Notes under the pieces: generated by a model
The model's database searches: none
Seen by the model: only the letters and a program-made list of their open reading frames with translations
What the model was told of the DNA's origin: nothing
Translations under genes and position numbers: made by a program
Source: Promethearchaeota archaeon Loki_b31
GTDB lineage: Archaea > Asgardarchaeota > Lokiarchaeia > Sigyniarchaeales > SOKP01
Reading direction: 5' to 3'
Length of the DNA: 64,000 bases
Assembly: GCA_005222975.1 (NCBI GenBank)
Contig: NJBI01000001.1
Coordinates: 42,571 to 106,570 of the forward strand
Shown here: positions 1-64,000 of the stretch, piece after piece
Numbering within the stretch: position 1 is the first letter of the stretch
Layout of the letters: each line of letters opens with the position of its first letter

Positions 1-1334
1 GTCAGGAGTTAAGTCATAATATTTCCAAAATAAAAGTACTGTAATAAGAACCAAAATAGCTGGAACAATTGCAGTGTGAATTCTTATCCCAAATACTGCA
101 AAAGGTGATTGTGTTGACGCTCCTTCTACATACCCTGTCATTATATGACTTAATGCTATTGTTACTGAGATAAATGTTTGACCAAATTTAATAAAGAACG
201 ATTGAAAACCGTAATATATCGCTTGCTGGCTTTTACCTGTTCTCACGGCTATATCGTCAAGAACATCACCCATTGTTGGTGGATCAACGTACCAGTGGCC
301 ACCAATTCCAATTCCAAAGAAAAAAAGAGCAATTATCCAAGGAATTAGTCCCCAAATAAATATCATTGGCAAGAAAGTAAGAAATAATATTATACCTGCT
401 ACTATGCTCATTTTTCTATTATCATTTATTTTATGAGCAAAAAATGTCCATAATGGGGTCGAAACGAGTGCTCCTAAAAGCATACCTCCTAAAAGATATA
501 TAATAGCTTCATCTGACATTCCTAAAATGTATGTGGAGATGTATAATGCTGATGTTTGAATCATTATTCCACCTACTTGGTATCCAAAAAAAAATATTAC
601 CTTCATCATAAATGTTCGATCTCTAAGTACCCGTCCGGTCGACTTAAAGAATGGTTCTACTTCTTGTTCTTCTCCAGCTTCTTTTCTTTTTGCATACAGT
701 TCTTTAACTTTTCGATTTTCCCTAACACCTGGAATTACGAGAAGAAAAAGAGCAAGTCCTACTACGATGCTGAATGTTGCTGCTTGGATATAAGTTTCAG
801 CTACAAAAGTATCAATGAATAAGAGCGATGGAATAATGAACGCGAGAACAAGTCCAGTTATTCCTAAAATTGTTCCAAACCCTTGAACAGTTCTTCGCTC
901 TTTTATATCAGTGAATTTGTCAGGATAAAGAGATATTATATTTACATCATATAGAGTAAAACATGTATCATAAATACATAAAGTTACGACATACCACGCA
1001 AAAATTTGAAATTGGTGAGCTTGAACTACTGAAGTTGAGCCATACCAATCAGTCGGCACTAAATATATAAATAAAAAAGATATTAACCATGGGACAACAC
1101 CAATGATAATCCATGGAAAGCGTTTCAATCCTTTTTTTTCCCATGGCATATGAATCTTTTCCATCAACCAACCAATGGATCATTTATCGCGTTCCAAATA
1201 CTATAAATCACAAAAGCCCACATCGCCATCAATGTCGGTAATCCTATGACATTCTCATAAAAGAAGAACACAGTGAAACCGAACGAAGCACTAATCCATT
1301 GTCCAATTAATTCACGGGAGCCATATGAAGCCAT
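1..1334 (-). pseudogene. GPH/MFS_2-type sugar (glycoside-pentoside-hexuronide):cation symporter. The 3' end runs off the left window edge and the reading frame is broken near the 5' end
   Basis: Manual minus-strand translation from ATG at 1334 gives MASYGSRELIGQWISASFGFTVFFFYENVIGLPTLMAMWAFVIYSIWNAINDPLVG, then TGA at 1164-1166. A second frame, open from 1179, continues WLMEKIHMPWEKKGLKRFPWIIIGVVPWLISFLFIYLVP... It is hydrophobic and multi-TM, and I saw no stop down to position 1. Together the two pieces rebuild TM1 plus the DP..G....RFPW loop typical of GPH symporters. It is absent from the ORF track because its stop lies outside the window. Confidence 0.6.
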
Positions 1335-1353
1335 GACTATTTTAGAGTTTGCA

Positions 1354-1367
1354 TTTTTTTTTTTTTT
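1354..1367. repeat. T14 homopolymer (A14 on the minus strand) 20 nt upstream of the symporter start codon
   Basis: Direct count: 14 consecutive T at 1354-1367, in the 5' region of the minus-strand gene that starts at 1334. Confidence 0.9.
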
Positions 1368-1595
1368 CTAACTTTTAATTCTTCCGTCATATCTTATTTC
1401 TCCTATTTTTCAATATTCCCTTCCATATAATCTTTTTAAAAAAAAAAGTTTATTGAATATATCTTTAAAGTGTTTTAAATATTGTTTATTTAACCCCGAA
1501 ATTTACTTTCTCGTATTTATTTATTTTTGAAATTTTAAAAACTTTTATTACAAATTTAATTATATTGTTAGTCAAAGAACTATTTAAAACTTAAT

Positions 1596-2282
1596 TTGGA
1601 GTTTACTTTGAAGATCGTTATTTTTGCACCTCATCCAGATGATGAAAGTTATGGCGCAGGAGGGTCAATACTAACATGGATTAATGAGGGTCATAATGTT
1701 CATATTATTTGGCTTACAGATGGTAGAGCTGGTTATAGAAAACCAAGAATCATTGGTGATCTTGAAGATTGTGAAGCTACTAGAATCTCTGAAGATGAAT
1801 TGGTTAAAATAAGATTAGCTGAGGCAGATGCTGCTGGTGAGTTTTTAGGAGTTAAAAAGGAAAATAGACACTTTTTGAAATTTTTCGATCAAGAATTAAG
1901 GAAGCATATAGAAGAAGCAGTTGATGAAATCAAAGATATTTTAGAAGATGCTGATAGATTTGTAATTCCCAGCGCTAATAATGATCATCCAGATCATCAG
2001 GCAACTTATGAAATTGCAGTTAAAGTAGCTGAAGAACTGAATCTAAAAAGCTTGGAATTTTACATTTACGCTTTATATAACCCTTTGAAAGCTCAAGATG
2101 AAAATCTAGTTAAAATTCGAATAGGGAATTTGAGATTTAAGGTATATGACGCTTTGAAGCTGCATAAATCTCAATTCTATACAAAGGATATGAAATGGCA
2201 AAGTTTAGCTATAAGAGACAGAAGAAGAGAACGGTTTGGTTCTTTCAAATTAAAAGATAAAAATAATTTTTATAACTTTTAG
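1596..2282 (+). CDS. PIG-L/LmbE family N-acetylglucosaminyl deacetylase
   Basis: N-terminal IVIFAPHPDDESYGAGGSI (the PDD motif) and a later NNDHPDHQATYEIA (HPDH metal-binding motif) are family signatures. TTG start. Confidence 0.8.
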   Translation: MEFTLKIVIFAPHPDDESYGAGGSILTWINEGHNVHIIWLTDGRAGYRKPRIIGDLEDCEATRISEDELVKIRLAEADAAGEFLGVKKENRHFLKFFDQELRKHIEEAVDEIKDILEDADRFVIPSANNDHPDHQATYEIAVKVAEELNLKSLEFYIYALYNPLKAQDENLVKIRIGNLRFKVYDALKLHKSQFYTKDMKWQSLAIRDRRRERFGSFKLKDKNNFYNF

Positions 2283-2300
2283 ATAACTAATAATGATTTA

Positions 2301-3053
2301 ATGATTGATGAAAAAAATTTTATTGAAGCCACTAAAATCGTAAAGAATTCCGAGAAAATCGTTGTGTTTACGGGAGCAGGAGCTTCAACTGAATCTGGGA
2401 TCGCAGATTTTAGAAGTGAGGGGGGTTTGTGGTCTCGCTACGATCCTTCGATTTATGCGAGCTACCACTATTTTCTGGAAGACCCGAGCAAGTTCTGGAC
2501 TATGCATAACGAATTAGTTGACATCGTAGTTAATGCGAAGCCGAATCCAATTCATTATGCGGTCGTTGAGCTGGAAAAACTTGGGAAAATAATTGCTATA
2601 ATCACTCAAAATGTAGACGCACTACATCAACGCGCGGGAAGTGGAACTTATAATAGTATACCAATTTACGAATTACACGGTTCTTATGAAAAATTAGAGT
2701 GTATTAGGTGTAAAAAAGAATTTCTTTTTGAAGAAGTTGAGACTAAGAACGTAAAATATCCAGTTTGTGAATGTAGTGGGTACATAAAACCAAAAGTAGT
2801 GTTATTTGGAGAACCATTGCGCCCAAGCGTGTTAGAAAGAGCAATGAACGCTTGTAGGTCTTGTGATTGTTTTCTGATGATAGGAAGCTCTTTACTCATA
2901 TCCCCAGCAAATTTTTTACCTTCCATCGCGAAAGAAAGTGGAGCAAAACTAATCTTCGTAAATCGAGATAGTACCGCAATGGACGATATTGCTGATATCT
3001 TTTTAAAAGGTAGTGGAGGAGAAATTTTGTCAGAATTAATCCAAAGACTATGA
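2301..3053 (+). CDS. cobB: NAD-dependent protein deacylase, Sir2 family (sirtuin)
   Basis: GAGASTESGIADFRS, ITQNVDALHQRAG and LHGS (catalytic His). Zn ribbon CIRC...CECSG, then VLFGE and MIGSSLLISPA. Confidence 0.85.
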   Translation: MIDEKNFIEATKIVKNSEKIVVFTGAGASTESGIADFRSEGGLWSRYDPSIYASYHYFLEDPSKFWTMHNELVDIVVNAKPNPIHYAVVELEKLGKIIAIITQNVDALHQRAGSGTYNSIPIYELHGSYEKLECIRCKKEFLFEEVETKNVKYPVCECSGYIKPKVVLFGEPLRPSVLERAMNACRSCDCFLMIGSSLLISPANFLPSIAKESGAKLIFVNRDSTAMDDIADIFLKGSGGEILSELIQRL

Positions 3054-3339
3054 AAGAAATAAAATCGTGAACTTTTCACTGAAATTAAGGTTAATTTTTA
3101 ATAAAGTTATTTTTGCCAAGAAAAAAGATAATATTTAAATATTTTACAGTTAAATAGATGCATGGTATACTACTTCAAATAATTTGAATTTTTATTCAAT
3201 TAATCTCGAAAATTAAGCAGCAATTTCACTTATTCAAAAATGTTTTAAGACACTAATTCAAGTTAGACCGACGAACTTCGCTAATATTTCTTGATTAATT
3301 CTATTTAGGGATTTACGATACAACTGAGTATTTTATAAA

Positions 3340-3344
3340 GAGGA
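3340..3344 (+). promoter_or_regulatory. Shine-Dalgarno-like GAGGA 9 nt upstream of ATG 3354
   Basis: aaGAGGAtgtaatttaATG. Complementary to the conserved archaeal 16S 3' end (CCUCC). Confidence 0.35.
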
Positions 3345-3353
3345 TGTAATTTA

Positions 3354-4313
3354 ATGATTGAAATAATCGTAGCGTTTTTTATTCTCATAGGAGGAGTTGT
3401 TATTATAATCTTCTCTAGTAGTTTTGCTGTAAAAAATTCAGCTTTACTTGCAACAGCCTTAGGTATATCACCATTAATAATTGGAGTGACTTTAGTATCA
3501 ATAGGAACAGATATTTCTGAAATTTTTAATTCAATTATTTCCTGTTCTATGGGTCACGGAGATATTGATGTAGGAGATTCTGTTGGCTCAGATCTCACGC
3601 AACTCACTTTAGTTTTTGGACTTCTACCACTAATTTGTGGTTCATTTCATGTTAATAGAAAGGACATAATAATATTAGGTTCTTGCGAAGTTCTGTCTTT
3701 ATTATTGATCTTTACTATTGTTGAGAAAGGATACATTACTCGTTTGAACGCGTTATTTATGGTTTTCAGCCTTGTAATTTATTTTTGGTTAATATATAAC
3801 GCGAATAAAGAGAGTATCCTGCATAGAGTAGAATTGATTGAAACGAAGCAACTAACAAAAAGTAAAAAAATCCTCCTTTTGTTTGCTGCAATTGGTTTTG
3901 CCGGCGTCACGGCGGGCTCCTATATCATCGTAAATTCTGTTATTTATATATCGCAAGCTCTAAGTATTCACGAATATATCATCAGTTTCTTCATCCTCTC
4001 AATAGGAACGTCGCTACCAGAACTCGTCGTTGATATAAACGCCCTTCGTCATGGTCATCATTCCATAGCAATTGGAGATATAGTTGGTTCTTGTATCGTT
4101 GATTCTACTTTATCTATAGGCATTGGCCAAGTTTTCTTCCCTCAAGCGGTTACAGCAGAATTAGCGGTACCTACGGTTTTATATACGCTCGTTGTTAGTA
4201 TAATTGTAATTGTTGTAATAGCAGCCAGACAAAAAATGGACAAAAAAGCTGGAGTATTTTTTATATTCCTTTATACAATGGCTTTCGTATTTCTATTTGG
4301 ATTAGGAATGTAA
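3354..4313 (+). CDS. Ca2+/cation antiporter (CaCA, Na+/Ca2+ exchanger family) membrane protein
   Basis: Two alpha-repeat motifs: GVTLVSIGTDISEIF and GTSLPELVVDINALRHGHHSIAIGDIVGSCIVDSTLSIG. About 10 TM segments. Confidence 0.75.
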   Translation: MIEIIVAFFILIGGVVIIIFSSSFAVKNSALLATALGISPLIIGVTLVSIGTDISEIFNSIISCSMGHGDIDVGDSVGSDLTQLTLVFGLLPLICGSFHVNRKDIIILGSCEVLSLLLIFTIVEKGYITRLNALFMVFSLVIYFWLIYNANKESILHRVELIETKQLTKSKKILLLFAAIGFAGVTAGSYIIVNSVIYISQALSIHEYIISFFILSIGTSLPELVVDINALRHGHHSIAIGDIVGSCIVDSTLSIGIGQVFFPQAVTAELAVPTVLYTLVVSIIVIVVIAARQKMDKKAGVFFIFLYTMAFVFLFGLGM

Positions 4314-4339
4314 ACCTTGACTTCTTTAAGTGAACAGGA

Positions 4340-4729
4340 TTATTCAGGTAAATAAAACTTACATATAGTACACTGTTTTGCTTTTAATCGCCTATCAGGT
4401 CCGAGAATAATATATTTGCTTTTCATAGCCCCGCCGCATTTTGGACAATTTTTTACAAAGTTCTCTTTTATTGAATCTAAAACCTTCTGGATGCTTTTCT
4501 CTAGCTGAAGTAATTCATTTGCGTTTTCTATTATTTTTTTCGCCGAGATAATGCCAATTCCCTTAATCCATGCTAGCTCTTCGGTTGTAGAGTTTGCGAT
4601 CTCTTCAATTGTTTTCACACCTGCTTTATTGAGGTTTACAGCAGCTATTGGTCCAACACCTCTAACCCGTTCGAGCTCACTAGACATAAAAAACACTTTT
4701 ATATGGATTATTCCACTTGAGAATGACAA
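4340..4729 (-). CDS. Helix-hairpin-helix DNA-binding protein with C-terminal zinc ribbon
   Basis: Two HhH motifs (LERVRGVGPIAAVNLNKAGV, LAWIKGIGIISAKKI) and CPKCGG...CTICK. The true start may be the internal ATG (MSSELERV). Confidence 0.5.
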   Translation of the reverse strand: MSFSSGIIHIKVFFMSSELERVRGVGPIAAVNLNKAGVKTIEEIANSTTEELAWIKGIGIISAKKIIENANELLQLEKSIQKVLDSIKENFVKNCPKCGGAMKSKYIILGPDRRLKAKQCTICKFYLPE

Positions 4730-4861
4730 ATATTACTACTTGAATGAATTAAAAAGAAACTTAACCTACACTAATTTTGAATTTATCTATAATAATAAAT
4801 AATTGCAATACTAAAAGATAAAATTTGAGATGATAAAAAAAAGAAAATATTTTAGTAAAAA

Positions 4862-5584
4862 TTATTTTTCTATTTGACGTCCTACGCCGTAATACATCAA
4901 ACTAGCTCCTAAAAGAGCTAACATCAAGCCTACTACTCCTATTATAGTTCTAAAAGTAGGGATATTTAAAGTATTAGAAATAAAAATTCCATACATAAAG
5001 ATCGCAAGTGCGCAAAATCCGAATATAAAGAATTTCCACTTTTTTTTTAATATCTCATCTTCAAATTTCTTATAAATCTGAAATGATAGATAAAGTGCTG
5101 GTAATATTCCAATAGTTTCGATTACTACAACATATAAGAAGAATGGGACGCTCCAAACGGGGCTCCAGCCAGTTCCTGCATTGAGTGTCACACCAAAACC
5201 TGGAGTGAATAGAAACAAGATCATACAAAACATTGCAATTCCGTAAATAATAAGAATAATTAATTGTTTGCTCGTTGAAATTACTTTTTCAGATTTTAGA
5301 AGAATTAATTCAAAAACTACAATAAATATTGGAGAATAGAAGATAAAAAAGTTAGTGAGAAAGTTTAGCATTAGCACAACAGATTCGTCGGTAAGAGGAG
5401 CATAAATAAAATTTATAATAAATCCAATAGCTGGAGATAAATAAAATCCTGAAAAGATTACATTTAGTCGTTTCCTATCTCTTTTGAGAATTTTGAACGC
5501 CAAAAAAAGGAAAAAAGCACACATAAATCCTTGGGCTCCATATATCGTTATAATACGAGTCAAAGACATATCATAAAGAGTCAT
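4862..5584 (-). CDS. Polytopic membrane protein of unknown function (paralog of 5765..6475)
   Basis: About 7 TM segments. Collinear similarity to the neighbour, e.g. FFLFLAFKILKRDRKRLNVIFSGFYLSPAIGFIINFIYA versus FFLFIAYRILKRELKGPNLILSGFYLSVAFGVIINVIYA, and KKKWKFFIFG versus KKKWKYFLVG. Confidence 0.55.
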   Translation of the reverse strand: MTLYDMSLTRIITIYGAQGFMCAFFLFLAFKILKRDRKRLNVIFSGFYLSPAIGFIINFIYAPLTDESVVLMLNFLTNFFIFYSPIFIVVFELILLKSEKVISTSKQLIILIIYGIAMFCMILFLFTPGFGVTLNAGTGWSPVWSVPFFLYVVVIETIGILPALYLSFQIYKKFEDEILKKKWKFFIFGFCALAIFMYGIFISNTLNIPTFRTIIGVVGLMLALLGASLMYYGVGRQIEK

Positions 5585-5764
5585 TTTTAAATCACATTTG
5601 AATTTTTTTTATTGTTTGAAATTTATTATTTTTTTAATTTTGATAACATATAATTGTATTTTTCCTATTTAATTGTAATTCAATCTGATATGTATCGAGA
5701 TGTAAAACATTTTATTTGTAATTATTTTTGAATGGAAAAAAAAATAGAATTAATATCAAAATTA

Positions 5765-6475
5765 TTATAATTGCTTCGCAACGCCATAATAAACAAAGTA
5801 CAGAGAAATAAGCGAGGGTAACGATGCAAGAGACCATATTAACCTAAAAGTTGGGTCGGCTAATGTATTGGAGATTGTAGTACCATAAAATAAAAAGAAA
5901 TATGCGAAAATACCAACTAAAAAATACTTCCATTTCTTTTTTAATTCCTTGTACTCGAACTTAAAATATAGTTTTAAAGAAAAGTAAGTTGTAGGAACAA
6001 TAGCTATCGAGCTACAAATAATAAAACTAAAGGTTAAGAAAAGCCAACTCCACTCGGGTTTCCAATCCGTACTTGCATTAATAATAATACCGTCTGGTAT
6101 AAACCATAGGCTAAATAAAAGAACGCCAAATGTAATTATCAATACTAATTGAATTTTGGGAGTTATAACCTTGTCCGATTTGTCAACTATTAATACAAAA
6201 ATGAGTAAGAAGATTAAAGAAAGGCACAGCAGATAGTAAGTTAAAAAATGTAGTATATGAACAACGGACTCTACTAAAATGAACGCGTAAATCACATTTA
6301 TAATAACTCCAAAAGCCACGGATAAATAAAATCCACTTAATATAAGGTTAGGTCCCTTCAACTCTCTCTTTAAAATTCTATACGCTATAAACAGAAAAAA
6401 TAAACCAGTTAACCCTTGTACGAGAAAAATTTGAATGAGTCTTGCTATATCCATATATTGCGCTAAAAATATCAA
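5765..6475 (-). CDS. Polytopic membrane protein of unknown function (paralog of 4862..5584)
   Basis: Same topology and shared motifs as 4862..5584. Tandem, same strand. Confidence 0.55.
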   Translation of the reverse strand: MIFLAQYMDIARLIQIFLVQGLTGLFFLFIAYRILKRELKGPNLILSGFYLSVAFGVIINVIYAFILVESVVHILHFLTYYLLCLSLIFLLIFVLIVDKSDKVITPKIQLVLIITFGVLLFSLWFIPDGIIINASTDWKPEWSWLFLTFSFIICSSIAIVPTTYFSLKLYFKFEYKELKKKWKYFLVGIFAYFFLFYGTTISNTLADPTFRLIWSLASLPSLISLYFVYYGVAKQL

Positions 6476-6627
6476 ATACTATCCCATTTCCTTTAATTAT
6501 ATAATAGACAAGATTAATTTTTTTGTCTGATATTATATATTAGATTTTTTGCTATATAACTATTTATTTTTAAAAGAAAAGGTGTTCAAAAAGGAATAAT
6601 AAAAAGTTTAACAGAATTAGGTTATTT

Positions 6628-6816
6628 TTATTTCTCTCGCCATTCCTGACCACATCTACCGCAACGATATTTCTTACCGTATACTCTGGGATAATCGTTT
6701 ATAATATTTGTTCTGTCAGTTGACTCGTGAATCAAATTTTTATGTTCTTCATTACAAGATGGACATTTTCGTCTGCCTTCAGTTTTTTCAATTGTCAGTA
6801 AGTTATCTTCTCCCAT
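6628..6816 (-). CDS. Small zinc-ribbon protein (two CxxC pairs)
   Basis: CPSCNEE ... CGRCGQ in 62 aa. Confidence 0.4.
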   Translation of the reverse strand: MGEDNLLTIEKTEGRRKCPSCNEEHKNLIHESTDRTNIINDYPRVYGKKYRCGRCGQEWREK

Positions 6817-7001
6817 AAAATTTCAACTCTAAAAAATAAATATTTTTATTTTGGTGTTAAGTTTGTTAATAAATTTAAGAATAATAAGTTAACTTGTTTT
6901 TTATATCTAAAATGTATCCTTAGAATATTTGCTTAGTTTAGTAGTTGATTTATAGGATAATAATATTAGATACTTATCTCATATATATATAGAATTTCAC
7001 T

Positions 7002-7586
7002 CTACTTAGAAAGAATTCTTCCGTAAGCCTTTGCTCGCTCAAATAACTCTGGGTTTAAAAATTCTAATTTGAAATGGATATCGTTTAAAATTTTATCGAA
7101 TACCTCTTTAACATCTCTTTGTAGATTTTGAATTTTAAAACAATATAAAAGTTCGAGTTCTCTTGTTTTTTGGATTAAACTAAATTCATTTATTCTCCTT
7201 TCATTTAGAGGTTTATTTTTTAAGATTAAAAAAGAGTCAATTCCTGCTAAAACAGATATGCCATTGAACATAAAGCGTTGAGAAAATTTGGTATAATTTT
7301 CAATATTAATGTTAATAATCGATTTATCATTGTAAATATTTGCTGCGATTATGATTGCGTCAAATCTCTTAAAGGGAATCCTTTTATTAATTAAATCCTC
7401 AAAACTCTCTGCAAGAATGGCTTTTAAATTTATAGGAATACCTTCAAATAGAAGGAAAAACTTCCAAATTAAGTCTTGCGAAGCAAATTTTAAAGCAATT
7501 TGCTTTAAATAATCTAAAAAAATCCTTTTTTTAGAATCTTCCGTGCCAACAAGACCCAAATTGATGGTATAACTAAATTCTTTCAA
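7002..7586 (-). CDS. Small-GTPase-like protein with degenerate nucleotide-binding motifs (candidate pseudo-GTPase)
   Basis: Collinear with the GTPases at 34098/34850. YTINLGLVGTEDSKKRIFLDYL aligns to YKVIVIGDPSVGKTSLLTKF, FDAIIIAANIYNDKS to ADGMILVYDMTRSS, ISVLAGIDSF to RILIGNKVDL, and DVKEVFDKILNDI to TVKEVFQKIAELV. The P-loop GK[ST], DxxG and NKxD motifs are all lost. Confidence 0.4.
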   Translation of the reverse strand: MKEFSYTINLGLVGTEDSKKRIFLDYLKQIALKFASQDLIWKFFLLFEGIPINLKAILAESFEDLINKRIPFKRFDAIIIAANIYNDKSIININIENYTKFSQRFMFNGISVLAGIDSFLILKNKPLNERRINEFSLIQKTRELELLYCFKIQNLQRDVKEVFDKILNDIHFKLEFLNPELFERAKAYGRILSK

Positions 7587-7682
7587 AACTTTGCTTGTTA
7601 AAAAAAAATAATTAAGGTTCTTAATTTAATAATATAATAAAATAATGCAAATATAAAATATTGATTAAATAATCTTTTCAAA

Positions 7683-8615
7683 ATGTTAATAATTTACGCG
7701 TTATTAATCGTAATGATTATTATCTGGAGTTTCTCATTTGTTCTAGTGGATATTGCACTGGAATTTGTTCCACCTATGTCTATTGCGTTAACTAGGTTTC
7801 TAATAGTATCAATGGTATTTATTATTGTTGATCTATATTTTTTTATTAATCGAAAAAGACAGGTTGATAAATACAACAAGAACAAGAAAAAAGAAAATCT
7901 TCGATACACAAGAAAAGAATGGATATATTTAATTATCGCAAGCTTTTGTGGTATTTTACTTTTCTTTGGTGCTCAATATTCTGCAATAGAATTAATTGGA
8001 CCCTCTTTACCCGCATTTTTCGTGTGCCTTTTATCCCCAGTAGTAATAACAATTTTAGCTTTAATCTTTTTTAAAGAAAAGTTGACTAAGGTTAAAATCC
8101 TGGGTTTTGCTATTGCAACCGTAGGCGGTTTTTTATTAGTTACGGGAGGAGATTTACGAACGCTTACTCCAACAACGCCTAACTTCTTAGGTTATATATT
8201 CGCTCTTATGACGCCAATAACATGGGCGATTTATTCAATAATAACAAAAAGAATTATAAGAAATAAACCAAATTTCAAAACCTTAAAATACATTGCTTAT
8301 TTTGGGACTATAGAGTTGTTCATTATCGTAATATTAAATAAGGAATTGCTCATTTTTATCCAGAATTTTTTTAATATTTATGTTTTTCTAACAGGAATAT
8401 ATTTAGGTATTGGCTGTTATATTATCGGGTATTTTATCTGGCAGAAATCACAAAAGGAGCTTAAATCTTCAAAAGGGGCTTCATTTCTCTATATTGAGCC
8501 GTTTCTAACGCTCATCTTTTCAATTATCTTAAACCGATCTGAGACAATACTGATATGGAACATTATCGGAGGTATCATTGTTCTAGTAGCTGTATTAGTA
8601 ATAAATTATAAGTAA
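7683..8615 (+). CDS. EamA/DMT superfamily transporter
   Basis: 10-TM layout with two EamA-like halves (IWSFSFVLVDIALEFVPPMSIALTRFLI; ITWAIYSIITKR). Confidence 0.7.
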   Translation: MLIIYALLIVMIIIWSFSFVLVDIALEFVPPMSIALTRFLIVSMVFIIVDLYFFINRKRQVDKYNKNKKKENLRYTRKEWIYLIIASFCGILLFFGAQYSAIELIGPSLPAFFVCLLSPVVITILALIFFKEKLTKVKILGFAIATVGGFLLVTGGDLRTLTPTTPNFLGYIFALMTPITWAIYSIITKRIIRNKPNFKTLKYIAYFGTIELFIIVILNKELLIFIQNFFNIYVFLTGIYLGIGCYIIGYFIWQKSQKELKSSKGASFLYIEPFLTLIFSIILNRSETILIWNIIGGIIVLVAVLVINYK

Positions 8616-8633
8616 AAAAGATTATGAACTGAG

Positions 8634-9329
8634 ATGACCAAAAGAATACTTTTTATTGGTGATAGCATCACTGAAGGAAAAATAGGAATCGGGTATATTG
8701 ATATAATTCAACATTATTTCCCTCAATTTCAGTGTAAAAATTATGGACGCGGTGGTGATACCTTATCTGGAGTCTTTACGAGACTTTTAAAAATTTTAAA
8801 AACACAGACAGAAACATATGACATTATAGTAATTGAAGCTGGTCTCAACGATCTTTTCTTACCTTTTGTTAAAATGAAGTGGAAATTCACAAGTATTAGA
8901 AAAGTAACTCCATTAAACAAGATAAAAGACTTTTATGATAATGGATTAAAAACGATAAGTTTACATAGCAAAGCAAAGATAATATTAACTACTTTAAGTT
9001 GCTTGGGAGAAAACATAAGTTCTCCATTAAACCAAAAAAGAAGATTAGTAAATAATCAGATTAAGGAAATTGGTTCTAAACATGGTGCATATATAGCAGA
9101 TGTAAGTTCATTCTTTGATAAGATCTTAAGTAAAAGCATTTCGAGTTATAATCTCATAGATCATCCTTTAAACTTAGTTTTCGATTATTTTAGATCAAAA
9201 AGAATGAACTGGGTAGAAAAAATAAGCAGGAAAAGACGGCTAGTGTTGACTATAGATGGTGGACACCTCAATAGCAAAGGCGCATTAATTTATGCTATTG
9301 TAATATCACGAATTTTAGATTTGCTTTAA
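8634..9329 (+). CDS. SGNH/GDSL family hydrolase (lipase/esterase-like)
   Basis: Block I ILFIGDSITEG, block II GRGGDT, block III EAGLNDL, block V DGGHLN. Confidence 0.75.
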   Translation: MTKRILFIGDSITEGKIGIGYIDIIQHYFPQFQCKNYGRGGDTLSGVFTRLLKILKTQTETYDIIVIEAGLNDLFLPFVKMKWKFTSIRKVTPLNKIKDFYDNGLKTISLHSKAKIILTTLSCLGENISSPLNQKRRLVNNQIKEIGSKHGAYIADVSSFFDKILSKSISSYNLIDHPLNLVFDYFRSKRMNWVEKISRKRRLVLTIDGGHLNSKGALIYAIVISRILDLL

Positions 9330-9389
9330 CCTTGAAAAAAATGAAGATTTTGATTAAAGGAAAATAGTTTGAGGATAAGAATAGAGAGA

Positions 9390-10826
9390 TTACAAATTCC
9401 TTGAAGTAATAGATTTTAATTCATTAGAAAGTGTGTCATCAATAGGTTTTAAAGAAATTTTCTCAGCGAGTTTAGTCGCTTGCTCCTTTGCTCTTTTTCG
9501 TGCAGACTTAGAGCCATTCTCTTTCCAAGCGTCCCGAGACATGCGATCTATTACCGGACTAACTATAAAAAGCTCCTTTCTAAAAAGCTTTAAAGTCGTT
9601 GGATGCGAAAGTAATTCCTCTTTTTCATTGTAGTCCCTTAAAATTTCAGAAGCGAATGGAGTACCGTGATCTTCTACTCCTCTTAGGAGTCTTTTTACCA
9701 TTCCTACTATTTCGTTATCAATTACTAATTTTTCAATGCTTTGAGTGGATTCAAAATCTAACATGCCAGGTCCCGAAATCATATTAATGCCAGCAAGTCC
9801 AGCTAAAAGTGCTCCCATACCTCCTTCGAATCCTGCTTGAGCATCTGGAACTTTGGAGTCACTAAGACTCATGTAAGCATGAGTGGGCATTTTTAGAAAT
9901 TTTCCTATCTCGACATCCCCCAAGTTAATCATCATTGTTTCAATAGCTCCCATTGGAGTTGTACCTTGCTTCATATCTAATATTGCGGGTGATCCACCCC
10001 ATATCAAAGGAGCTCCAGTTTTTGCTAACTGTCCAATTGCAACTCCTGCTAAGCATTCTGCAGAGTGTTGTGTTATTGAACCAATCAAGCTTATTGGAGC
10101 GCTAGCTCCTGCTAACGGCATAGACACAAACTCAGATGGTATCATACTCTTGGCGGCATCGATAAGTGATTGAGAAGTCAGGTCTGACCACTTCAGCGGG
10201 GGACTAGGACAAACATCGAAGATCGCTAAAGGTTTCCTTGCTAAATCATCTTCTGATAATCGACAACTTAACAATAATTCTCTCATAATTGAAAAACTTT
10301 CCTTTCGAAACGTCCCGGTTACAACTGGTTTATAGCAATTAGATAATGCGATATATAACCTATGCCAATCTTGTGCGTGGTTGGGGACATCTTGATAAAC
10401 TATAGCAGTGCTTTGAGCTTCGATATACTTTAAATGTTCTACTACCTTTGAAAAACGTACGAAATCTTTTTCGAACGCGTTTCTAATCGTTCCTGTATTT
10501 TCATCTAGATATAAGATCGCTGCTGAGCCAGGATCGTAATGAACATTATCGTTCGCTAAAGTAATATGCTCTTTTCCCTCTCTATCAAATAATTTAATCT
10601 CATCCGGAACAGTTTTGAGACATCTATCTACTAAATCAGAAGGAATGAAGTATCGAGAACCCTCGTGATTAACTCCTTCGCTGTTAAATAATTCTTTAGC
10701 GTCCTCATTTTCTAAAAATATTCCTAGATTTTCTAAAATATCTTTAGCCTCATTGAATATCTTTATTTTATGATCCTCATCTAAGACATTAATTCTTGGT
10801 CTTAAAATTCCCATCCTAACATACAC
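9390..10826 (-). CDS. MttB-superfamily (trimethylamine methyltransferase family) substrate:corrinoid methyltransferase, non-pyrrolysine type
   Basis: Uninterrupted 478 aa with no in-frame TAG. The N-terminal pattern LDEDHKIKIFNEAKDILENLGIFLENEDAKELF...IPSDLVDRCLKTVP and overall length match MttB/MtgB-like proteins. Confidence 0.8.
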   Translation of the reverse strand: MYVRMGILRPRINVLDEDHKIKIFNEAKDILENLGIFLENEDAKELFNSEGVNHEGSRYFIPSDLVDRCLKTVPDEIKLFDREGKEHITLANDNVHYDPGSAAILYLDENTGTIRNAFEKDFVRFSKVVEHLKYIEAQSTAIVYQDVPNHAQDWHRLYIALSNCYKPVVTGTFRKESFSIMRELLLSCRLSEDDLARKPLAIFDVCPSPPLKWSDLTSQSLIDAAKSMIPSEFVSMPLAGASAPISLIGSITQHSAECLAGVAIGQLAKTGAPLIWGGSPAILDMKQGTTPMGAIETMMINLGDVEIGKFLKMPTHAYMSLSDSKVPDAQAGFEGGMGALLAGLAGINMISGPGMLDFESTQSIEKLVIDNEIVGMVKRLLRGVEDHGTPFASEILRDYNEKEELLSHPTTLKLFRKELFIVSPVIDRMSRDAWKENGSKSARKRAKEQATKLAEKISLKPIDDTLSNELKSITSRNL

Positions 10827-10838
10827 GCTCTCATTTTG

Positions 10839-11726
10839 TTAATTCTCTAGTGAATCTATAAGTTTTCTTATTTCTTTTATAGTTGCTGGAGACGTACCAC
10901 AGCACCCTCCCACGATTTTGGCACCTATTTGAATAATTTCGTGAATATCGCTTACGAAATCCTTTATTGGTTGGTCGTAAACGGCTCTATTGTTTTGATC
11001 GATTCTTGGTTGACCCGCGTTAGGTTTTGCCGATATGGGTTTATTAGTAAGCTCTTTTAGTTCTTTTATTAATCCTATCATTTCATCGCTTCCTAATGTA
11101 CAATTCGCTCCAATCACATCAACATTTCTATCCTCTTGTATTCGCACGCACTTTTCTAAAGAATTGCCCATAATGGTAAAAAAACCCCTTTTTGTTTTTT
11201 TGTATGTCATTGAGCTTATAATGGGTTTTTTTGAAATCTCTCTTATCGCTTTTATCGCAGCTTCCATTTCTTCAATGTCTGAGATAGTCTCGATATGCCA
11301 GAGATCTACTCCTTGTTCTAAAAATTTTACCTGTTTTACATAACTGGAAACCCATTGTTCGGCGGTTGCTTTTCCTACTGGAGGTTTAAATACACCAGAT
11401 GGGCCAATATCGCCTACAATTAAACGATTGGGAGGGCAAGCTCTTTTTATATTTTTTAAGGCGCTCTCATTTAACTCTTTAATTTGGCTTTCAATTTTAT
11501 AGCCTTGCAAATTTAAAAAGCTAGATCCAAAAGTACTTGTTTGGCACATATCTGCGCCTGCGTCGTAATAAGATTTATGTATCTCAAAAATTAAATCTGG
11601 TTGTTCGATATTAAGGGTATCGGGAAGTCTTCCTGGCGTGATTCCATGTTTAAATATCTCTGACCCCATTCCTCCGTCAAATAATATGATTTTCGAACCA
11701 TTTTTTAACCAATCGTGGAATAACAT
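10839..11726 (-). CDS. Homocysteine S-methyltransferase domain protein (MetH Hcy-binding-domain type, Zn-dependent thiol methyltransferase)
   Basis: FDGGMGSEI at the N-terminus. Zn-ligand cysteines in IGANCTLG and VGGCCGTSP. Confidence 0.8.
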   Translation of the reverse strand: MLFHDWLKNGSKIILFDGGMGSEIFKHGITPGRLPDTLNIEQPDLIFEIHKSYYDAGADMCQTSTFGSSFLNLQGYKIESQIKELNESALKNIKRACPPNRLIVGDIGPSGVFKPPVGKATAEQWVSSYVKQVKFLEQGVDLWHIETISDIEEMEAAIKAIREISKKPIISSMTYKKTKRGFFTIMGNSLEKCVRIQEDRNVDVIGANCTLGSDEMIGLIKELKELTNKPISAKPNAGQPRIDQNNRAVYDQPIKDFVSDIHEIIQIGAKIVGGCCGTSPATIKEIRKLIDSLEN

Positions 11727-11752
11727 AGCAATTTACCTCAAATAAGCGTTTT

Positions 11753-12400
11753 TTAAATTTTTAAAAGGTTCTTGACTAGATTAACAGCTTCTACGGCGCT
11801 ACCAGCAAATCCATCTGCTTTGCACTCATCTACCCACGCGTTAGAAACTGGAGCACCCCCAAGTATAACTTTGAATTTGTCTCGGATGCCTTTAGATTCG
11901 AGTATTTCTATTATCTTTTTTTGGCCGATCATAGTTGTAGTCAATAGAGCAGAAACTCCAATGATATCTGCATTCTTTTCAACAGCAATTTCGATAATTC
12001 TTTCAGCTGGAACGTCAGCGCCTAGATCATAAACTTCAAAACCGTTGGCACTCAACATTGTAGCGACAATTGTTTTACCTATTGAGTGAATGTCTCCTTC
12101 TATTGTTGCAATTACCACTTTTCCATTCGAGATTCTATCTCTCTCTGTTTCTATATGTGGAAAAAGAATCTGCATAGACTCTTGCATAATAGTCCCACCA
12201 AGCATTAATTCCGGCAGAAAAAATTCTCCTTCGTCCCATAAAGCCCCTATTTTACGGATCCCCGCTCCAAAACCTTTCTCTATTACTTCAAGAAGATTCA
12301 TATTTTCTTGAATTGCTTTATTGGCCAATTCAATAGTTTTTTCTTTATCAAGACTTACGATTGCTTCAGATATTTCTTCATAAAATTTATCATTAGACAC
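11753..12400 (-). CDS. Cobalamin-binding corrinoid protein (MtxC/MetH B12-domain type)
   Basis: B12-binding cap helices followed by a Rossmann domain. It carries GDIHSIGK (DxHxxG), SALLTTT (SxL) and ILGGAP (GG). Confidence 0.85.
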   Translation of the reverse strand: MSNDKFYEEISEAIVSLDKEKTIELANKAIQENMNLLEVIEKGFGAGIRKIGALWDEGEFFLPELMLGGTIMQESMQILFPHIETERDRISNGKVVIATIEGDIHSIGKTIVATMLSANGFEVYDLGADVPAERIIEIAVEKNADIIGVSALLTTTMIGQKKIIEILESKGIRDKFKVILGGAPVSNAWVDECKADGFAGSAVEAVNLVKNLLKI

Positions 12401-12576
12401 AAAAATCTCATCTAAAAACTTAATTAGTTATAATTGTAAAAATATCATGGTTAATTAATTAAAATATCGAAAAACTATTTGTATGAAACGAGGATTTGTT
12501 CAAAAAACAGATAGAAAATCCTAAAAATAAAAATAAGAAAAAAGAAATTTTTTTTTAATGATTCAATTAATTCAGT

Positions 12577-13284
12577 TTATGTAGGAGGGTTATTAAGTAA
12601 AAGCCAGACTACTATGATAATCGGTATAATAATGATTGCTAATAAACTAATTAAATAAACCTTTATTAATTTTTTAGCTCGCTTGCTAAATTCTGGCGTT
12701 ATTTCTTCTCGTAACCGATCTTTATTAATGTTTGTATTAGATGCTAAAAAATCATTTAGCCTTTTAGCGTACTTAATTGTATTAGATTCCTCTTTTGGGC
12801 CAGTTATGTACATCGGATTTTTTGTACGAAAATTCAAACCTAAACACTCCCATTCAACGCTTCCATACTTTCCTCGGCTTCTTAAGCGTTTAAAAACATC
12901 AAAACGGTCTATATCCTCTAATTTGAACTTTTTGTGCTTAACCCGCATATACGACCAATAAGCTTCGTAAATTAAGAGATTTTGTTGAGCGTCAATTTTA
13001 AAAACGATTAAAGCCGTTCTTTGTAGCCATCCTGTGATAAGGGTACTAAAAACTAATGTACCTAAAAAAATGTGTGTCCAAAATAGGGCAATATCAGTGA
13101 GCTCAGTCCCAATATTATTTCTATTTTTTTCCCAAATAAATATCATAAAAACCCATAAGATTGCAAATGCTCCAGAACCGATTAAAAGTCTATACCACCA
13201 AGTTTTTACAAAGAGTTTGATTCTTGGTAAATTATCTTTTCCTACAGTTTCATCGTACTCTTTCGTTGAACTATTATCATCCAT
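12577..13284 (-). CDS. Hypothetical membrane protein (2 N-terminal TM, soluble middle domain, C-terminal TM)
   Basis: Long ORF with clear hydrophobic segments (LLIGSGAFAILWVFMIFIW; IFLGTLVFSTLITGWL; VYLISLLAIIIIPIIIVVWLLL). No recognisable motif. Confidence 0.5.
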   Translation of the reverse strand: MDDNSSTKEYDETVGKDNLPRIKLFVKTWWYRLLIGSGAFAILWVFMIFIWEKNRNNIGTELTDIALFWTHIFLGTLVFSTLITGWLQRTALIVFKIDAQQNLLIYEAYWSYMRVKHKKFKLEDIDRFDVFKRLRSRGKYGSVEWECLGLNFRTKNPMYITGPKEESNTIKYAKRLNDFLASNTNINKDRLREEITPEFSKRAKKLIKVYLISLLAIIIIPIIIVVWLLLNNPPT

Positions 13285-13559
13285 CGATATCAGTATCTTT
13301 ATATAGTTTTAAATTAAAATTTCGCGTTATAATTGAAATAATCAATTATATTGTTTTAATTATCAAGAGTATATATATTTTACTCGCCCACATTCTTCCC
13401 AATTTCAGAAATTAAAAGAAAAAATACACTTGGAGAATAAAAGGAAAAAGTACGCTGAATTATTATTCCATTATTATTAGGTTTTTTAAGAAATAAAAAT
13501 ATAAATTCTTACAATATATAAATTTTAAAACTTAATTATCAAATAATTTGATATTGTAA

Positions 13560-13564
13560 AGGTG
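13560..13564 (+). promoter_or_regulatory. Shine-Dalgarno-like AGGTG 7 nt upstream of ATG 13572
   Basis: gtaaAGGTGttttataATG. Confidence 0.35.
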
Positions 13565-13571
13565 TTTTATA

Positions 13572-14060
13572 ATGTCTAGAAGATATTACGCAAAAGGTAA
13601 GAAGACTTATGCTAAAGACCAGAGTTTTACACAGGACAATGTCGGGGAAGAGAAAGAACGCTTTCTCATCAGTATTGATTTAATGAGCTTAAAAACTTTA
13701 AAAGATTACGACATAATGGGGTGGCGTGGCGAGTTCTATTTCAAAGTGGATGGCCCTAAGGTCTTTAAGGCTAGATTCCCAAATAAGGGAACAATAAAGC
13801 TTCAAAGAAATCAAAACTTTACATCTAAAGCGGATATGAATGTATGGAGTCAGTTCAAAACTGTTAAAGCAGGAAGGGATGCTGTAGAAAGGATTAAAGT
13901 AATATTGAGAGAGCAGGACCATTTAAAGAAGGACTCAACAATCGCAGAAGAAGAATATGAAATAGTTCTTCCTTCCAAAACGCGGTATGTTATTTTACAG
14001 GACGATAAAAAACGGACTAAAGCAAAACTACGAATTCAGGCTTCAAGAACAAGATATTAA
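13572..14060 (+). CDS. Hypothetical basic protein
   Basis: 162-aa ORF with a good SD. No recognisable motif. Confidence 0.5.
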   Translation: MSRRYYAKGKKTYAKDQSFTQDNVGEEKERFLISIDLMSLKTLKDYDIMGWRGEFYFKVDGPKVFKARFPNKGTIKLQRNQNFTSKADMNVWSQFKTVKAGRDAVERIKVILREQDHLKKDSTIAEEEYEIVLPSKTRYVILQDDKKRTKAKLRIQASRTRY

Positions 14061-14203
14061 ACAAAAAATATTTTTTTATTCTATTTTTCATTACAGCTTT
14101 TATTTAAAACAATTTATTTCTTTTTTTAATTTCATAATTTTTGATGGTTAAGTTAAGGAAAAAATAAAAAAAAAAATAGTGAGTTTAATAGAATTGTACG
14201 ACG

Positions 14204-15598
14204 CTATAGCTTTTTTTCTTGCGATCTATATATAGCAAATGCTCCAATAACAAATGAAATAGCTATTCCAATCTGGACAAAACCCCAAAGCATACCTCCG
14301 AATATATCATCTAAAGCTAAAGATATAATTAAAATCGCTATCTCGAAAACGGCAAGGTAATTTAGAATAGCTAAAAATTTGTTTTCTATTGCTGACGATT
14401 TTGTATTTAGTGTGTTCCTCTGTCTATTAAGCGTTTTCCTGATTCTGGAGATAACATCGTCAGTTTGCTTCGAAAATTTAAATCCATCTAATTTATCTAT
14501 CATTTCGTTAAACATGCTCGTTTTAAAAGTGCTAGTAAATAATAAGCGACTAATTTTGGAGATTATTATATCTTTATTTAATTCAAGAATTATTCTGTTG
14601 AGTTCTGTTTCTAATTTTTCTAATCTATCGATTTTATCCATCAAAGTTAGGCTTTCTTCTTTAGCTCTAGTTTCTGAGATGACTTTATCGAATTTATCTG
14701 CTACAATTAGTATGTTTTCCATATGCATGAGGATTAAAAACCTTTGAACATTGCCAACTTCTGGACCATAAAGCGTATCGATAAGTAAGTTTTTCATAGA
14801 ATTTGGATCCATAAGACCTGGTCCCGGGATTATTACATTTCCCGCGTGAGTAATCATCACGAATTCGTCTAAATATGGAGATAAGTTTTTAAGGTTAATT
14901 TGATCTCGATACGCCACAGGATCTAGTTCTCGATATTTATCCGTTCTTAAAGTAAGCCCTATTGAATATCGCGCATTCTTACCAATATTATTTCCAATAA
15001 AGCGATAATCCACTCTGTTAAAGTCGGGTTTTGCGTCCCAAATAAGCCAAGTATGGTGCCACGGTTCTAGCGAAGATTCTAATTTTGCTTTTTCTGGAAA
15101 ATTTCCTTTTTTTAATAACATTGTAATATTTTCTCTTATTTCTACGAATTTTTCTGTAATAGGTCTTCCGGTGCTTTCCAGAATCATGTTTGAGGGTTGG
15201 GATATTTCTATAAAATCCTCAATCTTGTGGTAATTATCGAACAATAATTCGCAATGGATTACTAAAACTGAACCATAATGAATGTGCCCTTCCAATCTAA
15301 TTTTTCCAAACATGTGTGGTACTGTAGCGCAAGAAAATCTATCCGACCTGCCGATCTTAAAGCAAACGGGGGCAAAGTTCACAGATTGACTTGAAATCCA
15401 CTTTAATGGTTGGCTACACTTTTTTGCTTGTCCGGGAACTTCGATTTTACATCGATAATCTTTATATAGTTTGAGAGAGCCTTCTTTTTCTAAATACTTT
15501 CTTACTTCTGGTAACTCAAAATATAGTCCTAACTCATAAAATTTCCAAAAAACTAGAGTAACTTTAAAAATATACTCTTCTTCAGTTGAGATTGTCAT
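14204..15598 (-). CDS. Hypothetical protein: large soluble domain, coiled coil, C-terminal 2-TM hairpin
   Basis: 464-aa ORF. The C-terminus reads ...LEKLETELNRIILEL... then LAILNYLAVFEIAILIISLAL and WGFVQIGIAISFVIGAFAIY. The overall layout resembles CorA or DUF155, but no GMN motif is present. Confidence 0.5.
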   Translation of the reverse strand: MTISTEEEYIFKVTLVFWKFYELGLYFELPEVRKYLEKEGSLKLYKDYRCKIEVPGQAKKCSQPLKWISSQSVNFAPVCFKIGRSDRFSCATVPHMFGKIRLEGHIHYGSVLVIHCELLFDNYHKIEDFIEISQPSNMILESTGRPITEKFVEIRENITMLLKKGNFPEKAKLESSLEPWHHTWLIWDAKPDFNRVDYRFIGNNIGKNARYSIGLTLRTDKYRELDPVAYRDQINLKNLSPYLDEFVMITHAGNVIIPGPGLMDPNSMKNLLIDTLYGPEVGNVQRFLILMHMENILIVADKFDKVISETRAKEESLTLMDKIDRLEKLETELNRIILELNKDIIISKISRLLFTSTFKTSMFNEMIDKLDGFKFSKQTDDVISRIRKTLNRQRNTLNTKSSAIENKFLAILNYLAVFEIAILIISLALDDIFGGMLWGFVQIGIAISFVIGAFAIYRSQEKKL

Positions 15599-15718
15599 AT
15601 TTATTTCCTTGAAAAGTTTTATCTAATCTAAATATATTATAAATTTAAAATATTCTTCTATTTGGATGATCATTACAAACATTTATTATACTTTTATGTA
15701 AATTATGGTGAGTTATGA

Positions 15719-16339
15719 ATGGTTAATAAAGAAGCAAACTCAAAAAAATTGGAAATAATAGTTCAAATCGCAAGTTTAAGAGATTCTCCAGGGATTCATA
15801 ACGCACTTAAGCAAAACTTAATTGAAATACTCGATTTTGACGAGATTCCAGACGAACAAAGAAAAGAATTAGAAGATCAAGGCTTCCTGAGAAAAGAAGT
15901 TGACGAAGATTTTTACACCCAACTTATTCAAGATGTTAACAAGAAGGTTTATGTTGCAAAAAATAAACGAGGAGATGTCATTGGTTTCGCAAGCATATAT
16001 AATAACGAGAATAACATAAAAACGATTAGGAAAACTTTGCAAAATCTCCATATTAAAGATAAAGAAATTTTAGATTTGCTCGTTAACGAAAAAAGAAAAT
16101 TCGCTTATTTGGACCAAATTAGCATCGTACCTGAATTTAAACGCAAAGGCGTTGGGACGGCCATTCTGGAGAAAGCGTTGGTTGAAATGAACATTCCTTT
16201 AGTTGCGTTCATAGTAAAACTACCTTTAATGAATAAAGCGTCCGCTCTATGGCACGAGTATGTTGGTTTTGAACTTGTAGGTACTGGAGATGGTGATTAT
16301 AAAGGGAAAAAGTTTGAATGGTTGATATATATTAAATAG
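15719..16339 (+). CDS. GNAT family N-acetyltransferase
   Basis: Acetyl-CoA motif A: QISIVPEFKRKGVGTAILEKAL. Confidence 0.7.
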   Translation: MVNKEANSKKLEIIVQIASLRDSPGIHNALKQNLIEILDFDEIPDEQRKELEDQGFLRKEVDEDFYTQLIQDVNKKVYVAKNKRGDVIGFASIYNNENNIKTIRKTLQNLHIKDKEILDLLVNEKRKFAYLDQISIVPEFKRKGVGTAILEKALVEMNIPLVAFIVKLPLMNKASALWHEYVGFELVGTGDGDYKGKKFEWLIYIK

Positions 16340-16484
16340 GTTAACAAAAATTAGTTCAAATAAAATTTAAAATGAAAAAATTAGAATTATGAGAATTCTA
16401 AACAATTTTTCCAACTTAAAACTTTTCTTCTCTAATATTTTATATATTTTGGACGGGCTATTCTTTCTTGTTTATACATTTAGT

Positions 16485-16748
16485 TTACTCGTCCTGATTT
16501 TCTGTGTTAAACTCAAGATTTAAACTTTCGGCAAGTTTAAACCCTACTTCAAAGAAGTTCTTCATCGATTTATAGAAGATATCTCCTATAATATCGCCTA
16601 ATTCTGCATTAGGTTCAGACGATGTCTCAATTTTTCCAGGGATATTTAATTCTTTTATAAGATCCTCTTTTCTTTGCTCTAATTCTTCGCTTAAACTGTT
16701 TAAATTTATTTGAAAATCGTTCAGTTCTGAACTTTGGCTCTTTTCCAT
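16485..16748 (-). CDS. Small acidic helical protein, unknown function (last gene of the lipid-cluster strand run)
   Basis: 87-aa ORF 27 nt downstream of the LPLAT-like gene on the same strand. Confidence 0.4.
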   Translation of the reverse strand: MEKSQSSELNDFQINLNSLSEELEQRKEDLIKELNIPGKIETSSEPNAELGDIIGDIFYKSMKNFFEVGFKLAESLNLEFNTENQDE

Positions 16749-16775
16749 AATAAAACCTCATTTTTATGTTTAATT

Positions 16776-17471
16776 TTATGCTTCTTCAATATCGGGTTGT
16801 GGTTTAAGGGAATCAATAATTCTTAATATATCCTCAGCGAGTTCATATCTCTCATCTCGATATTTTGGTCGAGATAATCGATTTTCTACCTTAAGCGGGG
16901 CCCCGATTTTTACTCTTAACCCCTGTGATTTAAACATACCTAAAATTTTCGCGTTTTCCGTGTATATTGCTATGGGGATTATAGGAGCCTTTCCAGCAAC
17001 CGCAAATTTAATGATTCCCGCCATTGCTTTCACTTGAATTTCGGGGGTAAGTTTTGATTCTGGCGTCATGGCTACAAGATCCCCAACTTCGTTAAGATAG
17101 TGGAACACCTTATCTATAGGCACGGTATCGTCCTTATCGAGAGTACTGCGAAACATGCCTAACGACTTAAGAACGGGACCGTACATTTGATTCTTCATTA
17201 GTTTATGATGAACCATAAAATGAATTCTTCGTCCTGAAACTTGACTTATAATCGCCATGTCTCTTAACGCGTTGTCGCTTATCGTCGTTAATATCGCTTT
17301 TCCTATAGTAGGTATGTTTTCCCTTCCCTCAATTTTTAAGTCTGCGAATGCCGTTAAACCAAAGTTTCCTAAACCTTTGGTAACTGCGTAGAAAATATCT
17401 TGCATAAGATCCTTACTAAGCATCTTATCTTTTCCTTTCGTTTCGTTCTCCTCGGAAGATGTTTCAACCAT
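16776..17471 (-). CDS. LPLAT (PlsC-like) acyltransferase-fold protein with degenerate catalytic motifs
   Basis: Collinear with PlsC: LKIEGRENIPTIGKAILTT..., later VAMTPESK, then GIIKFAVAGKAPIIPIAIY. The HX4D block reads ISDNALRD (no His) and the FPEGTR block reads TPESKL. Confidence 0.6.
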   Translation of the reverse strand: MVETSSEENETKGKDKMLSKDLMQDIFYAVTKGLGNFGLTAFADLKIEGRENIPTIGKAILTTISDNALRDMAIISQVSGRRIHFMVHHKLMKNQMYGPVLKSLGMFRSTLDKDDTVPIDKVFHYLNEVGDLVAMTPESKLTPEIQVKAMAGIIKFAVAGKAPIIPIAIYTENAKILGMFKSQGLRVKIGAPLKVENRLSRPKYRDERYELAEDILRIIDSLKPQPDIEEA

Positions 17472-17485
17472 CTTTTTTCCCTCGT

Positions 17486-17680
17486 TTATAGTTTGTCTAT
17501 GAAATTATTAACTTCCTCCATCCGTCTCTCGTAATATTCCTTTAACTCTTTTTCGGAAACAAATGAAGGGATTACTTTTTCTAAATAAATATCAAATATT
17601 GTCGATAATTTTGTTTTATGCTGCAAGGACTCGAGAAATTCTCCGCCCAAGTCCTTTAATTGCTTAAAAAATTCTGTCAT
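17486..17680 (-). CDS. Small helical protein, unknown function
   Basis: 64-aa ORF 14 nt upstream of the LPLAT-like gene. It has no recognisable motif. Confidence 0.35.
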   Translation of the reverse strand: MTEFFKQLKDLGGEFLESLQHKTKLSTIFDIYLEKVIPSFVSEKELKEYYERRMEEVNNFIDKL

Positions 17681-17841
17681 TTTGCTTCTCTTTTATTAAA
17701 AATTGGACAATATTTTAATAACTTTAGTAGATATGTTTTTTCTTATTTTAATCAAATATTCGTTTATCTAATTTAAAGGTTGTAAATCCAATAATAGTTT
17801 GAAAAGTATGATATCAAAAGATTATAATATTAAACTCGAAA

Positions 17842-18867
17842 TTAATCTACTTGATCCCATTTACCACAACGAGAGCCCCAGCGCGCTATAATTTTATTTC
17901 CCTCTTGAGGCATCTTTACTTGGACTATTTCGCAATTATTGGGACAGTCTCCGCAATTAAACGCTGAGGTTGTGAATTCAATTTCTGATACTTCGAGTCC
18001 TCGAAATACAGTTTGATGTTCGTGCTCTAAATAGAAATCTCTAACTAAAATTGCCATTCCTAAAGCCCCCATTAGGACGTTATATTTAGGAACAATTACT
18101 TTGCAACCTAAATGTCTTTCAAATGCTTCAATGATCCCTTCGTTGTAAGAAACGCCACCTTGGAACACAATGGGTTCTTCTAAGTCTTTACCCTTGCCTA
18201 CATTATTCATATAATTGCGAACAAGAGAATCGCATAAGCCTGCAATAATATCCTCCTTGGTGTAACCCGCGTTTTGCTTGTGAATCATATCGGATTCTGC
18301 GAATACAGTGCATCTTCCCGCAATACTCACAGGATTTTTTGATTTTATAGCGTAAGCGCCAAACTCCTCTATAACAATCCCAAGCCTCGCTGCTTGATGA
18401 TCGAGAAAGGAACCCGTTCCCGCAGCGCATACAGAATTCATCGCAAAATCTACAATTATTCCGTCCCGTAGAATGATAATTTTCGAATCTTGACCGCCAA
18501 TTTCTAATATCGTTCTTACATCGGGATAGATAGTCTGTGCCGCAACAGCGTGGGCAATTATCTCAGTTTTAGCGAGATCTGCACCAACGATTGCTTTTGT
18601 CAAATACCGTGCTGAACCTGTGGTACCACAACAACGTATCGCGTATTCGCCTAAATTTTCGCTTTGTTCTATGTTATCGCGTAACTCTGCCATTCCTGCC
18701 TTGGCTGAGTCGATGGGAGAACCTCTATTTCGTAAAAATACGCTAGTAAGTAAATTTCCATCTGTATCCATTAGAACAAATTTGCAACTCACGCTTCCTA
18801 TGTCAATACCAAGGAAAGCATCTTTTGTTTTTCCCTCTTTAACAACTTTTTCCTTAACTTCTACCAT
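17842..18867 (-). CDS. BcrAD/BadFG (HgdC-type) ATP-dependent [4Fe-4S] activase with C-terminal Cys-rich extension
   Basis: GIDIGSVSCKFVLMD, EIGGQDSK, CAAGTGSFLD, GRCTVFAESD and FQGGVSYN, including both HgdC-type cluster cysteines. The C-terminal CGDCPNNCEIVQV...WGSRCGKW resembles the linker found in fused activase-DUF2229 proteins. Confidence 0.85.
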   Translation of the reverse strand: MVEVKEKVVKEGKTKDAFLGIDIGSVSCKFVLMDTDGNLLTSVFLRNRGSPIDSAKAGMAELRDNIEQSENLGEYAIRCCGTTGSARYLTKAIVGADLAKTEIIAHAVAAQTIYPDVRTILEIGGQDSKIIILRDGIIVDFAMNSVCAAGTGSFLDHQAARLGIVIEEFGAYAIKSKNPVSIAGRCTVFAESDMIHKQNAGYTKEDIIAGLCDSLVRNYMNNVGKGKDLEEPIVFQGGVSYNEGIIEAFERHLGCKVIVPKYNVLMGALGMAILVRDFYLEHEHQTVFRGLEVSEIEFTTSAFNCGDCPNNCEIVQVKMPQEGNKIIARWGSRCGKWDQVD

Positions 18868-18885
18868 ATAATCTCACCTTTATCA

Positions 18886-20076
18886 TTAAACCGAATTTTG
18901 AATTAATTGAACGCATTCATTATAAAATAAATCGCCATAATGCGGATAAATCTTTTTATTACCATTTGCTATGAATTTGGCGTTATTTTCAATTTCTTTA
19001 TTCCTACGACCATACATTAGGTCAGAAAATGCTTCTAACCTAGTCCTGAAGCCAGCCAATCCGCTCTGCTCGTCGAAAGAGAAGTAAATAATAGGAAGGT
19101 CGTATATTCCCTTAAGTTTATTAGTTATAATCGTTCGAGCCGTCACTTCCGGCATACATAAGAACGGATATTGATGAACGAATCCATCAAATCCCGCTTG
19201 AGCTTTGTCTATATATTCCCCTAGCACCCATTGGCATTCCCCGCCAATATCCATCGGAACATAAGGTCGTGAAAGGTGTTCCAACCACTTTCTGTGATAA
19301 TTTAAATGGAATTTATGGACAACCCAGTCGTATAAGCTTAAGCTCTGGTGTACTTCAATGTTCATCTCACCCAGCTTTCTACGGATATCTAAGTTTACGT
19401 AGGGTTCCAAACTAATGTGAATCTCTCCCGAAACCCCAACCCGTAGAGGATTTCGGGTTTTATCTGTATCTAAATTGCTAAAATCTTGCTTAATAACGCT
19501 TTTGAATTTTTTCAATTCTGGGAGCGTATTAGTTTGATCAAGCTTATTTAATAAGTTTTTAATTAAATCCGTCGTATCCCCCTGATTGCGCTCGTAAGCT
19601 CGGAAGATACCTTCAGCAGTTTGAATATCATTTAATAGCTTAGCTTTTTTTATGAAAAAAATAACAGCCTTAACGAATTTTGTATACATAAACAAATCTT
19701 TTCGACCACTAACTTCTTGAAGAGTTTTGACCCATTTGAAATCAAGTAAATCTGCTTGGTCTAAAGGAATTACAGTGATGTCTTTATAACCCATATCTTT
19801 TAAAATGCGTTCTTGGACGCTAGCATAAAAGCCAAATCTACACGGCCCGCAATCAATTGCCATGATCAGCGTATCTGCTCCTTTTTCTATAGCATTCACG
19901 AAATCCCCAATAGTCGCTTTAAACGGGAAGCACACAAATTCGGGGGAATACTTGACTCCGATTTTAATTGCTTCTCGATTCGTTGGATCTGGAATAATTA
20001 CATCTAGACCAAGGCTTGTAAATAAGGTTTTGAAGGCTACCCAGTTGGGGCCCATATTGGGAAAAGAAATTATCAT
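18886..20076 (-). CDS. Acyl-CoA dehydratase activase-related protein (HgdB/DUF2229-like Fe-S subunit), copy B
   Basis: FPNMGPNWVAFKTLFTSLGLDVIIPDPTNREAIKIGVKYSPEFVCFPFK and AIDCGPCRFGFYA are typical of the C-terminal module of activase-related / PlsA-type proteins. Confidence 0.7.
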   Translation of the reverse strand: MIISFPNMGPNWVAFKTLFTSLGLDVIIPDPTNREAIKIGVKYSPEFVCFPFKATIGDFVNAIEKGADTLIMAIDCGPCRFGFYASVQERILKDMGYKDITVIPLDQADLLDFKWVKTLQEVSGRKDLFMYTKFVKAVIFFIKKAKLLNDIQTAEGIFRAYERNQGDTTDLIKNLLNKLDQTNTLPELKKFKSVIKQDFSNLDTDKTRNPLRVGVSGEIHISLEPYVNLDIRRKLGEMNIEVHQSLSLYDWVVHKFHLNYHRKWLEHLSRPYVPMDIGGECQWVLGEYIDKAQAGFDGFVHQYPFLCMPEVTARTIITNKLKGIYDLPIIYFSFDEQSGLAGFRTRLEAFSDLMYGRRNKEIENNAKFIANGNKKIYPHYGDLFYNECVQLIQNSV

Positions 20077-20321
20077 TTCTTGAAAAAATCCTCAAGTTAA
20101 TAGTCAGTATCTTTGTTTAAAGAATTTAACTTAATTTTACTCAATCAAGTATTTGATTAAATAAAAAATTACCCAATACAAACAGATTATCAATTGTATG
20201 ATAATTTTAATAAAAAAACTGAGTAAAATTAATAAATAAATTGCATAGAAAAATTGAATTATAAGATTATTTCGTTTGATTTTTTAAAATGGTTTATAAA
20301 AAATAGTTAATGGTTATTTCA

Positions 20322-21398
20322 TTAAGCAGATTTAATCGTTAATTTATTTCTTTTCCCAACTGTTAACCCCTTTTTCTTTCTTCGGATCATTTCGACAAAA
20401 CTTTCTACTCTTGTGAGCAATCCGGCTTCCCCGCTGTGCTCGTCCATTATAATTTCTAAAAAGGGAAGTCCTACAATTTTCATGTCTCTCATGATCAGTT
20501 CAGAGATAAGGCTATCTGGTCCGCATGCGAAGCTGATTAAGAAAATTACGCCATCTATTTCGTCGCGTCCTTTAGTAAGGAAAAATCGAATAGCCTGCAT
20601 AATTTCCTCTTCGTGTCTCCAATAATTTTGTAATTTTGCCCCTCTGGGGTTCACTATAACGGGCTTCTTGAAAATCGATTCTGGCAGATTTTCTATGGTA
20701 ATGTGATCAACTCCTTGGTCTTTCAATTTTTTTTGAAAATCGAGGTTAATAAAAGTATCAAATATATTATAACCATGCCCTAATAGCAAAAATCGTATAT
20801 CTCCTTCGCTTTTTCTTTTTGGTAAGGTAAAAGGGCGATTTCTTTCGACTAACCTTAAAGCGTGGTTAACTGAGGCGCCCTCTCTAAGAAACTCGTGATA
20901 ATCGTCGAAATATTTTTGCGCTTCTTTATAAGCATTTAAGGCTTTGCTTTGGCTTTTCCCTAGTTGCTTTCCGAGTTCAACGGCAGCTGTCGATATTGGA
21001 AACTCTTTAACATTTACTTCAAAATTTAAAATCCTTGGAACGCCAGGTAGAATTTTAATCACATCTGGTAAAGACAAAAATTTAGGGCAAAAGTACGAAT
21101 CTTTTACTTCCGAAACATACCTAGGCACAAAAACAAAGTCTAAATCAGGATGATCTTTTACTAACCTTAAGAGTTGACCGTAATATATCTTGACTGGAAT
21201 ACACAACTCTCCGAATCCGTGTGTTACGCCCTCCTCAACGATTTTCTTGTTTGTAAGGGGACTTATAACGATTTCAGCGTCCAGTTCTTCCAGTAGTTTT
21301 TTCCAAAATGGAAAATATCTATAAAAATGAAGTGCCCTTGGTATCCCTACTTTGATCCGTTTCTTCTCTGTTTGTTGAAGTTCTTCCATTAATTCCAC
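20322..21398 (-). CDS. Acyl-CoA dehydratase activase-related protein (HgdB/DUF2229-like Fe-S subunit), copy A
   Basis: KVGIPRALHFYRYFPFWKKLLEELDAEIVISP closely matches the IGIPRAL..Y..YPFW..FF..LG motif that follows the activase domains in fused bacterial proteins. Also ELCIPVK, YFCPKF and FACGPDS. Confidence 0.7.
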   Translation of the reverse strand: MELMEELQQTEKKRIKVGIPRALHFYRYFPFWKKLLEELDAEIVISPLTNKKIVEEGVTHGFGELCIPVKIYYGQLLRLVKDHPDLDFVFVPRYVSEVKDSYFCPKFLSLPDVIKILPGVPRILNFEVNVKEFPISTAAVELGKQLGKSQSKALNAYKEAQKYFDDYHEFLREGASVNHALRLVERNRPFTLPKRKSEGDIRFLLLGHGYNIFDTFINLDFQKKLKDQGVDHITIENLPESIFKKPVIVNPRGAKLQNYWRHEEEIMQAIRFFLTKGRDEIDGVIFLISFACGPDSLISELIMRDMKIVGLPFLEIIMDEHSGEAGLLTRVESFVEMIRRKKKGLTVGKRNKLTIKSA

Positions 21399-21410
21399 TT
21401 AAATTCTCGT

Positions 21411-23096
21411 TTAGGCATCTGGGCTGTCGTATAAGAGCAAATCTTTAATTTGAGCCATCATATTATCCGTTAAACGCTTTAATTCGGCGTAATCTGGCAT
21501 TGGTTTGCCCCAATGTTTTTTATGTTCCATGAATGGGGGTCCTGCTTTTAATATAGACCCCCTATAGAAGTTCAACATCTTAGCGTGTTTTGGGTACGTA
21601 TCTTCTGTACCCGTAATTCCTACTAATAAGATGGGTACTTGCTTTTCAATAGCTAATCGCATAGCACCTGTGTGACCCTCTAAGAGTTCACCACCGCCTG
21701 GATTGGTCGTTCCTTCGGGGTACATCATAACCAATTCTCCGTTATCAAGAAGATGTTTAGCGTAATTATACGAATCGACATCGTGTTGTCCCCTTTTTAA
21801 GGGAAACGCGTGGTGGGTTCTAACCCAAGCGTTAACGATTGGGAATTTAAACAAACCCTGTTTCGCCATTTGGTAAAGAATTCGTTTTTTATGGTACGTC
21901 ATACAAGTCGCGGTCATAATTACGTCCCACTCAGAATTGTGGTTGGTACAAAAAATTGCTGCCCCGGTATCAGGAATATATTTTTCAAAGTCAATTGCTT
22001 TATATGGCATCATTAAGTTGCCTAAATTATGGACTGCCCACCCATGCATAGCCTGAGATGCTGCTGCGTATTGTTTGCGTAGTCCGAATGCTTCTAACGA
22101 TTTTATGAAGGAGTACCAGAGGTCGTCAACAAGTTGTAGAGCACCCATTCCTACATCTTTTAAATAACTCAAAGCTGAATTTGACTTTTTGGGTTTTTCA
22201 ACATCTTCAGGGGAACCAATCGATAGCTCTTCTTCCTTTTTCTTTTTCCTTGTGTCCACAATGACATATTCTCTTAAATCAAGAACAATCTGTCTTAATT
22301 CATTGGTTAGTCTCTTAATTTCTTCGTAAGAAACATCGTCAATATTATACTTATCGTAGTAAATCGGATCACCTACACGTACTTTGACTTGAGTTGGTTT
22401 CATGACCAATTTACCTTTTGGTAACGCATTTCTAGACCCAATCACTGCCATTGGAACAATCGGCACACCCATTTCAATCGCGAGTCGAACTGCCCCCGTT
22501 TTAAACTCTCCTAGTTCCCACCCAGTTTCCTCCCTAGACCGGGTACTTTCAGGGAAAATGCCTACCCAGTCTCCGCTTCTGAGAATCTCTTTGGCAGTCT
22601 CCCAGCCTTGCTCAGGATTCTCTCGATCTATTTTAAAGGCTCCTAAATTCGTAAAAAGCGTTTTAACTAAAGGAGTTTTAAAATTATCCAATTTACTCAT
22701 GTAATGGATTCTTCTTTGACAAGCAGCACCGTAGAAGAATGGGTCCAAATGAGACTCGTGGCTTCCTGCAAGAATGCCTGGCCCGTATTCCGGAAATAAA
22801 TTCCCTAAAGGATATTCTGCTTTAAAATTCCAGAACAATCGGGCAAAAAACTTTATATAAACATATGCCGTCCACCATTGGAGTTTTCCCTCTATTTCTC
22901 CAATGTTCAATCGGTCAATAGCTTGACGATAGAGGTCGTTTAATGGATCGATTGGATTATATTTTAAAATTTTATACATCGAGTTTTGGTGTCGTTTACC
23001 GAACTCTAAATCTTCCTTTTCTTTATCTTCAGTAGTTTTTATAATACTCGTATCTACTGAAGTTTTATATTCTTCTTTAAGCACCATTAATTTCAT
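21411..23096 (-). CDS. Tandem double LPLAT (PlsC-type) acyltransferase, both domains with intact catalytic motifs
   Basis: Domain 1 has H113-ESHL-D118 (GSHESHLDP, nt about 22741-22770), FPESTRS and VPIVPMAV. Domain 2 has H386-NSEW-D391 (CTNHNSEWD), YPEGTT and VPILLVGI. Confidence 0.8.
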   Translation of the reverse strand: MKLMVLKEEYKTSVDTSIIKTTEDKEKEDLEFGKRHQNSMYKILKYNPIDPLNDLYRQAIDRLNIGEIEGKLQWWTAYVYIKFFARLFWNFKAEYPLGNLFPEYGPGILAGSHESHLDPFFYGAACQRRIHYMSKLDNFKTPLVKTLFTNLGAFKIDRENPEQGWETAKEILRSGDWVGIFPESTRSREETGWELGEFKTGAVRLAIEMGVPIVPMAVIGSRNALPKGKLVMKPTQVKVRVGDPIYYDKYNIDDVSYEEIKRLTNELRQIVLDLREYVIVDTRKKKKEEELSIGSPEDVEKPKKSNSALSYLKDVGMGALQLVDDLWYSFIKSLEAFGLRKQYAAASQAMHGWAVHNLGNLMMPYKAIDFEKYIPDTGAAIFCTNHNSEWDVIMTATCMTYHKKRILYQMAKQGLFKFPIVNAWVRTHHAFPLKRGQHDVDSYNYAKHLLDNGELVMMYPEGTTNPGGGELLEGHTGAMRLAIEKQVPILLVGITGTEDTYPKHAKMLNFYRGSILKAGPPFMEHKKHWGKPMPDYAELKRLTDNMMAQIKDLLLYDSPDA

Positions 23097-23101
23097 CCTC
23101 C

Positions 23102-23884
23102 CTAGGATTTTATCTCAATCCTATTTTGAGTATTTGAATTTGATAAATTTTTATTTTCAATTATTTTAATTAATTCATCTAACGAGTCAATCAATAAGCT
23201 TGGGTTAAATTTCGCCAACATCTCTCTTTTACTTACTCCGCTCGCAACACCAATCGTCCAAACTCCAGCTTCTCTTCCTGCTTCAATATCTGAAGGCATA
23301 TCTCCAATCATTACAAATTCCTTCAATTTGCAGGATTTATAACTTTCAAAAACAGGGTTTAACGCGTTTGGGTCGGGTTTAAGAGCGGGAAGTAGATCTG
23401 CTCCAAAAATTCCTTTAAAAAAGCTTTTTACTTTTTTTTCTTCTAAATGAGGAATTATATTCTTAGTCAGGTTGTGAGAGACAATAAATAAATCGTAAGT
23501 TTTTTTATATTTATTAATAAATTCCGTTGCTTCTGGATAAAACGATGCGTCTTTCGCGTACTCTAGATAACGCGTGAAAATTTTCGTTGCTATTCGTAGT
23601 TTTTTTAAATATGTTAGCGGTTGGAGCGATTCTATGTATTTAAACAAATTAAAAGACTCCAATACGATTCTTGGAAGCGGAAGCCCTTGAATTGTCTCCA
23701 TTAAAGCCCCTATTTCTTGCATCGTGCTTTCAATGTCAGCTGAAATGTGTTTTTCCTCGTATATTTCTTCTATTGCGTCCTTAAGCGTTTTTCTGATATC
23801 GAGGATAGTTCCGTCAAAATCAAAGATAATTCCTCGAATCGTTCCATTTTGAAGCCGTTTAATTAATTGATTGTCAGCAAGCAT
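23102..23884 (-). CDS. HAD-superfamily hydrolase (subfamily IA, phosphatase-like)
   Basis: Motif I IIFDFDGTILD, motif II VSHN, motif IV GDMPSDIEAG. It lies 5 nt upstream of the double acyltransferase. Confidence 0.8.
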   Translation of the reverse strand: MLADNQLIKRLQNGTIRGIIFDFDGTILDIRKTLKDAIEEIYEEKHISADIESTMQEIGALMETIQGLPLPRIVLESFNLFKYIESLQPLTYLKKLRIATKIFTRYLEYAKDASFYPEATEFINKYKKTYDLFIVSHNLTKNIIPHLEEKKVKSFFKGIFGADLLPALKPDPNALNPVFESYKSCKLKEFVMIGDMPSDIEAGREAGVWTIGVASGVSKREMLAKFNPSLLIDSLDELIKIIENKNLSNSNTQNRIEIKS

Positions 23885-24125
23885 TATTTATTAAAAAAGG
23901 GCAAAAATTTTAATAACTTTGTATTTATATAGATGAATTAAGTTTACTTAAATGAATTTCTATATAAAAACCTAATCATACTGATCATACTGTATTATTA
24001 TACCTCTTAGTTTTTATTTAATTGAATTTTATGTAATTTCTAACATCTCTTTTTAATATTAATTCTTTAATATGTGAACTTTATATGTAAAACCACAAAA
24101 AATATATTATATAGAGGTTATTAGT

Positions 24126-24248
24126 ATGCAAACGCAGAATGAATTCCAAAACGATAGGTATCGTCACGCTGATTTTCTTCAAACTATTCCACAAACAAAT
24201 AAGATATATAAAAAATTGTTTCTAAAAAGAAAGCCCAAACCCAAGTGA
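24126..24248 (+). CDS. Candidate small basic protein (40 aa), not in the ORF track
   Basis: ATG 24126 is preceded by AGAGGT (24113-24118) at 7-nt spacing, the same SD as gene 57593. It translates to MQTQNEFQNDRYRHADFLQTIPQTNKIYKKLFLKRKPKPK with TGA at 24246-24248. Confidence 0.2.
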   Translation: MQTQNEFQNDRYRHADFLQTIPQTNKIYKKLFLKRKPKPK

Positions 24249-24373
24249 TATAAAAACTAATATTCTTGCTTCTTTTTAATATGTAGTTAGTTTCTTTTTT
24301 TAAAACAATAAAACATTTATATTTCATGGAGTTGTAATAACTTTAAATATAAATTAATAATACAGAAAAAGAA

Positions 24374-24793
24374 TTGACAAATATGTCAGAAAATAAACTT
24401 GGTAAGGTAAAAGAAGGAACTTATCCGGAGGGAGTTTTTAATCTTTATAACCCATTAAATTCAAATGATAAATTTAAAGAGAAATTCGCTAAAGAATCCT
24501 TTAAGATTTTATTAAATCCAAAAGATGGTGAATATGCCGCTTTAATAACTGTTGACAAAGGAACAGTTTCTGTACAGGGAATTGAAAACAAAGATAAGAA
24601 GGACTTAACAGATGAAAAACTTGGTTGGGATGGCATGATGAAAACAACAATAGCACTATTTGATGAGATTGGTGAGGGAAAACTGTCGCAAAGCGATATC
24701 ATAAAAAAAGTTGTAGCCCGCAAAATAAAAATGAAAGCTCCAAAATTTTTAATGAAGTTAGACGAAATGGCGGCCTTTTTAAAAAGTGACTAA
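24374..24793 (+). CDS. SCP2 (sterol carrier protein 2)-like lipid-binding domain protein
   Basis: The pattern AALITVDKGTVSVQG...D...TTIALFDEIGEGKLSQSDIIKKVVARKIKMKAPKFLMKL matches the SCP2 fold consensus (..dG.v.v..g...D...s...f..i..Gkl.......g..kikG....l.kl). Confidence 0.5.
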   Translation: MTNMSENKLGKVKEGTYPEGVFNLYNPLNSNDKFKEKFAKESFKILLNPKDGEYAALITVDKGTVSVQGIENKDKKDLTDEKLGWDGMMKTTIALFDEIGEGKLSQSDIIKKVVARKIKMKAPKFLMKLDEMAAFLKSD

Positions 24794-25020
24794 GTATTTA
24801 AATATAATTTTATTTTTCTTTTTATTTCACGAATGTGTTAAATTCTTGATTTGAATTTGCGTTATTTTTTTCTATTTACTTTTAAAAACCGAATATCATT
24901 AACATTTTCTCTGAAACTTATATAAAAGTTATAATCTTCTTCTTTTAGCTATTTTAATAAACTTTAAGTTCAAGATTTCGCTTTCCTTATTACCGTTAAC
25001 AAATTCTTCTTATTAATATA

Positions 25021-26214
25021 ATGAAAGCAGATAATTACAGAGTGTTTCCAATATTCCTTTTAGCATTTACGCGTGTTTCGACAGGAGTGGCGATTGGTTT
25101 AGCTATTCCACTTTATTTAATTGAGATAGGATTAAATCCTGAAATAATTGGAATCATTACTTCTGGAACAGCCATGGCATACTTATTTTCGCCTTTAATC
25201 TTTAGAAATGTACAGAAAAAGCTTGGTGTAAAACCTACAATTATCATATCATCATTAGGTTTCTTACTTATTCAAGTAATCTTGCAGTTCTCAAAAGATC
25301 CATTGTTGATTTATTTCTTGTTAATTTTAGATGGAACATTTTTAGGATTGTTTTGGCAAATTTTAATGGGCGCACTTTCGGCGATATCAAATTCAGAAGA
25401 ATATCGTAAAAATAACTCATTAAAGGATAAATTAATGAAAAAGTATAGTTTAGCTTGGAATTTTGGAGGAATTTTTAGCTACGCTTTAGGTTTCTTTATT
25501 TTGTTTTATATTGAAAATATTCAGATAATGTTTTTATTTGCGTTATTTTTTGCTATTATCGGCTTTAGTATAGCTTTAATTATTCAGGAACCCTCTCATA
25601 GTTTCGATAAAGAGATTATCGTTCCAATTGACGAGGGAATAAAAGCAATTCCTCAAAGAGAACACATTTCTTTTCCTATAATTCTGCCGCTTTTTATGAT
25701 TGGAATTTATGGGTTTTTAATTGGAGGTTTGGGATTAATTTATCCAATTAAATCTGAAATACTAAATTTCGCTCTCTTCACTAATTATCTATTTTTCTTT
25801 TTAAGAATGAGTACTCAAACGATTTCAATTTCAAAATCTATGGACTTTAAAATAAAAACAACCAAAAAAATGATTCCTATATCCAATCTACTTATCATGT
25901 TTTCCCTTTTCTTGATGGGAATAAATCAAAACTTATTTATCTTTGCAATTCTCTTTTGTGCGTTTGGAATTTTTAATTCTTTTTATTATACCCTTGCTTT
26001 CAAACTAATAGTATTTCGGAATATAGCGAATAACACTTCAAAATACAGCACTTATTTTGAAACTGCGATTGGAATTGGATTCTTTTTTGCGCCAATACTT
26101 TGTGGTTTTATCGCTGCGGTAGATGCAAACTTAGCATTTTTCTTTTTATCCCTATTATCGTTGTTAAGCTTAGTTATATATCTACTTTCTAAAAACAAAA
26201 TTGAAACTAATTAA
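25021..26214 (+). CDS. MFS-type polytopic transporter
   Basis: About 12 TM segments in two halves separated by a hydrophilic loop (IQEPSHSFDKEIIVPIDEG). Confidence 0.6.
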   Translation: MKADNYRVFPIFLLAFTRVSTGVAIGLAIPLYLIEIGLNPEIIGIITSGTAMAYLFSPLIFRNVQKKLGVKPTIIISSLGFLLIQVILQFSKDPLLIYFLLILDGTFLGLFWQILMGALSAISNSEEYRKNNSLKDKLMKKYSLAWNFGGIFSYALGFFILFYIENIQIMFLFALFFAIIGFSIALIIQEPSHSFDKEIIVPIDEGIKAIPQREHISFPIILPLFMIGIYGFLIGGLGLIYPIKSEILNFALFTNYLFFFLRMSTQTISISKSMDFKIKTTKKMIPISNLLIMFSLFLMGINQNLFIFAILFCAFGIFNSFYYTLAFKLIVFRNIANNTSKYSTYFETAIGIGFFFAPILCGFIAAVDANLAFFFLSLLSLLSLVIYLLSKNKIETN

Positions 26215-26310
26215 CAAATTAAATTTCGGCTTTAATATTTCATTACATTAATATGAGAAAGCTCATTTTAGAATCCATATAAGGGATATTATTATTAGAG
26301 CTCAGTTCTT

Positions 26311-26865
26311 ATGGAAAATATCAATTCTAATAATTCAGCAGATTCTATAAGCTACAATCGCATATTATGGCCTATTTATTTTCTTAATGGGTTCCAAAGT
26401 ATTGCCTGGGGCGGGATTATCTTTCTTATCGTACCAATATCAAGAATTATGTGGCCAACTGAGCCAACTCACGCTTTAGAAATGGGAACATTAATTACAG
26501 TGCTATCATGGTCTGCTTCGATTTCAGGATTAGTATTTGGACACTTAATTGATAAATACTCTCGTAAAAAGATAATCGTTATTATTTCAATATTTAGGGG
26601 GCTTGCGATAATAATGCTTGGATTTGCATTGGAGGGCGGCGGTTCGTCAGCTTGGATATATTTCTTAGTTTTCATAAGTATTTTTGGGATGTTTGCGGGA
26701 TTAAGTTGGCCCGCCGTAATATCTTTGTCTAACGATATCGTTCCTAAAGCTTTTCGTTCGCGTTTTTTTGGCGTTTATGAGATAGTTCGCTCTCTTACTA
26801 TGACCTTTGGGTTTTTAATTGGAGCTTTTTTAGTGCAGAACGGGCTGTGGAGACAGTATTTTTGA
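26311..26865 (+). CDS. MFS transporter, N-terminal 6-TM half. It ends at an in-frame TGA and is frame-continuous with 26950..27762
   Basis: GHLIDKYSRKKII (MFS loop 2-3 motif). TGA at 26863-26865. The next 28 codons up to 26950 are open in the same frame and encode the expected TM7 region. Confidence 0.6.
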   Translation: MENINSNNSADSISYNRILWPIYFLNGFQSIAWGGIIFLIVPISRIMWPTEPTHALEMGTLITVLSWSASISGLVFGHLIDKYSRKKIIVIISIFRGLAIIMLGFALEGGGSSAWIYFLVFISIFGMFAGLSWPAVISLSNDIVPKAFRSRFFGVYEIVRSLTMTFGFLIGAFLVQNGLWRQYF

Positions 26866-26949
26866 GGTACAGGATTAGGTATTTTAATTTGTGCCCTAAT
26901 TTTTGCAATTCATAACGACGAGCCTAAAAGAGGAGCTCAACAAGAAGAG

Positions 26950-27762
26950 TTGTTACATATCCTTAAAAAGAAAGATGTCAATTACAACTTTAAAATCAAT
27001 CGGGAGACTATGCTTAAAACAATGTTAAGTAAAACTAATAAAGTTGCCTTAATTGAAGGAATATTTACTCAGATTCTAATGGGCTCTATCAACTTTTTAA
27101 TTCTTACCCTTATCCAAAATGAACCTCACAATATTTCCGAATTTTCAACTAGTATTTTCATGATTACTTTTGGGTTAACGGGAGGAATTGTCGGACAGTT
27201 ACTATTAGCAAGGTTAAGCGATAAATTAGCTAAAAAGCGGCCTATTATAAGAATACCAATTATTATTATAGCTATTATTGGGGGTCTATTCACTTTTATT
27301 CTTTTCTTTTTTATTCCCTGGCCCCATTTGACTATTGAGCAAGGGAAAGATGTTGCTTTCTTAATGGCACTCCCAATAATTTGGTTAATGGGTATTATGT
27401 TCTTCTCATCAAGATCTATTTTTTCTCTATATATGGTTAACCAAAGTCCATTATTACAAGAAATAAATTTGCCAGAAGCACAAGGTCAAATAGTTTCATG
27501 GAATCAATTTTTAGAAAATTTCGGGAGAGGTATGGGCCCCTTATTAAGTGGGATTCTATTGGCTGTGACAAGCATGAATTATCAATCCACAATTTTAATA
27601 ATTGCACTATGTATTCTTCCCGGAGTAATATTATGGGGGTTTGCGATAAAATGGTTTCCTTCTGATGCTTATAACATAAGAGAGATATTAAAGGGAAGAG
27701 TTGACATTTTAGAATCAAATGAAGGGATGTCATCTCCCTCAGATCACCAAATAAAACCTTAA
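26950..27762 (+). CDS. MFS transporter, C-terminal half (same frame as 26311..26865; the TTG start is an ORF-calling artefact)
   Basis: ARLSDKLAKKRPII (second MFS loop motif). Collinear with the paralog at 27860..29278. Confidence 0.55.
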   Translation: MLHILKKKDVNYNFKINRETMLKTMLSKTNKVALIEGIFTQILMGSINFLILTLIQNEPHNISEFSTSIFMITFGLTGGIVGQLLLARLSDKLAKKRPIIRIPIIIIAIIGGLFTFILFFFIPWPHLTIEQGKDVAFLMALPIIWLMGIMFFSSRSIFSLYMVNQSPLLQEINLPEAQGQIVSWNQFLENFGRGMGPLLSGILLAVTSMNYQSTILIIALCILPGVILWGFAIKWFPSDAYNIREILKGRVDILESNEGMSSPSDHQIKP

Positions 27763-27859
27763 TGAAATAAAAAACTCTTATAGTTGTAATGTTTCATCAA
27801 TTTAAAATTTGAATTCTCATTTTCCATTCCATATACTTATGAATTTATAGAATTTAGAA

Positions 27860-28834
27860 TTGAAGTTAGAAATGGAATTAAACGATTCTCATCAATCTTA
27901 TAATAAATTAATTTGGCCAGTATATTTACTCAACGGATTTAATAGTATAGCATTTGCGGGCATAATTATTCTAATGGTACCATTGTCTTCGCTTATTTGG
28001 CCAGGAGAAGATTATCACGCGCTAGAGATGGGAATTTTAATGACCACACTTTTATGGACTTCTTCTCTGTCAGGTTTATTCCTTGGTAGGCTTATTGATA
28101 AGTATTCACGAGTAAAAATCTTATTAATTATATCCATTGCCAGAAGTTTTTGCATGATTATGCTCGGGTTCGCTATTGCCGGTCAAGGTATACTGACATG
28201 GTGGTATTTTTTTTTATTTGTTCTAATTTTTGCTCTCTTTGCTGGAGGAAGTTATCCTGCCATAGTTTCACTATCTAACGATATTGTTCCAATAAAACAT
28301 CGCTCTAAATTCTTTGGATATTTTGGTATTTTTGGATCCGTCTTTATGATGCTTGGTTTTCTAATATCTGGTGCTCTAGTGCAGTTTGGGTATTGGAGAT
28401 TATATTTTTTAAGTATAGGAATTGCGGTTCTTCTTTCGGGCTTAATATTTTTTTTTTATGTTAAGGAACCAAAAAGGGGTGTTCAAAGCATTTTATTACG
28501 AGATGTACTTAAAGATCGATCGATTGAATATGATTTTAAGAGGGATAAAGAATTAATGCGTAGAACTATGCTATCTCGCACTAATATTGCAGCTTTAATT
28601 GAGGGAATATTTACCAATGTATTTATGGGAAGTTTGGATATGATTATTTTACCTTATTTACAAACCCCTCCACATAATCTCTCTCCACTAATAACAGGAT
28701 TATTTGTCGTTATTTTTGGAGTTATTGGACGCGTTATAGGGCAAATTTTACTCGCTCGAGTGTCAGATAAGTTAGCAGAGAAAAATGATGTAAGAAGGAT
28801 TGTTTTTATAATATTTTCTTTAGTAGGAGGGTAA
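27860..28834 (+). CDS. MFS transporter paralog, N-terminal two thirds. It ends at an in-frame TAA and is frame-continuous with 28850..29278
   Basis: Collinear with 26311..27762 (LIWPVYLLNGFNSIAFAGIIILMVPLS versus ILWPIYFLNGFQSIAWGGIIFLIVPIS). The likely true start is ATG 27872. TAA at 28832-28834. Confidence 0.6.
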   Translation: MKLEMELNDSHQSYNKLIWPVYLLNGFNSIAFAGIIILMVPLSSLIWPGEDYHALEMGILMTTLLWTSSLSGLFLGRLIDKYSRVKILLIISIARSFCMIMLGFAIAGQGILTWWYFFLFVLIFALFAGGSYPAIVSLSNDIVPIKHRSKFFGYFGIFGSVFMMLGFLISGALVQFGYWRLYFLSIGIAVLLSGLIFFFYVKEPKRGVQSILLRDVLKDRSIEYDFKRDKELMRRTMLSRTNIAALIEGIFTNVFMGSLDMIILPYLQTPPHNLSPLITGLFVVIFGVIGRVIGQILLARVSDKLAEKNDVRRIVFIIFSLVGG

Positions 28835-28849
28835 ATTACTTTTGTTTTA

Positions 28850-29278
28850 ATGTTTTTCGTACCATTGCCTTTTTTAACGCCTGAAGAAGGAGCAAACATC
28901 GTTCTATTCTTTTCACTTCCTTTAACATATGTAATGGGTATTTTAATTTTAAGTTCTGACGCTATATCTTCTTTATACATGGTTAATCAACCACCGATCC
29001 TACAAGAAATAAATCTTCCAGAAGCTCAAGGCCAAATTGTTTCATGGAATCAATTCTTAGAGAATATCGGTTATGGTATGGGGCCTTTAATCGCAGGTAT
29101 TTTCATATCCATTTTCGGACAGAATTATAAGATTAGTGCTGTGATAATAACTATTTTTGTAATTCCTGGTATAATTTTGTGGACATTGTCTTGTAATTGG
29201 TATACACAAGATAAAGAAAGAATTAGGACTATACTAAGTGAACGAGCAACAATTTTGAAATCAAGAAATAAAAACTAA
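28850..29278 (+). CDS. MFS transporter paralog, C-terminal third (same frame as 27860..28834)
   Basis: LYMVNQPPILQEINLPEAQGQIVSWNQFLEN is nearly identical to the paralog. Only 5 sense codons separate it from the TAA. Confidence 0.55.
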   Translation: MFFVPLPFLTPEEGANIVLFFSLPLTYVMGILILSSDAISSLYMVNQPPILQEINLPEAQGQIVSWNQFLENIGYGMGPLIAGIFISIFGQNYKISAVIITIFVIPGIILWTLSCNWYTQDKERIRTILSERATILKSRNKN

Positions 29279-29457
29279 ATAAATGCTGAAACTGTTTTTA
29301 ATATTTAATATTTCTTAAGAAAAATCGTGTGTTTCATTATAGACTAAATAATAATAAATTTTTGTTTTGAAAAACATTCAAATAATCTTAATGATATATT
29401 TATTGTTGTTGGTCTTTTGTTTAATTTTAAAAAATAAAACAAATTAAATTAGATAAA

Positions 29458-30009
29458 ATGAAGGAACCAGGCTCTGAAACACACCCGCTAAAATTTAAGG
29501 TCCCAATCTTCGGAGACGGGGGCGTAGGAAAAACTACCTTGACTCATCGCTTTCTTAATGGGGTTTTTAAAGAATCCTATCAACTAACGATTGGAATGGA
29601 CTTTTTTCTAAAAAAAATTAAAATTAATGGAAAAAGTATTTCTTTGCAAATTTGGGATTTTGCTGGAGAAAAGAAATTTAGGTTTCTCTTACCCGGTGCT
29701 GTGATGGGGGCCAATGGAACCATATTAATGTTTGATTTAACTCGATATGTCACATTTAAAAATCTAACCGATTGGTTAGCTGCTATTAACGAAGCTAACG
29801 AAATACACGATCAAAAATTTATACCTATACTTCTAGTTGGAAGCAAGCTCGATCTTGATGGAATGAGAACAGTTCCAAAAGAAGAGGCCATTAAATTTGC
29901 TAAACAGAATAATTTTATTGATTATATTGAATGTTCTTCAAAAAGCGGTGAAAATGTTGAGGAATTGTTTGCAATAATTAGTAGAAGTATAGTCAAAAAA
30001 CTAAAATAA
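29458..30009 (+). CDS. Ras-superfamily small GTPase (Rab/Ras-like) with atypical G3/G4 motifs
   Basis: G1 GDGGVGKTT, G3 WDFAGE (no catalytic Gln), G4 GSKLD (Ser for Asn), G5 CSSKSG. Confidence 0.85.
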   Translation: MKEPGSETHPLKFKVPIFGDGGVGKTTLTHRFLNGVFKESYQLTIGMDFFLKKIKINGKSISLQIWDFAGEKKFRFLLPGAVMGANGTILMFDLTRYVTFKNLTDWLAAINEANEIHDQKFIPILLVGSKLDLDGMRTVPKEEAIKFAKQNNFIDYIECSSKSGENVEELFAIISRSIVKKLK

Positions 30010-30173
30010 TCCAAAATCATTCTGAATTTCTTTCCGTTTTAAGAAAAAAGAAAAAAGAAAGTATATATTATAAAATTTTTATACCCTCTATTAATTATTA
30101 AGAAGTAATGTTGTACGATTTCTATTTTTAACAATAAATTAATACTTCAAAACTAAATTCTGATGGCAAAATT

Positions 30174-31787
30174 ATGAAATCTATGTACGAATTAAATGTT
30201 CCAATTCCGTCTAAACGCGCTTTAATTGTAAGGAATATCAAAGAAGTTTCTAAAGAGCAGAGAGAAGTTGCTTTGAAAAAGACAGAATATAGTATGTTTT
30301 CTTTTCCAGCAGATATGCTTGTTTTAGATTTTCTTTCTGATAGTGGAAGTTCATCAATGACAGATTTACAGTGGGCTGCTCTTTTTCACGGAGATGAATC
30401 TTATGGGCGTAACAAAGGATATTATGTTCTTCTTGATGCTATTAGAGATACTTTTGAAAGGGGAAATGAGCCAAAAAACGCCATAAACTTAATTCTTTCT
30501 GGAGAAACCAATGTAAAAAAATTAATGGACGAGTTATATCTTACATCGTTCGAAGGAGGTTTTGTTAACGGGGGAATTCATCAGCTGACTCGCCCTAACG
30601 CGTTTTTAGTACCCCAAGGTCGTTGTGCGGAACATTTGTTATTTTCCACTATTGCTCCAATTCTAAAAGAAAAGAGCCCAAATAAAGAATTCTTCATCTT
30701 TAACAACGGACACTTCGATACAACTGAAGCTAATATTGCCGCAAATGGACTCCATCCAATAAATCTATTCTCAGCAAACTTATTGGAAGATTTTCCTCCT
30801 GATCAAATGGATATTAAAAACCCTTTCAAGGGAAATATGGATAGTGAAAAACTGGAATCTTTTATCCAAAAAAAGGGAGCTGATAGCATCCCATTAATAT
30901 ATTTAACTATTACCAATAATACTGCCGCAGGTCAACCCGTTTCAATGAATAACATTAAAACAATTAACGAAATCGCACATCGCTCTGGAATTCCGCTTTT
31001 TTTAGATGCTTGCAGATTTGCTGAAAACGCTTTTTTCATTAAGGAATTCGAAGAAGGGTATAATAACATTAGCATTTTAAAAATAGTTCGAGAGATGTTT
31101 TCTTACGTTGATGGTTTTACTATAAGTTTTAAAAAAGATGGACTTGCTAACATAGGTGGGGGTTTATTTTTTAGAGATCAAGGAGTATTTTACAAAAAAT
31201 TCTCGACTAACGGGAATATTGGGATTAAATTAAAAGAAAAACAAATCCTTACATTTGGGAACGACTCGTATGGGGGATTATCAGGTCGGGACATTATGGC
31301 TTTAGCAGTAGGTTTATATGAAGTTGTTAAAGAACCATATCTGGCTGAGAGGATTCGCCAAGTTCGAGAATTTGCGCGAAAACTAACTGAAAATGGAGTA
31401 CCTGTTGTGCTTCCTGCGGGCGGTCACGCTGTCTATATTAATATGGATAAATTCTTTAAGGGGACAGATATGAAGGTGGATGATTTTGGTGGCGTTGGAT
31501 TCGGTATAGAACTCTTAAGACACTACGGAATTAGAGCCTGTGAATTAGGACCTTTTGCGTTTGAGTGGGATAAGAAAACGCCAGAACAACGAAAAAGTAT
31601 CTTAAATTTAGTTCGATTTGCGGTACCTAGAAACACCTATGGGCCTTCTCATATTAATTACGCAGTCGCAGCTGTAACCGAACTTTACCGCAATCGAGAA
31701 AAAATTCCGAAAGTAAGAGTTTCTCGTGGTGTTAACTTAAAATTGCGCCACTTTCAATCAGGACTACAACCTATTTACAACGATTAA
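30174..31787 (+). CDS. PLP-dependent beta-eliminating lyase family protein (tryptophanase / tyrosine phenol-lyase-like)
   Basis: FLSDSGSSSMTDLQWAALFHGDESYGRNKGYY matches the TnaA/TPL N-terminal block. SFKKDGLANIGG matches the PLP-lysine block. At 537 aa it is longer than typical members. Confidence 0.8.
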   Translation: MKSMYELNVPIPSKRALIVRNIKEVSKEQREVALKKTEYSMFSFPADMLVLDFLSDSGSSSMTDLQWAALFHGDESYGRNKGYYVLLDAIRDTFERGNEPKNAINLILSGETNVKKLMDELYLTSFEGGFVNGGIHQLTRPNAFLVPQGRCAEHLLFSTIAPILKEKSPNKEFFIFNNGHFDTTEANIAANGLHPINLFSANLLEDFPPDQMDIKNPFKGNMDSEKLESFIQKKGADSIPLIYLTITNNTAAGQPVSMNNIKTINEIAHRSGIPLFLDACRFAENAFFIKEFEEGYNNISILKIVREMFSYVDGFTISFKKDGLANIGGGLFFRDQGVFYKKFSTNGNIGIKLKEKQILTFGNDSYGGLSGRDIMALAVGLYEVVKEPYLAERIRQVREFARKLTENGVPVVLPAGGHAVYINMDKFFKGTDMKVDDFGGVGFGIELLRHYGIRACELGPFAFEWDKKTPEQRKSILNLVRFAVPRNTYGPSHINYAVAAVTELYRNREKIPKVRVSRGVNLKLRHFQSGLQPIYND

Positions 31788-31887
31788 ATCTAAGAACATC
31801 TTACAAATATAATCTAACAATAAAATAGCTTAGAAACTCATCTCATTCCATTGAAAAAAGAATTGATGATAATTTGTATAAATCAAA

Positions 31888-32208
31888 TTAAATTTCTAGC
31901 GTTCTTAACCTTTGAGAAATGTTTTTTCTTCTTAGAATCTTCATAAAATCGTCTTCATTTTGTTTTAATCGGCTAAGGAACATATCTAACTTGTCAAAAT
32001 TATTAAACCAATGTTCTTCTCCATTTGCTATGATTTTTACGCCCTTCTTATCGTTGTTGTCGACAATTGCGTAAATTCCTCCTATTTCAGAGTCATGTTT
32101 TATAAAGATCTTTTTGCCTACTAAATTATTACCTTTTTCATTACCCTTTTTAGCCCAGAATTGATTCTTAAGAAGATAACTTCTGTACATACTCAATTTT
32201 TCACACAC
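31888..32208 (-). CDS. Hypothetical protein
   Basis: 106-aa ORF with no recognisable motif. Confidence 0.35.
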   Translation of the reverse strand: MCEKLSMYRSYLLKNQFWAKKGNEKGNNLVGKKIFIKHDSEIGGIYAIVDNNDKKGVKIIANGEEHWFNNFDKLDMFLSRLKQNEDDFMKILRRKNISQRLRTLEI

Positions 32209-32618
32209 ACGACCTTAATTTTGATATATTTCTCACGAGTCATCGTGATATAGCTACTAATGACCCTTTAAGTAGTATCTAAATAATATAAGTTATATGC
32301 GATTAAAGATTGATGTGTTATCCGTATTATATCCACATATTACGCGAATTTTAATTCACGATTAAAAGATTTACTCATATTATTCAAATACACTATGATC
32401 AAAAATTCACCAAATTAGTATTTAAATAACAAAGTAAACAGGGAAGCACCATTTACTGAAAAAAAAAAACCTTAGGTTATATAAGAAAAATTTCCATTGC
32501 AAGTTTGTAATATAGCAACGATATTCTTCTATAAAAAAACCATTTAAAAATTCGCTTAAATTATTGTTACTTAAGAGTTGAAAAAGAAGATTAGGGATAA
32601 GAGAGGTATACATTAATA

Positions 32619-32918
32619 ATGGTAGTATGTGAATGTGATTTCTATATGAATATTTTTGACGATTTTCTACTAGCTAAAAACGACGAAAACCAAAAAATCA
32701 TGTGGAAAATGCGCACAATAATCGATTTAATGAAGATTACGAACGGACAAGACGATAACGGATTCATGGAAAACGCACTAAGAATGATTATGCTAATCTC
32801 CAATCATTATATTATGACTCCCTGTGAACTTGAGCGTAATTATTTTGTCAACGCACCATTTGATGAAAAAGAAGAATTGAAAACTGTTTTAAAAGAAGAA
32901 TTTATTCGATCTCTATGA
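32619..32918 (+). CDS. Hypothetical protein
   Basis: 99-aa ORF with no recognisable motif. Confidence 0.3.
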   Translation: MVVCECDFYMNIFDDFLLAKNDENQKIMWKMRTIIDLMKITNGQDDNGFMENALRMIMLISNHYIMTPCELERNYFVNAPFDEKEELKTVLKEEFIRSL

Positions 32919-32921
32919 AAT

Positions 32922-33428
32922 TTATTTAAATTCCTTTTCAAATTTCCAAACACTGTCTTGTATCGTGTGAAGGTTGAATAAAACTTTCCCTGATTTCATT
33001 TTTTCCATGCTCTGGGCGTTGTATATGGCTTTACAAATTGCTAAAGCTCGATCATGAGTTTCATCTACAACTACAACAATCTCGTCTTTCTTTATAGAAT
33101 GATCGATTTTTGTTATTCCAGGACGCATGATATCTGCTCCATTCGCGACATAGCGAATAGCTCCCTTATCAACGGTAATTTTTTTCAAATCGACCTGTTT
33201 GTTAAGAAGTAGAGTTAAAACAGGAATATATCCATCTTTAGATTTCCAGAGTTTTAAGACGCTATTTATGGCGTATAAGGTGTCTCCGGCATCCGTTTGG
33301 ATAACCTCGACTCGAGCTTTTTTAGGAAAAATTTGGTTCAGGAATTTCTCGTCGTAATGCTTCAAAACGTCTTCCTGTAGCTCTTTTATCTGCGATTTTT
33401 GAATAAAGTGCCTTTGTTTAATATTCAT
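32922..33428 (-). CDS. PUA-domain RNA-binding protein (MCT-1/Tma20-like, DUF1947+PUA)
   Basis: C-terminal PUA block: ITVDKGAIRYVANGADIMRPGI...DEIVVVVDETHDRALAICKAIY. Confidence 0.75.
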   Translation of the reverse strand: MNIKQRHFIQKSQIKELQEDVLKHYDEKFLNQIFPKKARVEVIQTDAGDTLYAINSVLKLWKSKDGYIPVLTLLLNKQVDLKKITVDKGAIRYVANGADIMRPGITKIDHSIKKDEIVVVVDETHDRALAICKAIYNAQSMEKMKSGKVLFNLHTIQDSVWKFEKEFK

Positions 33429-33499
33429 AGTTAATTAACTTAAAAAAGATTATCAAATAAAAACCTTTTATATCCCCGTGTTTATATTAACATTAATTT

Positions 33500-34039
33500 A
33501 TGACTAAAGTTAATTCATCGGCAGTAGTCATCATCCCTCCAAAAAAAATTTGGGAGCCAATTCAAGAAATTCGAAGGATTTACGATAGACAAATTCGTAG
33601 ATGGATGCCTCACATCACTTTACTATATCCCTTTCGACCTGAATCCGAATATAATACTTTAGAGAGTCTGTTCTCAACGATATGCAAAAAAATAAAATCG
33701 TTTGAGATTATATTTAGTAAGTTTAAATATTTCAATCATGGAAAACAGACGTATACCCTTTGGTTGGCTCCCGAGCCTGAATCTTTAATTATTGACTTCC
33801 AGTATAAGCTTTTGGCAATTATTACAGACTGCAATAATGTAAATTTACACAAAAACGGTTTTACTCCTCATTTAAGCGTAGGACAAATTGAAGGGAAAAA
33901 AAGACTAATAGAGGTTATAGAAACTCTTCAAAGGAATTGGAGTCAATTAAAATTCACGATAAATTCAATTTATTTTATCGCAAGAGAGAAACAGAAACTA
34001 TCGAAATTTGAAGTTAAAAAGACTTTTTTGTTAAACTAA
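33500..34039 (+). CDS. 2H phosphoesterase superfamily protein (LigT / 2'-5' RNA ligase-like)
   Basis: Two H-x-[TS]-x motifs: PHITLLYPF and PHLSVGQ. Confidence 0.7.
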   Translation: MTKVNSSAVVIIPPKKIWEPIQEIRRIYDRQIRRWMPHITLLYPFRPESEYNTLESLFSTICKKIKSFEIIFSKFKYFNHGKQTYTLWLAPEPESLIIDFQYKLLAIITDCNNVNLHKNGFTPHLSVGQIEGKKRLIEVIETLQRNWSQLKFTINSIYFIAREKQKLSKFEVKKTFLLN

Positions 34040-34097
34040 GAATTAGTTTATCAAAATATATTTGAAAATGAGTTGAGATAAAAAAATTAATTCATTT

Positions 34098-34667
34098 TTA
34101 GTTCTCTTTGTACTTGAAAACTAATTCTGCTATTTTCTGAAACACTTCTTTTACGGTATCCCCCGTAAGAGCCGAGGTTTCGAAATAAGGCGCGTTGAGC
34201 TTTTCGCTTAGATGCTCTGCCATGGGCAATATGATTTTACGCTCGTCTTTCAAATCTACTTTATTTCCTATTAAGATTCGAGGGACGTTACTGAGCCCAA
34301 ATTTTTCAGCTGAAGAGTACCAATTAGTAATGTTGGAAAAAGTGCTAGACCGTGTCATGTCATATACCAGAATCATACCATCCGCCCCATTAAAGTAGGG
34401 GCGATGTAACATATAGAACTGTGGTTGTCCCGCTACCTCCCAGAACATCAAGTTAATTGTAGCGTTGTTCTCCTTCAATTCAATTGGTTCCTTTACAATA
34501 TTAACACCGACTGTGGGCAAATAAACCTCCTCAAACTTATTGGTGGCAAATTTCGTAAGAAGGCTGGTTTTCCCAACAGAAGGGTCACCAATAACAATTA
34601 CTTTATATATCGATTCAGTCCTCCCCTCAAAAAATAATCCTCCTTCTTCTCTCTTGTTATTACTCAT
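34098..34667 (-). CDS. Ras-superfamily small GTPase (tandem paralog A)
   Basis: G1 GDPSVGKTS, G3 WEVAGQ, G4 GNKVDL, G5 ETSAL. Confidence 0.85.
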   Translation of the reverse strand: MSNNKREEGGLFFEGRTESIYKVIVIGDPSVGKTSLLTKFATNKFEEVYLPTVGVNIVKEPIELKENNATINLMFWEVAGQPQFYMLHRPYFNGADGMILVYDMTRSSTFSNITNWYSSAEKFGLSNVPRILIGNKVDLKDERKIILPMAEHLSEKLNAPYFETSALTGDTVKEVFQKIAELVFKYKEN

Positions 34668-34849
34668 TTGAATTCTGAACCTTTGTGATTTTAATTTTGA
34701 ATAGTTATAATAAATATGAAGTACATCTATATAATTTTTAATAATTTACTTTAAAACTATTTAAGTTTAAGTTTGAAACACTCCAAAGGAATTTGATTTG
34801 CTTCTACGAAAAAGATTTGAAAAAGAGCAACGATAAAAAAATAATTTTA

Positions 34850-35422
34850 TTAATAGTTCTCTTTGTACTTGAAAACTAATTCTCCTATTTTTTGAAACAC
34901 TTCTTTTACGGTTTCCCCCGTAAGAGCTGAGGTTTCGAAATAAGGCGCGTTGAGTTTTTCGCTTAGATGCTCTGCCATGGGCAATATGATTTTACGCTCG
35001 TCTTTTAAATCTATTTTATTTCCTATTAAGATTCGTGGGATGCCACTAAGCCCATATTTTACGGCAGAATTGTACCAATTATTGATGTTAGAAAAAGTAC
35101 TAGACCGCGTTATGTCAAATACTAGAATCATACCATCCGCTCCGTTAAAGTAAGGACGATGTAACATATAGAACTGCGGTTGTCCCGCTACGTCCCAAAA
35201 CATCAAATTAATTATAGCATTAAGACCCTCCAATTCAATGGGCTCTTTAACAATGGACACACCGACTGTGGGCAAATATTTTTCCTCAAATTGGTTTTTA
35301 GCGAATTTTGTAAGAAGGCTCGTCTTCCCAACAGCGGGATCGCCAATAACAATTACTTTAAAAATGGATTCTGTTCGCCCTTGAAAAACTAAATTTCCTT
35401 CTTTCCTCTCGTTATTACTCAT
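34850..35422 (-). CDS. Ras-superfamily small GTPase (tandem paralog B)
   Basis: G1 GDPAVGKTS, G3 WDVAGQ, G4 GNKIDL, G5 ETSAL. Very high identity to 34098..34667. Confidence 0.85.
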   Translation of the reverse strand: MSNNERKEGNLVFQGRTESIFKVIVIGDPAVGKTSLLTKFAKNQFEEKYLPTVGVSIVKEPIELEGLNAIINLMFWDVAGQPQFYMLHRPYFNGADGMILVFDITRSSTFSNINNWYNSAVKYGLSGIPRILIGNKIDLKDERKIILPMAEHLSEKLNAPYFETSALTGETVKEVFQKIGELVFKYKENY

Positions 35423-35615
35423 TTGATTTCTAATCGTTTGTGATTTTAATTATAAATTGTTATTATAAATATGAAGTTCTTATTTATAATTTTTAACAAT
35501 TTCCTTTTAAAATATTTAAGCTTAACGATTGAAAAAAGTAAGCATTAATAAGGAATTTATTGAGAAAGTTTAAGAGAATTATGAAAAATTTTTTTTTAAA
35601 GCTTTTTTTTAGATA

Positions 35616-36257
35616 TTAATTTTTTACCATTAATTTGTTTATCCAAAATTCTATTTTTTCCTCTAAATATTTTTCAATACTCTCAGAGGATGAATTTTCT
35701 GCATCAAACAAATCTGATAACGATTTTGCAGAGTTTAAACGATTTGTGACTTGTGAGATTTCATAGAGTATTCTATGTCCGCCTGTGAATTCGAAGATTT
35801 CTTCTTTAATTTTCTCCAAAATTGATTTAACGGCTTGAGGATCGTCGCTATCTTCTAAATCCGCTTTTAAATCGTTTAATTGGGATATTATAGATTCTTT
35901 CTTGTCTGTTGCAGATTCGTTTCTTTCTATAACATCTTCTACGCCTTCTTTTTTAGAAGGACTTATGTTTATATTTATAATCAAGGATTTAATTAAGTCT
36001 AAATCTTTTTCTAAAATTTTCTGATTTTCAATTACATTACTCAATTGAGGTATTAGACTTTTAATGTCAATAGTAGCCTTATCTAGCTCGTTAATTTTAT
36101 CAGTTAGTTGTGTAATTTTCAAATTTGTCTGTCCCATTTTTGTTATAATATCTAAACCAAACTTTTCAAGTATTGAGGAGAAAGCGCCAATTTTCTCGTC
36201 GAACTCTTTAAAAGACTTAGACAAATCGTTTAATGTAAGGTCGTTAGGTTCTTCCAT
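35616..36257 (-). CDS. Acidic coiled-coil protein, unknown function
   Basis: 213-aa ORF with heptad-like helical sequence, divergent from the longin-GTPase gene. Confidence 0.45.
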   Translation of the reverse strand: MEEPNDLTLNDLSKSFKEFDEKIGAFSSILEKFGLDIITKMGQTNLKITQLTDKINELDKATIDIKSLIPQLSNVIENQKILEKDLDLIKSLIININISPSKKEGVEDVIERNESATDKKESIISQLNDLKADLEDSDDPQAVKSILEKIKEEIFEFTGGHRILYEISQVTNRLNSAKSLSDLFDAENSSSESIEKYLEEKIEFWINKLMVKN

Positions 36258-36484
36258 GAGTTATCATCTTTTAAATTTTAATAAATTTGAAGAATAAGAT
36301 TATTTTAATGTTTTTGATGAGAATGTTATAAAAAGATCAATTTTTTATAATAAATATAGTACATTAAAAATATAAATTCAAGTTTTTTCGATTATCAAGT
36401 TTTACAGCTTCAATTATGAGTCTTTATCAAGATAAATACAATAAGAGCGCATAAGCTCTTCACAACATAAACTATCGTGATTTT

Positions 36485-37369
36485 ATGATTCAATACATTA
36501 ATATATTGACCCGAACTGGAAAATCTTTGCTATTCAGGAATTATGGTAGTTCTGATGTGGATAGAGACTTATTAGCGGGATTTTTAAGCGCTTTTTCGGG
36601 GTTTATGAAAGAAATAAGTCAAAGCGACATAAAATCCACGGCTACAGACGAGTTTAAGTACTATTATACAATTATTGATGAGATTATAATTGTAGTATGC
36701 ACGGATCTTGTGGATGATGACGCTGTAGTTAACTCGAAAATTACGACGATAAGAGCAAAGTTCATTGAAATGTATGGAGAACTTTTAGCGAGTGGTGATT
36801 GGACCGGAAATCGCGCTATTTTTACAAACTTTGAAAGAGAGATTGACGATACGATTCTTGGCTCTATAAAAGTATCTATTATAGGAATTGGAGGCGTTGG
36901 AAAATCTACGCTCCTACGCTTAATCTGTGGCAAAGAAGTCGATTTAGAATACGTTCCAACAATAAATGTTGACATAGCTTCTTTTAACGGAGAAGAACTT
37001 GATGTTCCTCGTTCAATTGTACTTTGGGATTTTGCGGGGCAGAGCAATTATCGGTCTTTATGGAAAAGTTTATTGGATAATACTGACTTAGCTCTCCTAG
37101 TGCTTGATTCTAGTTTTGAGAATGTAAACTATAGTAAAGATATTATTCGGGATATTTTAGATTTTTATTATAAGGATGTTTTAGTCATTGGAATCGCGAA
37201 TAAACAAGATTTGCCAAATAGGTTAACACCTAAATTTTGTGAAAGGATATTGTCCGAAACGGAAAGGGACCCACCTATTAAAGTCCACGGAATGATTGCA
37301 ATTAATCCCAATTATAGAGAGAAAATTCACGCAATCTTAAGAGAAGCCATAAATAAAATTCTTAAATAA
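36485..37369 (+). CDS. Fusion protein: N-terminal longin/roadblock-like domain plus C-terminal small GTPase domain
   Basis: N-terminus MIQYINILTRTGKSLLFRNYG...LLAGFLSAFSGFMKEISQ...IIIVVCTD. GTPase motifs: G1 GIGGVGKST, G3 WDFAGQ, G4 ANKQDL. Confidence 0.8.
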   Translation: MIQYINILTRTGKSLLFRNYGSSDVDRDLLAGFLSAFSGFMKEISQSDIKSTATDEFKYYYTIIDEIIIVVCTDLVDDDAVVNSKITTIRAKFIEMYGELLASGDWTGNRAIFTNFEREIDDTILGSIKVSIIGIGGVGKSTLLRLICGKEVDLEYVPTINVDIASFNGEELDVPRSIVLWDFAGQSNYRSLWKSLLDNTDLALLVLDSSFENVNYSKDIIRDILDFYYKDVLVIGIANKQDLPNRLTPKFCERILSETERDPPIKVHGMIAINPNYREKIHAILREAINKILK

Positions 37370-37462
37370 GTCCCAACTTAAACCAAAAATCTGAGTGAAA
37401 ACATAAAAAATTTAAGAATTTTATAATTATTGGTTATTATCTGACAAGTAATTATAATTATA

Positions 37463-39226
37463 GTGATCGATTTGATTGATTTTGATTTTGAATTAGAAGA
37501 TATTCCCTTTATCGAAGATGGAGATTTTAGGACTCTAAAATTACCAGAATTAACCGAAGAAGAAAGATTTTTAGTTGATCCACTAGTAGCCCCAACTTCG
37601 GGGTTAAGAATTCAGATTCTTGAAAATATAGAAAAAGAAGGAAAGAAAAAATATTTATTACCCAATAGAAAGCTTTTTTTATTTCTCAGAGTCTTTAAAG
37701 CGATTAGTCAAAAATACAAAGAAATGAAAGAGGGGAAGAATCTTAAAATCTTGATTGTTACCGATAATCGACCAAGCAAACAGATTCTACTTCGATATTG
37801 CTCTCAAATTTTTGCTTATGAGGGATATAAAATATATCACCAAACAGATCATCCGGGAGAATCTAAAATATCTGCCCCTTATGGCGCCGCGTCTGTCGCG
37901 TTATTCGAAGATATAAACTTAAATATCGTACTAACAGCGTCTCATAACGATCTATCGTGGAACGGAGTTAAATTTTATATTGATTATCCAATGCCAATGT
38001 CTGGAGATCTATTTAAAGAGATTGCAGATAAAGCACTAAAACTTGAAGAAATTAAGTTTGATCCAAATTACAAACCCTTTCTGATTGATGCTGAGCAGAA
38101 GAACAACGATTATGTGATCTCTCTTTTATCGAAAGTTTTAGAACTTAATAACCTAAGAGGAAAAAATATTGTTATTTGGCCTTACTTAGGGAAAGCTAGA
38201 GGAATTGTTAATTTATTTAATCGGTTAGGAGCGAATGTAATTTTAATAGAGGAAGAAATCAATCCCCCCAATCCGATAAAAATACTTCGAGAAGATAAAT
38301 TGCGGCAAGTTATGGAATCAGAAGATTCAGATATAGCTCTACTATTAGATGCCGATAGAGATAGAATTGCCTTATATGTGAAACAGAATGGTGAGTATTA
38401 CTATTATATCCCGAATGAGATATATTCTGCTATGCACAATATATTAGCTAATGTTTATCATAAGAAAATTATCAATGTGAGAACGATTCCAAGCGATTTA
38501 AGAGGAGATCATACTAGTTTTATAAATATTTTTACGGGTGTGGGATATAAACACCTGGGAGTGATTTTATATTTTCTACTAGGGATCGAAGTAGACCAAT
38601 CAAAAGTAGACTCAGCTATTCTTTATTATGAAGATAAAAAAAAAAATTTGATAAAAATTGATAACGCAGCGCCTTTAAAACAAAAATTACTCGAATTGAT
38701 TAAAAAAACCAACTTACTTGAAGAAGAATTTTTAATTGTAATGTGGGAAGAGTCAGGAGGACACACTCTGAATATATTAAATGTTTCTAAAGACGAAATA
38801 ACTGGGGAACTCCGATTTGAGACCAAATTTCCAATTATCGCAGATAAATATCCCGTGCCTGCTCTCGTTATAATCACAGAATTAATCTCACGAGGACATA
38901 AAATTTCCGAATCAATTGATTGGTCAATCAAAGGAATTAATAGAACTATCCGTGCAATTGACGAGGAAAAAGTTAAAATTATGAATAATTTTGGAAAAAA
39001 CGACGGTAAAACAATTAAAATCAATAACAAAAAGTATAAAGTAAGTGCCTTATCTGATAATAATAACAAGGTGGACTTATACCAGTTGAAAAGTAACGAT
39101 TCGATGTTATATTTTAGACCTAGCGGGACAGGTCCGGAAGTAAGGTTTTATATTTTTGGAAATCGTGATACTCATCTAAAAGAAATAAAGGCTGTACAAG
39201 ATTACGTGAAAACAAATTATTCATAA
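37463..39226 (+). CDS. Alpha-D-phosphohexomutase superfamily protein (PGM/PMM-like) with divergent motifs
   Basis: Phosphoserine loop TASHNDLSWNGVKFY, metal loop DADRDRIAL, phosphate-binding loop RPSGTGPEVRFY. Confidence 0.8.
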   Translation: MIDLIDFDFELEDIPFIEDGDFRTLKLPELTEEERFLVDPLVAPTSGLRIQILENIEKEGKKKYLLPNRKLFLFLRVFKAISQKYKEMKEGKNLKILIVTDNRPSKQILLRYCSQIFAYEGYKIYHQTDHPGESKISAPYGAASVALFEDINLNIVLTASHNDLSWNGVKFYIDYPMPMSGDLFKEIADKALKLEEIKFDPNYKPFLIDAEQKNNDYVISLLSKVLELNNLRGKNIVIWPYLGKARGIVNLFNRLGANVILIEEEINPPNPIKILREDKLRQVMESEDSDIALLLDADRDRIALYVKQNGEYYYYIPNEIYSAMHNILANVYHKKIINVRTIPSDLRGDHTSFINIFTGVGYKHLGVILYFLLGIEVDQSKVDSAILYYEDKKKNLIKIDNAAPLKQKLLELIKKTNLLEEEFLIVMWEESGGHTLNILNVSKDEITGELRFETKFPIIADKYPVPALVIITELISRGHKISESIDWSIKGINRTIRAIDEEKVKIMNNFGKNDGKTIKINNKKYKVSALSDNNNKVDLYQLKSNDSMLYFRPSGTGPEVRFYIFGNRDTHLKEIKAVQDYVKTNYS

Positions 39227-39265
39227 CTTTTAATATTAACTTAAGGAAATAGCTCCAGTTAATCT

Positions 39266-40960
39266 TTATATCTCCTGAACTATTCCAGGTATTATAATAC
39301 TATTAGATTCTATCCTTAAAATTCCTTTTTCTTGAAGACTCTTCATTGTACTTAATACTTTTTCTTCGTCCCACTTTAAACCATTCAAGAAGTTAATTTT
39401 TTTCAATGGTTTTTTATTTGTTGCGAATTTAATGAACTTTTTTTCGACAGCGTTTAATTCTACATCTTTAAACAAATAATATATGACTTTACCAATCTTA
39501 AATGATTTAAAGATCAATTTCAATTCAAAAAGTTGGGCTAATACGGATAAAATTACTTCGTTAGCAACATCTGTGATTTCTTGATCTATAAATTGCTTTA
39601 TTTTCTCGTATTGAGAGAACCCACCATTTATTAAAAAGAACTTTTCGTGGTAGCTCAAGATTTTTTGAGAAATAGTTTCTTTTAATTGAAGTTCTTCTTT
39701 CTCAACATATTCTAAATCTAATGGCTTATTGAGCGTACTTTTATCTTTAACTGCTTCTTTTTCTCTGGTTTTTGGTAAGCTTTTCACAGCTGGTTTTGTA
39801 GCAAATTTAATTTGTGGTAATTCTTCAATTTCATCTAAACTTGTATCTTGTAGATCATCTTCAATCTTAGGTTGTTTTTTCTTAGGCGGTGTTTTTGGAA
39901 TTTTCACGCTTTGTGTTTTTTTTAATCGTTCTTTTAATCTAGCCTTCAGCTCTAATTGGCGTTTAAGTTTTTCTTGTTCTTTAACTTTTTCTCTCTCTAA
40001 ATGTTCTTCTATTTTTTCGTTCCATTTTTTGCGTTCCTCGAATTCGCTAAATTCTTCAATAACAATGTGATCCGCCTCCTCAATATGAATAATTTCCTTT
40101 TTCTTCAATGTTTCAATAATTTTATTTGCATAAGTGTAATCCCAACTGGTTATATCTAATAATTTTTGAATAGTTAGATCTTCGTCTTCGTAAGCAAAAC
40201 TTAAAACAACCTTTTCTGGATTCGATAGCTCGATTTTTTCGGCAGTAAACACCATTATATGAAAGGTTGGGTTGATTTCTATAATGTCACTTAGAAGCTG
40301 TGTTTTTTTCATCAGATTTAGAACGGGCAAAAAATCGTCGTTTTTTATACTCTTAATATTTGTAAATGCGTGGTATTTAAATTGTTGTATAGGAATTATT
40401 TTGAGTTTATCTAAATCGTAGTCTTTAATGATGGAATTAAATTTGCGAGACATTTTTTCGTAAAACATTCCAACTCCGACGTTTGCTTTTTTCGCGTCAA
40501 TGTTATCCAAAAACAAATCGAAAGATTCAAGCTTTTCAATTGCACCCTCAAGATTTTCAAAGTCTTGCTTTAATTCTTCTTCGGATTTTGGCAAAGCAGA
40601 CTTATATCCTGCCGAAAAGACCCGATATTCCTTACCTGCTTTTTTGATAACTTGTATTTCTTTATCTTTAAGCTTAAATTGCTCCTCAGCAACTTTTATC
40701 TTCTTTTTAACTGTTATTTCTACTTGTTTTTCAGTTTTTGATATAATTTGAGATATTTTAGCTAATTTCTTCTTCACATCGTCTTTTTTTTCTTCGCTAA
40801 TAAATTTCTCAATATGGATTTCTTTTTTTCTTAGTTCCGCTAGAACTTCCTTTTTTTCAAGATATTTTTTATAACGAAGAGTTAATACAATGTAAAAAAT
40901 TAATAGTAGAACTGATACAAATAAAGCAGTAATAAAAACGAACATTGTTAGTGGACTCAA
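39266..40960 (-). CDS. N-terminally membrane-anchored K/E-rich coiled-coil protein with two winged-helix-like (EAP30/Vps22-36-like?) modules
   Basis: N-terminal TM segment MFVFITALFVSVLLLIFYIVL and long charged helices. Two segments end in ...SWDYTYANKIIETLKKKEIIHIEE and ...KWDEEKVLSTMKSLQEKGILRIES. Confidence 0.5.
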   Translation of the reverse strand: MSPLTMFVFITALFVSVLLLIFYIVLTLRYKKYLEKKEVLAELRKKEIHIEKFISEEKKDDVKKKLAKISQIISKTEKQVEITVKKKIKVAEEQFKLKDKEIQVIKKAGKEYRVFSAGYKSALPKSEEELKQDFENLEGAIEKLESFDLFLDNIDAKKANVGVGMFYEKMSRKFNSIIKDYDLDKLKIIPIQQFKYHAFTNIKSIKNDDFLPVLNLMKKTQLLSDIIEINPTFHIMVFTAEKIELSNPEKVVLSFAYEDEDLTIQKLLDITSWDYTYANKIIETLKKKEIIHIEEADHIVIEEFSEFEERKKWNEKIEEHLEREKVKEQEKLKRQLELKARLKERLKKTQSVKIPKTPPKKKQPKIEDDLQDTSLDEIEELPQIKFATKPAVKSLPKTREKEAVKDKSTLNKPLDLEYVEKEELQLKETISQKILSYHEKFFLINGGFSQYEKIKQFIDQEITDVANEVILSVLAQLFELKLIFKSFKIGKVIYYLFKDVELNAVEKKFIKFATNKKPLKKINFLNGLKWDEEKVLSTMKSLQEKGILRIESNSIIIPGIVQEI

Positions 40961-41070
40961 CTAAGTATTAATCGTTGTTAATTAGTTAAATAAAGAATCT
41001 TTTAATTAAAATAATTTTACTATCCTATTTTCAAATTTCATATTAAAACTTTAATTTGAATAAAAAATTT

Positions 41071-41091
41071 AATAATAATAATAATAATAAT
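41071..41091. repeat. (AAT)7 microsatellite upstream of the acyl-CoA dehydrogenase gene
   Basis: Direct read: aataataataataataataat at 41071-41091. Confidence 0.9.
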
Positions 41092-41127
41092 ATAAAATCT
41101 TTCAATTTATAAGAAATACAATTAGAA

Positions 41128-42387
41128 TTGACGAAAATTATGCAAGAGAAAATAATAAACGATAAAATCCTTGAAAAAATGACGTTGGATAATGTTTTCA
41201 AAATTTTTAACGATAATATATTTCCAATGTTAAATGATGAAGAGGTACAATATTGCCAAGAGTTAGAATCTTTTTGCTTAGAGCTTCACCCTAAAATCGA
41301 TAAAAGTAAAGATGTATATGTGTTATTCCCAGAGCTAGGTAAACACGGATACATGCAAAGGATAAATAAATGGCGCGATTTTGAGCCATATGGTATGAAA
41401 AAAGAGATTTTATTGGCTACAATCATGTCTATATGCGATCCTCAATTAGAATTAGCGAGATTAGCAAGCGGTATTTTATGTGGGAATCCAACGTTTCAAC
41501 ATGGTGAAACGAGCGAGATTCTTAAAGTCCAAGACGAATTGATGAGTGGAAAAGAAGCAGGCTGTATTGGAATAACTGAGCCAGAACGCGGGTCCGATGC
41601 CGTGAACCTGACAACAACTTGTACAAAGGTGGATGATGGTATTGTTTTTTCAGGTGAAAAGGTCTTTACGACAAATGGTCCTAAAGCAAAGTATTTTGTT
41701 TGTTATGGTGTTTACGATACCGAGCACCCCAGACAAACGATGGTTCAAGGAATGCTTTCTAGGGATTTCGGTGGAATAGAGACAAAAAGATTGAAGATTA
41801 ATTCAGTTCCTCGAGTTCATATCGCTCATACATTTTTAAATGATGTAAAAGTTCCAATGGAGTATATTTTAGGGGATAATGGAGGGGGTTATCATAATCT
41901 TTTTGATGGATTAGTTCCTGAGCGTTTAGGCATTATGGGCTCAGGTGTGGGTATATGTTGGGCAGGACTTATATACGCAATAATTTATACTAATCTCAGA
42001 CAACAATTTGGAAAAAATGTAATTAACTATCAAGGAGTCGGATACAGTTTAGGAGATTTATTATCGAAATGTAGTGCCGCTACAAGTTTGGCATTCCAAG
42101 CAGCGACTATCTATGACGATAAAATACTTTTTGCCGATAAACCAAGCAAAGAAGCAGAAAAATGGGTGGCGGGAGTCTCTTCTCAAGGCAAGTACTTACT
42201 TTCAAAGCTTACACACGAAGTTTGCTACGAAGTTCAACAGCAAATGGGTGGTGTATCTGTTACAGATAACACTCCAGTTGACGAGCTCATGGATGTAAGT
42301 AAAATTGAAGAAGTAATTGGTGGAGCCAGAAACATTCAATTGCTTATATTACACGGTGGGCTTCGAAGGTATTCAAAAATCTTATAA
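41128..42387 (+). CDS. Acyl-CoA dehydrogenase family protein
   Basis: GCIGITEPERGSDAVNLTTTC (ACAD signature 1 region), FSGEKVFTTNG and the C-terminal helical domain. Confidence 0.85.
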   Translation: MTKIMQEKIINDKILEKMTLDNVFKIFNDNIFPMLNDEEVQYCQELESFCLELHPKIDKSKDVYVLFPELGKHGYMQRINKWRDFEPYGMKKEILLATIMSICDPQLELARLASGILCGNPTFQHGETSEILKVQDELMSGKEAGCIGITEPERGSDAVNLTTTCTKVDDGIVFSGEKVFTTNGPKAKYFVCYGVYDTEHPRQTMVQGMLSRDFGGIETKRLKINSVPRVHIAHTFLNDVKVPMEYILGDNGGGYHNLFDGLVPERLGIMGSGVGICWAGLIYAIIYTNLRQQFGKNVINYQGVGYSLGDLLSKCSAATSLAFQAATIYDDKILFADKPSKEAEKWVAGVSSQGKYLLSKLTHEVCYEVQQQMGGVSVTDNTPVDELMDVSKIEEVIGGARNIQLLILHGGLRRYSKIL

Positions 42388-42401
42388 TTTTTTCCTTTTT
42401 T
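42388..42401 (+). terminator. Oligo-T tract (TTTTTTCCTTTTTT) immediately after the ACAD stop codon
   Basis: Two T6 runs start directly after TAA 42385-42387. Archaeal RNA polymerase terminates at oligo-T. Confidence 0.35.
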
Positions 42402-42612
42402 ACTTACAGAATATTTTATTATACTGTAGAAAAGAAAAAGAAAGAAACTTGACATTATTACTTTTTTAATAAATGATAGAAGTCTTTTCTTTTTTCTGAA
42501 AGTTTAATGTATTAAGCGTGTAAGGAAAATTAATAAGTTCAAAATGGTATAATCACATTAGAAAAGAAGAAACTTAATATTATTTTAGTTTATATAACAG
42601 ATTGTATCAACC

Positions 42613-42864
42613 ATGCAAGAAATTACAGATGAAAATTATAGAAAAATCGTAAGAAACTTCAAAGGCAGAATGGAATTTATGAATAAAACGCCTACCATAG
42701 ATGCGGTTAAAATTTTTTTCGAAATCTGTGACCTTGGTATAAGTAGTTACATTAAAACTGAAAAAAAGAGGTTCCCCGATAAGTCAATTAAAGAAATTAT
42801 TTTAGAAATGCATAAATTTCACGAAAAAATGAAAGCAATGGGGAGAAAAAATAAATGGAAGTAA
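42613..42864 (+). CDS. Small protein overlapping the next gene by 10 nt (possible antitoxin-like partner)
   Basis: 83-aa ORF. Its stop TAA at 42862-42864 overlaps ATG 42855 of the downstream ORF (ATGGAAGTAA). Confidence 0.35.
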   Translation: MQEITDENYRKIVRNFKGRMEFMNKTPTIDAVKIFFEICDLGISSYIKTEKKRFPDKSIKEIILEMHKFHEKMKAMGRKNKWK

Positions 42865-43484
42865 TTTACAAAAATGCGTTCTTTCAATTAATAAATTTTC
42901 TCGAAAAAATGGAAAAAGATAAGGGTATTAAATATTATTTAGTCGGTGGAATTTTGACTAGTATTTATTCTGAAACAAGATCCACACACGATATTGATTT
43001 TGTAGTAGATTTATTTTCAGCAAATCTTTCTCTTAATAATTATATTTCGCTACTATCTGAATATGAATTTTTTCCTTTTCAAGATTGGATTACAACTATG
43101 AATCTAGCTAGACAAACTAAAATGCTTCAATATTTAGATAAACAAGAAAGAATAAACCTCGATAATTATATTATTGATAAAGCCGATAAAAGCAAATATA
43201 AAAGGATTGGGCCTATAGCCCTAAAAAGGAGAGTCAAAGTCGAATTCGCTGATATCAAATGTTGGGCAACATCTAAAGAAGATTTTATTATATCCAAATT
43301 AGTTCTTGGAGGTTGGCAAGATTATACTGACGCTTTAGGATGTTGGATGAGGTTTAATGATTTATTAGATATTCTCTATATGAATAAAATCAGCAAAGAG
43401 TTAGGGGTTCAAAAGGAATATGAGTTATTAAAATCTGGAATCGACGATCCAGACGATTATTTTAAACAAATTAATGGTTATTAA
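42855..43484 (+). CDS. Nucleotidyltransferase-fold protein (MNT/AbiEii/DUF6036-like)
   Basis: YYLVGGILTSIYSETRSTHDIDFVVDL matches the G[GS]...R.T.D[IL]D minimal NTase pattern. Confidence 0.5.
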   Translation: MEVIYKNAFFQLINFLEKMEKDKGIKYYLVGGILTSIYSETRSTHDIDFVVDLFSANLSLNNYISLLSEYEFFPFQDWITTMNLARQTKMLQYLDKQERINLDNYIIDKADKSKYKRIGPIALKRRVKVEFADIKCWATSKEDFIISKLVLGGWQDYTDALGCWMRFNDLLDILYMNKISKELGVQKEYELLKSGIDDPDDYFKQINGY

Positions 43485-43522
43485 AATAGTTTAAATCTCA
43501 TCATTTCTTTTTTAAATGCTTT

Positions 43523-44284
43523 TTAACTAATCAAACTCAAAATAGCCGAAACAATCGACTTAATGCTAATAACTAAGAGAAAACAAAAGACAAGAATCTG
43601 AAATTTGTTTACAGGAATTTTAGGGGTAATCTTATGACCAAGTTTAGTCCCGAGGAATATAATTGGAAAAGCGAATAAAAATATTAATAGTAGTACGCTT
43701 GGGAATAATCCTTCAACTATATAGAATGGGATTCTTGAAACGGAAAGTACTGTTCCAATAGCAGCAAAATTTCCGATAAAACTTTCTCTATAATGTCCTG
43801 TTTTTTCTAATAAAGCTACATTAATGGGTCCTGCCGCGCCAATTAAACCAGTTAACAAGCCATAAGAGAATCCCCCGAACAAAATTAGGGGAGATGTTGT
43901 GTTTATTTCCTTTTTTATTTCAATTTGAGATTGACTCTTAATGTAATTAACGAGTTTTAAAGAAGAATATATCAGAATAAAAACGCCCAAAATTAACTCG
44001 ATCCATTCCAATCGAATATTTATAATTAAGTACGTTCCTAGAATTGTGGCGGGAATGCCTAGCGATACAATTCGGAGAAAATAACCCCTATCTAAAAATT
44101 CTTTGTATTTAATATAATTGAGTAAAGCGGGAAAAGTGCCCCAGATATTTACTAGTATTATCGCATCCTTAATTCCTATTATTGGAGCTAAAATAGGGAT
44201 TAATATCAACGCGTCGCCGAATCCTATAATCCCGTAGACCGTACTCGAGAAGAAAATTACTATTAGTGTTATAAGTATAATCAT
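43523..44284 (-). CDS. TSUP (TauE/SafE) family anion exporter/permease
   Basis: 8-TM protein with GIIGFGDALILIPIL and a second-half repeat GLLTGLIGAAGPINVALL. Confidence 0.75.
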   Translation of the reverse strand: MIILITLIVIFFSSTVYGIIGFGDALILIPILAPIIGIKDAIILVNIWGTFPALLNYIKYKEFLDRGYFLRIVSLGIPATILGTYLIINIRLEWIELILGVFILIYSSLKLVNYIKSQSQIEIKKEINTTSPLILFGGFSYGLLTGLIGAAGPINVALLEKTGHYRESFIGNFAAIGTVLSVSRIPFYIVEGLFPSVLLLIFLFAFPIIFLGTKLGHKITPKIPVNKFQILVFCFLLVISIKSIVSAILSLIS

Positions 44285-44290
44285 AAATAT

Positions 44291-45028
44291 TTAATCTCTA
44301 TTCATTAATTTTTTTTGAGGATCCTTTCTTTTTCCAAAAAGCATTTCTTTATTCTTTTCTACAAATTTCCATCCAAACCCAGAGAGTTCGCTTAAGGGGC
44401 CTGTAATTCCTTTTGGATTTCCTGTCCTAGTAAATGTAATTTCTGTTTGTTGAATTGCCTTAAACACGCGATAGGGCGTCTTGTAATTATCTATTAAAGA
44501 TTTAGCCTTTTTCGGACCGATATCTACGAATCCTTCCACAATAAATGTTCTTCTTTCTTCAACGCTCATACTTTTTGGTGCCTTTCTTGAAAGTAATGGC
44601 ATTCCATCCTTAACTTGTTCACGGTTAGCTATTCGCTCTATAACGATTGCTGTATCCGCGATATTTCTAGTCGGTATTACTGATATTCCCAATTTATAAG
44701 AAATAAATGCCAGGGCACCATAAATTGAGGAAATTTTCATTCCAGTATTTTCAAACACATTATCATTTAAACCCTCTAGAATTAATATAGGTGTGGTGTA
44801 GGTTTCTTTTAAGCGAAGACACTGCTCAAATAAACGATTATCCATAATAGAAGCAACGAAATCAAACCCTTCTTTTCTTTCAATTGCTACATCTTCAGAA
44901 ATTACTATATCTGCAATATCTAATTGTTTAGTTTCGAACTTGATATTAGGGTGCTTCTCTTCCAGTAATTTCATTAACTTCCTTTCTCTATTGTCAATAA
45001 TGACCTTGAGGACATTGGTTTGGCTCAT
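44291..45028 (-). CDS. Short archaeal XPF/Hef/Mus81-family structure-specific nuclease (ERCC4 domain + HhH2)
   Basis: VIIDNRER...LDIADIVISEDVAIERKEGFDFVASIMDNRLFEQ (ERCC4 GDxn ERKx3D signature). C-terminal HhH-like GPKKAKSLI / LSGFGWKFVEK. Confidence 0.8.
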   Translation of the reverse strand: MSQTNVLKVIIDNRERKLMKLLEEKHPNIKFETKQLDIADIVISEDVAIERKEGFDFVASIMDNRLFEQCLRLKETYTTPILILEGLNDNVFENTGMKISSIYGALAFISYKLGISVIPTRNIADTAIVIERIANREQVKDGMPLLSRKAPKSMSVEERRTFIVEGFVDIGPKKAKSLIDNYKTPYRVFKAIQQTEITFTRTGNPKGITGPLSELSGFGWKFVEKNKEMLFGKRKDPQKKLMNRD

Positions 45029-45160
45029 TTTTATTTTTATTGGTAATCGAATTTGTAATTGTTATTTTAAAATCAATTATGTTAATTAAAATAATCTAAG
45101 CTATAAAAATAAAAAATAGTAGTATTACTTTTAAAAGTTAAATGATTTGTTTTTGTTCTA

Positions 45161-45685
45161 TTATTGAGGTTCTAGGTTAATATTACGCTTAAGATAATTT
45201 ATAATTTCTTTTCTACTATATAATTTGTTATTTATTAAAACAAAAATGAAAATTAGAATCCCTGTTATCTCCGTCAAATAAACGACGGGGTTGTTAAATA
45301 ATGTATATAACCATACTCCGAGGGGATCGTCAATTATAATAAATTCATACATGATAAATGGATAAAAAAGTGGTACTTCTGGTAGATCTAAAATTAAGTG
45401 AACGACCATCCCCACTAAAAATGGGATTGATATAGATTTTCTTCTTTTCGTAATAAAGTGCAAAATAACAAAACTGATTAAAATAAATAAAATTGTATGT
45501 GAGATTCCCCTCCCTGAACCTAAATTTAAAAAAAGTAGAAATTTATCAATAATATCTGGAAATAACGAGCCAACAATTAACGCAAATCTATTAAATTCAA
45601 ATCTCTTCTTAACCAGTGGTAATTCAAAGAGAATTAACGGAATAGCAACGTGAAAAATCGGAAACATATTTATCGTCTCGTTCAA
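45161..45685 (-). CDS. Membrane-bound metal-dependent hydrolase (YdjM/DUF457-like)
   Basis: FHVAIPLIL, LFPDIIDK, GISHTILF and 4-5 TM segments. Confidence 0.5.
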   Translation of the reverse strand: MNETINMFPIFHVAIPLILFELPLVKKRFEFNRFALIVGSLFPDIIDKFLLFLNLGSGRGISHTILFILISFVILHFITKRRKSISIPFLVGMVVHLILDLPEVPLFYPFIMYEFIIIDDPLGVWLYTLFNNPVVYLTEITGILIFIFVLINNKLYSRKEIINYLKRNINLEPQ

Positions 45686-45839
45686 AATCCATATAAAAAC
45701 CGAAAAAAGTTAAGTATTTCAGGTAAGTAGAATATTAATATCAAGATTATTACAAATTCAATTGAGACCTTTATCGCCCTCTTTACCAAATAAGGGTAAG
45801 AAACCATTTTATCTTGTTTCATAATTTTCTTTAACTTGT

Positions 45840-46640
45840 CTATTTAATTTGGTATTCTTTTAGAACTTCTCTCACCGTATAATTATGATGTACAATTTTA
45901 GATAGAGCTTTAACAATTTTTACAGGATCCTCCGCTTGAAAAACATTTCTTCCAAACGCAACTCCTTTACCTCCTGCTTGGATAGAATCGTAAACTAGTT
46001 GGAATAAATCTTGAATCGTATCAGTTTTCGGACCACCAGCTATAATAACTGGAATATGTACACTTTTTACGATATATTTGAAAGAGTCAATATCTCCAGT
46101 GTAATTTGTTTTAACTATGTCTGCGCCTAATTCAGCACCTGCTCTTACAGCAATATTAACTACTTCAGGAGCATTCTCATCTTTTATTTTTTTACCTCTA
46201 GGATACATCATAGCTATAAGCGGTAAGCCCCATTCTCTTGATGACTCAACGACGCTATGAGCGTCTTGAAGCATTTCTGGTTCCTCATCAGCTCCTATAT
46301 TAATATGAATTGAAACTCCATCTGCACCCATTTTCAAAGCTCGCTCTACAGAACACACCAATACTTTTCTATCAGGGTCTGGAGTTAAACTTGTTGCTCC
46401 CGAAAGGTGAATAATTAACCCTATATCTTGTCCGTACTGCCTATGCCCCGCTCCAACCATACCAGAATGCATTAAAACCGCGTTCGCGCCACCTATAGCG
46501 ACCTTATCAACAATATTTGCCAAATTTTCTAATCCTTTAATCGTTCCTACAGTGAGGCCATGGTCCATTGGTACAATTATCGTTCTTTTGCTTTTTCGAT
46601 CGAACAACCGTTCAATTCTAATACCCTTTCCAAGATTCAA
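45840..46640 (-). CDS. DhnA-type class I aldolase: 2-amino-3,7-dideoxy-D-threo-hept-6-ulosonate (ADH) synthase / archaeal class I fructose-bisphosphate aldolase family
   Basis: Collinear from memory with the MJ0400 type: IIVPMDHG...GGANAVLMH...GLIIHLS...[12 protein letters not shown]...[11 protein letters not shown]...[12 protein letters not shown]...AGGPK...AFGRNVFQ (Schiff-base Lys in IVKTNY). Confidence 0.8.
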
Positions 46641-46776
46641 TCTTATTACACAATTTTTTAATTATAATCAAATTATTGGTAATAAATGAGAGTAGAAATA
46701 TAAAATTATATTATTATGATTGAGTTTTTTCATAAGAAGTGTTGTAACTTAAAAGATTAGAATAAAAAAAATAATG

Positions 46777-48483
46777 TTACATTTCTTTTTCAATTGATTT
46801 AATATAGGTCTCAATTTTGTTCTGGATTATTTCAGGTTTAATTGTGCTTTGATTGGCTAGTTTATGTCTGAGCTCTAATTTTTCTCTATGTAAAGTATTC
46901 ATTGTGCAAAACGGTATTTGAAGAACCTTGTTGGGATCATCTGGATCAATCACTCCATAATGTACAATGCAGTTTTTAACTCGATCTAAATCAAAATTAT
47001 AAGCATCTTGAAAATGCATGCATGATATTAACAAGTTTTTTGAAAGTAAAAAGTTACTTGCTGAGTTTAAGTTAGGCGATAAAATAAGCTTAGTAAATGA
47101 TTGAAAAATTTTGCTAGTTAAGATTTGTGATGGATTTTTAATATATTTTAAAGCACCTGCGAAAAAATATGCTTTCATTATCTGTCTATACCCTAAATTA
47201 GTTATATCATCGATGAACTCACCAATCCTGCTTGCTACACCACCATAATTCTCTAAATTAATGTTCTTTAAAAGGCTTGTTGGCTTGGGGATTTCTCTAT
47301 TACGGACCATGTCCCATACTTGATTTGCCCATATAACTAACCCCTCGGCATCAAAATAATTCTCAAGGGCTTTCCATTCATTGTTATCATCAATTATTAC
47401 AATAGTACCGAAACCACAGTCTGGATGGGTTGTCATTGAAAAAGAAGGTACGTCATCGAACCAAGCGAGTAATCTAGTGAATTTGGAAGATGTGGCAATT
47501 GGATAAAACTTTTTAATTGCGTTATTAATTATTTTATTAATGGCTATCTTTAAATCAGATGTAGTATATCTCAATTCCATTAGTTCTTCGTAATTAATTC
47601 GACCACATAACGAAACGGGTTGAAAAACGACGCCTGCAACTACATCATTATTTTGCTTAGCGAATTCTAAAATATTTTCAATTTGATTGTCATTTACGCC
47701 CTTAGCAATAGTTGGAACCAACATAATACCTTTTAACCCGACTGCACGGCAATTTTTAATGACTCTCTGTTTTATGGGCCATAAATTAACGCCTCTCATT
47801 TTTTTCCAAACCTCTGGAGCATTGGTAGCGTCAAATTGCAAATATATCGCATCTATTCCAGATTCCTTTAATTCTCTACAATATTCGACTGATTTACTCA
47901 TTCTGATACCATTAGTTGATACCATAACTTCTATAAACCCTAATTCTTTTGCTTTACGGGTGATATCATGTAGATCATTTCTTAACGTTGGTTCCCCCCC
48001 TGCATATTGTAGCAAAATAGGAGGGACAGGCTTGAGTGATCTAAAATGTTTTAGAATTTGAACAATTTCATCGAAAGTAGGCTCTACAACATAACCTTTA
48101 GCACTAGCATTGGCGTAACATATTGGACAAGTTAAATTACATCGATTTGTAGGATCAATTACAGCAATACAAGGTGCCGATTGGTGATTTTCGCAAATTC
48201 CACAATCATATGGACAGCCATTAGTGATTTCTCTAATAATTGATGATTCTTCATAAGGTTTAGAAGAGTTATCTATGGTAGATCCAATCTCATTAGTGAA
48301 ACTCTGGTTCCATTTGTATTCCTCTGGGTTAACCGAAATCTTGTCTTTAAAATCTCCATGTTCCTCACAATGCTTTCGCATCATAACCCAATCAGTATTT
48401 GCATCAACATAAATCTCAGCAGGAATTGGTTGTAGGCATTCTGGACAAATACTTGTTGTATTTCTAATTATTTCTTCAATCAT
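46777..48483 (-). CDS. Radical SAM enzyme of the COG1964 / MJ0619 type (tetraether lipid synthase Tes/GDGT-MAS-like)
   Basis: N-terminal zinc-ribbon region CPECLQPIPAEIY...KHCEEHGDF and auxiliary-cluster region CPYDCGICENH...C. Radical SAM motif RCNLTCPICYA, GGEPTL, and C-terminal CMHFQDAYNFDLDRVKNCIVHYGV...IPFCTMN. Confidence 0.7.
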   Translation of the reverse strand: MIEEIIRNTTSICPECLQPIPAEIYVDANTDWVMMRKHCEEHGDFKDKISVNPEEYKWNQSFTNEIGSTIDNSSKPYEESSIIREITNGCPYDCGICENHQSAPCIAVIDPTNRCNLTCPICYANASAKGYVVEPTFDEIVQILKHFRSLKPVPPILLQYAGGEPTLRNDLHDITRKAKELGFIEVMVSTNGIRMSKSVEYCRELKESGIDAIYLQFDATNAPEVWKKMRGVNLWPIKQRVIKNCRAVGLKGIMLVPTIAKGVNDNQIENILEFAKQNNDVVAGVVFQPVSLCGRINYEELMELRYTTSDLKIAINKIINNAIKKFYPIATSSKFTRLLAWFDDVPSFSMTTHPDCGFGTIVIIDDNNEWKALENYFDAEGLVIWANQVWDMVRNREIPKPTSLLKNINLENYGGVASRIGEFIDDITNLGYRQIMKAYFFAGALKYIKNPSQILTSKIFQSFTKLILSPNLNSASNFLLSKNLLISCMHFQDAYNFDLDRVKNCIVHYGVIDPDDPNKVLQIPFCTMNTLHREKLELRHKLANQSTIKPEIIQNKIETYIKSIEKEM

Positions 48484-48706
48484 GATTTTTAATTTCTAAT
48501 TATATAGCTGTGTTTTCTTTCTTATACTTATTTAATCTTAAAATATAAACATATTAAAACAGCTAATAAGATTATCGATATTAGATTAATGTAAAAGAAA
48601 TTTAAAATTAAAGAGTAATTATCAAAAAATAAGAAGTAAAGAAAATATCTTTTGTTTTCGAAAAAAATAACTATTAAAACATTTAATACTTATATTTGGA
48701 TTCAAA

Positions 48707-50278
48707 TTACCAAGGTCTTCTTATTGTAGTAGCTCTACTCATTTCAGATTTGTTTGGATGATCTAAATTGTAATGGATTCCCCTGCTCTCTTTGCGAGAA
48801 ATTGCACTTACTATTATTATTTTTGCGACAGTAGCCAAATTTCTAAGTTCAACAAGATTTTTTTCTATTTTAAAATCCCAATAATATTGATTGATTTCAT
48901 CCAGAAGCATATTAATTCTTTTTTTAGCTCTTTGAAGACGCTTATCCGTTCGGACAATTCCAACGTAATTCCACATGAATCTTCTTATTTCATCCCAATT
49001 TTGTGTTATTATAACCGCTTCTGTAGAGGGTACGGCATGACCGGGTTCCCACTGCTTAAATTCTTTAACTTTTAAATCAGAAATTTGTTCAGCTAAAGAA
49101 TTAGCACACTCATGGGCACCTACTAAACCTTCAAGTAAGGAATTACTTGCTAATCGATTCGCACCATGAAGTCCAGTACACGCAGATTCACCGATGACGT
49201 ATAGATTCTTAACTTCAGTCTTCCCGTTAATTCCTGCCAGAACCCCTCCACAACAATAATGGGCCGCGGGAACAACGGGTATAGGTTCATTAGTAATATC
49301 AATATTGAACTTTAAACATGATTCATAAACTCCTGGAAAATGACTTTTTATAAATTTTGGAGATTTATAAGATGCTATATCTAAATGGATGTAATCGTCC
49401 CCAGTTTTTTTGAGTTCTGCATCAATAGCTCTCGAAACGACATCACGGGGGGCTAAACCTTTTGAGGAATGGTAATTATGCATAAACTCATTTCCTCTAA
49501 CATCTTTTAAAACAGCACCCTCGCCTCGCATTGCTTCTGTAATTAAGAAAGACTTCGCATACGGATGATATAAACAAGTAGGGTGGAATTGATAAAATTC
49601 CATGTTTGAAATTGTTGCACCAGCACGATACGCCATTGCTATCCCATCGCCAGAAGCGATATCTGGGTTTGTTGTATACAAATATATTTTGCCAGCGCCA
49701 CCAGTTGCTAATATTGTAGCTTTAGCAGCAACATTATGAATCTTTTCGCTTTTTTGGTCTAAAATATAAGCCCCATAACATTGAAAATTTCTAGCAAATA
49801 AATTAATAGCGCACCAATGTTCCTTTATTTCTACATTTTCTATCTTTTTTATACTTTCAATAAGTTTTTGTTCAACATTCTGTCCCGTTTGGTCGTTTAC
49901 ATGCAGAATTCTTCTTTCTGAGTGTCCACCTTCTTTTCCAAGATCGTAATCTCCATTCTCATTTCTAGTAAATTCAACGCCCAACTCAATTAATTCCTTT
50001 ATCCTTTCTGGTGCTTGCGTTAAGATATTCCTTACCACATTCTCGTTACAAAGACCATCTCCAGCAATTAAAGTGTCTTGAATATGTTTCTCAAAACTAT
50101 CGTTATTATTCCAAACGCATGCAATGCCACCTTGTGCGTAAAAAGTGCTGCATTCTGCTAAATACTCTTTAGTAATCAGTAATATCTTTTCGTCTGGGGT
50201 TAATTTTGCTAATTTTAATGCCAATGATAATCCCGAGATACCCCCTCCGATAATAAGAAAATCTATTTTTCGGTTCAA
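48707..50278 (-). CDS. nadB: L-aspartate oxidase
   Basis: FAD dinucleotide fold FLIIGGGISGLSLA, YAQGGIA, HPT..., RGEGA, GLHGANRLASNSLLE. The length of about 520 aa is typical. Confidence 0.85.
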   Translation of the reverse strand: MNRKIDFLIIGGGISGLSLALKLAKLTPDEKILLITKEYLAECSTFYAQGGIACVWNNNDSFEKHIQDTLIAGDGLCNENVVRNILTQAPERIKELIELGVEFTRNENGDYDLGKEGGHSERRILHVNDQTGQNVEQKLIESIKKIENVEIKEHWCAINLFARNFQCYGAYILDQKSEKIHNVAAKATILATGGAGKIYLYTTNPDIASGDGIAMAYRAGATISNMEFYQFHPTCLYHPYAKSFLITEAMRGEGAVLKDVRGNEFMHNYHSSKGLAPRDVVSRAIDAELKKTGDDYIHLDIASYKSPKFIKSHFPGVYESCLKFNIDITNEPIPVVPAAHYCCGGVLAGINGKTEVKNLYVIGESACTGLHGANRLASNSLLEGLVGAHECANSLAEQISDLKVKEFKQWEPGHAVPSTEAVIITQNWDEIRRFMWNYVGIVRTDKRLQRAKKRINMLLDEINQYYWDFKIEKNLVELRNLATVAKIIIVSAISRKESRGIHYNLDHPNKSEMSRATTIRRPW

Positions 50279-50544
50279 AAGAATCTATCGTCTTTTTAAA
50301 TTGTTTAATTTTTTTTTAAGAAACTAATAATTAAAGTAAATTTTTAATCATTTTTAATTAATTGGAATGGTGTGTGAGAAGATTTATTGTTTTTAGAATT
50401 TATATTCCTAATTTTTTTATTATTTCATTGATTTTTTCTTGAATAAGATTTGTGTTCTGTTTTGTTATATAATTAGATAATAACTTTTTTTTAATTGCTT
50501 ACGTTTTTATATCTAATTACTCCGCCAATTTAGAACCGTTTAAA

Positions 50545-51093
50545 TTGTTAATGGGTTTAAAGAAATTAATCTATTCATTATATGAAAATATGCCAAAAAT
50601 AAAACATGTACTGTTCTTATGTAGTGGGAACACCTGTAGAAGTCCATTTGCTGAATATTTTTCAAAATGGCTCCAAAAGAATGAGGATTCTAATGAATTA
50701 AAAGATATAGAATTTGATTCGGCAGGACTTTTCCACTATTATGAGCAACCTCAAGAAGGCACATTAAAATATCTTAATTCTAAAGGTGTTGAAATGGACG
50801 ATTTTCAAGCCAAGGATCTCGATGAAGAATTGATAATCAAACAAGACCTTATTCTATGTTTCGAAGAGAAATACCATGTTCGAAAATTAAAGAGAAAATT
50901 CAAGCATTTAAAGGATCTGGATGAAAAGGTTTTTTTACTATTAGAATTTGCAGGTGATACTGAAAATCTAGAAATAGAAGATCCTTTCTATTTAGAGGAA
51001 AATGAATATAATAAAGTTCTTAAAAGAATTGAAGATGGAATAATTAAATCTATTGAAAAGATTATCAAAATTAATAATTCTGAAGAATATTGA
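50545..51093 (+). CDS. Low-molecular-weight protein tyrosine phosphatase / arsenate reductase-fold protein (paralog 1)
   Basis: CX5R(S/T) P-loop VLFLCSGNTCRSP and general-acid region IEDPFY. The likely true start is the internal ATG (MPKIKHV). Confidence 0.8.
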   Translation: MLMGLKKLIYSLYENMPKIKHVLFLCSGNTCRSPFAEYFSKWLQKNEDSNELKDIEFDSAGLFHYYEQPQEGTLKYLNSKGVEMDDFQAKDLDEELIIKQDLILCFEEKYHVRKLKRKFKHLKDLDEKVFLLLEFAGDTENLEIEDPFYLEENEYNKVLKRIEDGIIKSIEKIIKINNSEEY

Positions 51094-51210
51094 AATCAAG
51101 AAAAAAAAAGAAAATAAAAAATAATTTTTCTTTAAGGAAATCAATTTATTATGTTTTAATATTCGCTCTCTATAACAGAATCCTTAAAATAATTAGATTT
51201 CAATTATAAA

Positions 51211-52857
51211 TTACTTAAAAAAAAATCCATATTTCTGACTGAAATATTTATCAATAAGATATTTTGTTGAATCAAAAGGACTAACATCTCCTAAAAAATT
51301 TTTAAGATATTTCCCGAATTTTATTTCAAAATCTTTTGAAAACTCATCAAGTTTCTTTAATAACACTGGTAAATCCATGTTTGAAATTAAGCAGACAACA
51401 TGGTATTTTCCAAAAGAAAATAGAAGATGGTAGCCCTCCTTGTCAATTTTTCTTAACTGTTTTTTGCTTTGAGTTATTTCAGAAATGATTGCTACGACAC
51501 CTGTCAATGCTCCAGAAATAATATCTTCATCCATCTCATTCTTCTTCTCTTTTTCTTCCCCTTGGGGCTTTTTCTCAAAATTATGATAGTAAAGCCCAAC
51601 TCCATGAACACTAAAAATATAAAGATTTATCATTGCTGATGACCAATTCTTTTCTTTAGATATTAAAAATTCTTTCATTGCCATCATCCAAACAAGAAGA
51701 ATAACTATAACAAACCCATTTAAGAGATTTGGAAAATTGGGGATGAAATTATCTAATTCTGGATAAAGTGTATACAAACCATTTATCCATCTACTAAATG
51801 TAAATCCAATAGCAATTCCCAAAAACATTAAAGCTAAAAAAAGACCATTAATACGACCTCTATATTTTAAGTTTCCTCTTTCTGTTGAAAAATCTCCAGA
51901 TATAGTTTGGATTGCTAGTATAAGGGGTAGTAATGAAAATCCATAATGAATTGAAAGAAAAATTTTTCTTGGCATTCCAAATATGATAGGAGCATCTATA
52001 TAAGAACCATAAGATATAAGAAAAAACGATAGAAGTAAAATACCTAATATTATTGAAGTTTTACGACCGATATTATCTAAAAAACAACCCGCTGCAATGA
52101 GATATATTGTAGATGCCAAAAAAAAAACAAAGAAGTCTACATCAAAACTATATCGAGCTAGTAAATCCCCTAAAATAAAGCCTAATATTGTGAAACTTGA
52201 TGAATATCGAAAAAATTGCTTTTCAAAAATAATCTTAAAAAATTTCTTATCAGATTTGAGCCTCTCTTCAGTTTCTATATATTTATATTTTCTAGAACAC
52301 CAAAAAATTATTAATAAAAGTATTAATACTAAAATAAAAAAATAATTGTACAAAAATTCAAAAGATACAAAAATAAAACTAAACCAACCTAAAAGGGAAC
52401 ATGAAGCTAGAAGAAAAGCAGTTATCCTTCCCCTATTTAAAAGATTAGTTTCATGAACTAATGTTGTAAACCATAATGTTATTAATTGAGGAACTGTCAT
52501 TAATACGATTAATAAACCTATATAATATAAAATAACTTCAGAAAAAGCACTAAAAAAAATTCCTATTATACAAAAAAGCAAAACTAAATTAAAATGTCTT
52601 GTTCTATTCTTTATTTTATCAACAAGTATAACTGAGGTAAGGAAACTAATAGCAAGTATAAATAATATTACACCTATTTCAATATTTATAACTGAAACCA
52701 TTTCCGTTAAAACAACATATTTGTATAAAAAAGCCTCAATAACTAAGAAAATTGCTAAAAGAGAGAAAAATAAATAAACTAATGAGTTTTTTGACAAGTC
52801 GATATCTCTAGCAAATACTCTTACAAACCAATTTTTGAGGGATTCCTTTTTCATCAA
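51211..52857 (-). CDS. Polytopic membrane protein (about 12 TM) with C-terminal cytoplasmic longin/roadblock-like domain
   Basis: Hydrophobic for about the first 400 aa. The C-terminal NLYIFSVHGVGLYYHNF...IISGALTGVVAIISEITQ...YHVVCLISN is collinear with the N-domain of 36485..37369 and with 59187..59633. Confidence 0.6.
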   Translation of the reverse strand: MMKKESLKNWFVRVFARDIDLSKNSLVYLFFSLLAIFLVIEAFLYKYVVLTEMVSVINIEIGVILFILAISFLTSVILVDKIKNRTRHFNLVLLFCIIGIFFSAFSEVILYYIGLLIVLMTVPQLITLWFTTLVHETNLLNRGRITAFLLASCSLLGWFSFIFVSFEFLYNYFFILVLILLLIIFWCSRKYKYIETEERLKSDKKFFKIIFEKQFFRYSSSFTILGFILGDLLARYSFDVDFFVFFLASTIYLIAAGCFLDNIGRKTSIILGILLLSFFLISYGSYIDAPIIFGMPRKIFLSIHYGFSLLPLILAIQTISGDFSTERGNLKYRGRINGLFLALMFLGIAIGFTFSRWINGLYTLYPELDNFIPNFPNLLNGFVIVILLVWMMAMKEFLISKEKNWSSAMINLYIFSVHGVGLYYHNFEKKPQGEEKEKKNEMDEDIISGALTGVVAIISEITQSKKQLRKIDKEGYHLLFSFGKYHVVCLISNMDLPVLLKKLDEFSKDFEIKFGKYLKNFLGDVSPFDSTKYLIDKYFSQKYGFFFK

Positions 52858-53123
52858 TATCTTTAAAATTCTTTTTGATTTAAAACTAATGTAAGTTACA
52901 TTTTAATTTAATGTTTTAATGTAATGTTTTATCTTAAAATTTCTCTATAATAATTTCACTCTCTTCAATATAATCTTTATTTATGATATTATAATATTTA
53001 AATTCTTTATATGCAATATTTTAAAAATTTTTTTTAATAGATTAGACACATACAGAGATCTTCATATAATTATTAATGAAGGTAAGTTTATTTTTTCCAA
53101 TTTATTTAAATACTTGAACATTA

Positions 53124-53609
53124 ATGAGCAAAATCAAAAAAATTCTTCTCGTTTGTTTAGGAAACACAGCAAGAAGTCCCGCAGCGGAATACTTAGCTAA
53201 ATTTTATGCAAAAAAATACAAATCTGATTTAAGGTTTGAGAGTGCTGGTTTTATAAATGCATTTTCATATATGCAACCTGAATCTCAAGAATATTTAAAT
53301 TCAAAGGGCATTAAACATTCTGATTTTCGACCGCAAATAATCAATCGTAAACTACTTGAAAGGCAAGACTTAATTATTACAATGGAAAAGTCACATGTTA
53401 CCGATATTAGAGAAAATTATCAAGGGGTTAACGACATCAGTAAAAAATTGTTTACTTTAAAAGAATTTAACGGAGAAACTGATGATTTAAATATAATAGA
53501 TCCATATTACGCCAGTACTAAGACTTACCAGAAAGTTCTTAAAATAATTGATGAAAATATCGAAAAAATGATTAAAAAAATAATTCGGATAAATAAAACC
53601 GAACTCTAA
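53124..53609 (+). CDS. Low-molecular-weight protein tyrosine phosphatase (paralog 2)
   Basis: ILLVCLGNTARSP (CX5RS) and IIDPYY. Confidence 0.8.
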   Translation: MSKIKKILLVCLGNTARSPAAEYLAKFYAKKYKSDLRFESAGFINAFSYMQPESQEYLNSKGIKHSDFRPQIINRKLLERQDLIITMEKSHVTDIRENYQGVNDISKKLFTLKEFNGETDDLNIIDPYYASTKTYQKVLKIIDENIEKMIKKIIRINKTEL

Positions 53610-53628
53610 CTACTTAGTAAGAGCAAAA

Positions 53629-54114
53629 ATGACGAAAATAAAGCGAGTTCTGTTCATATGTTACGCAAACACATGTCGTTCGCCAGCAGCACAACATCTG
53701 GCGAACTTTTACGGTAAAAAATATGAGCTAAAAGGAGTTGTCTTCGATTCCGCGGGATGGCACAATGCTTTTGATTACGCTCAACCAGAAACAATAGATT
53801 ATATACAATCAAAAGGTATTAAAATAAGTGATTTTCAACCTAAAGTCATAACAAGAGAATTGATAGAAAAACAAGATCTTATAATAGGTATGGAACGATA
53901 TCATTTAACAAAAGTTAAAAAAAGATTTAGAGATTTACAAGAACAATTAAAACAAAAATTATATACTTTGAAAGAATTTAATGGGGCAGATAAAAAGGAT
54001 TTAAACGTTCCAGATCCTTATAAAACGGAGAAAAAACGATACGATGAAATATTAGAAATCGTCGAAAAAAACGTAAAGGCGCTCGTTAAGAAAGTTAAAC
54101 GCATAAACCAATAA
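53629..54114 (+). CDS. Low-molecular-weight protein tyrosine phosphatase (paralog 3)
   Basis: VLFICYANTCRSP (CX5RS) and VPDPY. Same length (161 aa) as paralog 2 and 19 nt downstream of it. Confidence 0.8.
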   Translation: MTKIKRVLFICYANTCRSPAAQHLANFYGKKYELKGVVFDSAGWHNAFDYAQPETIDYIQSKGIKISDFQPKVITRELIEKQDLIIGMERYHLTKVKKRFRDLQEQLKQKLYTLKEFNGADKKDLNVPDPYKTEKKRYDEILEIVEKNVKALVKKVKRINQ

Positions 54115-54250
54115 GCTAAACTTGTTTAGACTGTTTATAAATACTTACATTTTTGTAAAGTCTTTCGCAATCAACCTATATAAATTAAAGATAATATTAA
54201 AAATAACTTATACTATTAGAAAAATTATATAAGAATATTAAAAAGTTTTA

Positions 54251-54802
54251 ATGAATCAATTAACGATCAATAACACGGTTATAGAAATTTTTGTCGGCGA
54301 TATTATTAATGCTGACTACGATGCAATTGCCATTCCTACAAATAGTCGGCTTTTGCCTAGTGGTACCTTAAGATGTCGAGTATTAAAAGGGGCGGGTCAT
54401 AAAGTACACGTAGAATGTAATCGTATTATTAGTAAGATATCAAATGTTCCAATTGGGGATGCTGTAATTACTTCTGGCGGCAAATTAAATGCTAAATTTA
54501 TTTTCCATGTAAGAGCAGGTCACGATCAAAAAAAATTGATGTTAGCGATCTGGAATTCGCTGAGATTAGCCGATAAAGAAGGGATACATTCAATCGCTTA
54601 TCCTCCAATATCGAAAGAAGTAATCGGATTCAACGCAAAGATCTGTGCGGGTATAATTATTCCAACGATTAAGAAATTCGTTTTAGAAAGAAACAACAAT
54701 TTGAGAAATGTATCAGTTTGTCTTGAATCATTACCTGATTATAAGGATTTTGAAAATACATTAAATAATATAGCTGAATTTCCCAATATTATAATATATT
54801 AG
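54251..54802 (+). CDS. Macro domain protein (ADP-ribose / O-acetyl-ADP-ribose binding or hydrolase)
   Basis: VGDIINADYDAIAIPTNSRL...LKGAGHKV...GDAVITSGGKLNAKFIFHV matches the macro domain N-terminal half. Confidence 0.7.
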   Translation: MNQLTINNTVIEIFVGDIINADYDAIAIPTNSRLLPSGTLRCRVLKGAGHKVHVECNRIISKISNVPIGDAVITSGGKLNAKFIFHVRAGHDQKKLMLAIWNSLRLADKEGIHSIAYPPISKEVIGFNAKICAGIIIPTIKKFVLERNNNLRNVSVCLESLPDYKDFENTLNNIAEFPNIIIY

Positions 54803-54970
54803 TATTTTGTTCTTTAAATAAAACATTTATTAGAAAAATGTAACTTTATAAAACCACACTTAATCTTATAATTGAAATTAAATCTTTATTTAGTTTCATG
54901 TTTAAATTATTAATTAAGATTATTAACGAATAAAATTAATATCATAGATTTAGATTTAGGGGATTACCTT

Positions 54971-55531
54971 TTGGAAATAGATGAAATAAATGAAGATATT
55001 TTAAATGATATAAATAAAAATATTCAAAATGATAGTTCTAACATTAAATCATTAAAAGGGTTTGAAATAATTTGTGAATCAATGGTTTATAAAATCCTTG
55101 ATATTTTCGGTAAAAATAGTTTGCTTTCAATGTTGTATCAGACAGGATCAGGACCGGGAGAAGTAATTGCTAAAAGGATAAAAGAAAAGCATAACAAGGA
55201 GGAATTTGGAATTTTTGAAGCTTTAGAAATCTTAATGACCGAATTGAAAGATTTTTATTCAATACAAATTAGAGAAGTTCAATTAAATTCAGATCAAACT
55301 AGAATAATAATAGAAAATTTTTGCTTTTTAAGAGAGCCAAGTAAACGCAGAGAAAAACTGCAACCCGGGAAAGCGTTTTGCCGAGTCAATAAAGGTTATT
55401 TTGAAACGGCCTTTCGAAAATTATTAGGAAATAAAGTTAAAAAAATAGAGATCAACTTTCTCCACGACGATCCTGAAAAAAATGTGTGTGTAGAAGAAAT
55501 GATTTTTTATCATAACTCTGATAAAGTATGA
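54971..55531 (+). CDS. Hypothetical protein with possible C-terminal V4R-like domain
   Basis: IIENFCFLRE...GKAFCRVNKGYFETAFRKLLG...NVCVEEMIF resembles the Cys-spaced V4R small-molecule-binding pattern. TTG start. Confidence 0.35.
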   Translation: MEIDEINEDILNDINKNIQNDSSNIKSLKGFEIICESMVYKILDIFGKNSLLSMLYQTGSGPGEVIAKRIKEKHNKEEFGIFEALEILMTELKDFYSIQIREVQLNSDQTRIIIENFCFLREPSKRREKLQPGKAFCRVNKGYFETAFRKLLGNKVKKIEINFLHDDPEKNVCVEEMIFYHNSDKV

Positions 55532-55838
55532 TGGAATTACAATTTCTCTTTCAACCTCTGATTGACAAATTCCTAGTTATGTCTCTACTTGTTTCGGGAT
55601 CAATTACTCGCTGAATTATAATCTCATCAATAGTTCTCTCTTCCTTCTCTTTCATAAGATCATTAATTTTTTTTAAATTAAAGATTAATTATATTCTTAT
55701 TGATCATTTATTTGTACTTTTTGAAAAACAAAATGTCAAAAGTTAAAAAAAAAATCGAATTAATTTACATATTACAATCTGTTTATGAAAAATATTAAAA
55801 TAAGAATATAATTAAAAATATAAGGTTGAAAAACAAAA

Positions 55839-57014
55839 ATGGTTGATGTTAAAAACATTGTTATTATTGGTGCTGGTCTAATGGGCCATAATGCCGGTCA
55901 AATCTGTTTAATGGCTGGTTATAATGTAACATTAGTCGATATTAAAGATGAATTCGTTGATAATGGAGTTGCTAAAATAGATGAAGGGTTAAAAAAACTT
56001 GAAGCCAAAGGAAAGTTAGGTGAGGGTGTTTCTTCCGCTGATCTCATGGGAAAATTAAAAAAATCTACAGATACGGCAAGTGCAGTAAAAGACGCTGATT
56101 TTGTATTGGAAGCAGTTGTTGAATTAATGGATGTCAAAAAACAAGTTTTTAAAACTTGCGACGAAAACGCACCGGCTCATTGTATCTTAGCCACAAATAC
56201 TTCTACGATGAGCATTACTGAAATTGCTTCGGCAACAAACAGACCAGATAAAGTAATTGGTATGCACTTCTTTAATCCACCGATACTCATGAGATTAATT
56301 GAGATAATAGCAGGTGAAAAAAGTTCTGATGAGGCAATGGATATAGGTGTTCAAATCGGTCAATCTTTACCTTGTTTAAGAGGGAAGAGATTTGTTCCTA
56401 AAGTATTGAAGGATAGACCTGGATTTATAGTTAACAGAATGAATGCACCAGTACAAATTTATATAAATTGGATATTCGATCAAGCAGCTGAGAAAGGAAT
56501 TCCATGGGGTCAAATTGATGGTGATGCAGGATCTTTGATGCCAATGGGACCGTGTGAACTATCGGATTACGTAGGAATCGATACTATGTTTCATGTGGGT
56601 AATTATTACACAGAAACATTATCTCCTAATTTTAAGCCCGGAAAAGTTATTACCAAGATGGTTGAAGACAAGAAGCTTGGACGCAAAACAGCTCAAGGTT
56701 TTTATGATTGGTCTAAAGGAAGACCAAAAATCGATAAATCTCAAAAAGCAGGTCTATTTAGCGTTGAAACTTCAATGGCAATTATGTTAAACGAAGGTTG
56801 CCGTCTATTAGAAGAGAAAGTCGTAACAGGCTTCAAGGTAATTGACGAAGCAAATATGGCAGGAATGAACACACCTGGACCCTTTGCTGCTGGTAAAAAG
56901 CAATTTGAGAAATGGGCTAAGATTTTAGAAGAGTTAGCAGATAAGACTGGTATGGAATATCTTAAACCTTGCGAACTGATGAAATCAGGCGGCTTTGTAA
57001 GCATGCGAAAATAA
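55839..57014 (+). CDS. 3-hydroxyacyl-CoA dehydrogenase (NAD-binding plus C-terminal domains)
   Basis: IVIIGAGLMGHNAGQICLMAGYNVTLVDI (Rossmann fold), ATNTSTMSITEIA, GMHFFNPP and PGFIVNR. Confidence 0.85.
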   Translation: MVDVKNIVIIGAGLMGHNAGQICLMAGYNVTLVDIKDEFVDNGVAKIDEGLKKLEAKGKLGEGVSSADLMGKLKKSTDTASAVKDADFVLEAVVELMDVKKQVFKTCDENAPAHCILATNTSTMSITEIASATNRPDKVIGMHFFNPPILMRLIEIIAGEKSSDEAMDIGVQIGQSLPCLRGKRFVPKVLKDRPGFIVNRMNAPVQIYINWIFDQAAEKGIPWGQIDGDAGSLMPMGPCELSDYVGIDTMFHVGNYYTETLSPNFKPGKVITKMVEDKKLGRKTAQGFYDWSKGRPKIDKSQKAGLFSVETSMAIMLNEGCRLLEEKVVTGFKVIDEANMAGMNTPGPFAAGKKQFEKWAKILEELADKTGMEYLKPCELMKSGGFVSMRK

Positions 57015-57124
57015 TTCTAATCTTTTTTTTATTTTTATTTTTTTGTAAAGATTTAAATTTTTTGTCGGTATAATAAGAAAGAATAATTTTAAGATATTAA
57101 AAAAAACCTAAATGAGGAATAAAA

Positions 57125-57343
57125 ATGATTTTTCAAGAAGAGACTATTTTAGAGCCTATTTTTACATTTTTATGGTTAAGTGTAATTATTATAATAGTCA
57201 TTATTTATGTAATAGCAATAGCAATAGCTGTATGGGTTTACAACGATGCTAAGAAAAGAGATATGAATGCTGTAGTGTGGTTATTAATTGTGTTATTTAC
57301 TAGTTGTATCGGATGTATTATATATTTGATAGTTAGAGAATAG
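57125..57343 (+). CDS. PLDc_N-domain small membrane protein
   Basis: Two TM segments with VWVYNDAKKRDMNAVVWLLIVLFTSCIGCIIYLIVR. Confidence 0.5.
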   Translation: MIFQEETILEPIFTFLWLSVIIIIVIIYVIAIAIAVWVYNDAKKRDMNAVVWLLIVLFTSCIGCIIYLIVRE

Positions 57344-57578
57344 TCATGAGAAGATTTTGGAAGTAAAAGTAGATTTATAATTTTTGTCGGTTTATTAGCT
57401 TTTGATTTTCTTTTTTTTCCATTGTATTGTTGGTTTGATAGATTGAATTACTTTTTATATACGTTAAAAATTAGAAAATGAAAAATTTGAAAGTTTTTAA
57501 TTACTAAAAAAATTACTACTAAATATTCATAAATCAAATTTTAAAAATAATTAAATTAATTGAAAATAGGTTATTAAA

Positions 57579-57584
57579 AGAGGT
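57579..57584 (+). promoter_or_regulatory. Shine-Dalgarno-like AGAGGT 8 nt upstream of ATG 57593
   Basis: aaAGAGGTtattaaatATG. Confidence 0.35.
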
Positions 57585-57592
57585 TATTAAAT

Positions 57593-58543
57593 ATGTCGGA
57601 AAATGTATTTGAACATATTAAAATTGAATGGCCCACAAAAACAGACGAACAAGGTCATATTATTCGAGAAGGGACAATTGATGGAAATTACGCGGTAATA
57701 TCAATTAACAGACCAGATCGATTAAATGCTTTAACAAATCAAACAGTTTCAGAACTTGCTCAAGCTTTACGACTTATGGAAACTGATCCGAGCGTAAGAG
57801 CTGTAGTATTACGAGGTACAAAGAATGTAACTAAAAAACCTTCCTTTTCGGTAGGAGCTGATTTAGGTGCTGGTTTCGGTAAAGATCTAAAACCAAATAT
57901 CCCTTGGCATATGGCTTTAGCTATGAGATTACGACATCGTGATTATGATGAATTAGAACAATTTAATAAACCCTTAATTGCTGCTGTTGATGGTTTTGCT
58001 TTAGGTGGGGGTATCGAATTAGTGCTTACATGCGATATTGTTATTGCTTCTGATAGATCAATATTTGGGGTACCTGAAATCAATCGAGGAATTTTTCCTG
58101 CTAATGGCGGTATTACCCGCATGGCAGAGAGAGTAGGGCTTAATAGAGCACTCCGCATGGCTTATTTTGGTGAGCATTTCGAAGCTAAAACGATGCTCGA
58201 CTGGGGACTTGTCACTTGGATTGCGCCTGCTGGAGAAGAATTTGAAAAACTTGTCCACGAAAAAGCCAAATGGCTTGGTGATGCTCCAACAACAGCATTA
58301 TTTGTTATAAAGAAGGGTGTTAAATTTGGAACGCGCTATCCGCAATTAGGCCTTATCATGGAACAGATGGGTTTTGGAATCAACCAAGTATCCTTTGATG
58401 CAAAGGAAGGAATAATGGCTTTTAACAGAAAAGTTAAATGTCCAAATTGCGGCGGAAAAGGTAAATTTGAAGACGGTACAAAGTGTGACATGTGCGGTGG
58501 CAGAAGAAAGATAAAGGATACACCTCATTTTAAAGGAATTTAA
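57593..58543 (+). CDS. Enoyl-CoA hydratase/isomerase (crotonase) fused to a C-terminal DnaJ-type CxxCxGxG zinc-finger hairpin
   Basis: Crotonase core INRPDRLNALT, AAVDGFALGGGIELVLTCDIVIAS and GVPEINRGIFP. The C-terminus is KCPNCGGKGKFEDGTKCDMCGGRRKI (nt about 58436-58513). Confidence 0.8.
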   Translation: MSENVFEHIKIEWPTKTDEQGHIIREGTIDGNYAVISINRPDRLNALTNQTVSELAQALRLMETDPSVRAVVLRGTKNVTKKPSFSVGADLGAGFGKDLKPNIPWHMALAMRLRHRDYDELEQFNKPLIAAVDGFALGGGIELVLTCDIVIASDRSIFGVPEINRGIFPANGGITRMAERVGLNRALRMAYFGEHFEAKTMLDWGLVTWIAPAGEEFEKLVHEKAKWLGDAPTTALFVIKKGVKFGTRYPQLGLIMEQMGFGINQVSFDAKEGIMAFNRKVKCPNCGGKGKFEDGTKCDMCGGRRKIKDTPHFKGI

Positions 58544-58641
58544 ATAACATTTGAATTTTTTTTTCTTTTTTTCCTTAACAATATTTCTTTTTAATAATAT
58601 TTTCTATAATTTTTTAAACAATTTTAGTTATAAAATAACTA

Positions 58642-59190
58642 ATGGCAAATATCGAAATAATCGATGAAATTAACGAAGGAAATCTTTTTCTTAGGAAGGT
58701 TTCTAAAGATGACCTTTCTTTTTTTTATAATAGTCTTAATAATAAAGAGATGACTAATTTTTTGTCGTTAGGACCGCTAAGATCTTTAGAACATTCAAGA
58801 AGATTAATCAAAAATTATCTAAAATCATGGGATAAATATCTTCAATTTAATTATGTTATAGAATTACGAGATGATAAAAGTAAAAGTAGGATTGGTTCAG
58901 CTAGTCTCTGGAATATAAGTTGGTTTCATAATCGTTCTGGTGTTGGAATATGGATTCTTCCAGAATATTGGGAGAAAGGATTAGGTAAACGAGTAATAAA
59001 ATTACTTAAAAATATTGCTTTTAACCATTTAAATCTAAATAGGATCGAAGCACATATCGCTGTTAAAAATGAAAGGTCCATCAAAATGTTTAAAAACTCT
59101 AACTTCGAAGAGGAAGGAATACTAAGAAAATATCTTAATATTAACGGTAAATTTTATGATGCTTTGATACTTTCTTCTTTTAAAATTTAA
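58642..59190 (+). CDS. GNAT acetyltransferase, RimJ/RimL (Acetyltransf_3) type
   Basis: LFLRKVSKDDLSFFY..., GKRVIKLLKNIAFNHLNLNRIEAHIAVKNERSIKMFKNSNFEEEGILRKY. Confidence 0.75.
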   Translation: MANIEIIDEINEGNLFLRKVSKDDLSFFYNSLNNKEMTNFLSLGPLRSLEHSRRLIKNYLKSWDKYLQFNYVIELRDDKSKSRIGSASLWNISWFHNRSGVGIWILPEYWEKGLGKRVIKLLKNIAFNHLNLNRIEAHIAVKNERSIKMFKNSNFEEEGILRKYLNINGKFYDALILSSFKI

Positions 59191-59633
59191 AAAACTCCAG
59201 GACTTATTACAAAATTTCTCAAAAGTCCTTTAGGTTTTATCATATCATTAATATCCTTAGAGAAACTTTTAAAAGGAGCAACATTTCCGTTAAAATTCAT
59301 CAATTCGCTTTTAAATTTAACAAAGAAATTATCAAAGATTTTAACAGCAATATTGTCGATTGACTTTTTTTTCAGCTTTTTATTATCGACTTTACTATCA
59401 CATTTTAAAATCAGATGAAAATTAGTTCTAGGATGCGTTTTAAAATAAAATACGCTTCTTTTCATTTTTAAAGTGGTTAAACTCTCTTTGAACCCGTATT
59501 TGGTAAATCGGCAAATCTGGTCGAAATAGCTACCAATTAATTGATAATTATTATCCTCATTTGAACTACCGCTAAAGTTATGGTAAAATATGGGAATGCC
59601 CGTGTTATTAAGAATAATAATCTCTTGGATCAA
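59187..59633 (-). CDS. Stand-alone longin/roadblock-like domain protein
   Basis: MIQEIIILNNTGIPIFYHNFSG...LIGSYFDQICRFTK...FHLILKCD is collinear with the N-domain of the GTPase fusion at 36485. Confidence 0.5.
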   Translation of the reverse strand: MIQEIIILNNTGIPIFYHNFSGSSNEDNNYQLIGSYFDQICRFTKYGFKESLTTLKMKRSVFYFKTHPRTNFHLILKCDSKVDNKKLKKKSIDNIAVKIFDNFFVKFKSELMNFNGNVAPFKSFSKDINDMIKPKGLLRNFVISPGVF

Positions 59634-59738
59634 TATTAATCCAAAAATTAAATTGATTTTATACTATTTAATACCTTCGTTAAAAAATTATAAACCGTTT
59701 GATATTAATTAAACTGGTTATTAAGAAGAGAATAAAAA

Positions 59739-60707
59739 CTATTTTTTTTTAAAAACAGCTTTTAATTGGCTCAATATTTCTTTAAATATTTCAAGAGCTC
59801 CAGAATAATCGTCATATTTCAAGGCTTCGATACCTTGGATGTTTAAATTGTTAACCTTAGTTTTTAATTCTTCGCTTTTGGAAACTTCCCTTATCTTATT
59901 TTCAATAATATCAATATATTCAGTATATTTCTCTAAATAATGATTTTTACCAATAAATCTTGAAATTTTAATAATTTTCTTAATATTGTTTATTGCTTGC
60001 TCAAATTGATTTTGAGAAACATTTTGTTTAATTTCGCTTTCTAAATCTTTTAAATCTTCTTCTAATTTAAGATATTTATCCTCAGCATCAATTAAACTTT
60101 TCATTTTTATTTTTAATTTCTGTTGATAATCTAAGAAATCTCCTTTTTGCAAAAATTCTATCTTAGAGTTAAGTATTTGTTTTGCCTTATCAAATTCGTA
60201 ATTATCTATTAATCTTGAAACTTCTGCCAATGAATGTTCAATGTCTTCATTGATATCAATTTTTTTTTTTAATTCTAAAAATATTGCTTCGGAAGTTTCC
60301 CACATTTTCAGCGTTTCGGTATCTTTAAGCTTTTTCAGAAGAGTTTTTGCTTGTTCTAATGTTTCTTCTGCTAATGTGATATTATTAGTACTGATATAGC
60401 TATTAAACTGGATTTCTAATGGTTCAAGTTGTTTTTTTAGAGTATTTTGTTGTTTTTCAATTTCAATAATTTTATTATTTTCTTTAACTTTTTTATAAAG
60501 GTCTGCAATGAACTCTCCTTCCTCCCTTACAATAGAATATAATTTAGCATCTTCAGCTATTTCCATTATTTCTTCTGCTATTTTTATTGCGTCATCAAAT
60601 TTACCCATTAAATAGTGGTTATTCGCTATTACTTTTAACTCATCAATTTTAGATAAAACTACTATTTTTTTCTTATTATTAGTTTCTTTGTCTGAGTTTA
60701 AATCCAA
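59739..60707 (-). CDS. Alpha-helical repeat (TPR-like hairpin/coiled-coil) protein
   Basis: Recurrent motif x-[FY]-[DE]-x-A-x5-I: HYLMGKFDDAIKIAEEI, NYEFDKAKQIL, QNQFEQAINNIKKI, YDDYSGALEIFKEIL. It lies 2 nt downstream of the preceding gene. Confidence 0.5.
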   Translation of the reverse strand: MDLNSDKETNNKKKIVVLSKIDELKVIANNHYLMGKFDDAIKIAEEIMEIAEDAKLYSIVREEGEFIADLYKKVKENNKIIEIEKQQNTLKKQLEPLEIQFNSYISTNNITLAEETLEQAKTLLKKLKDTETLKMWETSEAIFLELKKKIDINEDIEHSLAEVSRLIDNYEFDKAKQILNSKIEFLQKGDFLDYQQKLKIKMKSLIDAEDKYLKLEEDLKDLESEIKQNVSQNQFEQAINNIKKIIKISRFIGKNHYLEKYTEYIDIIENKIREVSKSEELKTKVNNLNIQGIEALKYDDYSGALEIFKEILSQLKAVFKKK

Positions 60708-60709
60708 TA

Positions 60710-61771
60710 CTATGCACCCGTCAAAGTTTTATTCTTAAATTCTAATTTTTTGATAATTTTTTCAAAGATTTCTATAGCTTTAGATTTTTCACCTTTTTCC
60801 AAATTATTAAGGGCTTCCATACTTACTTGAGCTATTTCACTAACTGTTTCTTTTTTTGCTTCATTATATTGGGTTTCAAATTGTTTCAAACTATTTAAAA
60901 CATCATCATCAAATAAATTCTTAATCTCAGCTTTAATTTTTCCAAAAAATTCTTTTGCTTGCTTTAAATTACCTTTATTGGGACCTGTTTTAAACGAATT
61001 ATAGAATTCATCAATTTCCTTTTTTATTTTTTCTTGTTCGATTTTCAAACTATATATCATGTTTTCATCTTTTAATATTAGTTGCTGGGCTAAGGGAATT
61101 GAAGAAATGTTGTATTCATCTTCGTATTTTTTTTTGAAATCATCTACTAGGCTATGTGCCTCTCGATAATTCTCTACCTCCACTAACTGGTTAAAATTTT
61201 TAATTCCTTCCCTACTTTGATGTTCTATTTGGTGAAGAATTTCACTAGCGCTCTCTCTCGATTGAGCTTCGTTGATAAAGTTGATTTGATCTTGCTCAAG
61301 AGAAACATCGTCTATATCCTTGGCAAGGTTAACAATTTTCTGAGCAGCATTAATTGCCATATCGTAATTTTCTGAAATGAAATACTTATCTACCTTTTCT
61401 TTTAACCTGTTTATTTCAGAAAGAATTGGTAACAAATTAGTCTCTAGCTTTTTAATTCTAACTTTCAGGACCTCTTCTGTAATCCCAATAACATTTAAAA
61501 ATTCCGCAGGTTCTAATCCTGATTCGATTGTAATGTTTCTTAAAATCTTTAATTCCGGATACTCACTTGAAATAGCTCCCCGTATTTGTGGGATAAGTTT
61601 TTTCAAGCTTTGCGAGACTTTTTTCCCAATCCAAATATACACTAATCTTTGATTTGGCACGTAAAATGTTAAGATATCAAACAGAGTAAAGCTAAGGAGT
61701 ATTTTCTCTTCTGAAATTTCCTTAAAGGTTCCAGAATAATTTAACTTAAAAATTTTAATATTAGAACTCAT
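60710..61771 (-). CDS. Gelsolin-like N-terminal domain fused to an alpha-helical repeat tail
   Basis: N-terminal about 100 aa: IKIFKLN...SFTLFDILTFYVPNQRLVYIWIGKKVSQSLKKLIPQIRGAI...IESGLEPAEFLNVIG. This follows the gelsolin-repeat pattern (f.l.sgD.fil....iy.W.G...s..ek..a...a......eg.Ep.eF...lg). The tail carries the same helical repeats as 59739..60707. Confidence 0.5.
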   Translation of the reverse strand: MSSNIKIFKLNYSGTFKEISEEKILLSFTLFDILTFYVPNQRLVYIWIGKKVSQSLKKLIPQIRGAISSEYPELKILRNITIESGLEPAEFLNVIGITEEVLKVRIKKLETNLLPILSEINRLKEKVDKYFISENYDMAINAAQKIVNLAKDIDDVSLEQDQINFINEAQSRESASEILHQIEHQSREGIKNFNQLVEVENYREAHSLVDDFKKKYEDEYNISSIPLAQQLILKDENMIYSLKIEQEKIKKEIDEFYNSFKTGPNKGNLKQAKEFFGKIKAEIKNLFDDDVLNSLKQFETQYNEAKKETVSEIAQVSMEALNNLEKGEKSKAIEIFEKIIKKLEFKNKTLTGA

Positions 61772-61902
61772 CTATACAATCATTAAGTTATGATAATATT
61801 TCAATTTTCTTTAGTATAAATTAAAATTATAATGTCCAATAAATATTTTAAGTTATCATAAGTGAAAAAAAAAAAAATGAAAAATAAAAAATTGATTAAC
61901 TT

Positions 61903-64000
61903 TTAATTCTTAGAACTTTCAACGGGTTTCTTTATAATCTGTTTTGGTTTAGTAATTTGTTCTACGGGTCTTCCTTTCAATAATTTGGATGTCTTATTTA
62001 ATTCACTTTGGTATTCAACACTGAAAGCTTTTTCTCTCTCCGTTATATCAATTCTTGGATTTTTTGTTTTTCCAAGTGTTTTAGAAAATTTTCTAACTTT
62101 TCTAACTGGTTTGGGATATTTCAAATATTTTTGGTAAGCGTAAATGTAACCTCCAATTATTATAGCCGCTGAAGTTATAGCAATTATCATGATTAAAATC
62201 AGTAATGCTTCTTCTGCGGGTGTAATAGCACTCACCGTTATCTCAAAGTTTTCAAATTCATAATTATCTCCGTAATAGGCGGTAATAGTAATTTTAATAG
62301 TACCTTCAGGTATATTTTCAAAAACTATCTCATATATTCCATCATTGTCTGGATCCACAAGAAAACCATGTCCAAGAGCACCACTATATGACACAATTGC
62401 GCCTTTTATTGTTCCTCCAAAATCTAAATCATATAATACGACTTTTATTGTTACTGCATCTCCGGGATGAACCGATATTTTTGAGATTCCATCCTCCGTG
62501 GTAATATTCGTATAAATTCGTCTGATGTCGATTCTGAGATCGTTAGTCTGAAGTATGTAATTTTCTTTTTCTGCAGAAACTGCTATGATTCTTATCCCAA
62601 TATCTAAAATGCTTGAATTGAATGTATAAGAATATTGTTTTAATGTTTTATCTTCAGTTAAACTATTTGATATCGCTCCAAATAAAGTAACTGTGGCATT
62701 TTCAATGTGATTACCACCTAAGTCAGTATATCTTACAGTTATGTTTAAGAGTTTACCGATAGCAATATCAGTAGATGGATCAATAGTCATATTTATGCCA
62801 TTTAGGTAAATTTCTAATAGCGTTCTCCTTTCAGTCACCTCCGTAATAAAGCGAATCGATTTAGGGTTATAATTAGTCAAATTAGCAAAAATTGATAAAT
62901 AATCAATCCCTAAACCTAATTCAGAAGCATTCAACAAAAAACTATATTGACCAAGGATGGGTTTTTCTACGAACGACTCGGAAAGTCCCCCTCCAGCTAA
63001 CTTTATTGTCGCTCCACCTAAATGATTAGAAGAGGCATCTTTATAAGTGACTGTAATATTTAATTTTTGCCAAAATTCAATTGAAACTACATCGTCTTCA
63101 TATTTTTCAGTGCCATTTATAAATAATTCTAAAAATGACGCTTTTTCAGTTATAAAAATCCTAATTGGAATAGATTGTGGTTGGTACATGTTAGCTTTAA
63201 CTGTAATTATCATTGAATATAGCTTATCTGGCTGGTATCCTGGACCAGAAGCATTACAAGTGAGCGTATACACACCTTGAGTAACCATAACAAAGTGCTG
63301 TTCACCTGCCCAATTTGTCGAAAGATTATTTGTTTCAATTCCAATACCACTATATATTTCAGTATAATTAAATTGAATTGTAAAATTCTGCTCGAAAGGA
63401 ACGCCAGTAAAATAGTCATTATCAACTGTAAGAATTGTATTTTTGATGATGCTAATTGTAATGTTTGCTTCACTACTTACAAAAGCAGGCGAATTTGCAT
63501 AGATCGTCAATGTATTATTGCCCGCATTTGGAGCTCCAGTAACATTAAATTCAAGAAAGTAATAACCTGGACTTATTTCATTAAAATATTGGATTATTGA
63601 AGGGTGAGTAAAATTATAAGTATAAATAATCGCATTTTCGATCGCATCAAAGTTTTCTAAATCGTTGAATGATACTCTTAAATTTAATACTGAACCATCA
63701 ATTATATCCTCATAAAAGCTGATGTCTGGTATAAGCTCAGAATCGTGCCTAACGCTAAATTTTTTATAAATAATCCCTGTTTCGTTCAAACCATAAATTG
63801 AGTAAGAATTATTCCACGTTATAATTGCTTCATATTCTCCAACTTCATAATTAGGTGGTACCGAGGGAATTTGAAACGCATTGAAATGAACATAACCATT
63901 AGAGTCAACTGAAGCAAATTGACTTTGACCAGACCATAAAGTGCCATTCGGAAACCTAATTTGGAGAAATGCTTTTGTATTTTGAATGTAGCTTGAAACC
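61903..64000 (-). CDS. Large type-I membrane-anchored surface (glyco)protein with Ig-like internal repeats. The 5' end runs off the right window edge
   Basis: The frame stays open from 63789 to 64000 (manual check: no stop), so the TTG at 63789 is not the real start. There are at least 15 N-x-S/T sequons and two consecutive repeats of about 105 aa. A C-terminal TM (ALLILIMIIAITSAAIIIGGYIYAY) is followed by a basic cytoplasmic tail. Confidence 0.6.
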   Translation of the reverse strand, partial: VSSYIQNTKAFLQIRFPNGTLWSGQSQFASVDSNGYVHFNAFQIPSVPPNYEVGEYEAIITWNNSYSIYGLNETGIIYKKFSVRHDSELIPDISFYEDIIDGSVLNLRVSFNDLENFDAIENAIIYTYNFTHPSIIQYFNEISPGYYFLEFNVTGAPNAGNNTLTIYANSPAFVSSEANITISIIKNTILTVDNDYFTGVPFEQNFTIQFNYTEIYSGIGIETNNLSTNWAGEQHFVMVTQGVYTLTCNASGPGYQPDKLYSMIITVKANMYQPQSIPIRIFITEKASFLELFINGTEKYEDDVVSIEFWQKLNITVTYKDASSNHLGGATIKLAGGGLSESFVEKPILGQYSFLLNASELGLGIDYLSIFANLTNYNPKSIRFITEVTERRTLLEIYLNGINMTIDPSTDIAIGKLLNITVRYTDLGGNHIENATVTLFGAISNSLTEDKTLKQYSYTFNSSILDIGIRIIAVSAEKENYILQTNDLRIDIRRIYTNITTEDGISKISVHPGDAVTIKVVLYDLDFGGTIKGAIVSYSGALGHGFLVDPDNDGIYEIVFENIPEGTIKITITAYYGDNYEFENFEITVSAITPAEEALLILIMIIAITSAAIIIGGYIYAYQKYLKYPKPVRKVRKFSKTLGKTKNPRIDITEREKAFSVEYQSELNKTSKLLKGRPVEQITKPKQIIKKPVESSKN

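Follow-up and report, generated by a model that had tools for sequence, protein, structure and literature searches.

The window analysed here is a stretch of 64,000 nt from the Promethearchaeota archaeon Loki_b31, which carries three minus-strand genes separated by gaps that were read from the sequence as 26 nt and 12 nt. The first gene of the operon encodes a corrinoid carrier protein of 215 aa (11753-12400; PF02607 and PF02310), the middle one a stand-alone protein of the homocysteine methyltransferase type (HcyMT) of 295 aa (10839-11726; PF02574) and the last a non-pyrrolysine MttB homolog of 478 aa (9390-10826; PF06253), giving the order Cor-HcyMT-MttB at exactly the coordinates at which an earlier note on this DNA had placed three tightly spaced genes. 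An AT-rich spacer of 176 nt, also read from the sequence, lies upstream of the corrinoid gene on the same strand (12401-12576) and presumably holds the promoter; a search of 7000-16000 for Rfam riboswitches gave none at E<=1.

On the plus strand, an EamA/DMT-family transporter gene (7683-8615; PF00892) converges on the 3' end of the operon, and a gene for a GDSL-like esterase/acylhydrolase (8634-9329; PF13472 and PF00657) lies between the two. The transporter scores below the cut-off of the TIGR00950 model for carboxylate/amino acid/amine transporters. Of the 34 Asgard loci examined, 16 have it next to the operon, among them the Thor-labelled locus L009 (57% identity); the esterase is so placed in 13 loci, a Loki/Hermod subset, at 54-86% identity. 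A functional link of the transporter to the operon, either through import of the methyl donor or through traffic of methionine, homocysteine or SAM, is only a possibility.

Domain and motif content of the three proteins

By its NCBIfam scores the corrinoid protein is classed with the cognate partners of methylamine methyltransferases and not with the MetH type: it reaches 216.8 bits against TIGR02370, above the family cut-off of 215.3, compared with 207, 206 and 150 bits for the MtbC, MtgC and metH models. It has both the cap and the Rossmann B12 domain. The DxHxxG or His-on motif is present as D103-I-H-S-I-G108 (D103, H105, G108), SxL as S150-A-L and GG as G181-G182, and the protein is 63-96% identical across the orthologous Asgard loci.

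HcyMT matches PF02574 with 217 bits (E 5e-64), a Pfam scan gave no Pterin_bind match in it, and among solved structures it comes closest to the Hcy domain of MetH from T. maritima (1q7m, E 9e-52). It contains D17-G-G, E146 (IET), C209 (GANC) and C275/C276 (GGCCG), and D17, E146, C209, C275 and C276 are invariant in ten aligned homologs (alignment A1). Asp17 (DGG) and Glu146 (IET) align with the Asp and Glu conserved in MetH Hcy domains and are presumably the homocysteine contacts. We propose that HcyMT is a methyl-corrinoid:homocysteine methyltransferase, that is, the Hcy module of MetH as a separate protein.

The MttB homolog scores 246 bits against PF06253 and finds 2qne and 9yce (~4e-54) and 7xcl (2e-52) in the PDB; an alternative start at the ATG at 10814 is possible. 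Its frame has no in-frame stop, and Leu321 stands at the pyrrolysine position. It does not qualify as the MttB trimethylamine methyltransferase proper, as it lacks an in-frame UAG and scores 360 bits against TIGR02369, under the equivalog cut-off of 525. The corrinoid motifs, the zinc cysteines, the uninterrupted non-pyrrolysine frame and the assignment of the middle gene to PF02574 rather than to a pterin-binding family were all points of the earlier note, and all of them were recovered.

In the tree, the Asgard MttB homologs form one long-stemmed group with those of an Acidobacteriota gene cassette (100/99), separate from MtgB, MttB and the paralogs, and identity in this clade is 64-81% across bacterial phyla and 73-96% within Asgard archaea. 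A pocket signature of Ser/His(Gln)/Leu/Ser/Glu, polar and neither aromatic nor basic, is common to 100 sequences, with His at position 316 in Asgard archaea and Gln in bacteria. The glycine-betaine contacts of MtgB are Y97, R312, H348 and F356, of which Arg312 is reported to be conserved in MtcB, MtpB, MthB and MtyB (PMC13080624). By alignment these become S101, H316, S351 and E359, so that none of the four is kept, and the replacements are invariant in 18 Asgard orthologs. Because all four contacts are replaced, including the conserved Arg, a betaine of known kind is unlikely to be the methyl donor. The protein is proposed to be a donor:corrinoid methyltransferase from a clade distinct from both MttB and MtgB.

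Methionine synthase genes in the genome and in other Asgard archaea

Full-length metH and metE, whose absence the earlier note had named as a point to check, were not found: in the genome, a 92%-complete MAG, HcyMT is the sole PF02574 gene, and there is neither a MetE (PF01717) nor a fused MetH. As judged from this inventory the operon is the only recognisable methionine synthase of the genome, although a MetE or MetH could sit in the part that the MAG is missing. No match to PF02965, the MetH activation domain, was obtained genome-wide at E<=0.1, tblastn with the activation proteins of Acidobacteriota and MK-D1 gave at best E 0.19, and no RamA was found. The single PF00809 (Pterin_bind) gene looks DHPS-like by sequence motif, and its neighbour resembles a gene for an F420 glutamyl ligase. 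Two orphan genes of the MtrH family (PF02007; G000:C15:17738-18652 and C13:65724-66605), which we take to be MtgA-type, lie on other contigs and have no corrinoid gene near them; a pterin-linked methyltransferase is possible as a partner of the operon. The genome also holds two MTHFR-like genes on contig C57 and two other corrinoid and URO-D pairs, on C63 and C14.

The order Cor-HcyMT-MttB is kept, at 63-96% identity, in 34/34 Asgard loci examined (three of them truncated at a contig end, so that only two genes are visible), and the grouping is therefore not a chance juxtaposition. These loci come from MAGs labelled Loki-, Hermod-, Hod- and Thor-, and in some of them the same corrinoid gene is preceded by genes for a second MttB paralog and for an MFS transporter. 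A MetH activation-domain gene is absent from all Asgard loci with annotated genes, and no MtrH gene lies in or near the operon in any Asgard locus that was annotated or scanned.

The operon and other methionine synthases tend to complement each other. Among 105 Asgard genomes with a stand-alone PF02574 frame, ~102 also have an MttB match, compared with 0/4 of the genomes with fused MetH only. In the family to which the window belongs, core-MetE-like genes occur in 16/18 genomes without PF02574 and in 17/51 with it (Fisher p = 6e-5, for related genomes that are not phylogenetically independent), and in its genus PF02574 is found in 26/28 genomes and a PF01717 match in 0/28. The cultured MK-D1 is without MttB and has MTHFR and a fused MetH with Hcy, Pterin and B12 domains, the gene for an activation-like protein lying upstream of the latter; the Hcy domain of this MetH nests among Bacillota sequences (98/94). 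Replacement of the system by a Bacillota-like MetH in MK-D1 indicates that the function is exchangeable.

The bacterial cassette and other known systems

The same MttB clade occurs in at least 590 bacterial genomes, and in 50 of 80 bacterial loci, belonging to many phyla, it is accompanied by an HcyMT, a corrinoid protein and a Met_synt_B12-like protein, usually in the order MttB, MetH-activation-like protein, corrinoid protein, HcyMT. A scan of upstream neighbours gave no recurrent transporter or other gene family immediately before the cassette, and as to a pterin methyltransferase beside it, 1/80 loci matched a MetH query including the pterin domain. Such a cluster was described in bacteria by Williams et al. 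(2022, Environ Microbiol; PMC9324843), who proposed, as a bioinformatic hypothesis only, that methionine is made from an unspecified donor, and who found Ca. Electryoneota to have the cassette and a full MetH together. With this cluster the Asgard operon shares the MttB clade and its pocket, a stand-alone PF02574 protein with a separate corrinoid protein and no pterin module, and the proposed function. It differs in its archaeal host, in gene order (bacterial MttB-Act-Cor-HcyMT), in having no activation-domain gene in operon or genome, in His316 where bacteria have Gln, and in being apparently the sole methionine synthase in the window's genus, whereas Electryoneota also have MetH. The Asgard HcyMTs form their own clade in the Hcy tree, outside that of the bacterial cassette and not resolved as its sister, and the two cassettes may have been put together independently.

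The closest tested relative of the operon is the roseobacter MtgBCDE system (2025; genetic evidence), which in Ruegeria pomeroyi, Phaeobacter inhibens and S. meliloti serves both as a glycine-betaine demethylase and as a split methionine synthase (PMC12478193; split MetH, Price et al. 2018). A stand-alone Hcy module acts together with a separate corrinoid protein as the methionine synthase of Ruegeria and Phaeobacter, in Ruegeria one MtgC serves both MtgB and MtgE via MtgD (PMC12478193), and genetics in Ruegeria have established that split parts of this type can replace MetH. Both systems are modular and cobalamin-dependent: the donor methyltransferase comes from the MttB family, and the corrinoid protein and the methionine-making Hcy module are each a protein of their own. 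In MtgBCDE, however, neither function is possible without the pterin-binding MtgD, which connects the corrinoid protein with THF, and the Asgard operon has no such methyltransferase; mtgE usually lies apart from mtgB in roseobacters, whereas the Asgard HcyMT and MttB genes are adjacent; MtgB is treated as a glycine-betaine enzyme, whereas the Asgard MttB lacks all four contacts; and the Asgard corrinoid protein scores as methylamine-cognate. The earlier note had called this wiring of the MttB family under-described, which is only partly so, given the bacterial four-gene form with the same hypothesis of 2022 (PMC9324843) and the MtgBCDE genetics of 2025 (PMC12478193). No report was found in the literature of a demonstrated transfer from donor to Co(I) and on to homocysteine for this MttB clade.

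Compared with MetH (T. maritima 1q7m and the fused form of MK-D1), the operon has homologous Hcy and B12-binding (DxHxxG) modules and the same proposed second half-reaction, from methyl-Co(III) to homocysteine, but its parts are on separate polypeptides, without PF00809 and PF02965 modules, and its first half-reaction is proposed to fall to the MttB-family barrel. In MtgB/MtgC/MtgA of Desulfitobacterium hafniense and MttB/MttC of Methanosarcina an MttB-fold enzyme likewise loads a cognate corrinoid protein; there the second methyltransferase is MtgA (to THF) or a URO-D-type CoM methylase, in contrast to an Hcy-type zinc methyltransferase in Asgard archaea, and the Asgard enzyme lacks both pyrrolysine and the equivalents of Y97/R312/H348/F356. 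Core-MetE-type (MesA/MesB) methionine synthases are folate-independent and take the methyl group from methylcobalamin or corrinoid proteins (see also the discussion in PMC12478193). They too make methionine from a methyl-corrinoid and not directly from methyl-folate, and they appear to be the alternative in sister Asgard genera, but they belong to PF01717 rather than PF02574 and have no dedicated MttB-type loader beside them.

Proposed function of the operon

In our reading, to which we give a probability of roughly 0.65, the operon encodes a three-protein, cobamide-dependent methionine synthase without a folate or pterin module, an archaeal three-gene variant of the system hypothesised earlier for bacteria. 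The TIM barrel of the MttB clade would bind a methyl donor, other than a carboxylated betaine held in the manner of MtgB, and methylate the Co(I) corrinoid protein, after which the zinc-dependent HcyMT would activate homocysteine as the thiolate and accept the methyl group from methyl-Co(III), yielding methionine and regenerated Co(I). The data show which domains and which catalytic and ligand motifs are present, how the operon is built and conserved and that the genome lacks alternatives, whereas we infer which way the methyl group flows, that homocysteine accepts it and what part the operon plays in physiology. The operon is probably the main methionine synthase of the genome and of the whole genus, and its role is probably a housekeeping one. 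Of the earlier note's suggestion, a split MetH-like synthase fed by an amine methyl group, the split synthase is well supported by the comparative evidence (the PF02574 identity, the lack of MetH and MetE, operon conservation, complementarity and the activation-protein neighbour in bacteria), while an MtgB-type betaine donor is unlikely.

It counts against this methionine synthase that a housekeeping enzyme relying on environmental methylamine would be odd. Reactivation of Co(II) is a further point: the bacterial version has a MetH activation-domain protein, and no reductive or AdoMet-dependent partner was found in the Asgard genome. The products of the MtrH-family genes could also charge this corrinoid protein with methyl groups taken from a methylated pterin. 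A wider reading, which may be correct but which we advance tentatively, is that Asgard archaea of the Loki, Hermod, Hod and Thor types rely chiefly on this operon for methionine synthesis, many lineages having no other methionine synthase; the pocket, invariant from these to the bacterial genomes, would then mark a new substrate class of the MttB superfamily with a pyrrolysine-independent, non-betaine donor, and the methyl groups of methionine and SAM would bypass the MetH folate module. Candidates for such a donor would range from a simple methylamine or another small methylated compound to, conceivably, a methylated pterin.

Rather unlikely, in our view, is an arrangement like MtgBCDE, in which the corrinoid protein, HcyMT and an orphan MtrH make up the methionine synthase and MttB plays a catabolic or supplementary part, most of the methyl groups that it feeds in leaving through MtrH for the C1 pool or the Wood-Ljungdahl pathway rather than reaching homocysteine. 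The two MtrH and two MTHFR-like genes, the sharing of a single MtgC in Ruegeria, and the second MttB paralog with its MFS transporter, which resembles substrate scavenging, all speak for it. However, MtrH is not in or near the operon in the Asgard loci annotated or scanned, the bacterial cassette has no adjoining pterin methyltransferase, the HcyMT and MttB genes are adjacent in every Asgard locus and not typically apart as in roseobacters, and the corrinoid and URO-D pairs could partner MtrH instead, as in O-demethylase-type systems.

We regard it as distinctly unlikely that the MttB-clade barrel itself binds CH3-H4MPT or CH3-THF in place of the MetH folate domain, which would make this an ordinary pterin-dependent methionine synthase built on a different barrel. 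In its favour are the very strong conservation of the clade and its invariant polar pocket, and also the lack of a recurrent family immediately upstream of the bacterial cassette, which would fit an endogenous, universal donor. [quoted passage not shown] Against this, Pfam returns PF06253 only, with no pterin-binding signature, the cassette and full MetH of Electryoneota argue for a different donor, and pterin use is known for no member of the MttB family. Very improbable is methylation by the PF02574 protein of another thiol (sulfide, a cofactor thiol or mercaptopropionate), a possibility raised in general form by the earlier note, or the reverse flow from a methylthio compound to the corrinoid with MttB as the exit: PF02574 donors are varied (BHMT, MmuM) and the URO-D-type thiol methylases of methanogens are bidirectional, but no variation is seen at Asp17, Glu146 or any of the three zinc cysteines, all of which align with the Hcy domain of MetH, the complementarity with MetH and core-MetE and the bacterial MetH activation protein point to methionine synthesis, and this fold is not known to pass a methyl group from a thioether on to Co(I).

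A methionine synthase supplies methionine and, via SAM, nearly all cellular methyl groups. If the reading of the operon as a methionine synthase without a folate module is true, it would represent a third architecture beside MetH and the MetE/Mes family, used by a large part of uncultured anaerobes, among them many of the Asgard archaea, to which eukaryotes are more closely related than to any other archaea. The automatic JGI annotation names the middle gene '5-methyltetrahydrofolate--homocysteine methyltransferase', and metabolic reconstructions would consequently score MetH as present and folate-dependent, which is probably wrong. Finding the donor would extend the MttB superfamily by one substrate class, would have a bearing on how these organisms depend on cobamides and on how methylated compounds cycle in sediments, and would show cultivators what these archaea require.

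Composition and conservation of the operon

The three tightly spaced minus-strand genes described in the earlier note were recovered in every detail, as open reading frames separated by intergenic gaps of 26 and 12 nt. The first (11753-12400, minus strand) encodes a corrinoid protein of 215 aa with the domains PF02607 and PF02310, which passes the NCBIfam model TIGR02370 ("methyltransferase cognate corrinoid protein") with 216.8 bits against a cut-off of 215.3 and scores higher with the NCBIfam models for MtbC (207 bits) and MtgC (206 bits) than with that for MetH (150 bits); the DxHxxG, SxL and GG motifs attributed to it are present as D103-I-H-S-I-G108, S150-A-L and G181-G182. The second (10839-11726, minus strand) encodes a stand-alone homocysteine S-methyltransferase of 295 aa (HcyMT), for which PF02574 (217 bits) is the sole Pfam family matched; the same scan returned no Pterin_bind match, and the gene is thus of the homocysteine type rather than pterin-binding. 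Among solved structures it is closest to the Hcy domain of Thermotoga maritima MetH (1q7m, E 9e-52), with an alignment that spans end to end and includes GxNC and GGCCGT. An alignment of HcyMT and nine homologs shows D17-G18, E146, C209 and C275-C276 to be invariant, the Hcy-type zinc cysteines noticed earlier being among them; we take the three cysteines to bind zinc, and Asp and Glu to contact homocysteine. The third gene (9390-10826, minus strand) encodes the MttB-superfamily protein of 478 aa, matched by PF06253 with 246 bits and, as had been claimed, uninterrupted. This protein falls under the cut-off of the pyrrolysine MttB equivalog model (360 versus 525 bits), and its residue at the pyrrolysine position is Leu321.

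The Rfam model PYLIS_3 ("pyrrolysine insertion sequence mttB") matches at 9767-9864 (minus strand) with 48.7 bits against a gathering score of 38, within the MttB coding sequence and beginning directly after the Leu321 codon that replaces pyrrolysine. It is also found in MttB genes without TAG from bacterial cassettes (loci L165 5948-6045, L170 5948-6045 and L178 5943-6042), and what the model recognises is probably a conserved stretch of coding sequence (SDSKVPDAQAG...), not a functional element. No SAM or cobalamin riboswitch was detected upstream of the Asgard operon or upstream of 13 bacterial cassettes, and a scan for sigma-70 promoters and terminators stayed at chance level, sigma-70 models not being meaningful for an archaeal host.

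The operon is real and strongly conserved, and probably has a housekeeping function. Its gene order is kept in 34/34 readable Asgard loci (including three cut by a contig end, with two of the genes visible) at 63-96% identity, the nearest public loci, from "Promethearchaeota archaeon" MAGs, being 92-96% identical for all three proteins. More than 100 relatives of HcyMT are present in public data at 66-99% identity; those with a named source belong to Lokiarchaeota, Hermodarchaeota, Thorarchaeota or Promethearchaeota MAGs, except for one Nanopelagicaceae-labelled record. The JGI annotation of these relatives is "5-methyltetrahydrofolate--homocysteine methyltransferase". In about half of the Asgard loci, including a Thor-labelled one, an EamA-family transporter gene lies convergent to the operon. 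One Asgard sub-lineage carries two additional genes directly upstream of the three (L006 2163-5182, with the same arrangement in L007 and L026-L029), one for an MFS_2 transporter of the GPH type and one for an MttB paralog that is distant (24% identity) and has the pocket G/Y/L/G/D; two donor enzymes would therefore share one corrinoid protein.

Another conserved neighbour is a very basic protein of 162 aa (13572-14060, plus strand), whose gene is divergent from and adjacent to the corrinoid gene in many genomes and whose identity across Loki-, Hermod- and Thor-labelled MAGs (79-96%) exceeds that of the operon proteins. It has no Pfam or NCBIfam match. It was considered as a candidate for the missing reactivation partner, but its AlphaFold2 model, all-beta with a mean pLDDT of only 46, is unusable.

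Distribution relative to MetH and core-MetE

The genome is a MAG of 3.5 Mb and 92% completeness. Across the whole assembly PF02574 occurs once, and searches for a MetE-type domain (PF01717), for the MetH activation domain (PF02965, with matches up to E 0.1 allowed) and for a RamA-type activase (PF14574) gave nothing; the operon thus contains the sole recognisable homocysteine methylase, and the absence of full-length metH and metE, a point raised in the earlier note, is borne out. The single Pterin_bind match, judged by eye, resembles a dihydropteroate synthase, and the gene beside it an F420 glutamyl ligase.

Among 301 Asgard genomes PF02574 is found in 111, nearly always as a frame of about 295-330 aa. 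An MttB match is also present in about 102 of the 105 Asgard genomes with a stand-alone PF02574 frame, and in none of the four sister-family genomes whose sole PF02574 frame is fused (810-840 aa). Promethearchaeum syntrophicum MK-D1 has no MttB homolog; its chromosome carries genes for an MTHFR, a Met_synt_B12-like protein and a fused MetH (Hcy+Pterin_bind+B12, 795 aa) consecutively (L093 4456-8394). The Hcy domain of this MetH groups with an Oscillospiraceae sequence within a mostly Bacillota clade (98/94), a nested position which suggests acquisition from bacteria and, further, that a bacterial MetH replaced the Asgard system in MK-D1.

A similar relation is seen with MetE. In the family to which the genome belongs, of which 69 genomes were sampled, weak MetE catalytic-domain matches of about 345 aa, the size of core-MetE-type enzymes, occur in 16/18 genomes without PF02574 and in 17/51 genomes with it (Fisher p = 6e-5, a value which overstates independence because the sampled genomes are related). 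In its genus, the stand-alone HcyMT is found in 26/28 genomes and a PF01717 match in 0/28. If the operon encodes a methionine synthase exchangeable with either MetH or core-MetE, a distribution of this sort is what one would predict.

The MttB clade and its bacterial cassette

The MttB homolog is equally distant from the glycine-betaine enzyme MtgB of D. hafniense (2qne, 9yce, ~4e-54) and from M. barkeri MttB (7xcl, 2e-52), and no NCBIfam model for MtpB, MtcB, MtyB or MthB matches it. By its placement in the tree it belongs to a separate, very widespread clade: the Asgard proteins and those of Acidobacteriota cassettes form one group (100/99) apart from MtgB, MttB and the Asgard paralogs, in a tree with few outgroups and long branches, since MtgB and MttB, taken from PDB alignments, were the only usable references.

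Two further MttB-related genes are present in the same assembly (G000). One (L002, G000:C14:13142-14659, plus strand) is 28% identical to the operon MttB and contains an in-frame TAA; this codon replaces a Trp conserved in six orthologs of sister genomes (VDVW-P-ND), and looks like a nonsense mutation rather than recoding, the gene probably being a pseudogene or an assembly error. A corrinoid protein gene and a URO-D-family gene lie about 6.5 kb away. The other (L004, G000:C81:9575-10288, minus strand), near the end of a 10.5-kb contig, is an ORF of 237 aa in which an N-terminal stretch containing two CxxC pairs is joined to no more of an MttB-family protein than its C-terminal ~130 residues; truncation of a gene may explain it, or a small fusion of a new kind.

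A four-gene bacterial cluster was pointed out by Williams et al. 2022 in Ca. Electryoneota and "diverse bacteria", with methionine synthesis as its proposed function (PMC9324843). A pattern search seeded with the clade recovered at least 590 bacterial genomes, including Acidobacteriota, Planctomycetota, Gemmatimonadota, WOR-3, Zixibacteria, Marinimicrobia, Aminicenantes, Ignavibacteria, Bacteroidota, Cloacimonadota, Fibrobacterota, TA06, Eisenbacteria and others, with MttBs 64-81% identical to the Acidobacteriota query protein among the matches listed. The order MttB, MetH-activation-like protein (~235 aa, PF02965), corrinoid protein and HcyMT is found in 50 of the best 80 bacterial loci and the set without the activation gene in four more; in most others MttB stands alone, in some cases with complete flanks, or the locus is truncated where the contig ends. 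Seven MttBs (L133, L139, L145, L148, L157, L161 and L209; 65-73% identical to the query) have no corrinoid, HcyMT or activation gene within a 5-kb flank on each side; their partner genes may lie elsewhere, or these MttBs may serve a further function. Immediately upstream of 66 bacterial cassettes no shared gene family was found, the commonest being seen 3 times, and the 25 families listed there include no betaine or choline transporter; the cassette looks self-contained. In a Phycisphaerae MAG (L149), the cassette MttB gene, which starts at 5001, is closely preceded by two copies of the Acido-Lenti-1 small RNA motif (4685-4730, minus strand, and 4840-4886, plus strand; 66 and 41 bits).

In the HcyMT tree the Asgard operon proteins and the bacterial cassette proteins each form a tight clade (100/99 and 100/98), and the two do not resolve as sisters; repeated origins of the partnership, or an age beyond the resolution of the tree, may account for this.

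Proposed methyl transfer and methyl donor

In the characterised non-pyrrolysine MttB systems the methyl acceptor is THF, reached through MtgA, or CoM, reached through an enzyme of the URO-D type, and the background given on this point in the earlier note agrees with the literature. A closer parallel is found in Phaeobacter and Ruegeria, where the Hcy module MtgE, the corrinoid protein MtgC and the pterin protein MtgD make up a genetically proven methionine synthase and MtgC is shared with MtgB; these bacteria differ from the present case in that mtgE usually lies away from mtgB and MtgD is essential (PMC12478193; bioRxiv 2025.12.19.695462). For Atabeyarchaeia and Freyarchaeia, MttB-like and MtbC-like genes have been described near MtrH, the homocysteine module not being mentioned (PMC11291895). 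Our literature search found no paper on the Asgard three-gene form and no experiment on any form of the cassette.

By analogy with the known chemistry of MetH and of MttB/MtgB systems, the most likely course comprises two steps: the MttB-clade barrel would transfer a methyl group from a donor to the corrinoid protein in its Co(I) state, and the zinc-containing HcyMT would deprotonate homocysteine and take the methyl group from methyl-Co(III), yielding methionine. The main proposal of the earlier note, a split MetH-like methionine synthase, stands within the limits of what sequence evidence can show.

Methyl groups may also come from another direction, a methylated pterin from which MtrH homologs would load the corrinoid protein of the operon. 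The genome has two MTHFR-like genes and two orphan MtrH-family genes with no corrinoid gene nearby (G000:C15:17738-18652 and G000:C13:65724-66605). However, these MtrH homologs have other plausible partners in two corrinoid and URO-D-family gene pairs (G000:C63:15142-17147 and G000:C14:19921-21623), and in none of the loci checked are MtrH homologs adjacent to the operon. A beta-eliminating lyase gene lies ~0.9 kb upstream of one of the pairs, and a fourth corrinoid protein stands alone on contig C66. Taken together, the MtrH genes and the pairs point to a broader network of corrinoid methyl transfer, which may be of the O-demethylase or methylthiol type.

As regards the donor of the MttB-dependent step, the earlier note had proposed a quaternary amine or a methylamine. 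Mutagenesis and a ligand-bound structure have shown that the MtgB residues Y97, R312, H348 and F356 hold glycine betaine in place, and R312 is reported as conserved also in MtcB, MtpB, MthB and MtyB (PMC13080624). In the Asgard protein S101, H316, S351 and E359 stand in their places, a pocket invariant across 18 orthologs and paralleled in 80 bacterial relatives (Ser 79/80, Gln 80/80, Leu 72/80, Ser 80/80, Glu 79/80). It is possible to speculate that the substrate is a methylamine that is not quaternary, or another compound, and that the invariant His/Gln and Glu serve to protonate it or to position it. A betaine of known kind, carboxylated and bound as in MtgB, is unlikely with these replacements.

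Reactivation sets the two forms of the system apart: the bacterial cassette encodes a MetH-type activation protein, whereas the Asgard genome has neither this protein nor RamA. The Asgard operon is a new archaeal, three-gene, activation-less variant of the kind already hypothesised in print. Its interest lies in the identity of the methyl donor and in the missing reactivase, and methionine synthesis is likely to have been mis-annotated across Asgard archaea and many uncultured bacterial phyla.

Follow-up and report, generated by a model that had tools for sequence, protein, structure and literature searches.

The window, by which we mean the whole 64,000-nucleotide stretch of DNA analysed, belongs to an Asgard archaeon of the Promethearchaeota, the type of host supposed in the initial annotation. 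It contains a cluster of genes for a HAD-family phosphatase, acyltransferases and the three parts of a putative ATP-driven Fe-S reductase (Table 1). An ORF check of the window gave the coordinates and strands of all ten ORFs as annotated, and the domain assignments were borne out by Pfam and NCBIfam, with the SCP2 fold of p139 coming from structure prediction only. Near the cluster, the same window also has a gene for a GDSL lipase/acylhydrolase (8634-9329) and genes for MFS transporters.

Table 1. Features of the gene cluster, in window coordinates.
Feature	Coordinates	Strand	Remarks
HAD-family phosphatase, 260 aa	23102..23884	-	cluster's first gene; DFDGT nucleophile motif
PlsC2, tandem two-domain LPLAT/PlsC-type acyltransferase, 561 aa	21411..23096	-	HX4D at residues 113 and 386
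Subunit A (Red1-type)	20322..21398	-	DUF2229 and C-terminal HGD-D region; C66, C104, C292
A/B junction	20077..20321	.	AT-rich, oligo-T runs
Subunit B (Red2-type), 396 aa	18886..20076	-	DUF2229 N-terminal part; C49, C79, C307
HgdC-type ATPase activase (Act), 341 aa, one ATPase domain	17842..18867	-	BcrAD_BadFG, TIGR00241
s64, 64 aa	17486..17680	-	conserved sequence core; no Pfam family
PlsCl, LPLAT fold without catalytic His, 231 aa	16776..17471	-	weak PF01553
s87, acidic, 87 aa	16485..16748	-	GD[IL]FY.S[MV]K..F motif
p139, SCP2 (sterol/lipid carrier) fold	24383..24793	+	divergent transcription; predicted structure

From the HAD gene to s87 the intergenic gaps are, in order, 5, 12, 245, 18, 161, 14 and 27 nt. 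The genes do not form one tight operon: A and B are 245 nt apart, across AT-rich sequence, and the activase gene and s64 are 161 nt apart. The A/B junction is probably a transcription-unit boundary. In relatives it is a rearrangement hotspot, holding a three-gene FAD_binding_4–DUF2229 cassette, a 645-nt insert or, as a replacement, a PlsA-architecture pair. The block had also been described as G+C-rich, in keeping with a bacterial origin; cluster gene GC is 0.380 vs 0.327±0.037 and GC3 is 0.338 vs 0.267 (Mann-Whitney p = 2e-4), i.e. the excess is real but small, and as an argument for bacterial origin it is weak.

Subunit A matched DUF2229 in Pfam at 9e-43, with a weak C-terminal match to HGD-D, and B matched the N-terminal part of DUF2229 at 2e-11 (44 bits vs a cut-off of 29.4), with a faint match to HGD-D; the HGD-D scores are below the Pfam cut-off whereas the DUF2229 scores are far above it. 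Orthologues of A begin near the ATG at 21389, which is probably the true start. The three cysteines of A are invariant in both the split clade described below and the PlsA-type clade, and those of B are likewise invariant. The activase matched BcrAD_BadFG at 3e-48 (Pfam) and TIGR00241 at 199 bits (NCBIfam). Both of its bridging-cluster cysteines, C147 and C186, and its Cys-rich tail (C305xxC308xxxC312…C334) had been read from the window sequence and are invariant; the tail has its homologue in the linker that joins Act2 to Red1 in PlsA-type fusions.

PlsC2 matched PF01553 twice (1e-50, Pfam) and TIGR00530 at 154 bits vs a cut-off of 103 (NCBIfam), and both HX4D motifs are intact in 117/118 orthologues. 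Its best 120 homologues are all Lokiarchaeal tandem proteins of ~555 aa, and among these the sequence comparison restricts it to Lokiarchaeia. A KD scan found no transmembrane helix in PlsC2, and no protein of the cluster has a membrane anchor, which is unusual for a PlsC. PlsCl matched PF01553 weakly (1e-7, Pfam); it lacks the HX4D motif, having S[DKE]N..RD in its place, and the His-to-Ser change is kept in all 19 aligned sequences. It accompanies B–Act–s64 in 14/17 of the loci that contain Act, and is probably a pseudo-enzyme or a lipid-binding adaptor.

The phosphatase matched HAD_2 (2e-24) and Hydrolase (8e-18) in Pfam, and in 52 of the 60 species loci with enough sequence its gene is found upstream, in the same orientation. 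The SCP2-like character proposed for the divergent protein p139 holds at the level of the fold: the AF2 model (pLDDT 81.3) gave 31 top Foldseek matches that are all SCP2-type, among them AF1534 (3bn8) at E = 1e-5, and two relatives carry the JGI name 'putative sterol carrier protein'. No sequence match was found in Pfam or the PDB, translation probably begins from the ATG at 24383 rather than at 24374, and the gene is next to the cluster in closer relatives only. The 18 distinct orthologous sequences of s64 are 54-96% identical to the window protein and share a core that hardly varies (KLSTIFD…EKVIPxFVSEK…YYE+RMEE), and the nearest bacterial module has a homologous ORF after its activase gene; s64 probably serves the reductase module as an accessory subunit. 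Homologues of s87 are found in 7 loci (28-90% identity), invariably after PlsCl and with the motif kept; s87 gave no family match.

Comparison of Promethearchaeota loci revealed that the cluster is Lokiarchaeia-wide. Subunit A is 64-96% identical over 80 Promethearchaeota species, and despite its divergence to 64% identity PlsC2 lies directly upstream of it in 63/73 species-level loci; the linkage to acyltransferase genes noted in the window is therefore strongly kept. B–Act–s64–PlsCl come next in most of the loci that extend far enough downstream, the contigs of 37/80 species stopping less than 1.5 kb past A. In 6 of 33 loci two other proteins stand in the place of B–Act, one of Act-Act-DUF2229 composition (865 aa) and one of Red2 type (462 aa). 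Their layout is that of PlsA/PlsR (or 'Ger architecture 2'), and the larger of the two groups inside the PlsA-type clade.

PlsA/PlsR and Ger are the sole DUF2229 proteins with demonstrated function, the conversion of a glycerolipid ester to a vinyl or alkyl ether (PMC13159169; PMC9702350), and Ger and PlsA are indistinguishable by sequence (PMC13274423). The Loki module is homologous to PlsA/PlsR-type proteins module by module: Act with its Cys tail corresponds to Act2 plus linker, A to Red1 and B to Red2, and each aligns end to end with its counterpart from Listeria, Collinsella, Fusobacterium and Haliovirga. However, A scored 58 bits (~24% identity) against Listeria Red1 and 332 bits against a bacterial split module, and B scored 33-72 bits against PlsR-type and Red2 proteins vs 487 bits against the split module's B. 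In an NJ tree, which holds no reference Ger sequence, A and B fall in a split-module clade that is sister to the PlsA-type clade (bootstrap 76 vs 85). The initial description of the genes as PlsA/PlsR- or Ger-like is therefore right as to DUF2229-family modular homology, but not as to placement inside the PlsA-type clade. Similarly, the module is indeed split into three ORFs, but a whole large clade of bacterial modules is normally built this way, and the split is not peculiar to this genome: split A–B–Act(–small ORF) modules are widespread among anaerobic bacteria. In 80 bacterial metagenome loci their neighbours are GerA, SpoVA, PALP and similar. A PlsC HMM derived from Loki sequences matched nothing within ±8 kb, and PF01553 is absent from the 25 commonest Pfam families of the bacterial split modules' 120 nearest neighbours. 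The A–B–Act–s64 core may be derived from, or common to, the widespread bacterial split module, and its joining with acyltransferase genes would be specific to the Loki lineage.

We tentatively propose, at a little under even confidence and by analogy with the characterized enzymes, that the cluster encodes cytosolic or peripheral proteins that build acyl-glycerol lipids and modify them reductively, the ester carbonyl becoming an alkenyl or alkyl ether. PlsC2, whose LPLAT domains are both intact, would esterify two acyl chains onto a glycerol-phosphate-type backbone, and the HAD phosphatase would take phosphate off a precursor or product. A·B would form the reductase core, with one [4Fe-4S] cluster per subunit held by the three cysteines, and a homodimeric activase would use ATP hydrolysis to drive a low-potential electron into A·B; such injection is established for the HgdC/BCR class. 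As PlsA/PlsR and Ger do, A·B would then reduce the carbonyl of the sn-ester so that an alkenyl or alkyl ether results. The lipid substrate would be held or delivered by s64, PlsCl and s87, joined in some lineages by the SCP2-fold protein. The tight linkage in Loki to a glycerolipid-type acyltransferase fits an ester as substrate. The proposal is favoured by the modular homology to PlsA/PlsR, the conserved gene order, the PlsA/PlsR layout that takes the place of B–Act in some loci, the kept HX4D motifs of PlsC2 and the SCP2-fold neighbour; the missing membrane anchors count against it. Since A and B belong to a separate split clade that has no acyltransferase linkage in bacteria, ester-to-ether conversion is reasonably inferred from the Loki-specific gene context and is not a family assignment.

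The distinctness of the split clade also suits an explanation in which A·B·Act catalyses some other ATP-driven one-electron reduction that makes no ether; it might, for example, dehydrate or dehydroxylate an acyl intermediate, or act on a different lipid-linked carbonyl, with the acyltransferases attaching the substrate to, or the product from, glycerol or another carrier. The role would still be lipid- or acyl-related, and we consider this a serious though on balance doubtful candidate. The residues near the cysteines differ between the clades (in B, PE..C.P.K in the split clade vs HN..C.P.[LI] in PlsR-type proteins; in A, C[PK] vs C[PVA][VIY] in PlsA-type proteins), and some Loki genomes have split and PlsA-type genes together, where redundancy of the same activity would be unexpected. 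In Bacillota the split clade likewise occurs alongside PlsA/Ger-type genes, and its role, that of activase-less PlsA homologues, has been called unclear (PMC13274423). However, no DUF2229 protein is known with other chemistry, the entire modular layout and the Cys ligands are common to PlsA/PlsR, and the acyltransferase linkage fits an ester.

It is unlikely that the cluster serves salvage, i.e. the remodelling of exogenous bacterial or eukaryotic ester lipids from sediment without building new membrane lipids. PlsC2 would then re-acylate lysolipids, the HAD phosphatase would dephosphorylate, A·B·Act would convert reductively, and the SCP2-fold protein and PlsCl would be soluble carriers. All cluster proteins are soluble, with carrier-like components among them, LPLATs strictly act on lysolipids, and the lipase and transporter genes lie nearby; yet no uptake or lipase gene is conserved within the cluster across the compared Loki loci, and since the Fe-S chemistry is identical to that of the ester-to-ether reading, salvage is a variant of physiological role and not of mechanism. 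It is very improbable that A and B are an ordinary 2-hydroxyacyl-CoA dehydratase, or an enzyme of the benzoyl-CoA reductase type, that serves amino-acid fermentation and is next to acyltransferase genes by coincidence. The activase does have the typical features of an HgdC/HadI homologue (4e-37 vs HadI, 4eht) and Lokiarchaea ferment amino acids (PMC7015854), but A and B fail the sequence tests: only ~60 C-terminal residues of A match HadC/DCCP (E ~0.002), B has no match in the PDB, and the HGD-D scores are those given above. The adjacency is no coincidence, with PlsC2 next to A in so many species. A and B are thus not bona fide members of these enzyme groups.

Ger homologues (reported in PMC13159169) and PlsC have already been published for Lokiarchaeota (PMC13159169; PMC6737245); we found no earlier description of the operon linkage or of the split architecture. 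For cultured Lokiarchaea the literature has no report of non-isoprenoid ether or ester lipids; the lipidome of MK-D1, the one examined, is no test of the cluster, because MK-D1 is said to be without ester-lipid genes (PMC7015854). The cluster combines a double glycerolipid acyltransferase with an ATP-driven Fe-S reductase in three parts that is distantly related to bacterial ester-to-ether enzymes, and thereby offers a specific candidate, open to testing, for lipid chemistry of a non-archaeal type among the archaea closest to eukaryotes.

Among known systems, the 2-hydroxyacyl-CoA dehydratases (HgdAB/HadBC with HgdC/HadI), the benzoyl-CoA reductases and the double-cubane cluster protein DCCP share the activase class, and hence probably ATP-coupled electron injection, and a distant fold relationship in the C-terminal region of A; they belong to another Pfam family, have no full-length similarity, and nothing points to a CoA-ester substrate. 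PlsC/LPLAT acyltransferases share PF01553, HX4D in each PlsC2 half and a TIGR00530 score over the cut-off, whereas PlsC2 combines two tandem copies of the domain within a single polypeptide, unanchored and confined to Lokiarchaeia, and a second, His-less copy goes with the reductase. Ger, the glycerol ester reductase (Thermotoga maritima Tmari_0479; Desulfatibacillum alkenivorans SHJ90043), is of the same DUF2229/activase family but has a fused BBD(H)… architecture, a layout that in Loki belongs to the 865-aa gene of other genomes and not to the window genes. PlsA/PlsR, the anaerobic plasmalogen synthase (Clostridium perfringens CPE1194/1195; fused in Enterococcus and Listeria), have in common with the Loki module the Pfam families BcrAD_BadFG, DUF2229 and, in its C-terminal part, HGD-D. 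Both also have an activase that carries a CxxCxxxC…C segment, a Red1 and a Red2 with three invariant cysteines each, and strictly anaerobic hosts. They differ in having two fused activase domains where Loki has one stand-alone domain and a reductase divided among three proteins, with a 64-aa partner besides, in being ~24% identical and in a separate clade, and in not being reported in acyltransferase operons, whereas the Loki module sits between LPLAT genes. The bacterial split modules (e.g. Monoglobus pectinilyticus UL127_RS11265-75; our metagenome loci L090, L091 and L095-L174) lack neighbouring acyltransferase, HAD or SCP2 genes, but are the nearest relatives (A 41-48% identical; 472 bits for Act, beside the scores of A and B above) and share subunit sizes, gene order, Cys motifs, the activase tail and, in L090, the small ORF.

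Pfam and NCBIfam searches upheld the domain calls of the initial annotation, whose ORF positions (nine ORFs on one strand and one divergent) were also exact. In cluster order the intergenic gaps are 5, 12, 245, 18, 161, 14 and 27 nt, and the 245-nt spacer between the reductase subunits A and B (20077-20321) is rich in AT and contains oligo-T runs. Judging from this spacer and the gap sizes, it is therefore more likely that the cluster comprises two or three transcription units than a single operon. A hydropathy scan found no membrane-helix-like hydrophobic segment in any of the cluster proteins.

Genes of the cluster, with positions in the window and the family matches of their products
Feature	Position	Strand	Family evidence
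p139, divergent protein	24383-24793	+	
HAD phosphatase	23102-23884	-	Pfam HAD_2 2e-24; motif DFDGT
PlsC2, tandem acyltransferase, 561 aa	21411-23096	-	PF01553 twice, 1e-50; TIGR00530 154 bits, cut-off 103
Subunit A, Red1-type	20322-21398	-	DUF2229 9e-43; weak C-terminal HGD-D
Subunit B, Red2-type	18886-20076	-	DUF2229 N-terminal part 2e-11; HGD-D faint
Activase Act	17842-18867	-	BcrAD_BadFG 3e-48; TIGR00241 199 bits
s64, 64 aa	17486-17680	-	no family match (Pfam/NCBIfam)
PlsCl, LPLAT-fold protein	16776-17471	-	weak PF01553, 1e-7
s87, 87 aa	16485-16748	-	no family match (Pfam/NCBIfam)

Both subunits exceeded the gathering score of PF09989 (DUF2229; 29.4 bits), with 146.8 bits for A and 44.3 bits for B. 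Subunit A contains exactly three universally conserved cysteines (C66, C104 and C292), B has three conserved cysteines at equivalent places (C49, C79 and C307), and both triads are invariant across the Loki, bacterial split and PlsA/PlsR-type sequences. In the HgdAB/HadBC class a [4Fe-4S] cluster is held by three cysteines; the triads of A and B agree with this, and their conserved cysteines are putative [4Fe-4S] ligands. The activase scored 165 bits against BcrAD_BadFG, lay above the TIGR00241 cut-off of 125 bits, and matched the solved structures of HadI (4e-37) and HgdC (3e-34). Its cluster-bridging cysteines, C147 and C186, are universal in the compared sequences, and the cysteines of its tail (C305xxC308xxxC312…C334), which aligns with the linker behind Act2 in the Listeria, Haliovirga, Fusobacterium and Collinsella fusions, are invariant in the Loki and bacterial split activases.

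Neither subunit reached the 28.4-bit cut-off of HGD-D (PF06050), A scoring 27.6 bits and B 16.2 bits. When searched against the PDB, only the ~60 C-terminal residues of A found matches, to HadC and the double-cubane protein (E = 0.002-0.006), and B found none. With so short a match for A and none for B, these searches do not nest the subunits within the bona fide dehydratases or reductases, an outcome that would have told against the initial annotation. A structure prediction of A from an alignment of 32 Loki sequences gave a pLDDT of 49, too poor for a fold search.

PlsC and PlsY were already known from Loki genomes, and PlsC2 is very likely the 'PlsC' of those earlier Lokiarchaeota surveys (PMC6737245). 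Its two catalytic motifs, HESHLD at 113 and HNSEWD at 386, are both kept in 117 of 118 orthologues, and its best 120 matches are all Lokiarchaeal tandem proteins of ~555 aa; their usual annotation is 1-acyl-sn-glycerol-3-phosphate acyltransferase. Bacterial PlsC typically has a membrane anchor, whereas the hydropathy scan detected none in PlsC2, where the maximum (KD19 1.65) lies inside the catalytic fold. PlsCl does not have the HX4D motif but S[DKE]N..RD in its place, in all 19 of the 19 sequences compared; by this motif it is a conserved pseudo-enzyme, and plausibly a substrate-binding partner. The description of p139 as SCP2-like holds for its fold but not for its sequence family, as there was no Pfam match at E ≤ 10 and no sequence or profile match in the PDB. 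Its AF2 model (pLDDT 81) returned SCP2-type proteins for all of the top 31 Foldseek matches (probability 0.99-1.00, TM 0.46-0.69), with AF1534 first (E = 1e-5). The gene stands beside the cluster in closer relatives only.

The host was rightly described as an Asgard-type archaeon: A is 64-96% identical to proteins of 80 species-level genomes, which are nearly all titled Promethearchaeota or Promethearchaeia, while a few bear other Asgard labels and one a bacterial label. By subunit A the nearest relative is MAG 33X4, and Lokiarch_08770 of Lokiarchaeum GC14_75 is one of the homologues; a look-up of the exact sequence of the window A gave no record. A contig deposited as 'Candidatus Nanopelagicaceae bacterium' (DATKTW010000084.1, locus L057) carries the full Loki cluster, with A 84% identical, probably through mis-binning or mislabelling of a MAG contig. 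The suspected G+C excess is real: the cluster genes average 0.380, the remaining 53 ORFs 0.327±0.037, and the excess is also seen in GC3 (0.338 against 0.267; Mann-Whitney p = 2e-4). However, given the age of the cluster in the lineage, it is weak evidence for the bacterial origin with which it was said to fit; the shift is ~1.5 SD, and several unrelated enzyme genes have similar values. Recent horizontal transfer as the sole cause of the excess was rejected, the cluster being ancient in the lineage and the shift small.

Elsewhere the window encodes an Arf/Roc-type small GTPase, an acyl-CoA dehydrogenase, a 3-hydroxyacyl-CoA dehydrogenase and an MttB-corrinoid methyltransferase set. The last is a methyl-transfer module at 9390-12400 (-), where a methyltransferase of the MttB family (478 aa, its frame free of stops), a protein of the homocysteine S-methyltransferase type and a corrinoid protein that binds B12 are encoded in a row. 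A GDSL-family lipase/acylhydrolase gene (8634-9329) that might bear on lipid turnover lies ~7 kb from the cluster, and is not kept beside it in the loci examined. Two tandem MFS-transporter paralogues (26311-27762 and 27860-29278) are each broken by a single in-frame stop, their frames being otherwise intact: in the first, TGA at 26863-26865 stands for the Trp of 95%-identical orthologues, and in the second, TAA at 28832-28834 stands for the Ser of the orthologues. The genes look like fresh pseudogenes or the product of base-call errors; recoding is a poor fit, since neither the stop codon nor the replaced residue is the same in the two.

We surveyed synteny in 80 species loci, the denominators being the loci with enough sequence. 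In 63 of 73 loci PlsC2 preceded A on the same strand at a distance of no more than 300 nt, and in 70 of the 73 it was within 10 kb of A; the HAD gene was upstream in 52 of 60. The linkage to LPLAT genes on which the initial annotation relied is therefore clearly retained in related genomes. Among the 33 loci with at least 5 kb of downstream sequence, B was present in 21, the activase in 17, s64 in 15 and PlsCl in 14. Six of these 33 loci have, in place of B-Act, an 865-aa Act-Act-DUF2229 protein and a 462-aa Red2-type protein, i.e. the PlsA/PlsR layout (alias 'Ger architecture 2'), and the 865-aa protein falls in the PlsA-type clade. In 3 of the 33, and in locus L003/L004 outside this set, A and B are separated by an inserted cassette that encodes a FAD_binding_4-DUF2229 fusion together with another activase and another B.

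The A|B junction (20077-20321 in the window; also L003, L007, L009, L010 and L036) is a rearrangement hotspot in relatives, the window having the minimal form. On either side of the inserted cassette the 3' end of A is partly repeated, the junction of MAG 33X4 contains a 645-nt insert with an ORF of ~95 aa, and 37 of the 80 species contigs stop less than 1.5 kb past A. The flavin fusion of L003 (L003:11098-13527) is an 809-aa protein in which a flavoprotein domain of the VAO/PCMH type is fused to a Red1 module of the DUF2229 family, an architecture of which we know of no earlier description. We considered it as a link to alkyl-DHAP synthase but rejected this reading, since by sequence the flavin domain comes closest to cytokinin dehydrogenase and DprE1, whereas AGPS reaches only E = 3e-5.

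Outside Lokiarchaeia, the order A-B-Act and the sizes of the genes are the same in the nearest relatives, i.e. L090 (48%), L091 (41%) and Monoglobus (32%). The ORF behind the activase in L090 (L090:10248-10343) starts …KARLSTLFDFVLEKAIPF, s64 of the window being …KTKLSTIFDIYLEKVIPSF, and by this comparison the two are clearly homologous, which makes A-B-Act-s64 the ancestral unit. BLASTP found no match between s64 and the 61-aa ORF of L091. The s64 protein is highly conserved across Lokiarchaeia, and its homologue in L090 has the same position; it probably represents a fourth, so far unannotated, subunit of the split systems.

A bacterial metagenome scan with a 9-sequence query alignment gave 80 further loci, which represent a single, mainly clostridial, sub-clade, are 37-45% identical to the representative P0136 (the first query sequence) and have the A-B-Act order almost universally. 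Their 120 nearest neighbour genes are chiefly GerA, PALP, SpoVA and ABC-transporter genes; PF01553 was outside the 25 commonest Pfam families of these (largely clostridial) neighbours, and a PlsC HMM derived from the Loki proteins had no match within ±8 kb of the 80 modules. Behind the activase of about ten of these loci (L095-L174) a ~452-aa PLP-dependent enzyme of the PALP family is encoded on the same strand, and the sporulation genes GerA and SpoVA are frequent neighbours. The PALP, GerA and SpoVA neighbours are possibly a functional hint for the bacterial modules, or possibly plain conserved clostridial gene order. In the Loki cluster a split reductase of the DUF2229 family has been brought together with acyltransferase genes, an arrangement specific to Lokiarchaeia.

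The proposed relationship to PlsA/PlsR was examined with PlsA-type proteins found by tblastn of a plasmid collection (which includes mislabelled chromosome pieces), used as stand-ins for experimentally verified references (the C. perfringens, E. faecalis and T. maritima proteins). The stand-ins include single-chain fusions from Listeria monocytogenes (1475 aa), Collinsella (1593 aa), Haliovirga (1449 aa) and Paraclostridium (1282 aa), and a 975 + 404-aa pair from Fusobacterium that has the PlsA+PlsR layout. Upstream of the Collinsella gene lies a TetR regulator, an arrangement known from pls genes (PMC9702350). By phmmer, residues 6-336 of A aligned with Listeria Red1 (659-975), the activase with its tail (11-340) with Act2 and the linker (312-636), and B with Red2 regions. 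The modular homology is therefore real, although A scored 50-60 bits against the fused proteins and 332 bits against the A of L090, and B 33-72 bits against PlsR-type/Red2 sequences and 487 bits against the B of L090.

In a bootstrapped neighbour-joining tree of the A- and B-type modules (Poisson distances; a distance method), the window A grouped with other Loki A proteins (bootstrap 100), with L090 as sister (78) and the Loki paralogue fused to a flavin domain next out (86), all within a clade (76) whose members are stand-alone proteins or A+B fusions. The sister clade (85) contained the Listeria, Collinsella, Fusobacterium, Haliovirga and Paraclostridium proteins and the 865-aa Loki protein, and the B-type modules divided in the same way. 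In agreement with this tree, the best 150 representatives of an exhaustive HMMER search were ~330-aa proteins or ~700-770-aa A+B fusions, with no 1400-aa fusion among them. On these sequence comparisons the window genes belong to the DUF2229 family and not to the PlsA-type clade; A and B fall instead in the split clade, sister to the activase-fused one. What the initial annotation observed is confirmed, and its interpretation is supported in part.

Activases of the HgdC type use ATP hydrolysis to drive a low-potential electron into the [4Fe-4S] enzyme with which they are partnered. The esters of glycerolipids are turned into vinyl or alkyl ethers by PlsA/PlsR and Ger (PMC13159169, PMC9702350), and by analogy the Loki split enzyme would reduce the esters made by PlsC2 in the same way, a reading to which we give a little under an even chance. 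Among the contextual arguments for the reduction of ester lipids, we rate highest the presence of a PlsA-architecture enzyme beside PlsC2-A in relatives. The split enzyme might instead reduce an acyl or lipid substrate by some other reaction, which we regard as a lesser but real possibility. The role of PlsA homologues without an activation domain has been termed unclear (PMC13274423, PMC11868695). More widely, most Lokiarchaeia may encode a self-contained soluble pathway from fatty-acyl-derived glycerol esters to alkyl or alkenyl (plasmalogen-like) ethers through an uncharacterised split PlsA/Ger branch; we hold this wider proposal only tentatively and consider it rather unlikely as a whole. 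Were it true, the closest archaeal lineage to eukaryotes would harbour non-isoprenoid lipid chemistry of the bacterial or eukaryotic type, and ester-to-ether reductases would have a third class in the split modules that are widespread in bacteria.

Whether the lipids of Asgard archaea include any but isoprenoid ethers is a central question of the 'lipid divide' and eukaryogenesis debate, for which the earlier evidence consisted of homologues of single genes (PlsC, PlsY, Ger-like) spread over MAGs. Ger homologues are known from Heimdallarchaeota and from Lokiarchaeota, P. syntrophicum among them, through Sahonero-Canavesi et al. (2022), who speculated on bacterial-type ether lipids in Asgards (PMC13159169). 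In MK-D1, the one cultured strain analysed, Imachi et al. (2020) detected isoprenoid chains only, and they stated that the genome is without ester-lipid genes (PMC7015854); the MK-D1 lipidome is no test of the present cluster. In the full-text literature on DUF2229 in archaea and on glycerol ester reductase in Asgards we found no description of the linkage of these genes in an operon, of the soluble PlsC with tandem domains, of the pseudo-LPLAT or of the distinct split clade. The cluster makes the Asgard ester/ether-lipid question directly testable, with eight or nine soluble, co-expressible proteins in more than 60 species. The results also indicate a large bacterial clade of split DUF2229 reductases, which may be miscounted in surveys of 'Ger/PlsA homologues'.

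PlsA and Ger are stated to be indistinguishable by sequence (PMC13274423). In PlsA/PlsR, Act1, Act2 and Red1 form one chain, with Red2 on the same chain or separate as PlsR, whereas the window has a single activase, with A and B separate. Ger of T. maritima and D. alkenivorans has been described as having a BBD… domain architecture (PMC13159169); compared with that description, the domains of the window genes are B alone, D(H) and D(H), on three chains. Common to PlsA/PlsR and the window activase is the Cys-rich CxxCxxxC…C segment behind the activase domain, which in PlsA/PlsR is Act2.

Follow-up and report, generated by a model that had tools for sequence, protein, structure and literature searches.

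Recent nonsense mutations probably account for the interruption of two tandem MFS genes in a lokiarchaeon

Results

Two MFS genes in tandem, each with one in-frame stop

The window analyzed here is a stretch of 64,000 nucleotides of contig NJBI01000001.1 from Loki_b31, and the features of interest within it are two tandem MFS paralogs, termed here gene A and gene B, and a third MFS gene next to them (Table 1). In agreement with the original prediction, translation showed that ORFs 26311..26865 and 26950..27762 (gene A) form one reading frame in which the TGA at 26863-26865 is the sole separator, and that ORFs 27860/27872..28834 and 28850..29278 (gene B) form one frame separated only by the TAA at 28832-28834. 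Neither gene contains a frameshift, and each has a single in-frame stop. The two proteins are 53% identical (246 of 468 aligned positions), and the predicted pairing of the stops also holds, with the TGA of gene A aligned to TTA (Leu) in gene B and the TAA of gene B aligned to CTA (Leu) in gene A.

Table 1. Coordinates of the MFS genes, their in-frame stops and associated features in the window
Feature	Position	Strand	Description	Basis
Third MFS gene, divergent and intact	25021..26214	+	Immediately upstream; 397-aa ORF	Pfam MFS_1, 76.9 bits
MFS gene A	26311..27762	+	483 aa if read through; one interruption	Translation; Pfam MFS_1 on both pieces
In-frame TGA of gene A	26863..26865	+	Codon 185, inside TM6; from TGG (Trp) via G>A at 26865	
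Highly conserved motif SLYMVNQSPLLQEINLPEAQGQIVSWNQFLE...	27424..27540	+	Gene A, end of TM10 and start of TM11; gene B counterpart at 28970-29086	
MFS gene B, tandem paralog of A	27872..29278	+	468 aa if read through; one interruption	Translation; Pfam MFS_1
Strain difference in gene B	28073	+	G here (Gly68, ancestral); A (Ser) in two sister assemblies	
In-frame TAA of gene B	28832..28834	+	Codon 321, inside TM9; from TCA (Ser) via C>A at 28833	

The Pfam MFS_1 model (PF07690; cut-off 33.4 bits) matches the N-terminal piece of gene A at 70.2 bits, its C-terminal piece at 45.2 bits and the N-terminal piece of gene B at 106.8 bits. When gene A is read through with Trp at the stop, the AlphaFold2 model (pLDDT 81.8, pTM 0.78) has 12 TM helices arranged as 6+6, with TM6 at residues 180-201, the central loop at 202-240 and TM7 at 241-269. 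The segment after the TGA had been read as TM7 and the TGA itself had been placed at the boundary between the two six-helix domains, but hydropathy and the AlphaFold2 model correct both points: the stop, at residue 185, lies inside TM6, the segment that follows it is TM6, and the central loop comes only after that.

Genes A and B thus resemble other MFS proteins in their 12-TM 6+6 fold, in MFS_1 matches above threshold and in a conserved G-x-L-x-D-K-x-x-R stretch after TM2 in their clade, which we take to be MFS motif A, and they differ in that each carries one in-frame stop while their orthologs are uninterrupted. The clade was found only in Asgard-labelled or unnamed environmental sequences, and it falls below every cut-off of the NCBIfam subfamily models. 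Neither those models nor the PDB search pointed to a specific subfamily or substrate, the nearest solved structure by sequence being the DHA1-type drug/H+ antiporter NorA, a remote match (E = 4e-7) to the N-terminal domain only. Between TM10 and TM11 the clade has a near-invariant motif, LQxINLPEAQGQIVSWNQFLE, and many columns of the conserved stretch listed in Table 1 are invariant across 38 homologs. It was in this stretch that a signal of purifying selection downstream of both stops had been seen. The count behind it is exact, with 14 synonymous and 4 non-synonymous codon differences over 39 codons (27424-27540 versus 28970-29086), but it is uninformative about the stops, because it compares paralogs with so little identity that nearly all of their divergence is older than the stops.

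Both stops are derived and young

The same tandem pair is kept in four relatives at 91-95% DNA identity and is indel-free where measured; G017, G021 and G005 align at 92.5-95% nucleotide identity without indels. Wherever relatives cover the two sites, a comparison that had been proposed with the original prediction, they have sense codons. Specifically, the orthologs of gene A (483 aa) and of gene B in G017, G021 and G005 are uninterrupted and read TGG and TCA, respectively, at the stop sites, a JGI metagenome contig (94.5% identity; covering gene A only) also has TGG, and CSMAG_2743 (91% overall; covering gene B only) also has TCA. Trp occupies the gene A site in at least 90% of 38 family members and, among the matches listed, in 18 of 18 public close homologs that cover it. 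Since the relatives read TGG and TCA, both stops are derived, by the single-base changes G>A and C>A.

Two sister assemblies, GCA_030602275.1 (JAUWAA010000011.1) and a Logan contig of SRR14872665, are 99.8-99.95% identical to the window and across 26012-29693 differ from it at only two positions, 26865 and 28073. The TAA of gene B is present in both, with identical DNA at the site, and in both the gene is called as proteins of 320 and 142 aa. Its recurrence in two other assemblies of the population indicates that this stop is real and older than the strain split, with perhaps only two independent witnesses, as the Logan contig and GCA_030602275.1 may share source reads. At the gene A site, both of these assemblies, here 99.9% identical to the window, read TGG. 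The TGA is therefore private to the NJBI01000001.1 assembly, a single consensus base contradicted by two near-identical assemblies; the intact 483-aa protein has an exact match in both NCBI and Logan, and the truncated 184-aa product is on record from one contig only, the one studied here. Hence the TGA of gene A reflects a mutation of very recent date, a polymorphism or an error in the consensus. At the second difference, 28073, G017 and G021 have the G of the window. The affected Gly68 corresponds to the invariant G77 of the 38-homolog family alignment, in the conserved TM2-TM3 loop that is presumably MFS motif A.

Relaxed selection downstream of the stops, which the original prediction had named as the mark of plain pseudogenes, was not found: on either side of the stops, dN/dS against orthologs lies at 0.09-0.21, similar to the 0.08-0.15 between intact orthologs. 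Changes private to the G000 branch number 20 non-synonymous and 30 synonymous in genes A and B together versus 80 and 117 in nine neighbouring genes. The stops are too young for relaxation to be detectable, and these values give no positive sign of pseudogene evolution and show only that youth. The homologs of A and B in relatives are single ORFs of 465-490 aa. A family-wide stop phenomenon in relatives was considered and rejected, as most of the flagged codons proved to be the natural terminator or to precede the start codon; the true internal stops, in homologs of G029, G011, G026 and G007, sit at different positions, and hence there is no shared stop site.

Interrupted genes elsewhere in the genome

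Among the ORFs of this genome with orthologs in G017 (139 ORFs, 47.7k codons) or G021 (27 ORFs, 8.7k codons), only genes A and B have internal stops. The GPH symporter at the start of the window is indeed frame-broken, by a frameshift, as had been noted, and G021, G016 and G024 have intact orthologs of it. Genome-wide, a screen of paralog alignments spanning the stop, which replaced a codon-usage score that failed to discriminate candidates, yielded about 12 credible stop-interrupted genes. These include 4 of about 31 MFS-superfamily genes and, outside that superfamily, 8 of about 1325 genes that have paralogs (Fisher p = 1e-4), in a post hoc test that covers only genes with paralogs; MFS-type transporters thus appear to be over-represented among the stop-interrupted genes of this genome. 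An independent Logan contig with 100% identity also carries the stop of an MFS/BT1 gene (C67:5388).

Signals of stop codon recoding

A variant code in which TGA specifies Trp was rejected, given that the only internal stops in the 139 conserved orthologs (47.7k codons) are the two MFS stops; coding density in the window is high under table 11. The hdrA-mvhD clusters of the genome contain AUGA-stem-A-rich-loop hairpins, and as positive controls they yielded, with a SECIS-like descriptor, perfect hairpins of 8-9 bp with G-C pairs after mvhD in two of four loci. The same descriptor found in 26866-29700 only hairpins of 7-8 bp with one mismatch and no G-C pairs. An Rfam scan of 25000-30500 detected no SECIS or other RNA element and is uninformative, as it also missed the hdrA-mvhD controls. 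The search for suppressor tRNAs that had been suggested gave no UCA, UUA or CUA anticodon in the 19 of 22 Rfam-detected tRNA genes readable by aragorn, a negative that is weak evidence because this MAG lacks part of its tRNA set (12-14 tRNAs by aragorn versus 22 by Rfam). The Rfam tRNA-Sec model had no match above cut-off in the genome. With introns allowed, aragorn reported a doubtful "tRNA-SeC" with a 90-nt intron at C59:34501-34681.

Discussion

Alternatives to loss of function

The original prediction left four options for the two stops, and the data presented herein separate them to a considerable extent: very recent independent nonsense mutations are supported, firmly for gene B and probably for gene A, an assembly error remains for gene A only, and readthrough and split half-transporters are both disfavored. 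The error would mean that the TGA is a consensus or assembly mistake, or a minority variant picked by the assembler, and that only gene B is truly broken. The TGG of the two sister assemblies and the record of intact and truncated products all speak for this, but the assembly has no excess of stops or frameshifts across about 166 ortholog comparisons and two more of its stops recur in independent assemblies. Moreover, the window differs from the sister assemblies by other genuine-looking SNPs and so comes from a separate strain, which could plausibly have acquired a mutation of its own, and a random error would create a stop with a chance that we estimate at ~4-5%, while this one adjoins a paralog that is presumably already dead. 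We therefore consider an error in gene A rather unlikely, and the TGA is probably a very recent nonsense mutation.

Readthrough would make the stops tolerable in a different way, either through near-cognate decoding of UGA by tRNA-Trp, giving a leaky knock-down of gene A, or through a programmed event including Sec insertion. In bacteria and eukaryotes, near-cognate decoding of UGA most often inserts Trp, which is also the ancestral residue at the gene A stop; in addition, the sequence downstream of both stops is undecayed and the genome decodes UGA as Sec in four hdrA-mvhD clusters. The undecayed sequence is, however, explained by the youth of the stops. Neither stop is conserved in any relative, with Trp at the gene A site even in 99.9%-identical strains and Ser at the gene B site in orthologs, there is no other internal in-frame stop in the 47.7k conserved codons, the readable tRNA genes include no suppressor anticodon, and tRNA-Trp has its normal CCA anticodon. 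The UGA of gene A replaces Trp in a membrane helix and not Cys in a redox site, and near the MFS genes there are only weak hairpins lacking G-C pairs, as judged by a descriptor that recovers SECIS-like elements in two of the four positive controls. For gene B, where TAA replaces Ser, we know of no efficient readthrough route. The comparison with Asgard selenoprotein genes, in which UGA is recoded in hdrA/frhD-type genes (PMC4989117, PMC11227280), leads to the same view. Gene A resembles them in having an in-frame UGA within an otherwise conserved ORF, in a genome that has the Sec trait with UGA at Cys positions of its four clusters, but it differs in that its UGA replaces Trp, is absent from all orthologs and is followed by no comparable 3' hairpin, and the main text of the Asgard selenoproteome paper makes no mention of MFS or transporters. 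Recoding at the A or B stop is thus not supported, and we regard readthrough of any kind as very unlikely. It is just as improbable that the nonsense alleles are maintained, partly functional variants in which tRNA-Trp decoding of the UGA restores the wild-type transporter from gene A as a heritable "dimmer switch". If true, such a switch would be segregating between the strains of a sediment archaeon limited in energy, and together with the other stop-interrupted MFS and GPH genes it would tune costly uptake.

MFS proteins split in their loops can reassemble, as is the case with LacY, and each gene could in principle yield two polypeptides that together form a functional split transporter, given an ATG six codons after the TAA of gene B and a TTG 29 codons after the TGA of gene A. 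The stops are, however, inside TM6 and TM9, away from the central loop and the 6+6 boundary, which argues against split half-transporters. If translation resumed at these codons, the earliest possible starts, gene A would lose TM6 and gene B half of TM9, and no relative has a split arrangement, all being single ORFs. We give this idea almost no credence.

Proposed course of events

We propose that two ordinary loss-of-function nonsense mutations have struck a conserved tandem MFS pair, which is in stepwise decay, and we hold this to be the probable explanation overall. In the proposed sequence, gene B would have been hit first by TCA>TAA in TM9, the change seen in all three assemblies of the population, which truncates the protein after 320 of 468 residues and would be expected to inactivate it. 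Gene A would have been hit later, by TGG>TGA in TM6 and only in the strain or assembly behind the window, with truncation after 184 of 483 residues. Both proteins would then be non-functional, and it may be that the loss of B, or of the need for a shared substrate, lifted selection on A and so permitted the second hit. Both events would be so recent that no other decay has accumulated in either gene, the exception being the Gly>Ser change at the invariant glycine of gene B in the sister strain. The loss of the pair may also belong to a broader pattern in which this genome sheds secondary transporters.

Genes A and B are, on this proposal, very young dead or dying genes, the product of an ordinary event of a kind already known. 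Like young unitary prokaryotic pseudogenes that arise by single nonsense substitutions, they have derived stops, intact orthologs and no other lesions, with the stop of B fixed across strains and that of A strain-specific, and public databases annotate their truncated pieces as small proteins in their own right. The present case differs in that two adjacent paralogs are hit and in the apparent excess of disrupted MFS-type transporters, neither of which is an essential difference. For annotation, the pieces of 184, 320 and 142 aa now listed as separate small MFS proteins would be better labelled as fragments of a pair of interrupted genes, and for one of these the interruption may reflect strain variation or an error.

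Should the transporter bias be true across Asgard genomes, for which a single case is insufficient, it would speak to niche narrowing. At the level of this organism, the locus offers a small, clean snapshot of ongoing gene loss in an uncultured Asgard archaeon, in which gene B is presumably dead population-wide and gene A has been hit in one strain, within a genome from which secondary transporters are seemingly being lost preferentially.

Gene layout

Read with the standard code, the window (C61:42571-106570 of a 3.5-Mb Asgard archaeal MAG of 99 contigs, 92% complete) is packed with coding sequence, and on translation the tandem MFS paralogs A and B are each open throughout save for a single in-frame stop, as originally predicted. 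Gene B has a second possible start, TTG at 27860, and a Ras-family GTPase adjoins it. All pieces of both genes match Pfam MFS_1, and the read-through proteins align end to end (246/468 residues, 53% identity), with the TGA of A opposite TTA and the TAA of B opposite CTA, both Leu codons, as had also been noted. No NCBIfam subfamily reaches its cut-off for this MFS clade, NorA being a remote match only, and the homologs bear names such as Promethearchaeota, Lokiarchaeota and Hodarchaeota. The segment LQxINLPEAQGQIVSWNQFLE between TM10 and TM11 (27424-27540 and 28970-29086) hardly varies among 38 homologs and reads the same in both paralogs, although their codons differ at many synonymous positions. 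It serves as a signature for this clade, which was found here only among Asgard-labelled or unnamed environmental sequences.

Coordinates of the interrupted genes, helices of gene A and selenocysteine-related loci
Feature	Location	Strand	Remark
MFS gene A	26311..27762	+	TGA 26863-26865
MFS gene B	27872..29278	+	TAA 28832-28834
GPH-type symporter	1-1367	-	runs on upstream in C61; frameshift after 56 codons (NDPLVG/WLMEKIH...)
TM6	residues 180-201		gene A
Central loop	residues 202-240		gene A
TM7	residues 241-269		gene A
TM9	residues 311-332		gene A
HdrA-like, in-frame TGA	C17:24603	-	outside window
HdrA-like, in-frame TGA	C23:4829	-	outside window
HdrA-like, in-frame TGA	C61:151363	-	outside window
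HdrA-like, in-frame TGA	C90:7512	+	outside window
tRNA-SeC call	C59:34501-34681	-	anticodon TCA, 90-nt intron
Interrupted gene	C8:23615
Interrupted gene	C14:13565
Interrupted gene	C16:69849
Interrupted gene	C17:49356
Interrupted gene	C29:3941
Interrupted gene	C44:55439
Interrupted gene	C49:13625
Interrupted gene	C49:10974
Interrupted gene	C67:5388		MFS/BT1
Interrupted gene	C83:780

Origin of the stops

The MAG is closest to 'Promethearchaeota archaeon 33X4' (G017) and 'Promethearchaeia archaeon ABR02' (G021). Both genes are present in these and in a third genome of the same genus, HM4_B22 (G005), lying in tandem within a collinear 8-kb region in 33X4, likewise in ABR02, and on separate small contigs in HM4_B22. 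Per-gene nucleotide identity to these three is 92.5-95% with zero indels, and all three have TGG (Trp) at the A stop site and TCA (Ser) at the B stop site, as do a JGI metagenome contig (A) and the MAG CSMAG_2743 (B). Trp occupies the A site in ≥90% of the 38 members of the family and, among those listed, in all close public proteins that cover it. These sense codons in relatives and family indicate that each stop arose by one derived base change, G>A at 26865 in A and C>A at 28833 in B.

An exact-sequence look-up found the A protein in two other assemblies, NCBI GCA_030602275.1 (contig JAUWAA010000011.1) and the Logan assembly of run SRR14872665, with Trp in place of the stop and no change at the 482 other residues. 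The DNA of both matches the window at 99.8-99.95% identity along stretches of up to 13.4 kb. Between 26012 and 29693 the window differs from both at only two positions, 26865 (A versus G, giving TGA versus TGG) and 28073 (G versus A). The TAA of gene B is common to both sister assemblies, in which the gene is called as 320 + 142 aa, and it is therefore reproducible and older than the divergence of these strains. As the outgroups carry G at 28073, Gly68>Ser in B is derived in the sister strain; this residue lies in a conserved TM2-TM3 loop stretch, which we take to be MFS motif A, is invariant across the family (G77 of the family alignment), and its replacement is the sort of change expected once a gene is already dead. 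Elsewhere in the window, 20 of the 25 differences from GCA_030602275.1 (99.8% identity) fall within ~700 bp (20436-21147, in the minus-strand gene 20322..21398), 15 of them synonymous, a pattern resembling a tract brought in by recombination with a more distant strain. At 34053-35534, amid a run of Ras-family GTPase paralogs, sister-assembly identity falls to 84-87%, which may reflect a rearrangement in one strain, an exchange between paralogs or a join introduced by assembly.

Selection and alternative explanations

The original prediction reported a signal of purifying selection downstream of both stops. Our recount (27424-27540 versus 28970-29086) bears out its figures, at exactly 14 synonymous codon differences and 4 that change the amino acid, but the comparison is of paralogs only 53% identical, so that the signal is ancient constraint on the family motif and is silent on selection after the stops. 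The dN/dS of this genome against intact orthologs is 0.09-0.21, upstream and downstream of each stop alike, much like that between intact orthologs (0.08-0.15), and changes on its own branch, polarised with G017 and G021, number 20 non-synonymous to 30 synonymous in A and B versus 80 to 117 in 9 neighbouring intact genes (Fisher p = 1.0). Neither measure shows a trace of relaxed constraint on A and B, and by a rough calculation any neutral period would span no more than roughly one fifth of the branch, whose own length is ~2%.

The A stop is private to this assembly, and that its TGA is a consensus error we consider unlikely. The assembly does not appear to be unreliable: in a census of ORFs with orthologs here at ≥88% identity, 139 from G017 (47.7k codons) and 27 from G021, the only internal in-frame stops were the two MFS ones and net frameshifts were not commoner than in the reverse comparison, and a third stop, in the MFS/BT1-type gene, recurs in a Logan contig of 100% identity. 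Programmed readthrough is countered by the sense codons in relatives; the same 139 and 27 ortholog comparisons revealed no genome-wide reading of TGA as Trp, and the search for suppressor tRNAs detected 22 tRNA genes, and none of the 19 with a readable anticodon has a suppressor one. Selenocysteine is in use in this genome, in which four hdrA-like paralogs carry UGA where FPTxDCSxC has its second Cys. After each comes an mvhD/frhD-like gene with 2-3 more TGAs, and at least two of these loci have a SECIS-like hairpin downstream (AUGA, a G-C-containing stem of 8-9 bp, an A-rich loop, UGA), which is the known arrangement in published Asgard selenoproteomes (PMC4989117, PMC11227280). Neither these hairpins nor a tRNA-Sec scored above the Rfam cut-off; the tRNA-SeC call on C59, made by aragorn with introns allowed and without an Rfam tRNA-Sec match there, may be spurious or may mark an atypical tRNA-Sec gene of Asgard type. 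In contrast to such selenoprotein genes, the UGA of A replaces Trp, not Cys, and it is missing even in 99.9%-identical strains. A hairpin descriptor that recovers clean elements at two of the four hdrA-mvhD loci found nothing comparable near the MFS genes, and recoding is not supported.

Expression as split half-transporters would need breaks within loops. The helix map of A, from hydropathy and an AlphaFold2 model built from 38 homologs (pLDDT 81.8, pTM 0.78), places its stop at residue 185, within TM6 and not at the 6+6 TM boundary, and the peptide downstream, formerly taken for TM7, is TM6; the B stop at residue 321, which corresponds to residue 326 of A, is within TM9. Restart at the first start codons after the stops would delete TM6 of A (TTG 26950) and half of TM9 of B (ATG 28850), and split expression is likewise not supported.

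Other interrupted genes and implications

A screen for paralog alignments running through a single stop, followed by Pfam checks, yields ~12 credible stop-interrupted genes genome-wide, A and B included. The ten others each have one in-frame stop spanned by a Pfam domain or paralog alignment, and comprise an FGGY kinase, an MttB-family methyltransferase (its stop TAA, not TAG), a thiolase, two AMP-binding enzymes, a deoxyhypusine-synthase paralog (80% identical to an intact copy on C5), a transposase, a BD-FAE hydrolase, a GPH/MFS_2 symporter and the MFS/BT1 transporter. Truncated pieces were found on record for six of these ten, five of which, all except the MFS/BT1 gene, have full-length homologs in the same 90% cluster. 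Interruption affects 4 of ~31 MFS-superfamily genes versus 8 of ~1325 other genes with paralogs (odds ratio 24, p = 1e-4, in a post hoc test), and clustering in one functional class is not what one would expect of random sequencing errors. The GPH-type symporter at the window start is indeed frame-broken, and its orthologs in three related genomes (G021, at 91% identity, G016 and G024) are intact single ORFs of 480-483 aa.

We conclude that gene B is a true pseudogene of very recent origin and that gene A is most likely a still younger, strain-specific one. The simplest account would be that two neighbouring transporter genes are decaying one after the other, B having been lost in the population before A was struck in a single strain, and that the genome is seemingly shedding secondary transporters. 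The phenomenon is an ordinary one, and its chief consequence is for annotation.

Follow-up and report, generated by a model that had tools for sequence, protein, structure and literature searches.

The actin regulators described in Asgard archaea (profilins, ProGel, 2DGel and 1DGelX) are soluble, and none of them is known to have a partner in the membrane. The surface of these organisms is unusual, being S-layer-free and glycoprotein-studded. [quoted passage not shown] The same study presented ProGel bound to actin in a crystal structure, found that Asgard proteins with a gelsolin domain and an extension both sever and nucleate actin, and proposed that the C-terminal extensions add F-actin side binding (PMC7444086). 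Two or three 1DGelX proteins were subsequently counted in Loki genomes (Akil et al. 2022, PMC9433394). In Lokiarchaeia, which have no S-layer, an actin cytoskeleton lies beneath complex surface proteins (PMC9834061). Co-immunoprecipitation of Lokiactin from L. ossiferum enriched five gelsolin-homology proteins (10.1101/2025.11.30.690169), and B35_GelX (346 aa) is said in the preprint to cluster with Thor_1DGelX.

The window analysed here is a stretch of 64,000 nucleotides from the Promethearchaeota archaeon Loki_b31 (contig NJBI01000001.1). It encodes a gelsolin-headed protein, termed GelX, a head-less paralogue of its tail (TailP), a small longin-fold protein (Small) and, upstream, a membrane glycoprotein.

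59187..59633, minus strand: Small, 148 aa, longin fold in the predicted structure
59739..60707, minus strand: TailP, 322 aa, gelsolin-less paralogue of the GelX tail (by sequence)
60708..60709, minus strand: spacer of 2 nt from the GelX stop (TAG) to the TailP start (TTG)
60710..61771, minus strand: GelX open reading frame, 353 aa, coordinates confirmed
60710..61456, minus strand: GelX residues 106-353 and stop codon, four long-helix/short-helix hairpins (AF2, hhalign)
61457..61771, minus strand: GelX residues 1-105, ProGel-type gelsolin-fold domain (phmmer, family profile, AF2, Foldseek)
61772..61902, minus strand: AT-rich intergenic region of 131 nt, in which a long T-run follows the surface-protein gene
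61906..62160, minus strand: cytoplasmic tail, residues 1149-1233 of the 1233-aa glycoprotein, with a cluster-specific motif
62161..62217, minus strand: one C-terminal transmembrane helix of the 1233-aa glycoprotein, spanning residues 1130-1148
62218..64000, minus strand: a portion of the ectodomain, rich in sequons, of the 1233-aa glycoprotein, whose gene runs past the window edge

A first-pass annotation, made from the DNA letters, had placed two reading frames 2 nt apart at this locus, and both were confirmed on the minus strand at these positions. The junction reads GCA TAG ta TTG; the 2-nt arrangement is kept among orthologues, in which the TailP start codon, whether ATG, GTG or TTG, keeps its place in the alignment. 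The arrangement suggests translational coupling of GelX and TailP. The 131-nt region upstream probably holds a terminator and a promoter, and GelX and TailP may therefore form their own transcription unit. GelX is a cytoplasmic protein.

The first 100 or so residues of GelX adopt the gelsolin fold in the AF2 model (pLDDT 86). They form an alpha/beta sandwich of the Gelsolin/ADF-H superfamily, a mixed sheet flanked by one long and one short helix, in the order of four beta strands, a helix at 54-70, a strand at 78-83 and a helix at 89-95. When the model was compared with the PDB, the best 50 Foldseek matches were all gelsolin-superfamily domains, and the best match of the head was Thorarchaeota ProGel (7c2f_B, TM 0.79, rmsd 2.8 Å). 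Sequence comparison likewise places the head in the superfamily: 7c2f_B was the sole significant phmmer match of GelX in the PDB (E 9.5e-5, query residues 30-98), and a profile of the GelX family retrieved it at E 1.2e-4, together with Loki 2DGel (7whg_G, E 8.5e-3). The reading of residues ~1-105 as gelsolin-like was thus upheld by the ProGel sequence match and the 50 leading structural matches. The motifs quoted in its support, YIWIGKK (the hhWxG motif) and ESGLEPAEF (the C-terminal G-x-E-P-x-x-F motif), sit on invariant or near-invariant columns of the family (W47, E87, F91). None of the acidic residues that follow WxG in Ca2+-binding gelsolins occurs at those positions of the GelX head.

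The Pfam Gelsolin model tells a different story: the best 50 matches of Foldseek, one of the checks originally proposed, were all gelsolin domains, whereas PF00626 left the head unmatched. PF00626 (gathering threshold 21 bits) gave no match to GelX even at E <= 10, so that GelX falls outside Pfam Gelsolin; a six-frame search of the genome at E <= 1 picked up five other loci and did not detect the GelX head. Below-cut-off Pfam matches were to DUF7904 (E 0.012) and MPK1_gelsolin_C (E 0.06). The N-terminal ~100 residues of GelX are nonetheless a gelsolin-type domain without obvious Ca2+-site residues. ProGel (PDB 7C2F), its closest relative in sequence (~33% identity over 69 residues) and in structure, also has no Ca2+ sites; it is a bare domain of ~92 aa, whereas GelX adds a hairpin array of ~250 aa and belongs to a conserved cluster of membrane-protein and longin genes. 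By analogy with the ProGel/actin structure, in which the interface is at the cleft of actin subdomains 1 and 3, actin binding is a candidate function of the head (PMC7444086).

Beyond the head, residues ~100-345 are modelled by AF2 as eight helices, arranged as four repeats of a long helix (34-43 aa) and a short one (~15 aa), with hairpin boundaries at 99-152, 156-216, 226-282 and 289-343. The first hairpin (LLPxLSEINRLK...SLExDQxNFIxEA) is conserved to the same degree as the gelsolin head. The four units align in register, and since their profile similarity is weak (P 5e-4 to 3e-2), the repeat is faint in sequence and clear in structure. It had been annotated as a TPR-like tail, of which the helical hairpins survive in the AF2 model and the TPR label does not. 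None of the TPR models PF07719, PF00515 and PF13424 exceeded its Pfam cut-off in GelX or TailP. TPR_2 scored 23.6 bits in TailP and 14.6 bits in GelX against a threshold of 27, TPR models scored on the first hairpin of TailP only, and below cut-off, and the unit is ~57 aa, with a first helix of 34-43 aa, not 34 aa. No significant remote homologue of the hairpin tail was found by sequence in the PDB, and a search of NCBIfam gave no family match.

TailP is, judged by its sequence, a true paralogue of the GelX tail, as the first-pass annotation had proposed for the downstream 322-aa protein. GelX 116-350 and TailP 15-251 align in hhalign with a probability of 99.85% and an E value of 1.3e-30; by pairwise BLASTP only, the similarity is marginal (E 0.001). 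The C terminus of TailP extends about 130 residues beyond the GelX tail, and the protein is without a ~60-aa hairpin found in its orthologues of 378-384 aa.

This architecture was at first thought to be unreported. The class, in which one gelsolin domain at the N terminus precedes an extension of non-gelsolin type, has in fact been known since 2020 as 1DGelX (PMC7444086), and GelX belongs to it; what stands is that the published 1DGelX/GelX proteins constitute another family. Like GelX, the Thor (KXH72031.1) and B35_GelX (UYP44381.1) proteins have one N-terminal gelsolin domain and an extension, and Thor 1DGelX was Ca2+-independent in published assays, just as the GelX head is without Ca2+-site residues. 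The published proteins, however, are detected by Pfam Gelsolin and carry a charged or low-complexity linker and a small folded domain X, whereas GelX goes undetected and its extension is an ordered hairpin array with a free-standing paralogue. We consider it very unlikely that GelX is an orthologue of published 1DGelX and so nothing new. The shared architecture class would allow it, the predicted coiled-coil of domain X and migration near actin would suit a protein of ~41 kDa (PMC7444086), and the 1DGelX counts in Loki genomes might include the GelX family (PMC9433394). Yet in B35_GelX (gene 00673 at 0.818 Mb) a low-complexity linker joins the gelsolin domain to a small folded domain, after which the tail is disordered; this agrees exactly with the account in the preprint, and a GelX profile search gave no match at the B35_GelX locus. 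Moreover, the genome of the window holds separate orthologues of the B35_GelX type, at C71 and C64. The differing X domains (linker plus small folded domain versus hairpin array) argue against orthology to B35_GelX and, given its stated clustering with Thor_1DGelX, probably to the Thor protein as well. The published "two 1DGelXs" of MKD1 could fall in either family.

The distribution of the GelX family also bears on its separateness. The helical-tail family is rare (85 representatives in a set of 1.84 billion proteins), and all 44 GelX-positive genomes (44/44) belong to one GTDB order; at E <= 1e-10, the GelX profile found no match among ~190 genomes sampled from other orders and classes, which argues further against orthology to 1DGelX. 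For the same reason a true Thorarchaeon should lack the family. A pan-Asgard spread, implied by the NCBI labels of relatives (Thor, Hod, Odin, Hermod, Heimdall), was rejected on the GTDB-based search, which returned one order, and these labels were treated as unreliable. The gelsolin head always lies at the extreme N terminus, followed by tails of ~250 to >1,000 aa. Long forms, such as a 775-aa protein of L068 and a >829-aa form in L. ossiferum, were considered as GelX-TailP fusions, an idea that hhalign led us to reject: the L068 protein joins a gelsolin head to one full-length TailP-type tail into which a beta-rich segment is inserted, and a head-less paralogue is still encoded separately downstream of it. 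No description of the helical-tail family or of its gene cluster was found in the searchable literature. It is highly probable that GelX is what it appears to be, a ProGel-type head on a four-hairpin array, in a rare family of one order. The family adds to the gelsolin superfamily a new branch restricted to one lineage, even if the link between surface and actin considered below fails.

Upstream of GelX, where a large surface protein had been annotated, lies a 1233-aa type I membrane glycoprotein with 36 N-x-S/T sequons and a weak Ig-like Big_1 match in its ectodomain. Four further co-directional paralogues (1247, 546, 558 and 1114 aa) are found on the contig beyond the window. Their cytoplasmic tails share a basic, strongly conserved motif, YPxPVRKVRKY...AF..Y..EL.KT.K.LKG.P, which in the 1233-aa protein reads YPKPVRKVRKF..TL....P...I..R..AF..Y..EL.KTSK.LKG.P; the tail peptide of ~60 residues is YQKYLKYPKPVRKVRKFSKTLGKTKNPRIDITEREKAFSVEYQSELNKTSKLLKGRP. 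In the window's genome, the motif occurs in six copies in five genes, all within the GelX cluster and nowhere else, and 96 copies across related loci are always co-directional and upstream. The tails are the best-conserved part of the glycoproteins, which otherwise evolve fast, with 59-67% identity in the tails versus 30-45% for the ectodomains.

What is new here is the cluster itself: about 30 related loci bring GelX together with TailP, Small and the tail-motif glycoproteins. In these non-redundant loci the surface paralogues, GelX, TailP and Small are adjacent, with GelX identity down to 34%, and one to five type I glycoproteins lie with GelX directly downstream. Genomes of the window's genus and of several sister genera have this arrangement. 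The proposed test of conservation of the four-gene block therefore has a positive answer for these loci, with exceptions: in genus g2 and the cultured strains G213 and L. ossiferum B35, long forms of the GelX family do not adjoin tail-motif proteins or a Small homologue, so that the linkage is not universal. Convergent GNAT/ECH/3HCDH genes are likewise syntenic, and part of the conservation is therefore shared ancestry.

These observations bear on whether GelX acts with its neighbours at all. It could be a stand-alone actin regulator that severs, caps or nucleates like Thor 1DGelX, its helical tail giving filament side-binding or dimerisation and its neighbours reflecting inherited gene order only. 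The exceptions in g2 and cultured strains, where the family occurs without membrane-protein or longin neighbours, and the synteny of unrelated metabolic genes fit this account, as do the published behaviour of 1DGelX and the proposed F-actin side binding by extensions (PMC7444086). We nevertheless judge it unlikely. In L041, L042 and G144, in which GelX takes the 775-aa form, a local rearrangement puts Small upstream and parts the cluster from the metabolic genes, yet the tail-motif genes, Small, GelX and the paralogue stay together. The confinement of the motif to the cluster, and tails better conserved than ectodomains, also speak against mere inheritance of gene order. The suggestion that the locus ties actin to a membrane or surface structure thus gains real, though indirect, support from gene linkage and the cluster-exclusive motif.

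The longin-like neighbour noted at the outset is borne out by structure. The model of Small, only moderately confident (pLDDT 72), has the longin topology beta-beta-alpha-beta-beta-beta-alpha-alpha by DSSP, and its Foldseek matches are TRAPP Bet5/Trs20/Tca17, AP sigma, zeta-COP, SRX and Mon1-Ccz1 (TM up to 0.68). Small has no Pfam or NCBIfam family match, and hence no longin profile match; its TTG start is conserved among orthologues. The longin subunit of an adaptor complex packs against a subunit built of helical repeats, and the pair reads the cytoplasmic tails of cargo. The longin protein and the hairpin paralogues might accordingly recognise the glycoprotein tail, independently of actin, as a signal for sorting, retention or clustering, with a logic like that of sigma-adaptin/large-subunit hemicomplexes; the gelsolin fold would then mediate protein-protein contacts only, as it does in Sec23/24. 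Besides the fold matches of Small, the exclusivity of the tail motif and the failure of PF00626 to find the head are consistent with such an adaptor. So is the absence, by gene position, of the B35 GelX-family members, encoded on CP104013.1 at ~3,741,9xx (+) and ~3,356,4xx (-), from the five gelsolins of the Lokiactin co-immunoprecipitation, which is weak evidence because the table lists gene identifiers only and, having no coordinates or lengths, could not be mapped. This explanation too seems rather improbable. ProGel, to which the GelX head is most closely related, was crystallised on actin (PMC7444086), and the long-helix segments of the two align well; the hairpin proteins showed no homology to adaptins or coat proteins, their repeats are not HEAT/adaptin-like, and the cluster has no vesicle-coat genes.

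We tentatively favor a sub-membrane complex that couples the cluster glycoproteins to actin, while putting its chances somewhat below even. GelX and TailP would pair via their paralogous hairpin arrays and, with the longin protein, dock on the conserved juxtamembrane tails of the glycoproteins. The gelsolin head would engage either monomeric or filamentous Lokiactin, using the long-helix surface with which ProGel contacts actin, and actin would be tethered or locally remodelled beneath the glycoproteins. An authentic actin (PF00022, E 2e-132) is encoded in the genome of the window, at C75:68705-69817. The fuller version, a self-contained module from surface receptor to cytoskeleton in which the longin protein and a heterodimer of the two hairpin paralogues read the tail motif and the gelsolin head of one paralogue couples to Lokiactin, is a doubtful proposition; if correct, it would set a prokaryotic precedent joining adaptor-type cargo-tail recognition with adhesion-type actin linkage. 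The cluster is a concrete, testable candidate with four defined components: the gelsolin-headed GelX, TailP, Small and a tail peptide of ~60 residues. If the coupling is real, then receptor-to-actin linkage, possibly with recognition of a tail motif by longin and helical-repeat proteins, existed in archaea.

Comparison with eukaryotic systems brings out both the familiar and the distinctive in this locus. Gelsolin, villin, CapG and adseverin share the fold of the GelX head (Foldseek matches 2-50) and its hhWxG and GxEPxxF motifs, but they contain three to six tandem domains and are Ca2+ regulated, whereas GelX has a single domain and no detectable Ca2+ ligands. The longins of TRAPP, AP and COPI (Bet5, Trs20, sigma-adaptins, zeta-COP) have their fold in common with Small; unlike those complexes, the cluster pairs its longin gene with helical proteins of a non-HEAT/adaptin type and includes no GTPase or coat genes. 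Integrin-talin and cadherin-catenin, to which no homology was detected, provide a functional analogy only, cluster interactions being deduced from gene linkage; the GelX cluster would be a functional archaeal counterpart of such receptor-to-actin linkers, with the same three proposed elements of a type I glycoprotein with a short, conserved tail, helical-bundle adaptors and an actin-binding module.

Both open reading frames at issue, those of GelX (a gelsolin head with a helical tail) and TailP (a head-less paralogue of that tail), proved to lie exactly where the first-pass annotation had delimited them.

Genes of the cluster, with related genes elsewhere in the same genome
59187..59633, minus strand: Small, 148-aa longin-fold neighbor, downstream of TailP
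59739..60707, minus strand: TailP, 322 aa
60710..61771, minus strand: GelX, 353 aa
61903..>63999, minus strand: surface-protein frame upstream of GelX, running past the window edge
Contig C61, 115554-118898 (L083 11255-14599), minus strand: 1114-aa membrane protein
Contig C75, 96368-96766, minus strand: third-class tail paralogue, with counterparts in most of the order's genomes

At base level, the GelX/TailP junction reads GCA TAG ta TTG, that is, stop, 2 bases, and start, and the start of TailP occupies the identical alignment position in its orthologues, with ATG, GTG, or TTG as codon. The start is therefore taken to be real, and the same two features suggest that GelX and TailP are probably translationally coupled. 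The start of Small (window 59631-59633) is TTG in nearly all of ~30 orthologues, an unusually conserved non-ATG start.

A Pfam search of GelX returned no gelsolin match. Despite this, the gelsolin-type head originally proposed is borne out by sequence and by fold. The single significant phmmer match among all PDB chains was 7c2f_B (E 9.5e-5, query 30-98), the bare Thorarchaeota domain ProGel crystallized on actin (PMC7444086), and a family profile of 39 members found it again (E 1.2e-4), together with a Lokiarchaeota 2DGel (E 8.5e-3). The AF2 model built on the same alignment (mean pLDDT 86) has a beta/alpha domain at residues 1-95, and 50 of the 50 best Foldseek matches in the PDB are gelsolin-superfamily domains, ProGel first (TM 0.79, rmsd 2.8 Å). 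The motifs first quoted for the head map to W47, E87, and F91, which are invariant or near-invariant columns of the family. The residues following the WxG motif are basic (GKKVSQSLKK), so that no gelsolin-type Ca2+ site is apparent from the sequence.

In the AF2 model, residues 99-343 form eight helices, as four repeats of a long (34-43 aa) and a short (~15 aa) helix, and sub-profiles of the four units align weakly in register (P 5e-4 to 3e-2). The proposed TPR-like helical-repeat tail is thus retained as four modeled hairpins, but not as TPR: all scores of TPR models against GelX and TailP fell below threshold. No sequence relatives of the tail were found in the PDB. The first hairpin (LLPxLSEINRLK...SLExDQxNFIxEA) is conserved to the same degree as the head. 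Comparison of the two family profiles by hhalign aligned GelX 116-350 with TailP 15-251 (probability 99.85%, E 1.3e-30), which confirms the claimed paralogy of TailP with the tail; the window's copy lacks a ~60-aa hairpin found in 378-384-aa orthologues. The third class of paralogue comprises frames of ~165-200 aa whose similarity is limited to tail positions ~113-250, roughly two hairpins, and which are unlinked to the cluster.

Searches of Pfam and NCBIfam with Small gave no match. Its AF2 model on 25 orthologues (pLDDT 72) has a beta-beta-alpha-beta-beta-beta-alpha-alpha topology, and Foldseek matched it to TRAPP Bet5/Trs20/Tca17 (TM up to 0.68), AP sigma subunits, zeta-COP, SRX, and Mon1-Ccz1, with lower scores for Roadblock proteins than for longin-domain proteins, which supports the earlier description of this neighbor as longin-like.

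On the window's contig, GelX is preceded by five co-directional genes for proteins of 1233, 1247, 546, 558, and 1114 aa. These surface proteins show type-I topology: in each, a signal peptide precedes an ectodomain rich in sequons (10-36 N-x-S/T), and a single C-terminal TM helix leads into a cytoplasmic tail of 80-100 aa. In the 1114-aa protein, two units of ~550 aa seem to have been fused in tandem; the protein's internal TM pair and internal copy of the tail motif imply an out-in-out-in topology. The motif common to the tails is Y..[VI]..[YF]PxP[VI]RK[VIL]RK[YF].K[TS]L.....P...I..R..[AS]F...[YF]..E[LI].K[TS].K.LKG.P. All 96 copies in the loci lie upstream of, and co-directional with, GelX, and within the window's genome the motif occurs in this cluster only (6 copies in 5 genes). 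Within the surface proteins, conservation is highest in the tail (59-67% identity versus 30-45% for the ectodomains).

We tentatively propose that GelX, TailP, and Small couple the surface-protein tails to actin. GelX and TailP would pair via their hairpin arrays, both would bind the juxtamembrane tails together with the longin protein, and the GelX head would bind Lokiactin in the manner of ProGel on actin; an actin gene is present in the genome. Cryo-ET of the cultured relative L. ossiferum revealed no S-layer, complex surface proteins, and actin filaments along the membrane (PMC9834061), which makes such a linker plausible and is no proof of it. An actin-independent sorting or anchoring adaptor, with the exclusive tail motif and the longin fold in its favor and the ProGel-like head against it, seems unlikely.

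Whether the neighbors matter at all bears on a further reading, in which GelX is a stand-alone actin regulator and its surroundings are inherited synteny. Local tblastn over all fetched loci recovered the same co-directional order, surface-protein paralogues, GelX, TailP, and Small, with convergent GNAT, ECH, and 3HCDH genes, in ~30 non-redundant loci at GelX identities from 92% down to 34%. In three rearranged loci (L041, L042, and G144), a surface-protein gene is followed by Small, a long GelX, and a long head-less paralogue; the metabolic genes are several kb off, yet the four component types are still adjacent. The four-gene block is therefore kept in related genomes, though with exceptions: ~190 kb separates the tail-motif gene from GelX in genus g2, L. 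ossiferum and the closed genome G213 have one weak, unlinked tail-like match each, and Small is absent from the most distant loci. We consider the stand-alone regulator doubtful and retain the linker as the preferred reading.

The GNAT, ECH, and 3-hydroxyacyl-CoA dehydrogenase trio (window 55839-59190) is syntenic with the cluster in ~30 loci. A 72-aa TM frame (57125-57343) lies between HCDH and ECH, and the 316-aa enoyl-CoA hydratase-family protein (57593-58543, plus strand) carries a DnaJ-type zinc-finger-like C-terminal tail with two CxxCxGxG motifs (KCPNCGGKGKFEDGTKCDMCGGRRK), an unusual appendage for such an enzyme.

An exhaustive head-only phmmer search of 1.84 billion representatives yielded only 85 matches at E <= 1e-3, nearly all with the head at residues 1 to ~105 of proteins of ~350 to ~1,400 aa. 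Members of the window's genus typically have the short form of ~350 aa; frames in other genera span 540-916 aa. The 775-aa form of L068 consists of the head and a single TailP-type tail of full length that carries a beta-rich insert, which rules out a two-gene fusion. In long forms (L068 838-3165; L. ossiferum CP104013.1, ~3.742 Mb) this ~200-aa insert (IIEDIIPYNFEI...LHWVV...), matched by no Pfam family, follows the hairpin array and precedes the final TPR-like hairpin.

In a GTDB-based search, the GelX family profile A1 was positive in 44 of 251 genomes of the phylum. All 44 belong to the window's order; about 190 genomes drawn from other orders and classes gave no match, so the family should be absent from a true Thorarchaeon. 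The wide spread suggested by NCBI titles is at odds with this placement, and submitter labels are accordingly unreliable for phyletic claims. Hod-, Odin-, Hermod-, Thor-, or Heimdallarchaeota titles are borne by loci L026, L032, L036, L041, and L042 and proteins P0079, P0089, P0103, and P0109. A contig titled 'Candidatus Nanopelagicaceae bacterium' (L018, DATKTW010000003.1) holds a complete Asgard cluster in full synteny, with GelX 58% identical, and is probably misbinned.

In addition to three actin-family genes, the window's genome contains at least six other gelsolin-domain loci (C25:10021-10521, C2:7818-8006, C71:10507-11082, C64:16793-17134, C75:111188-111328, and C81:8026-8325). One type has two domains, in a 347-aa frame; among the several types with a single domain are two orthologues of 1DGelX as published.

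The first-pass reading thus holds for head, paralogous tail, and longin neighbor, but a gelsolin domain with an extension was not an unreported architecture: the class is published as 1DGelX, one gelsolin domain plus domain X. Its Thor member was shown to nucleate and sever actin with no need for Ca2+ (Akil et al. 2020, PMC7444086), and Akil et al. 2022 (PMC9433394) credited MKD1 with two members and Loki GC14_75 with three, Loki counts that may silently take in the GelX family. A 2025 preprint named B35_GelX (GNAMCCOK_00673) in L. ossiferum and clustered it with Thor_1DGelX (KXH72031.1). By calibration on 2DGel1 and 2DGel2, gene 00673 is expected at 0.79-0.88 Mb, where the sole gelsolin-like gene, at 0.818 Mb, encodes a 346-aa protein in which a gelsolin domain is followed by a long low-complexity linker, then a small folded domain, and finally a disordered tail, in agreement with the preprint's description. 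It is an orthologue of another, PF00626-positive 312-aa family. A1 matches this chromosome elsewhere, at ~3.742 and ~3.356 Mb, and the window's genome has its own B35_GelX-type orthologues on C71 and C64; membership of GelX in the published family was rejected on these counts and, independently, on the confinement of the A1 family to the window's order. That the families differ is concluded with only slight doubt, the comparison with Thor KXH72031.1 going through B35_GelX. What is previously undescribed, in the literature searched, is the conserved gene module with its dedicated cytoplasmic-tail motif. The GelX family itself is a new variation, restricted to one lineage, on the 'gelsolin plus extension' theme already known from Asgard archaea.
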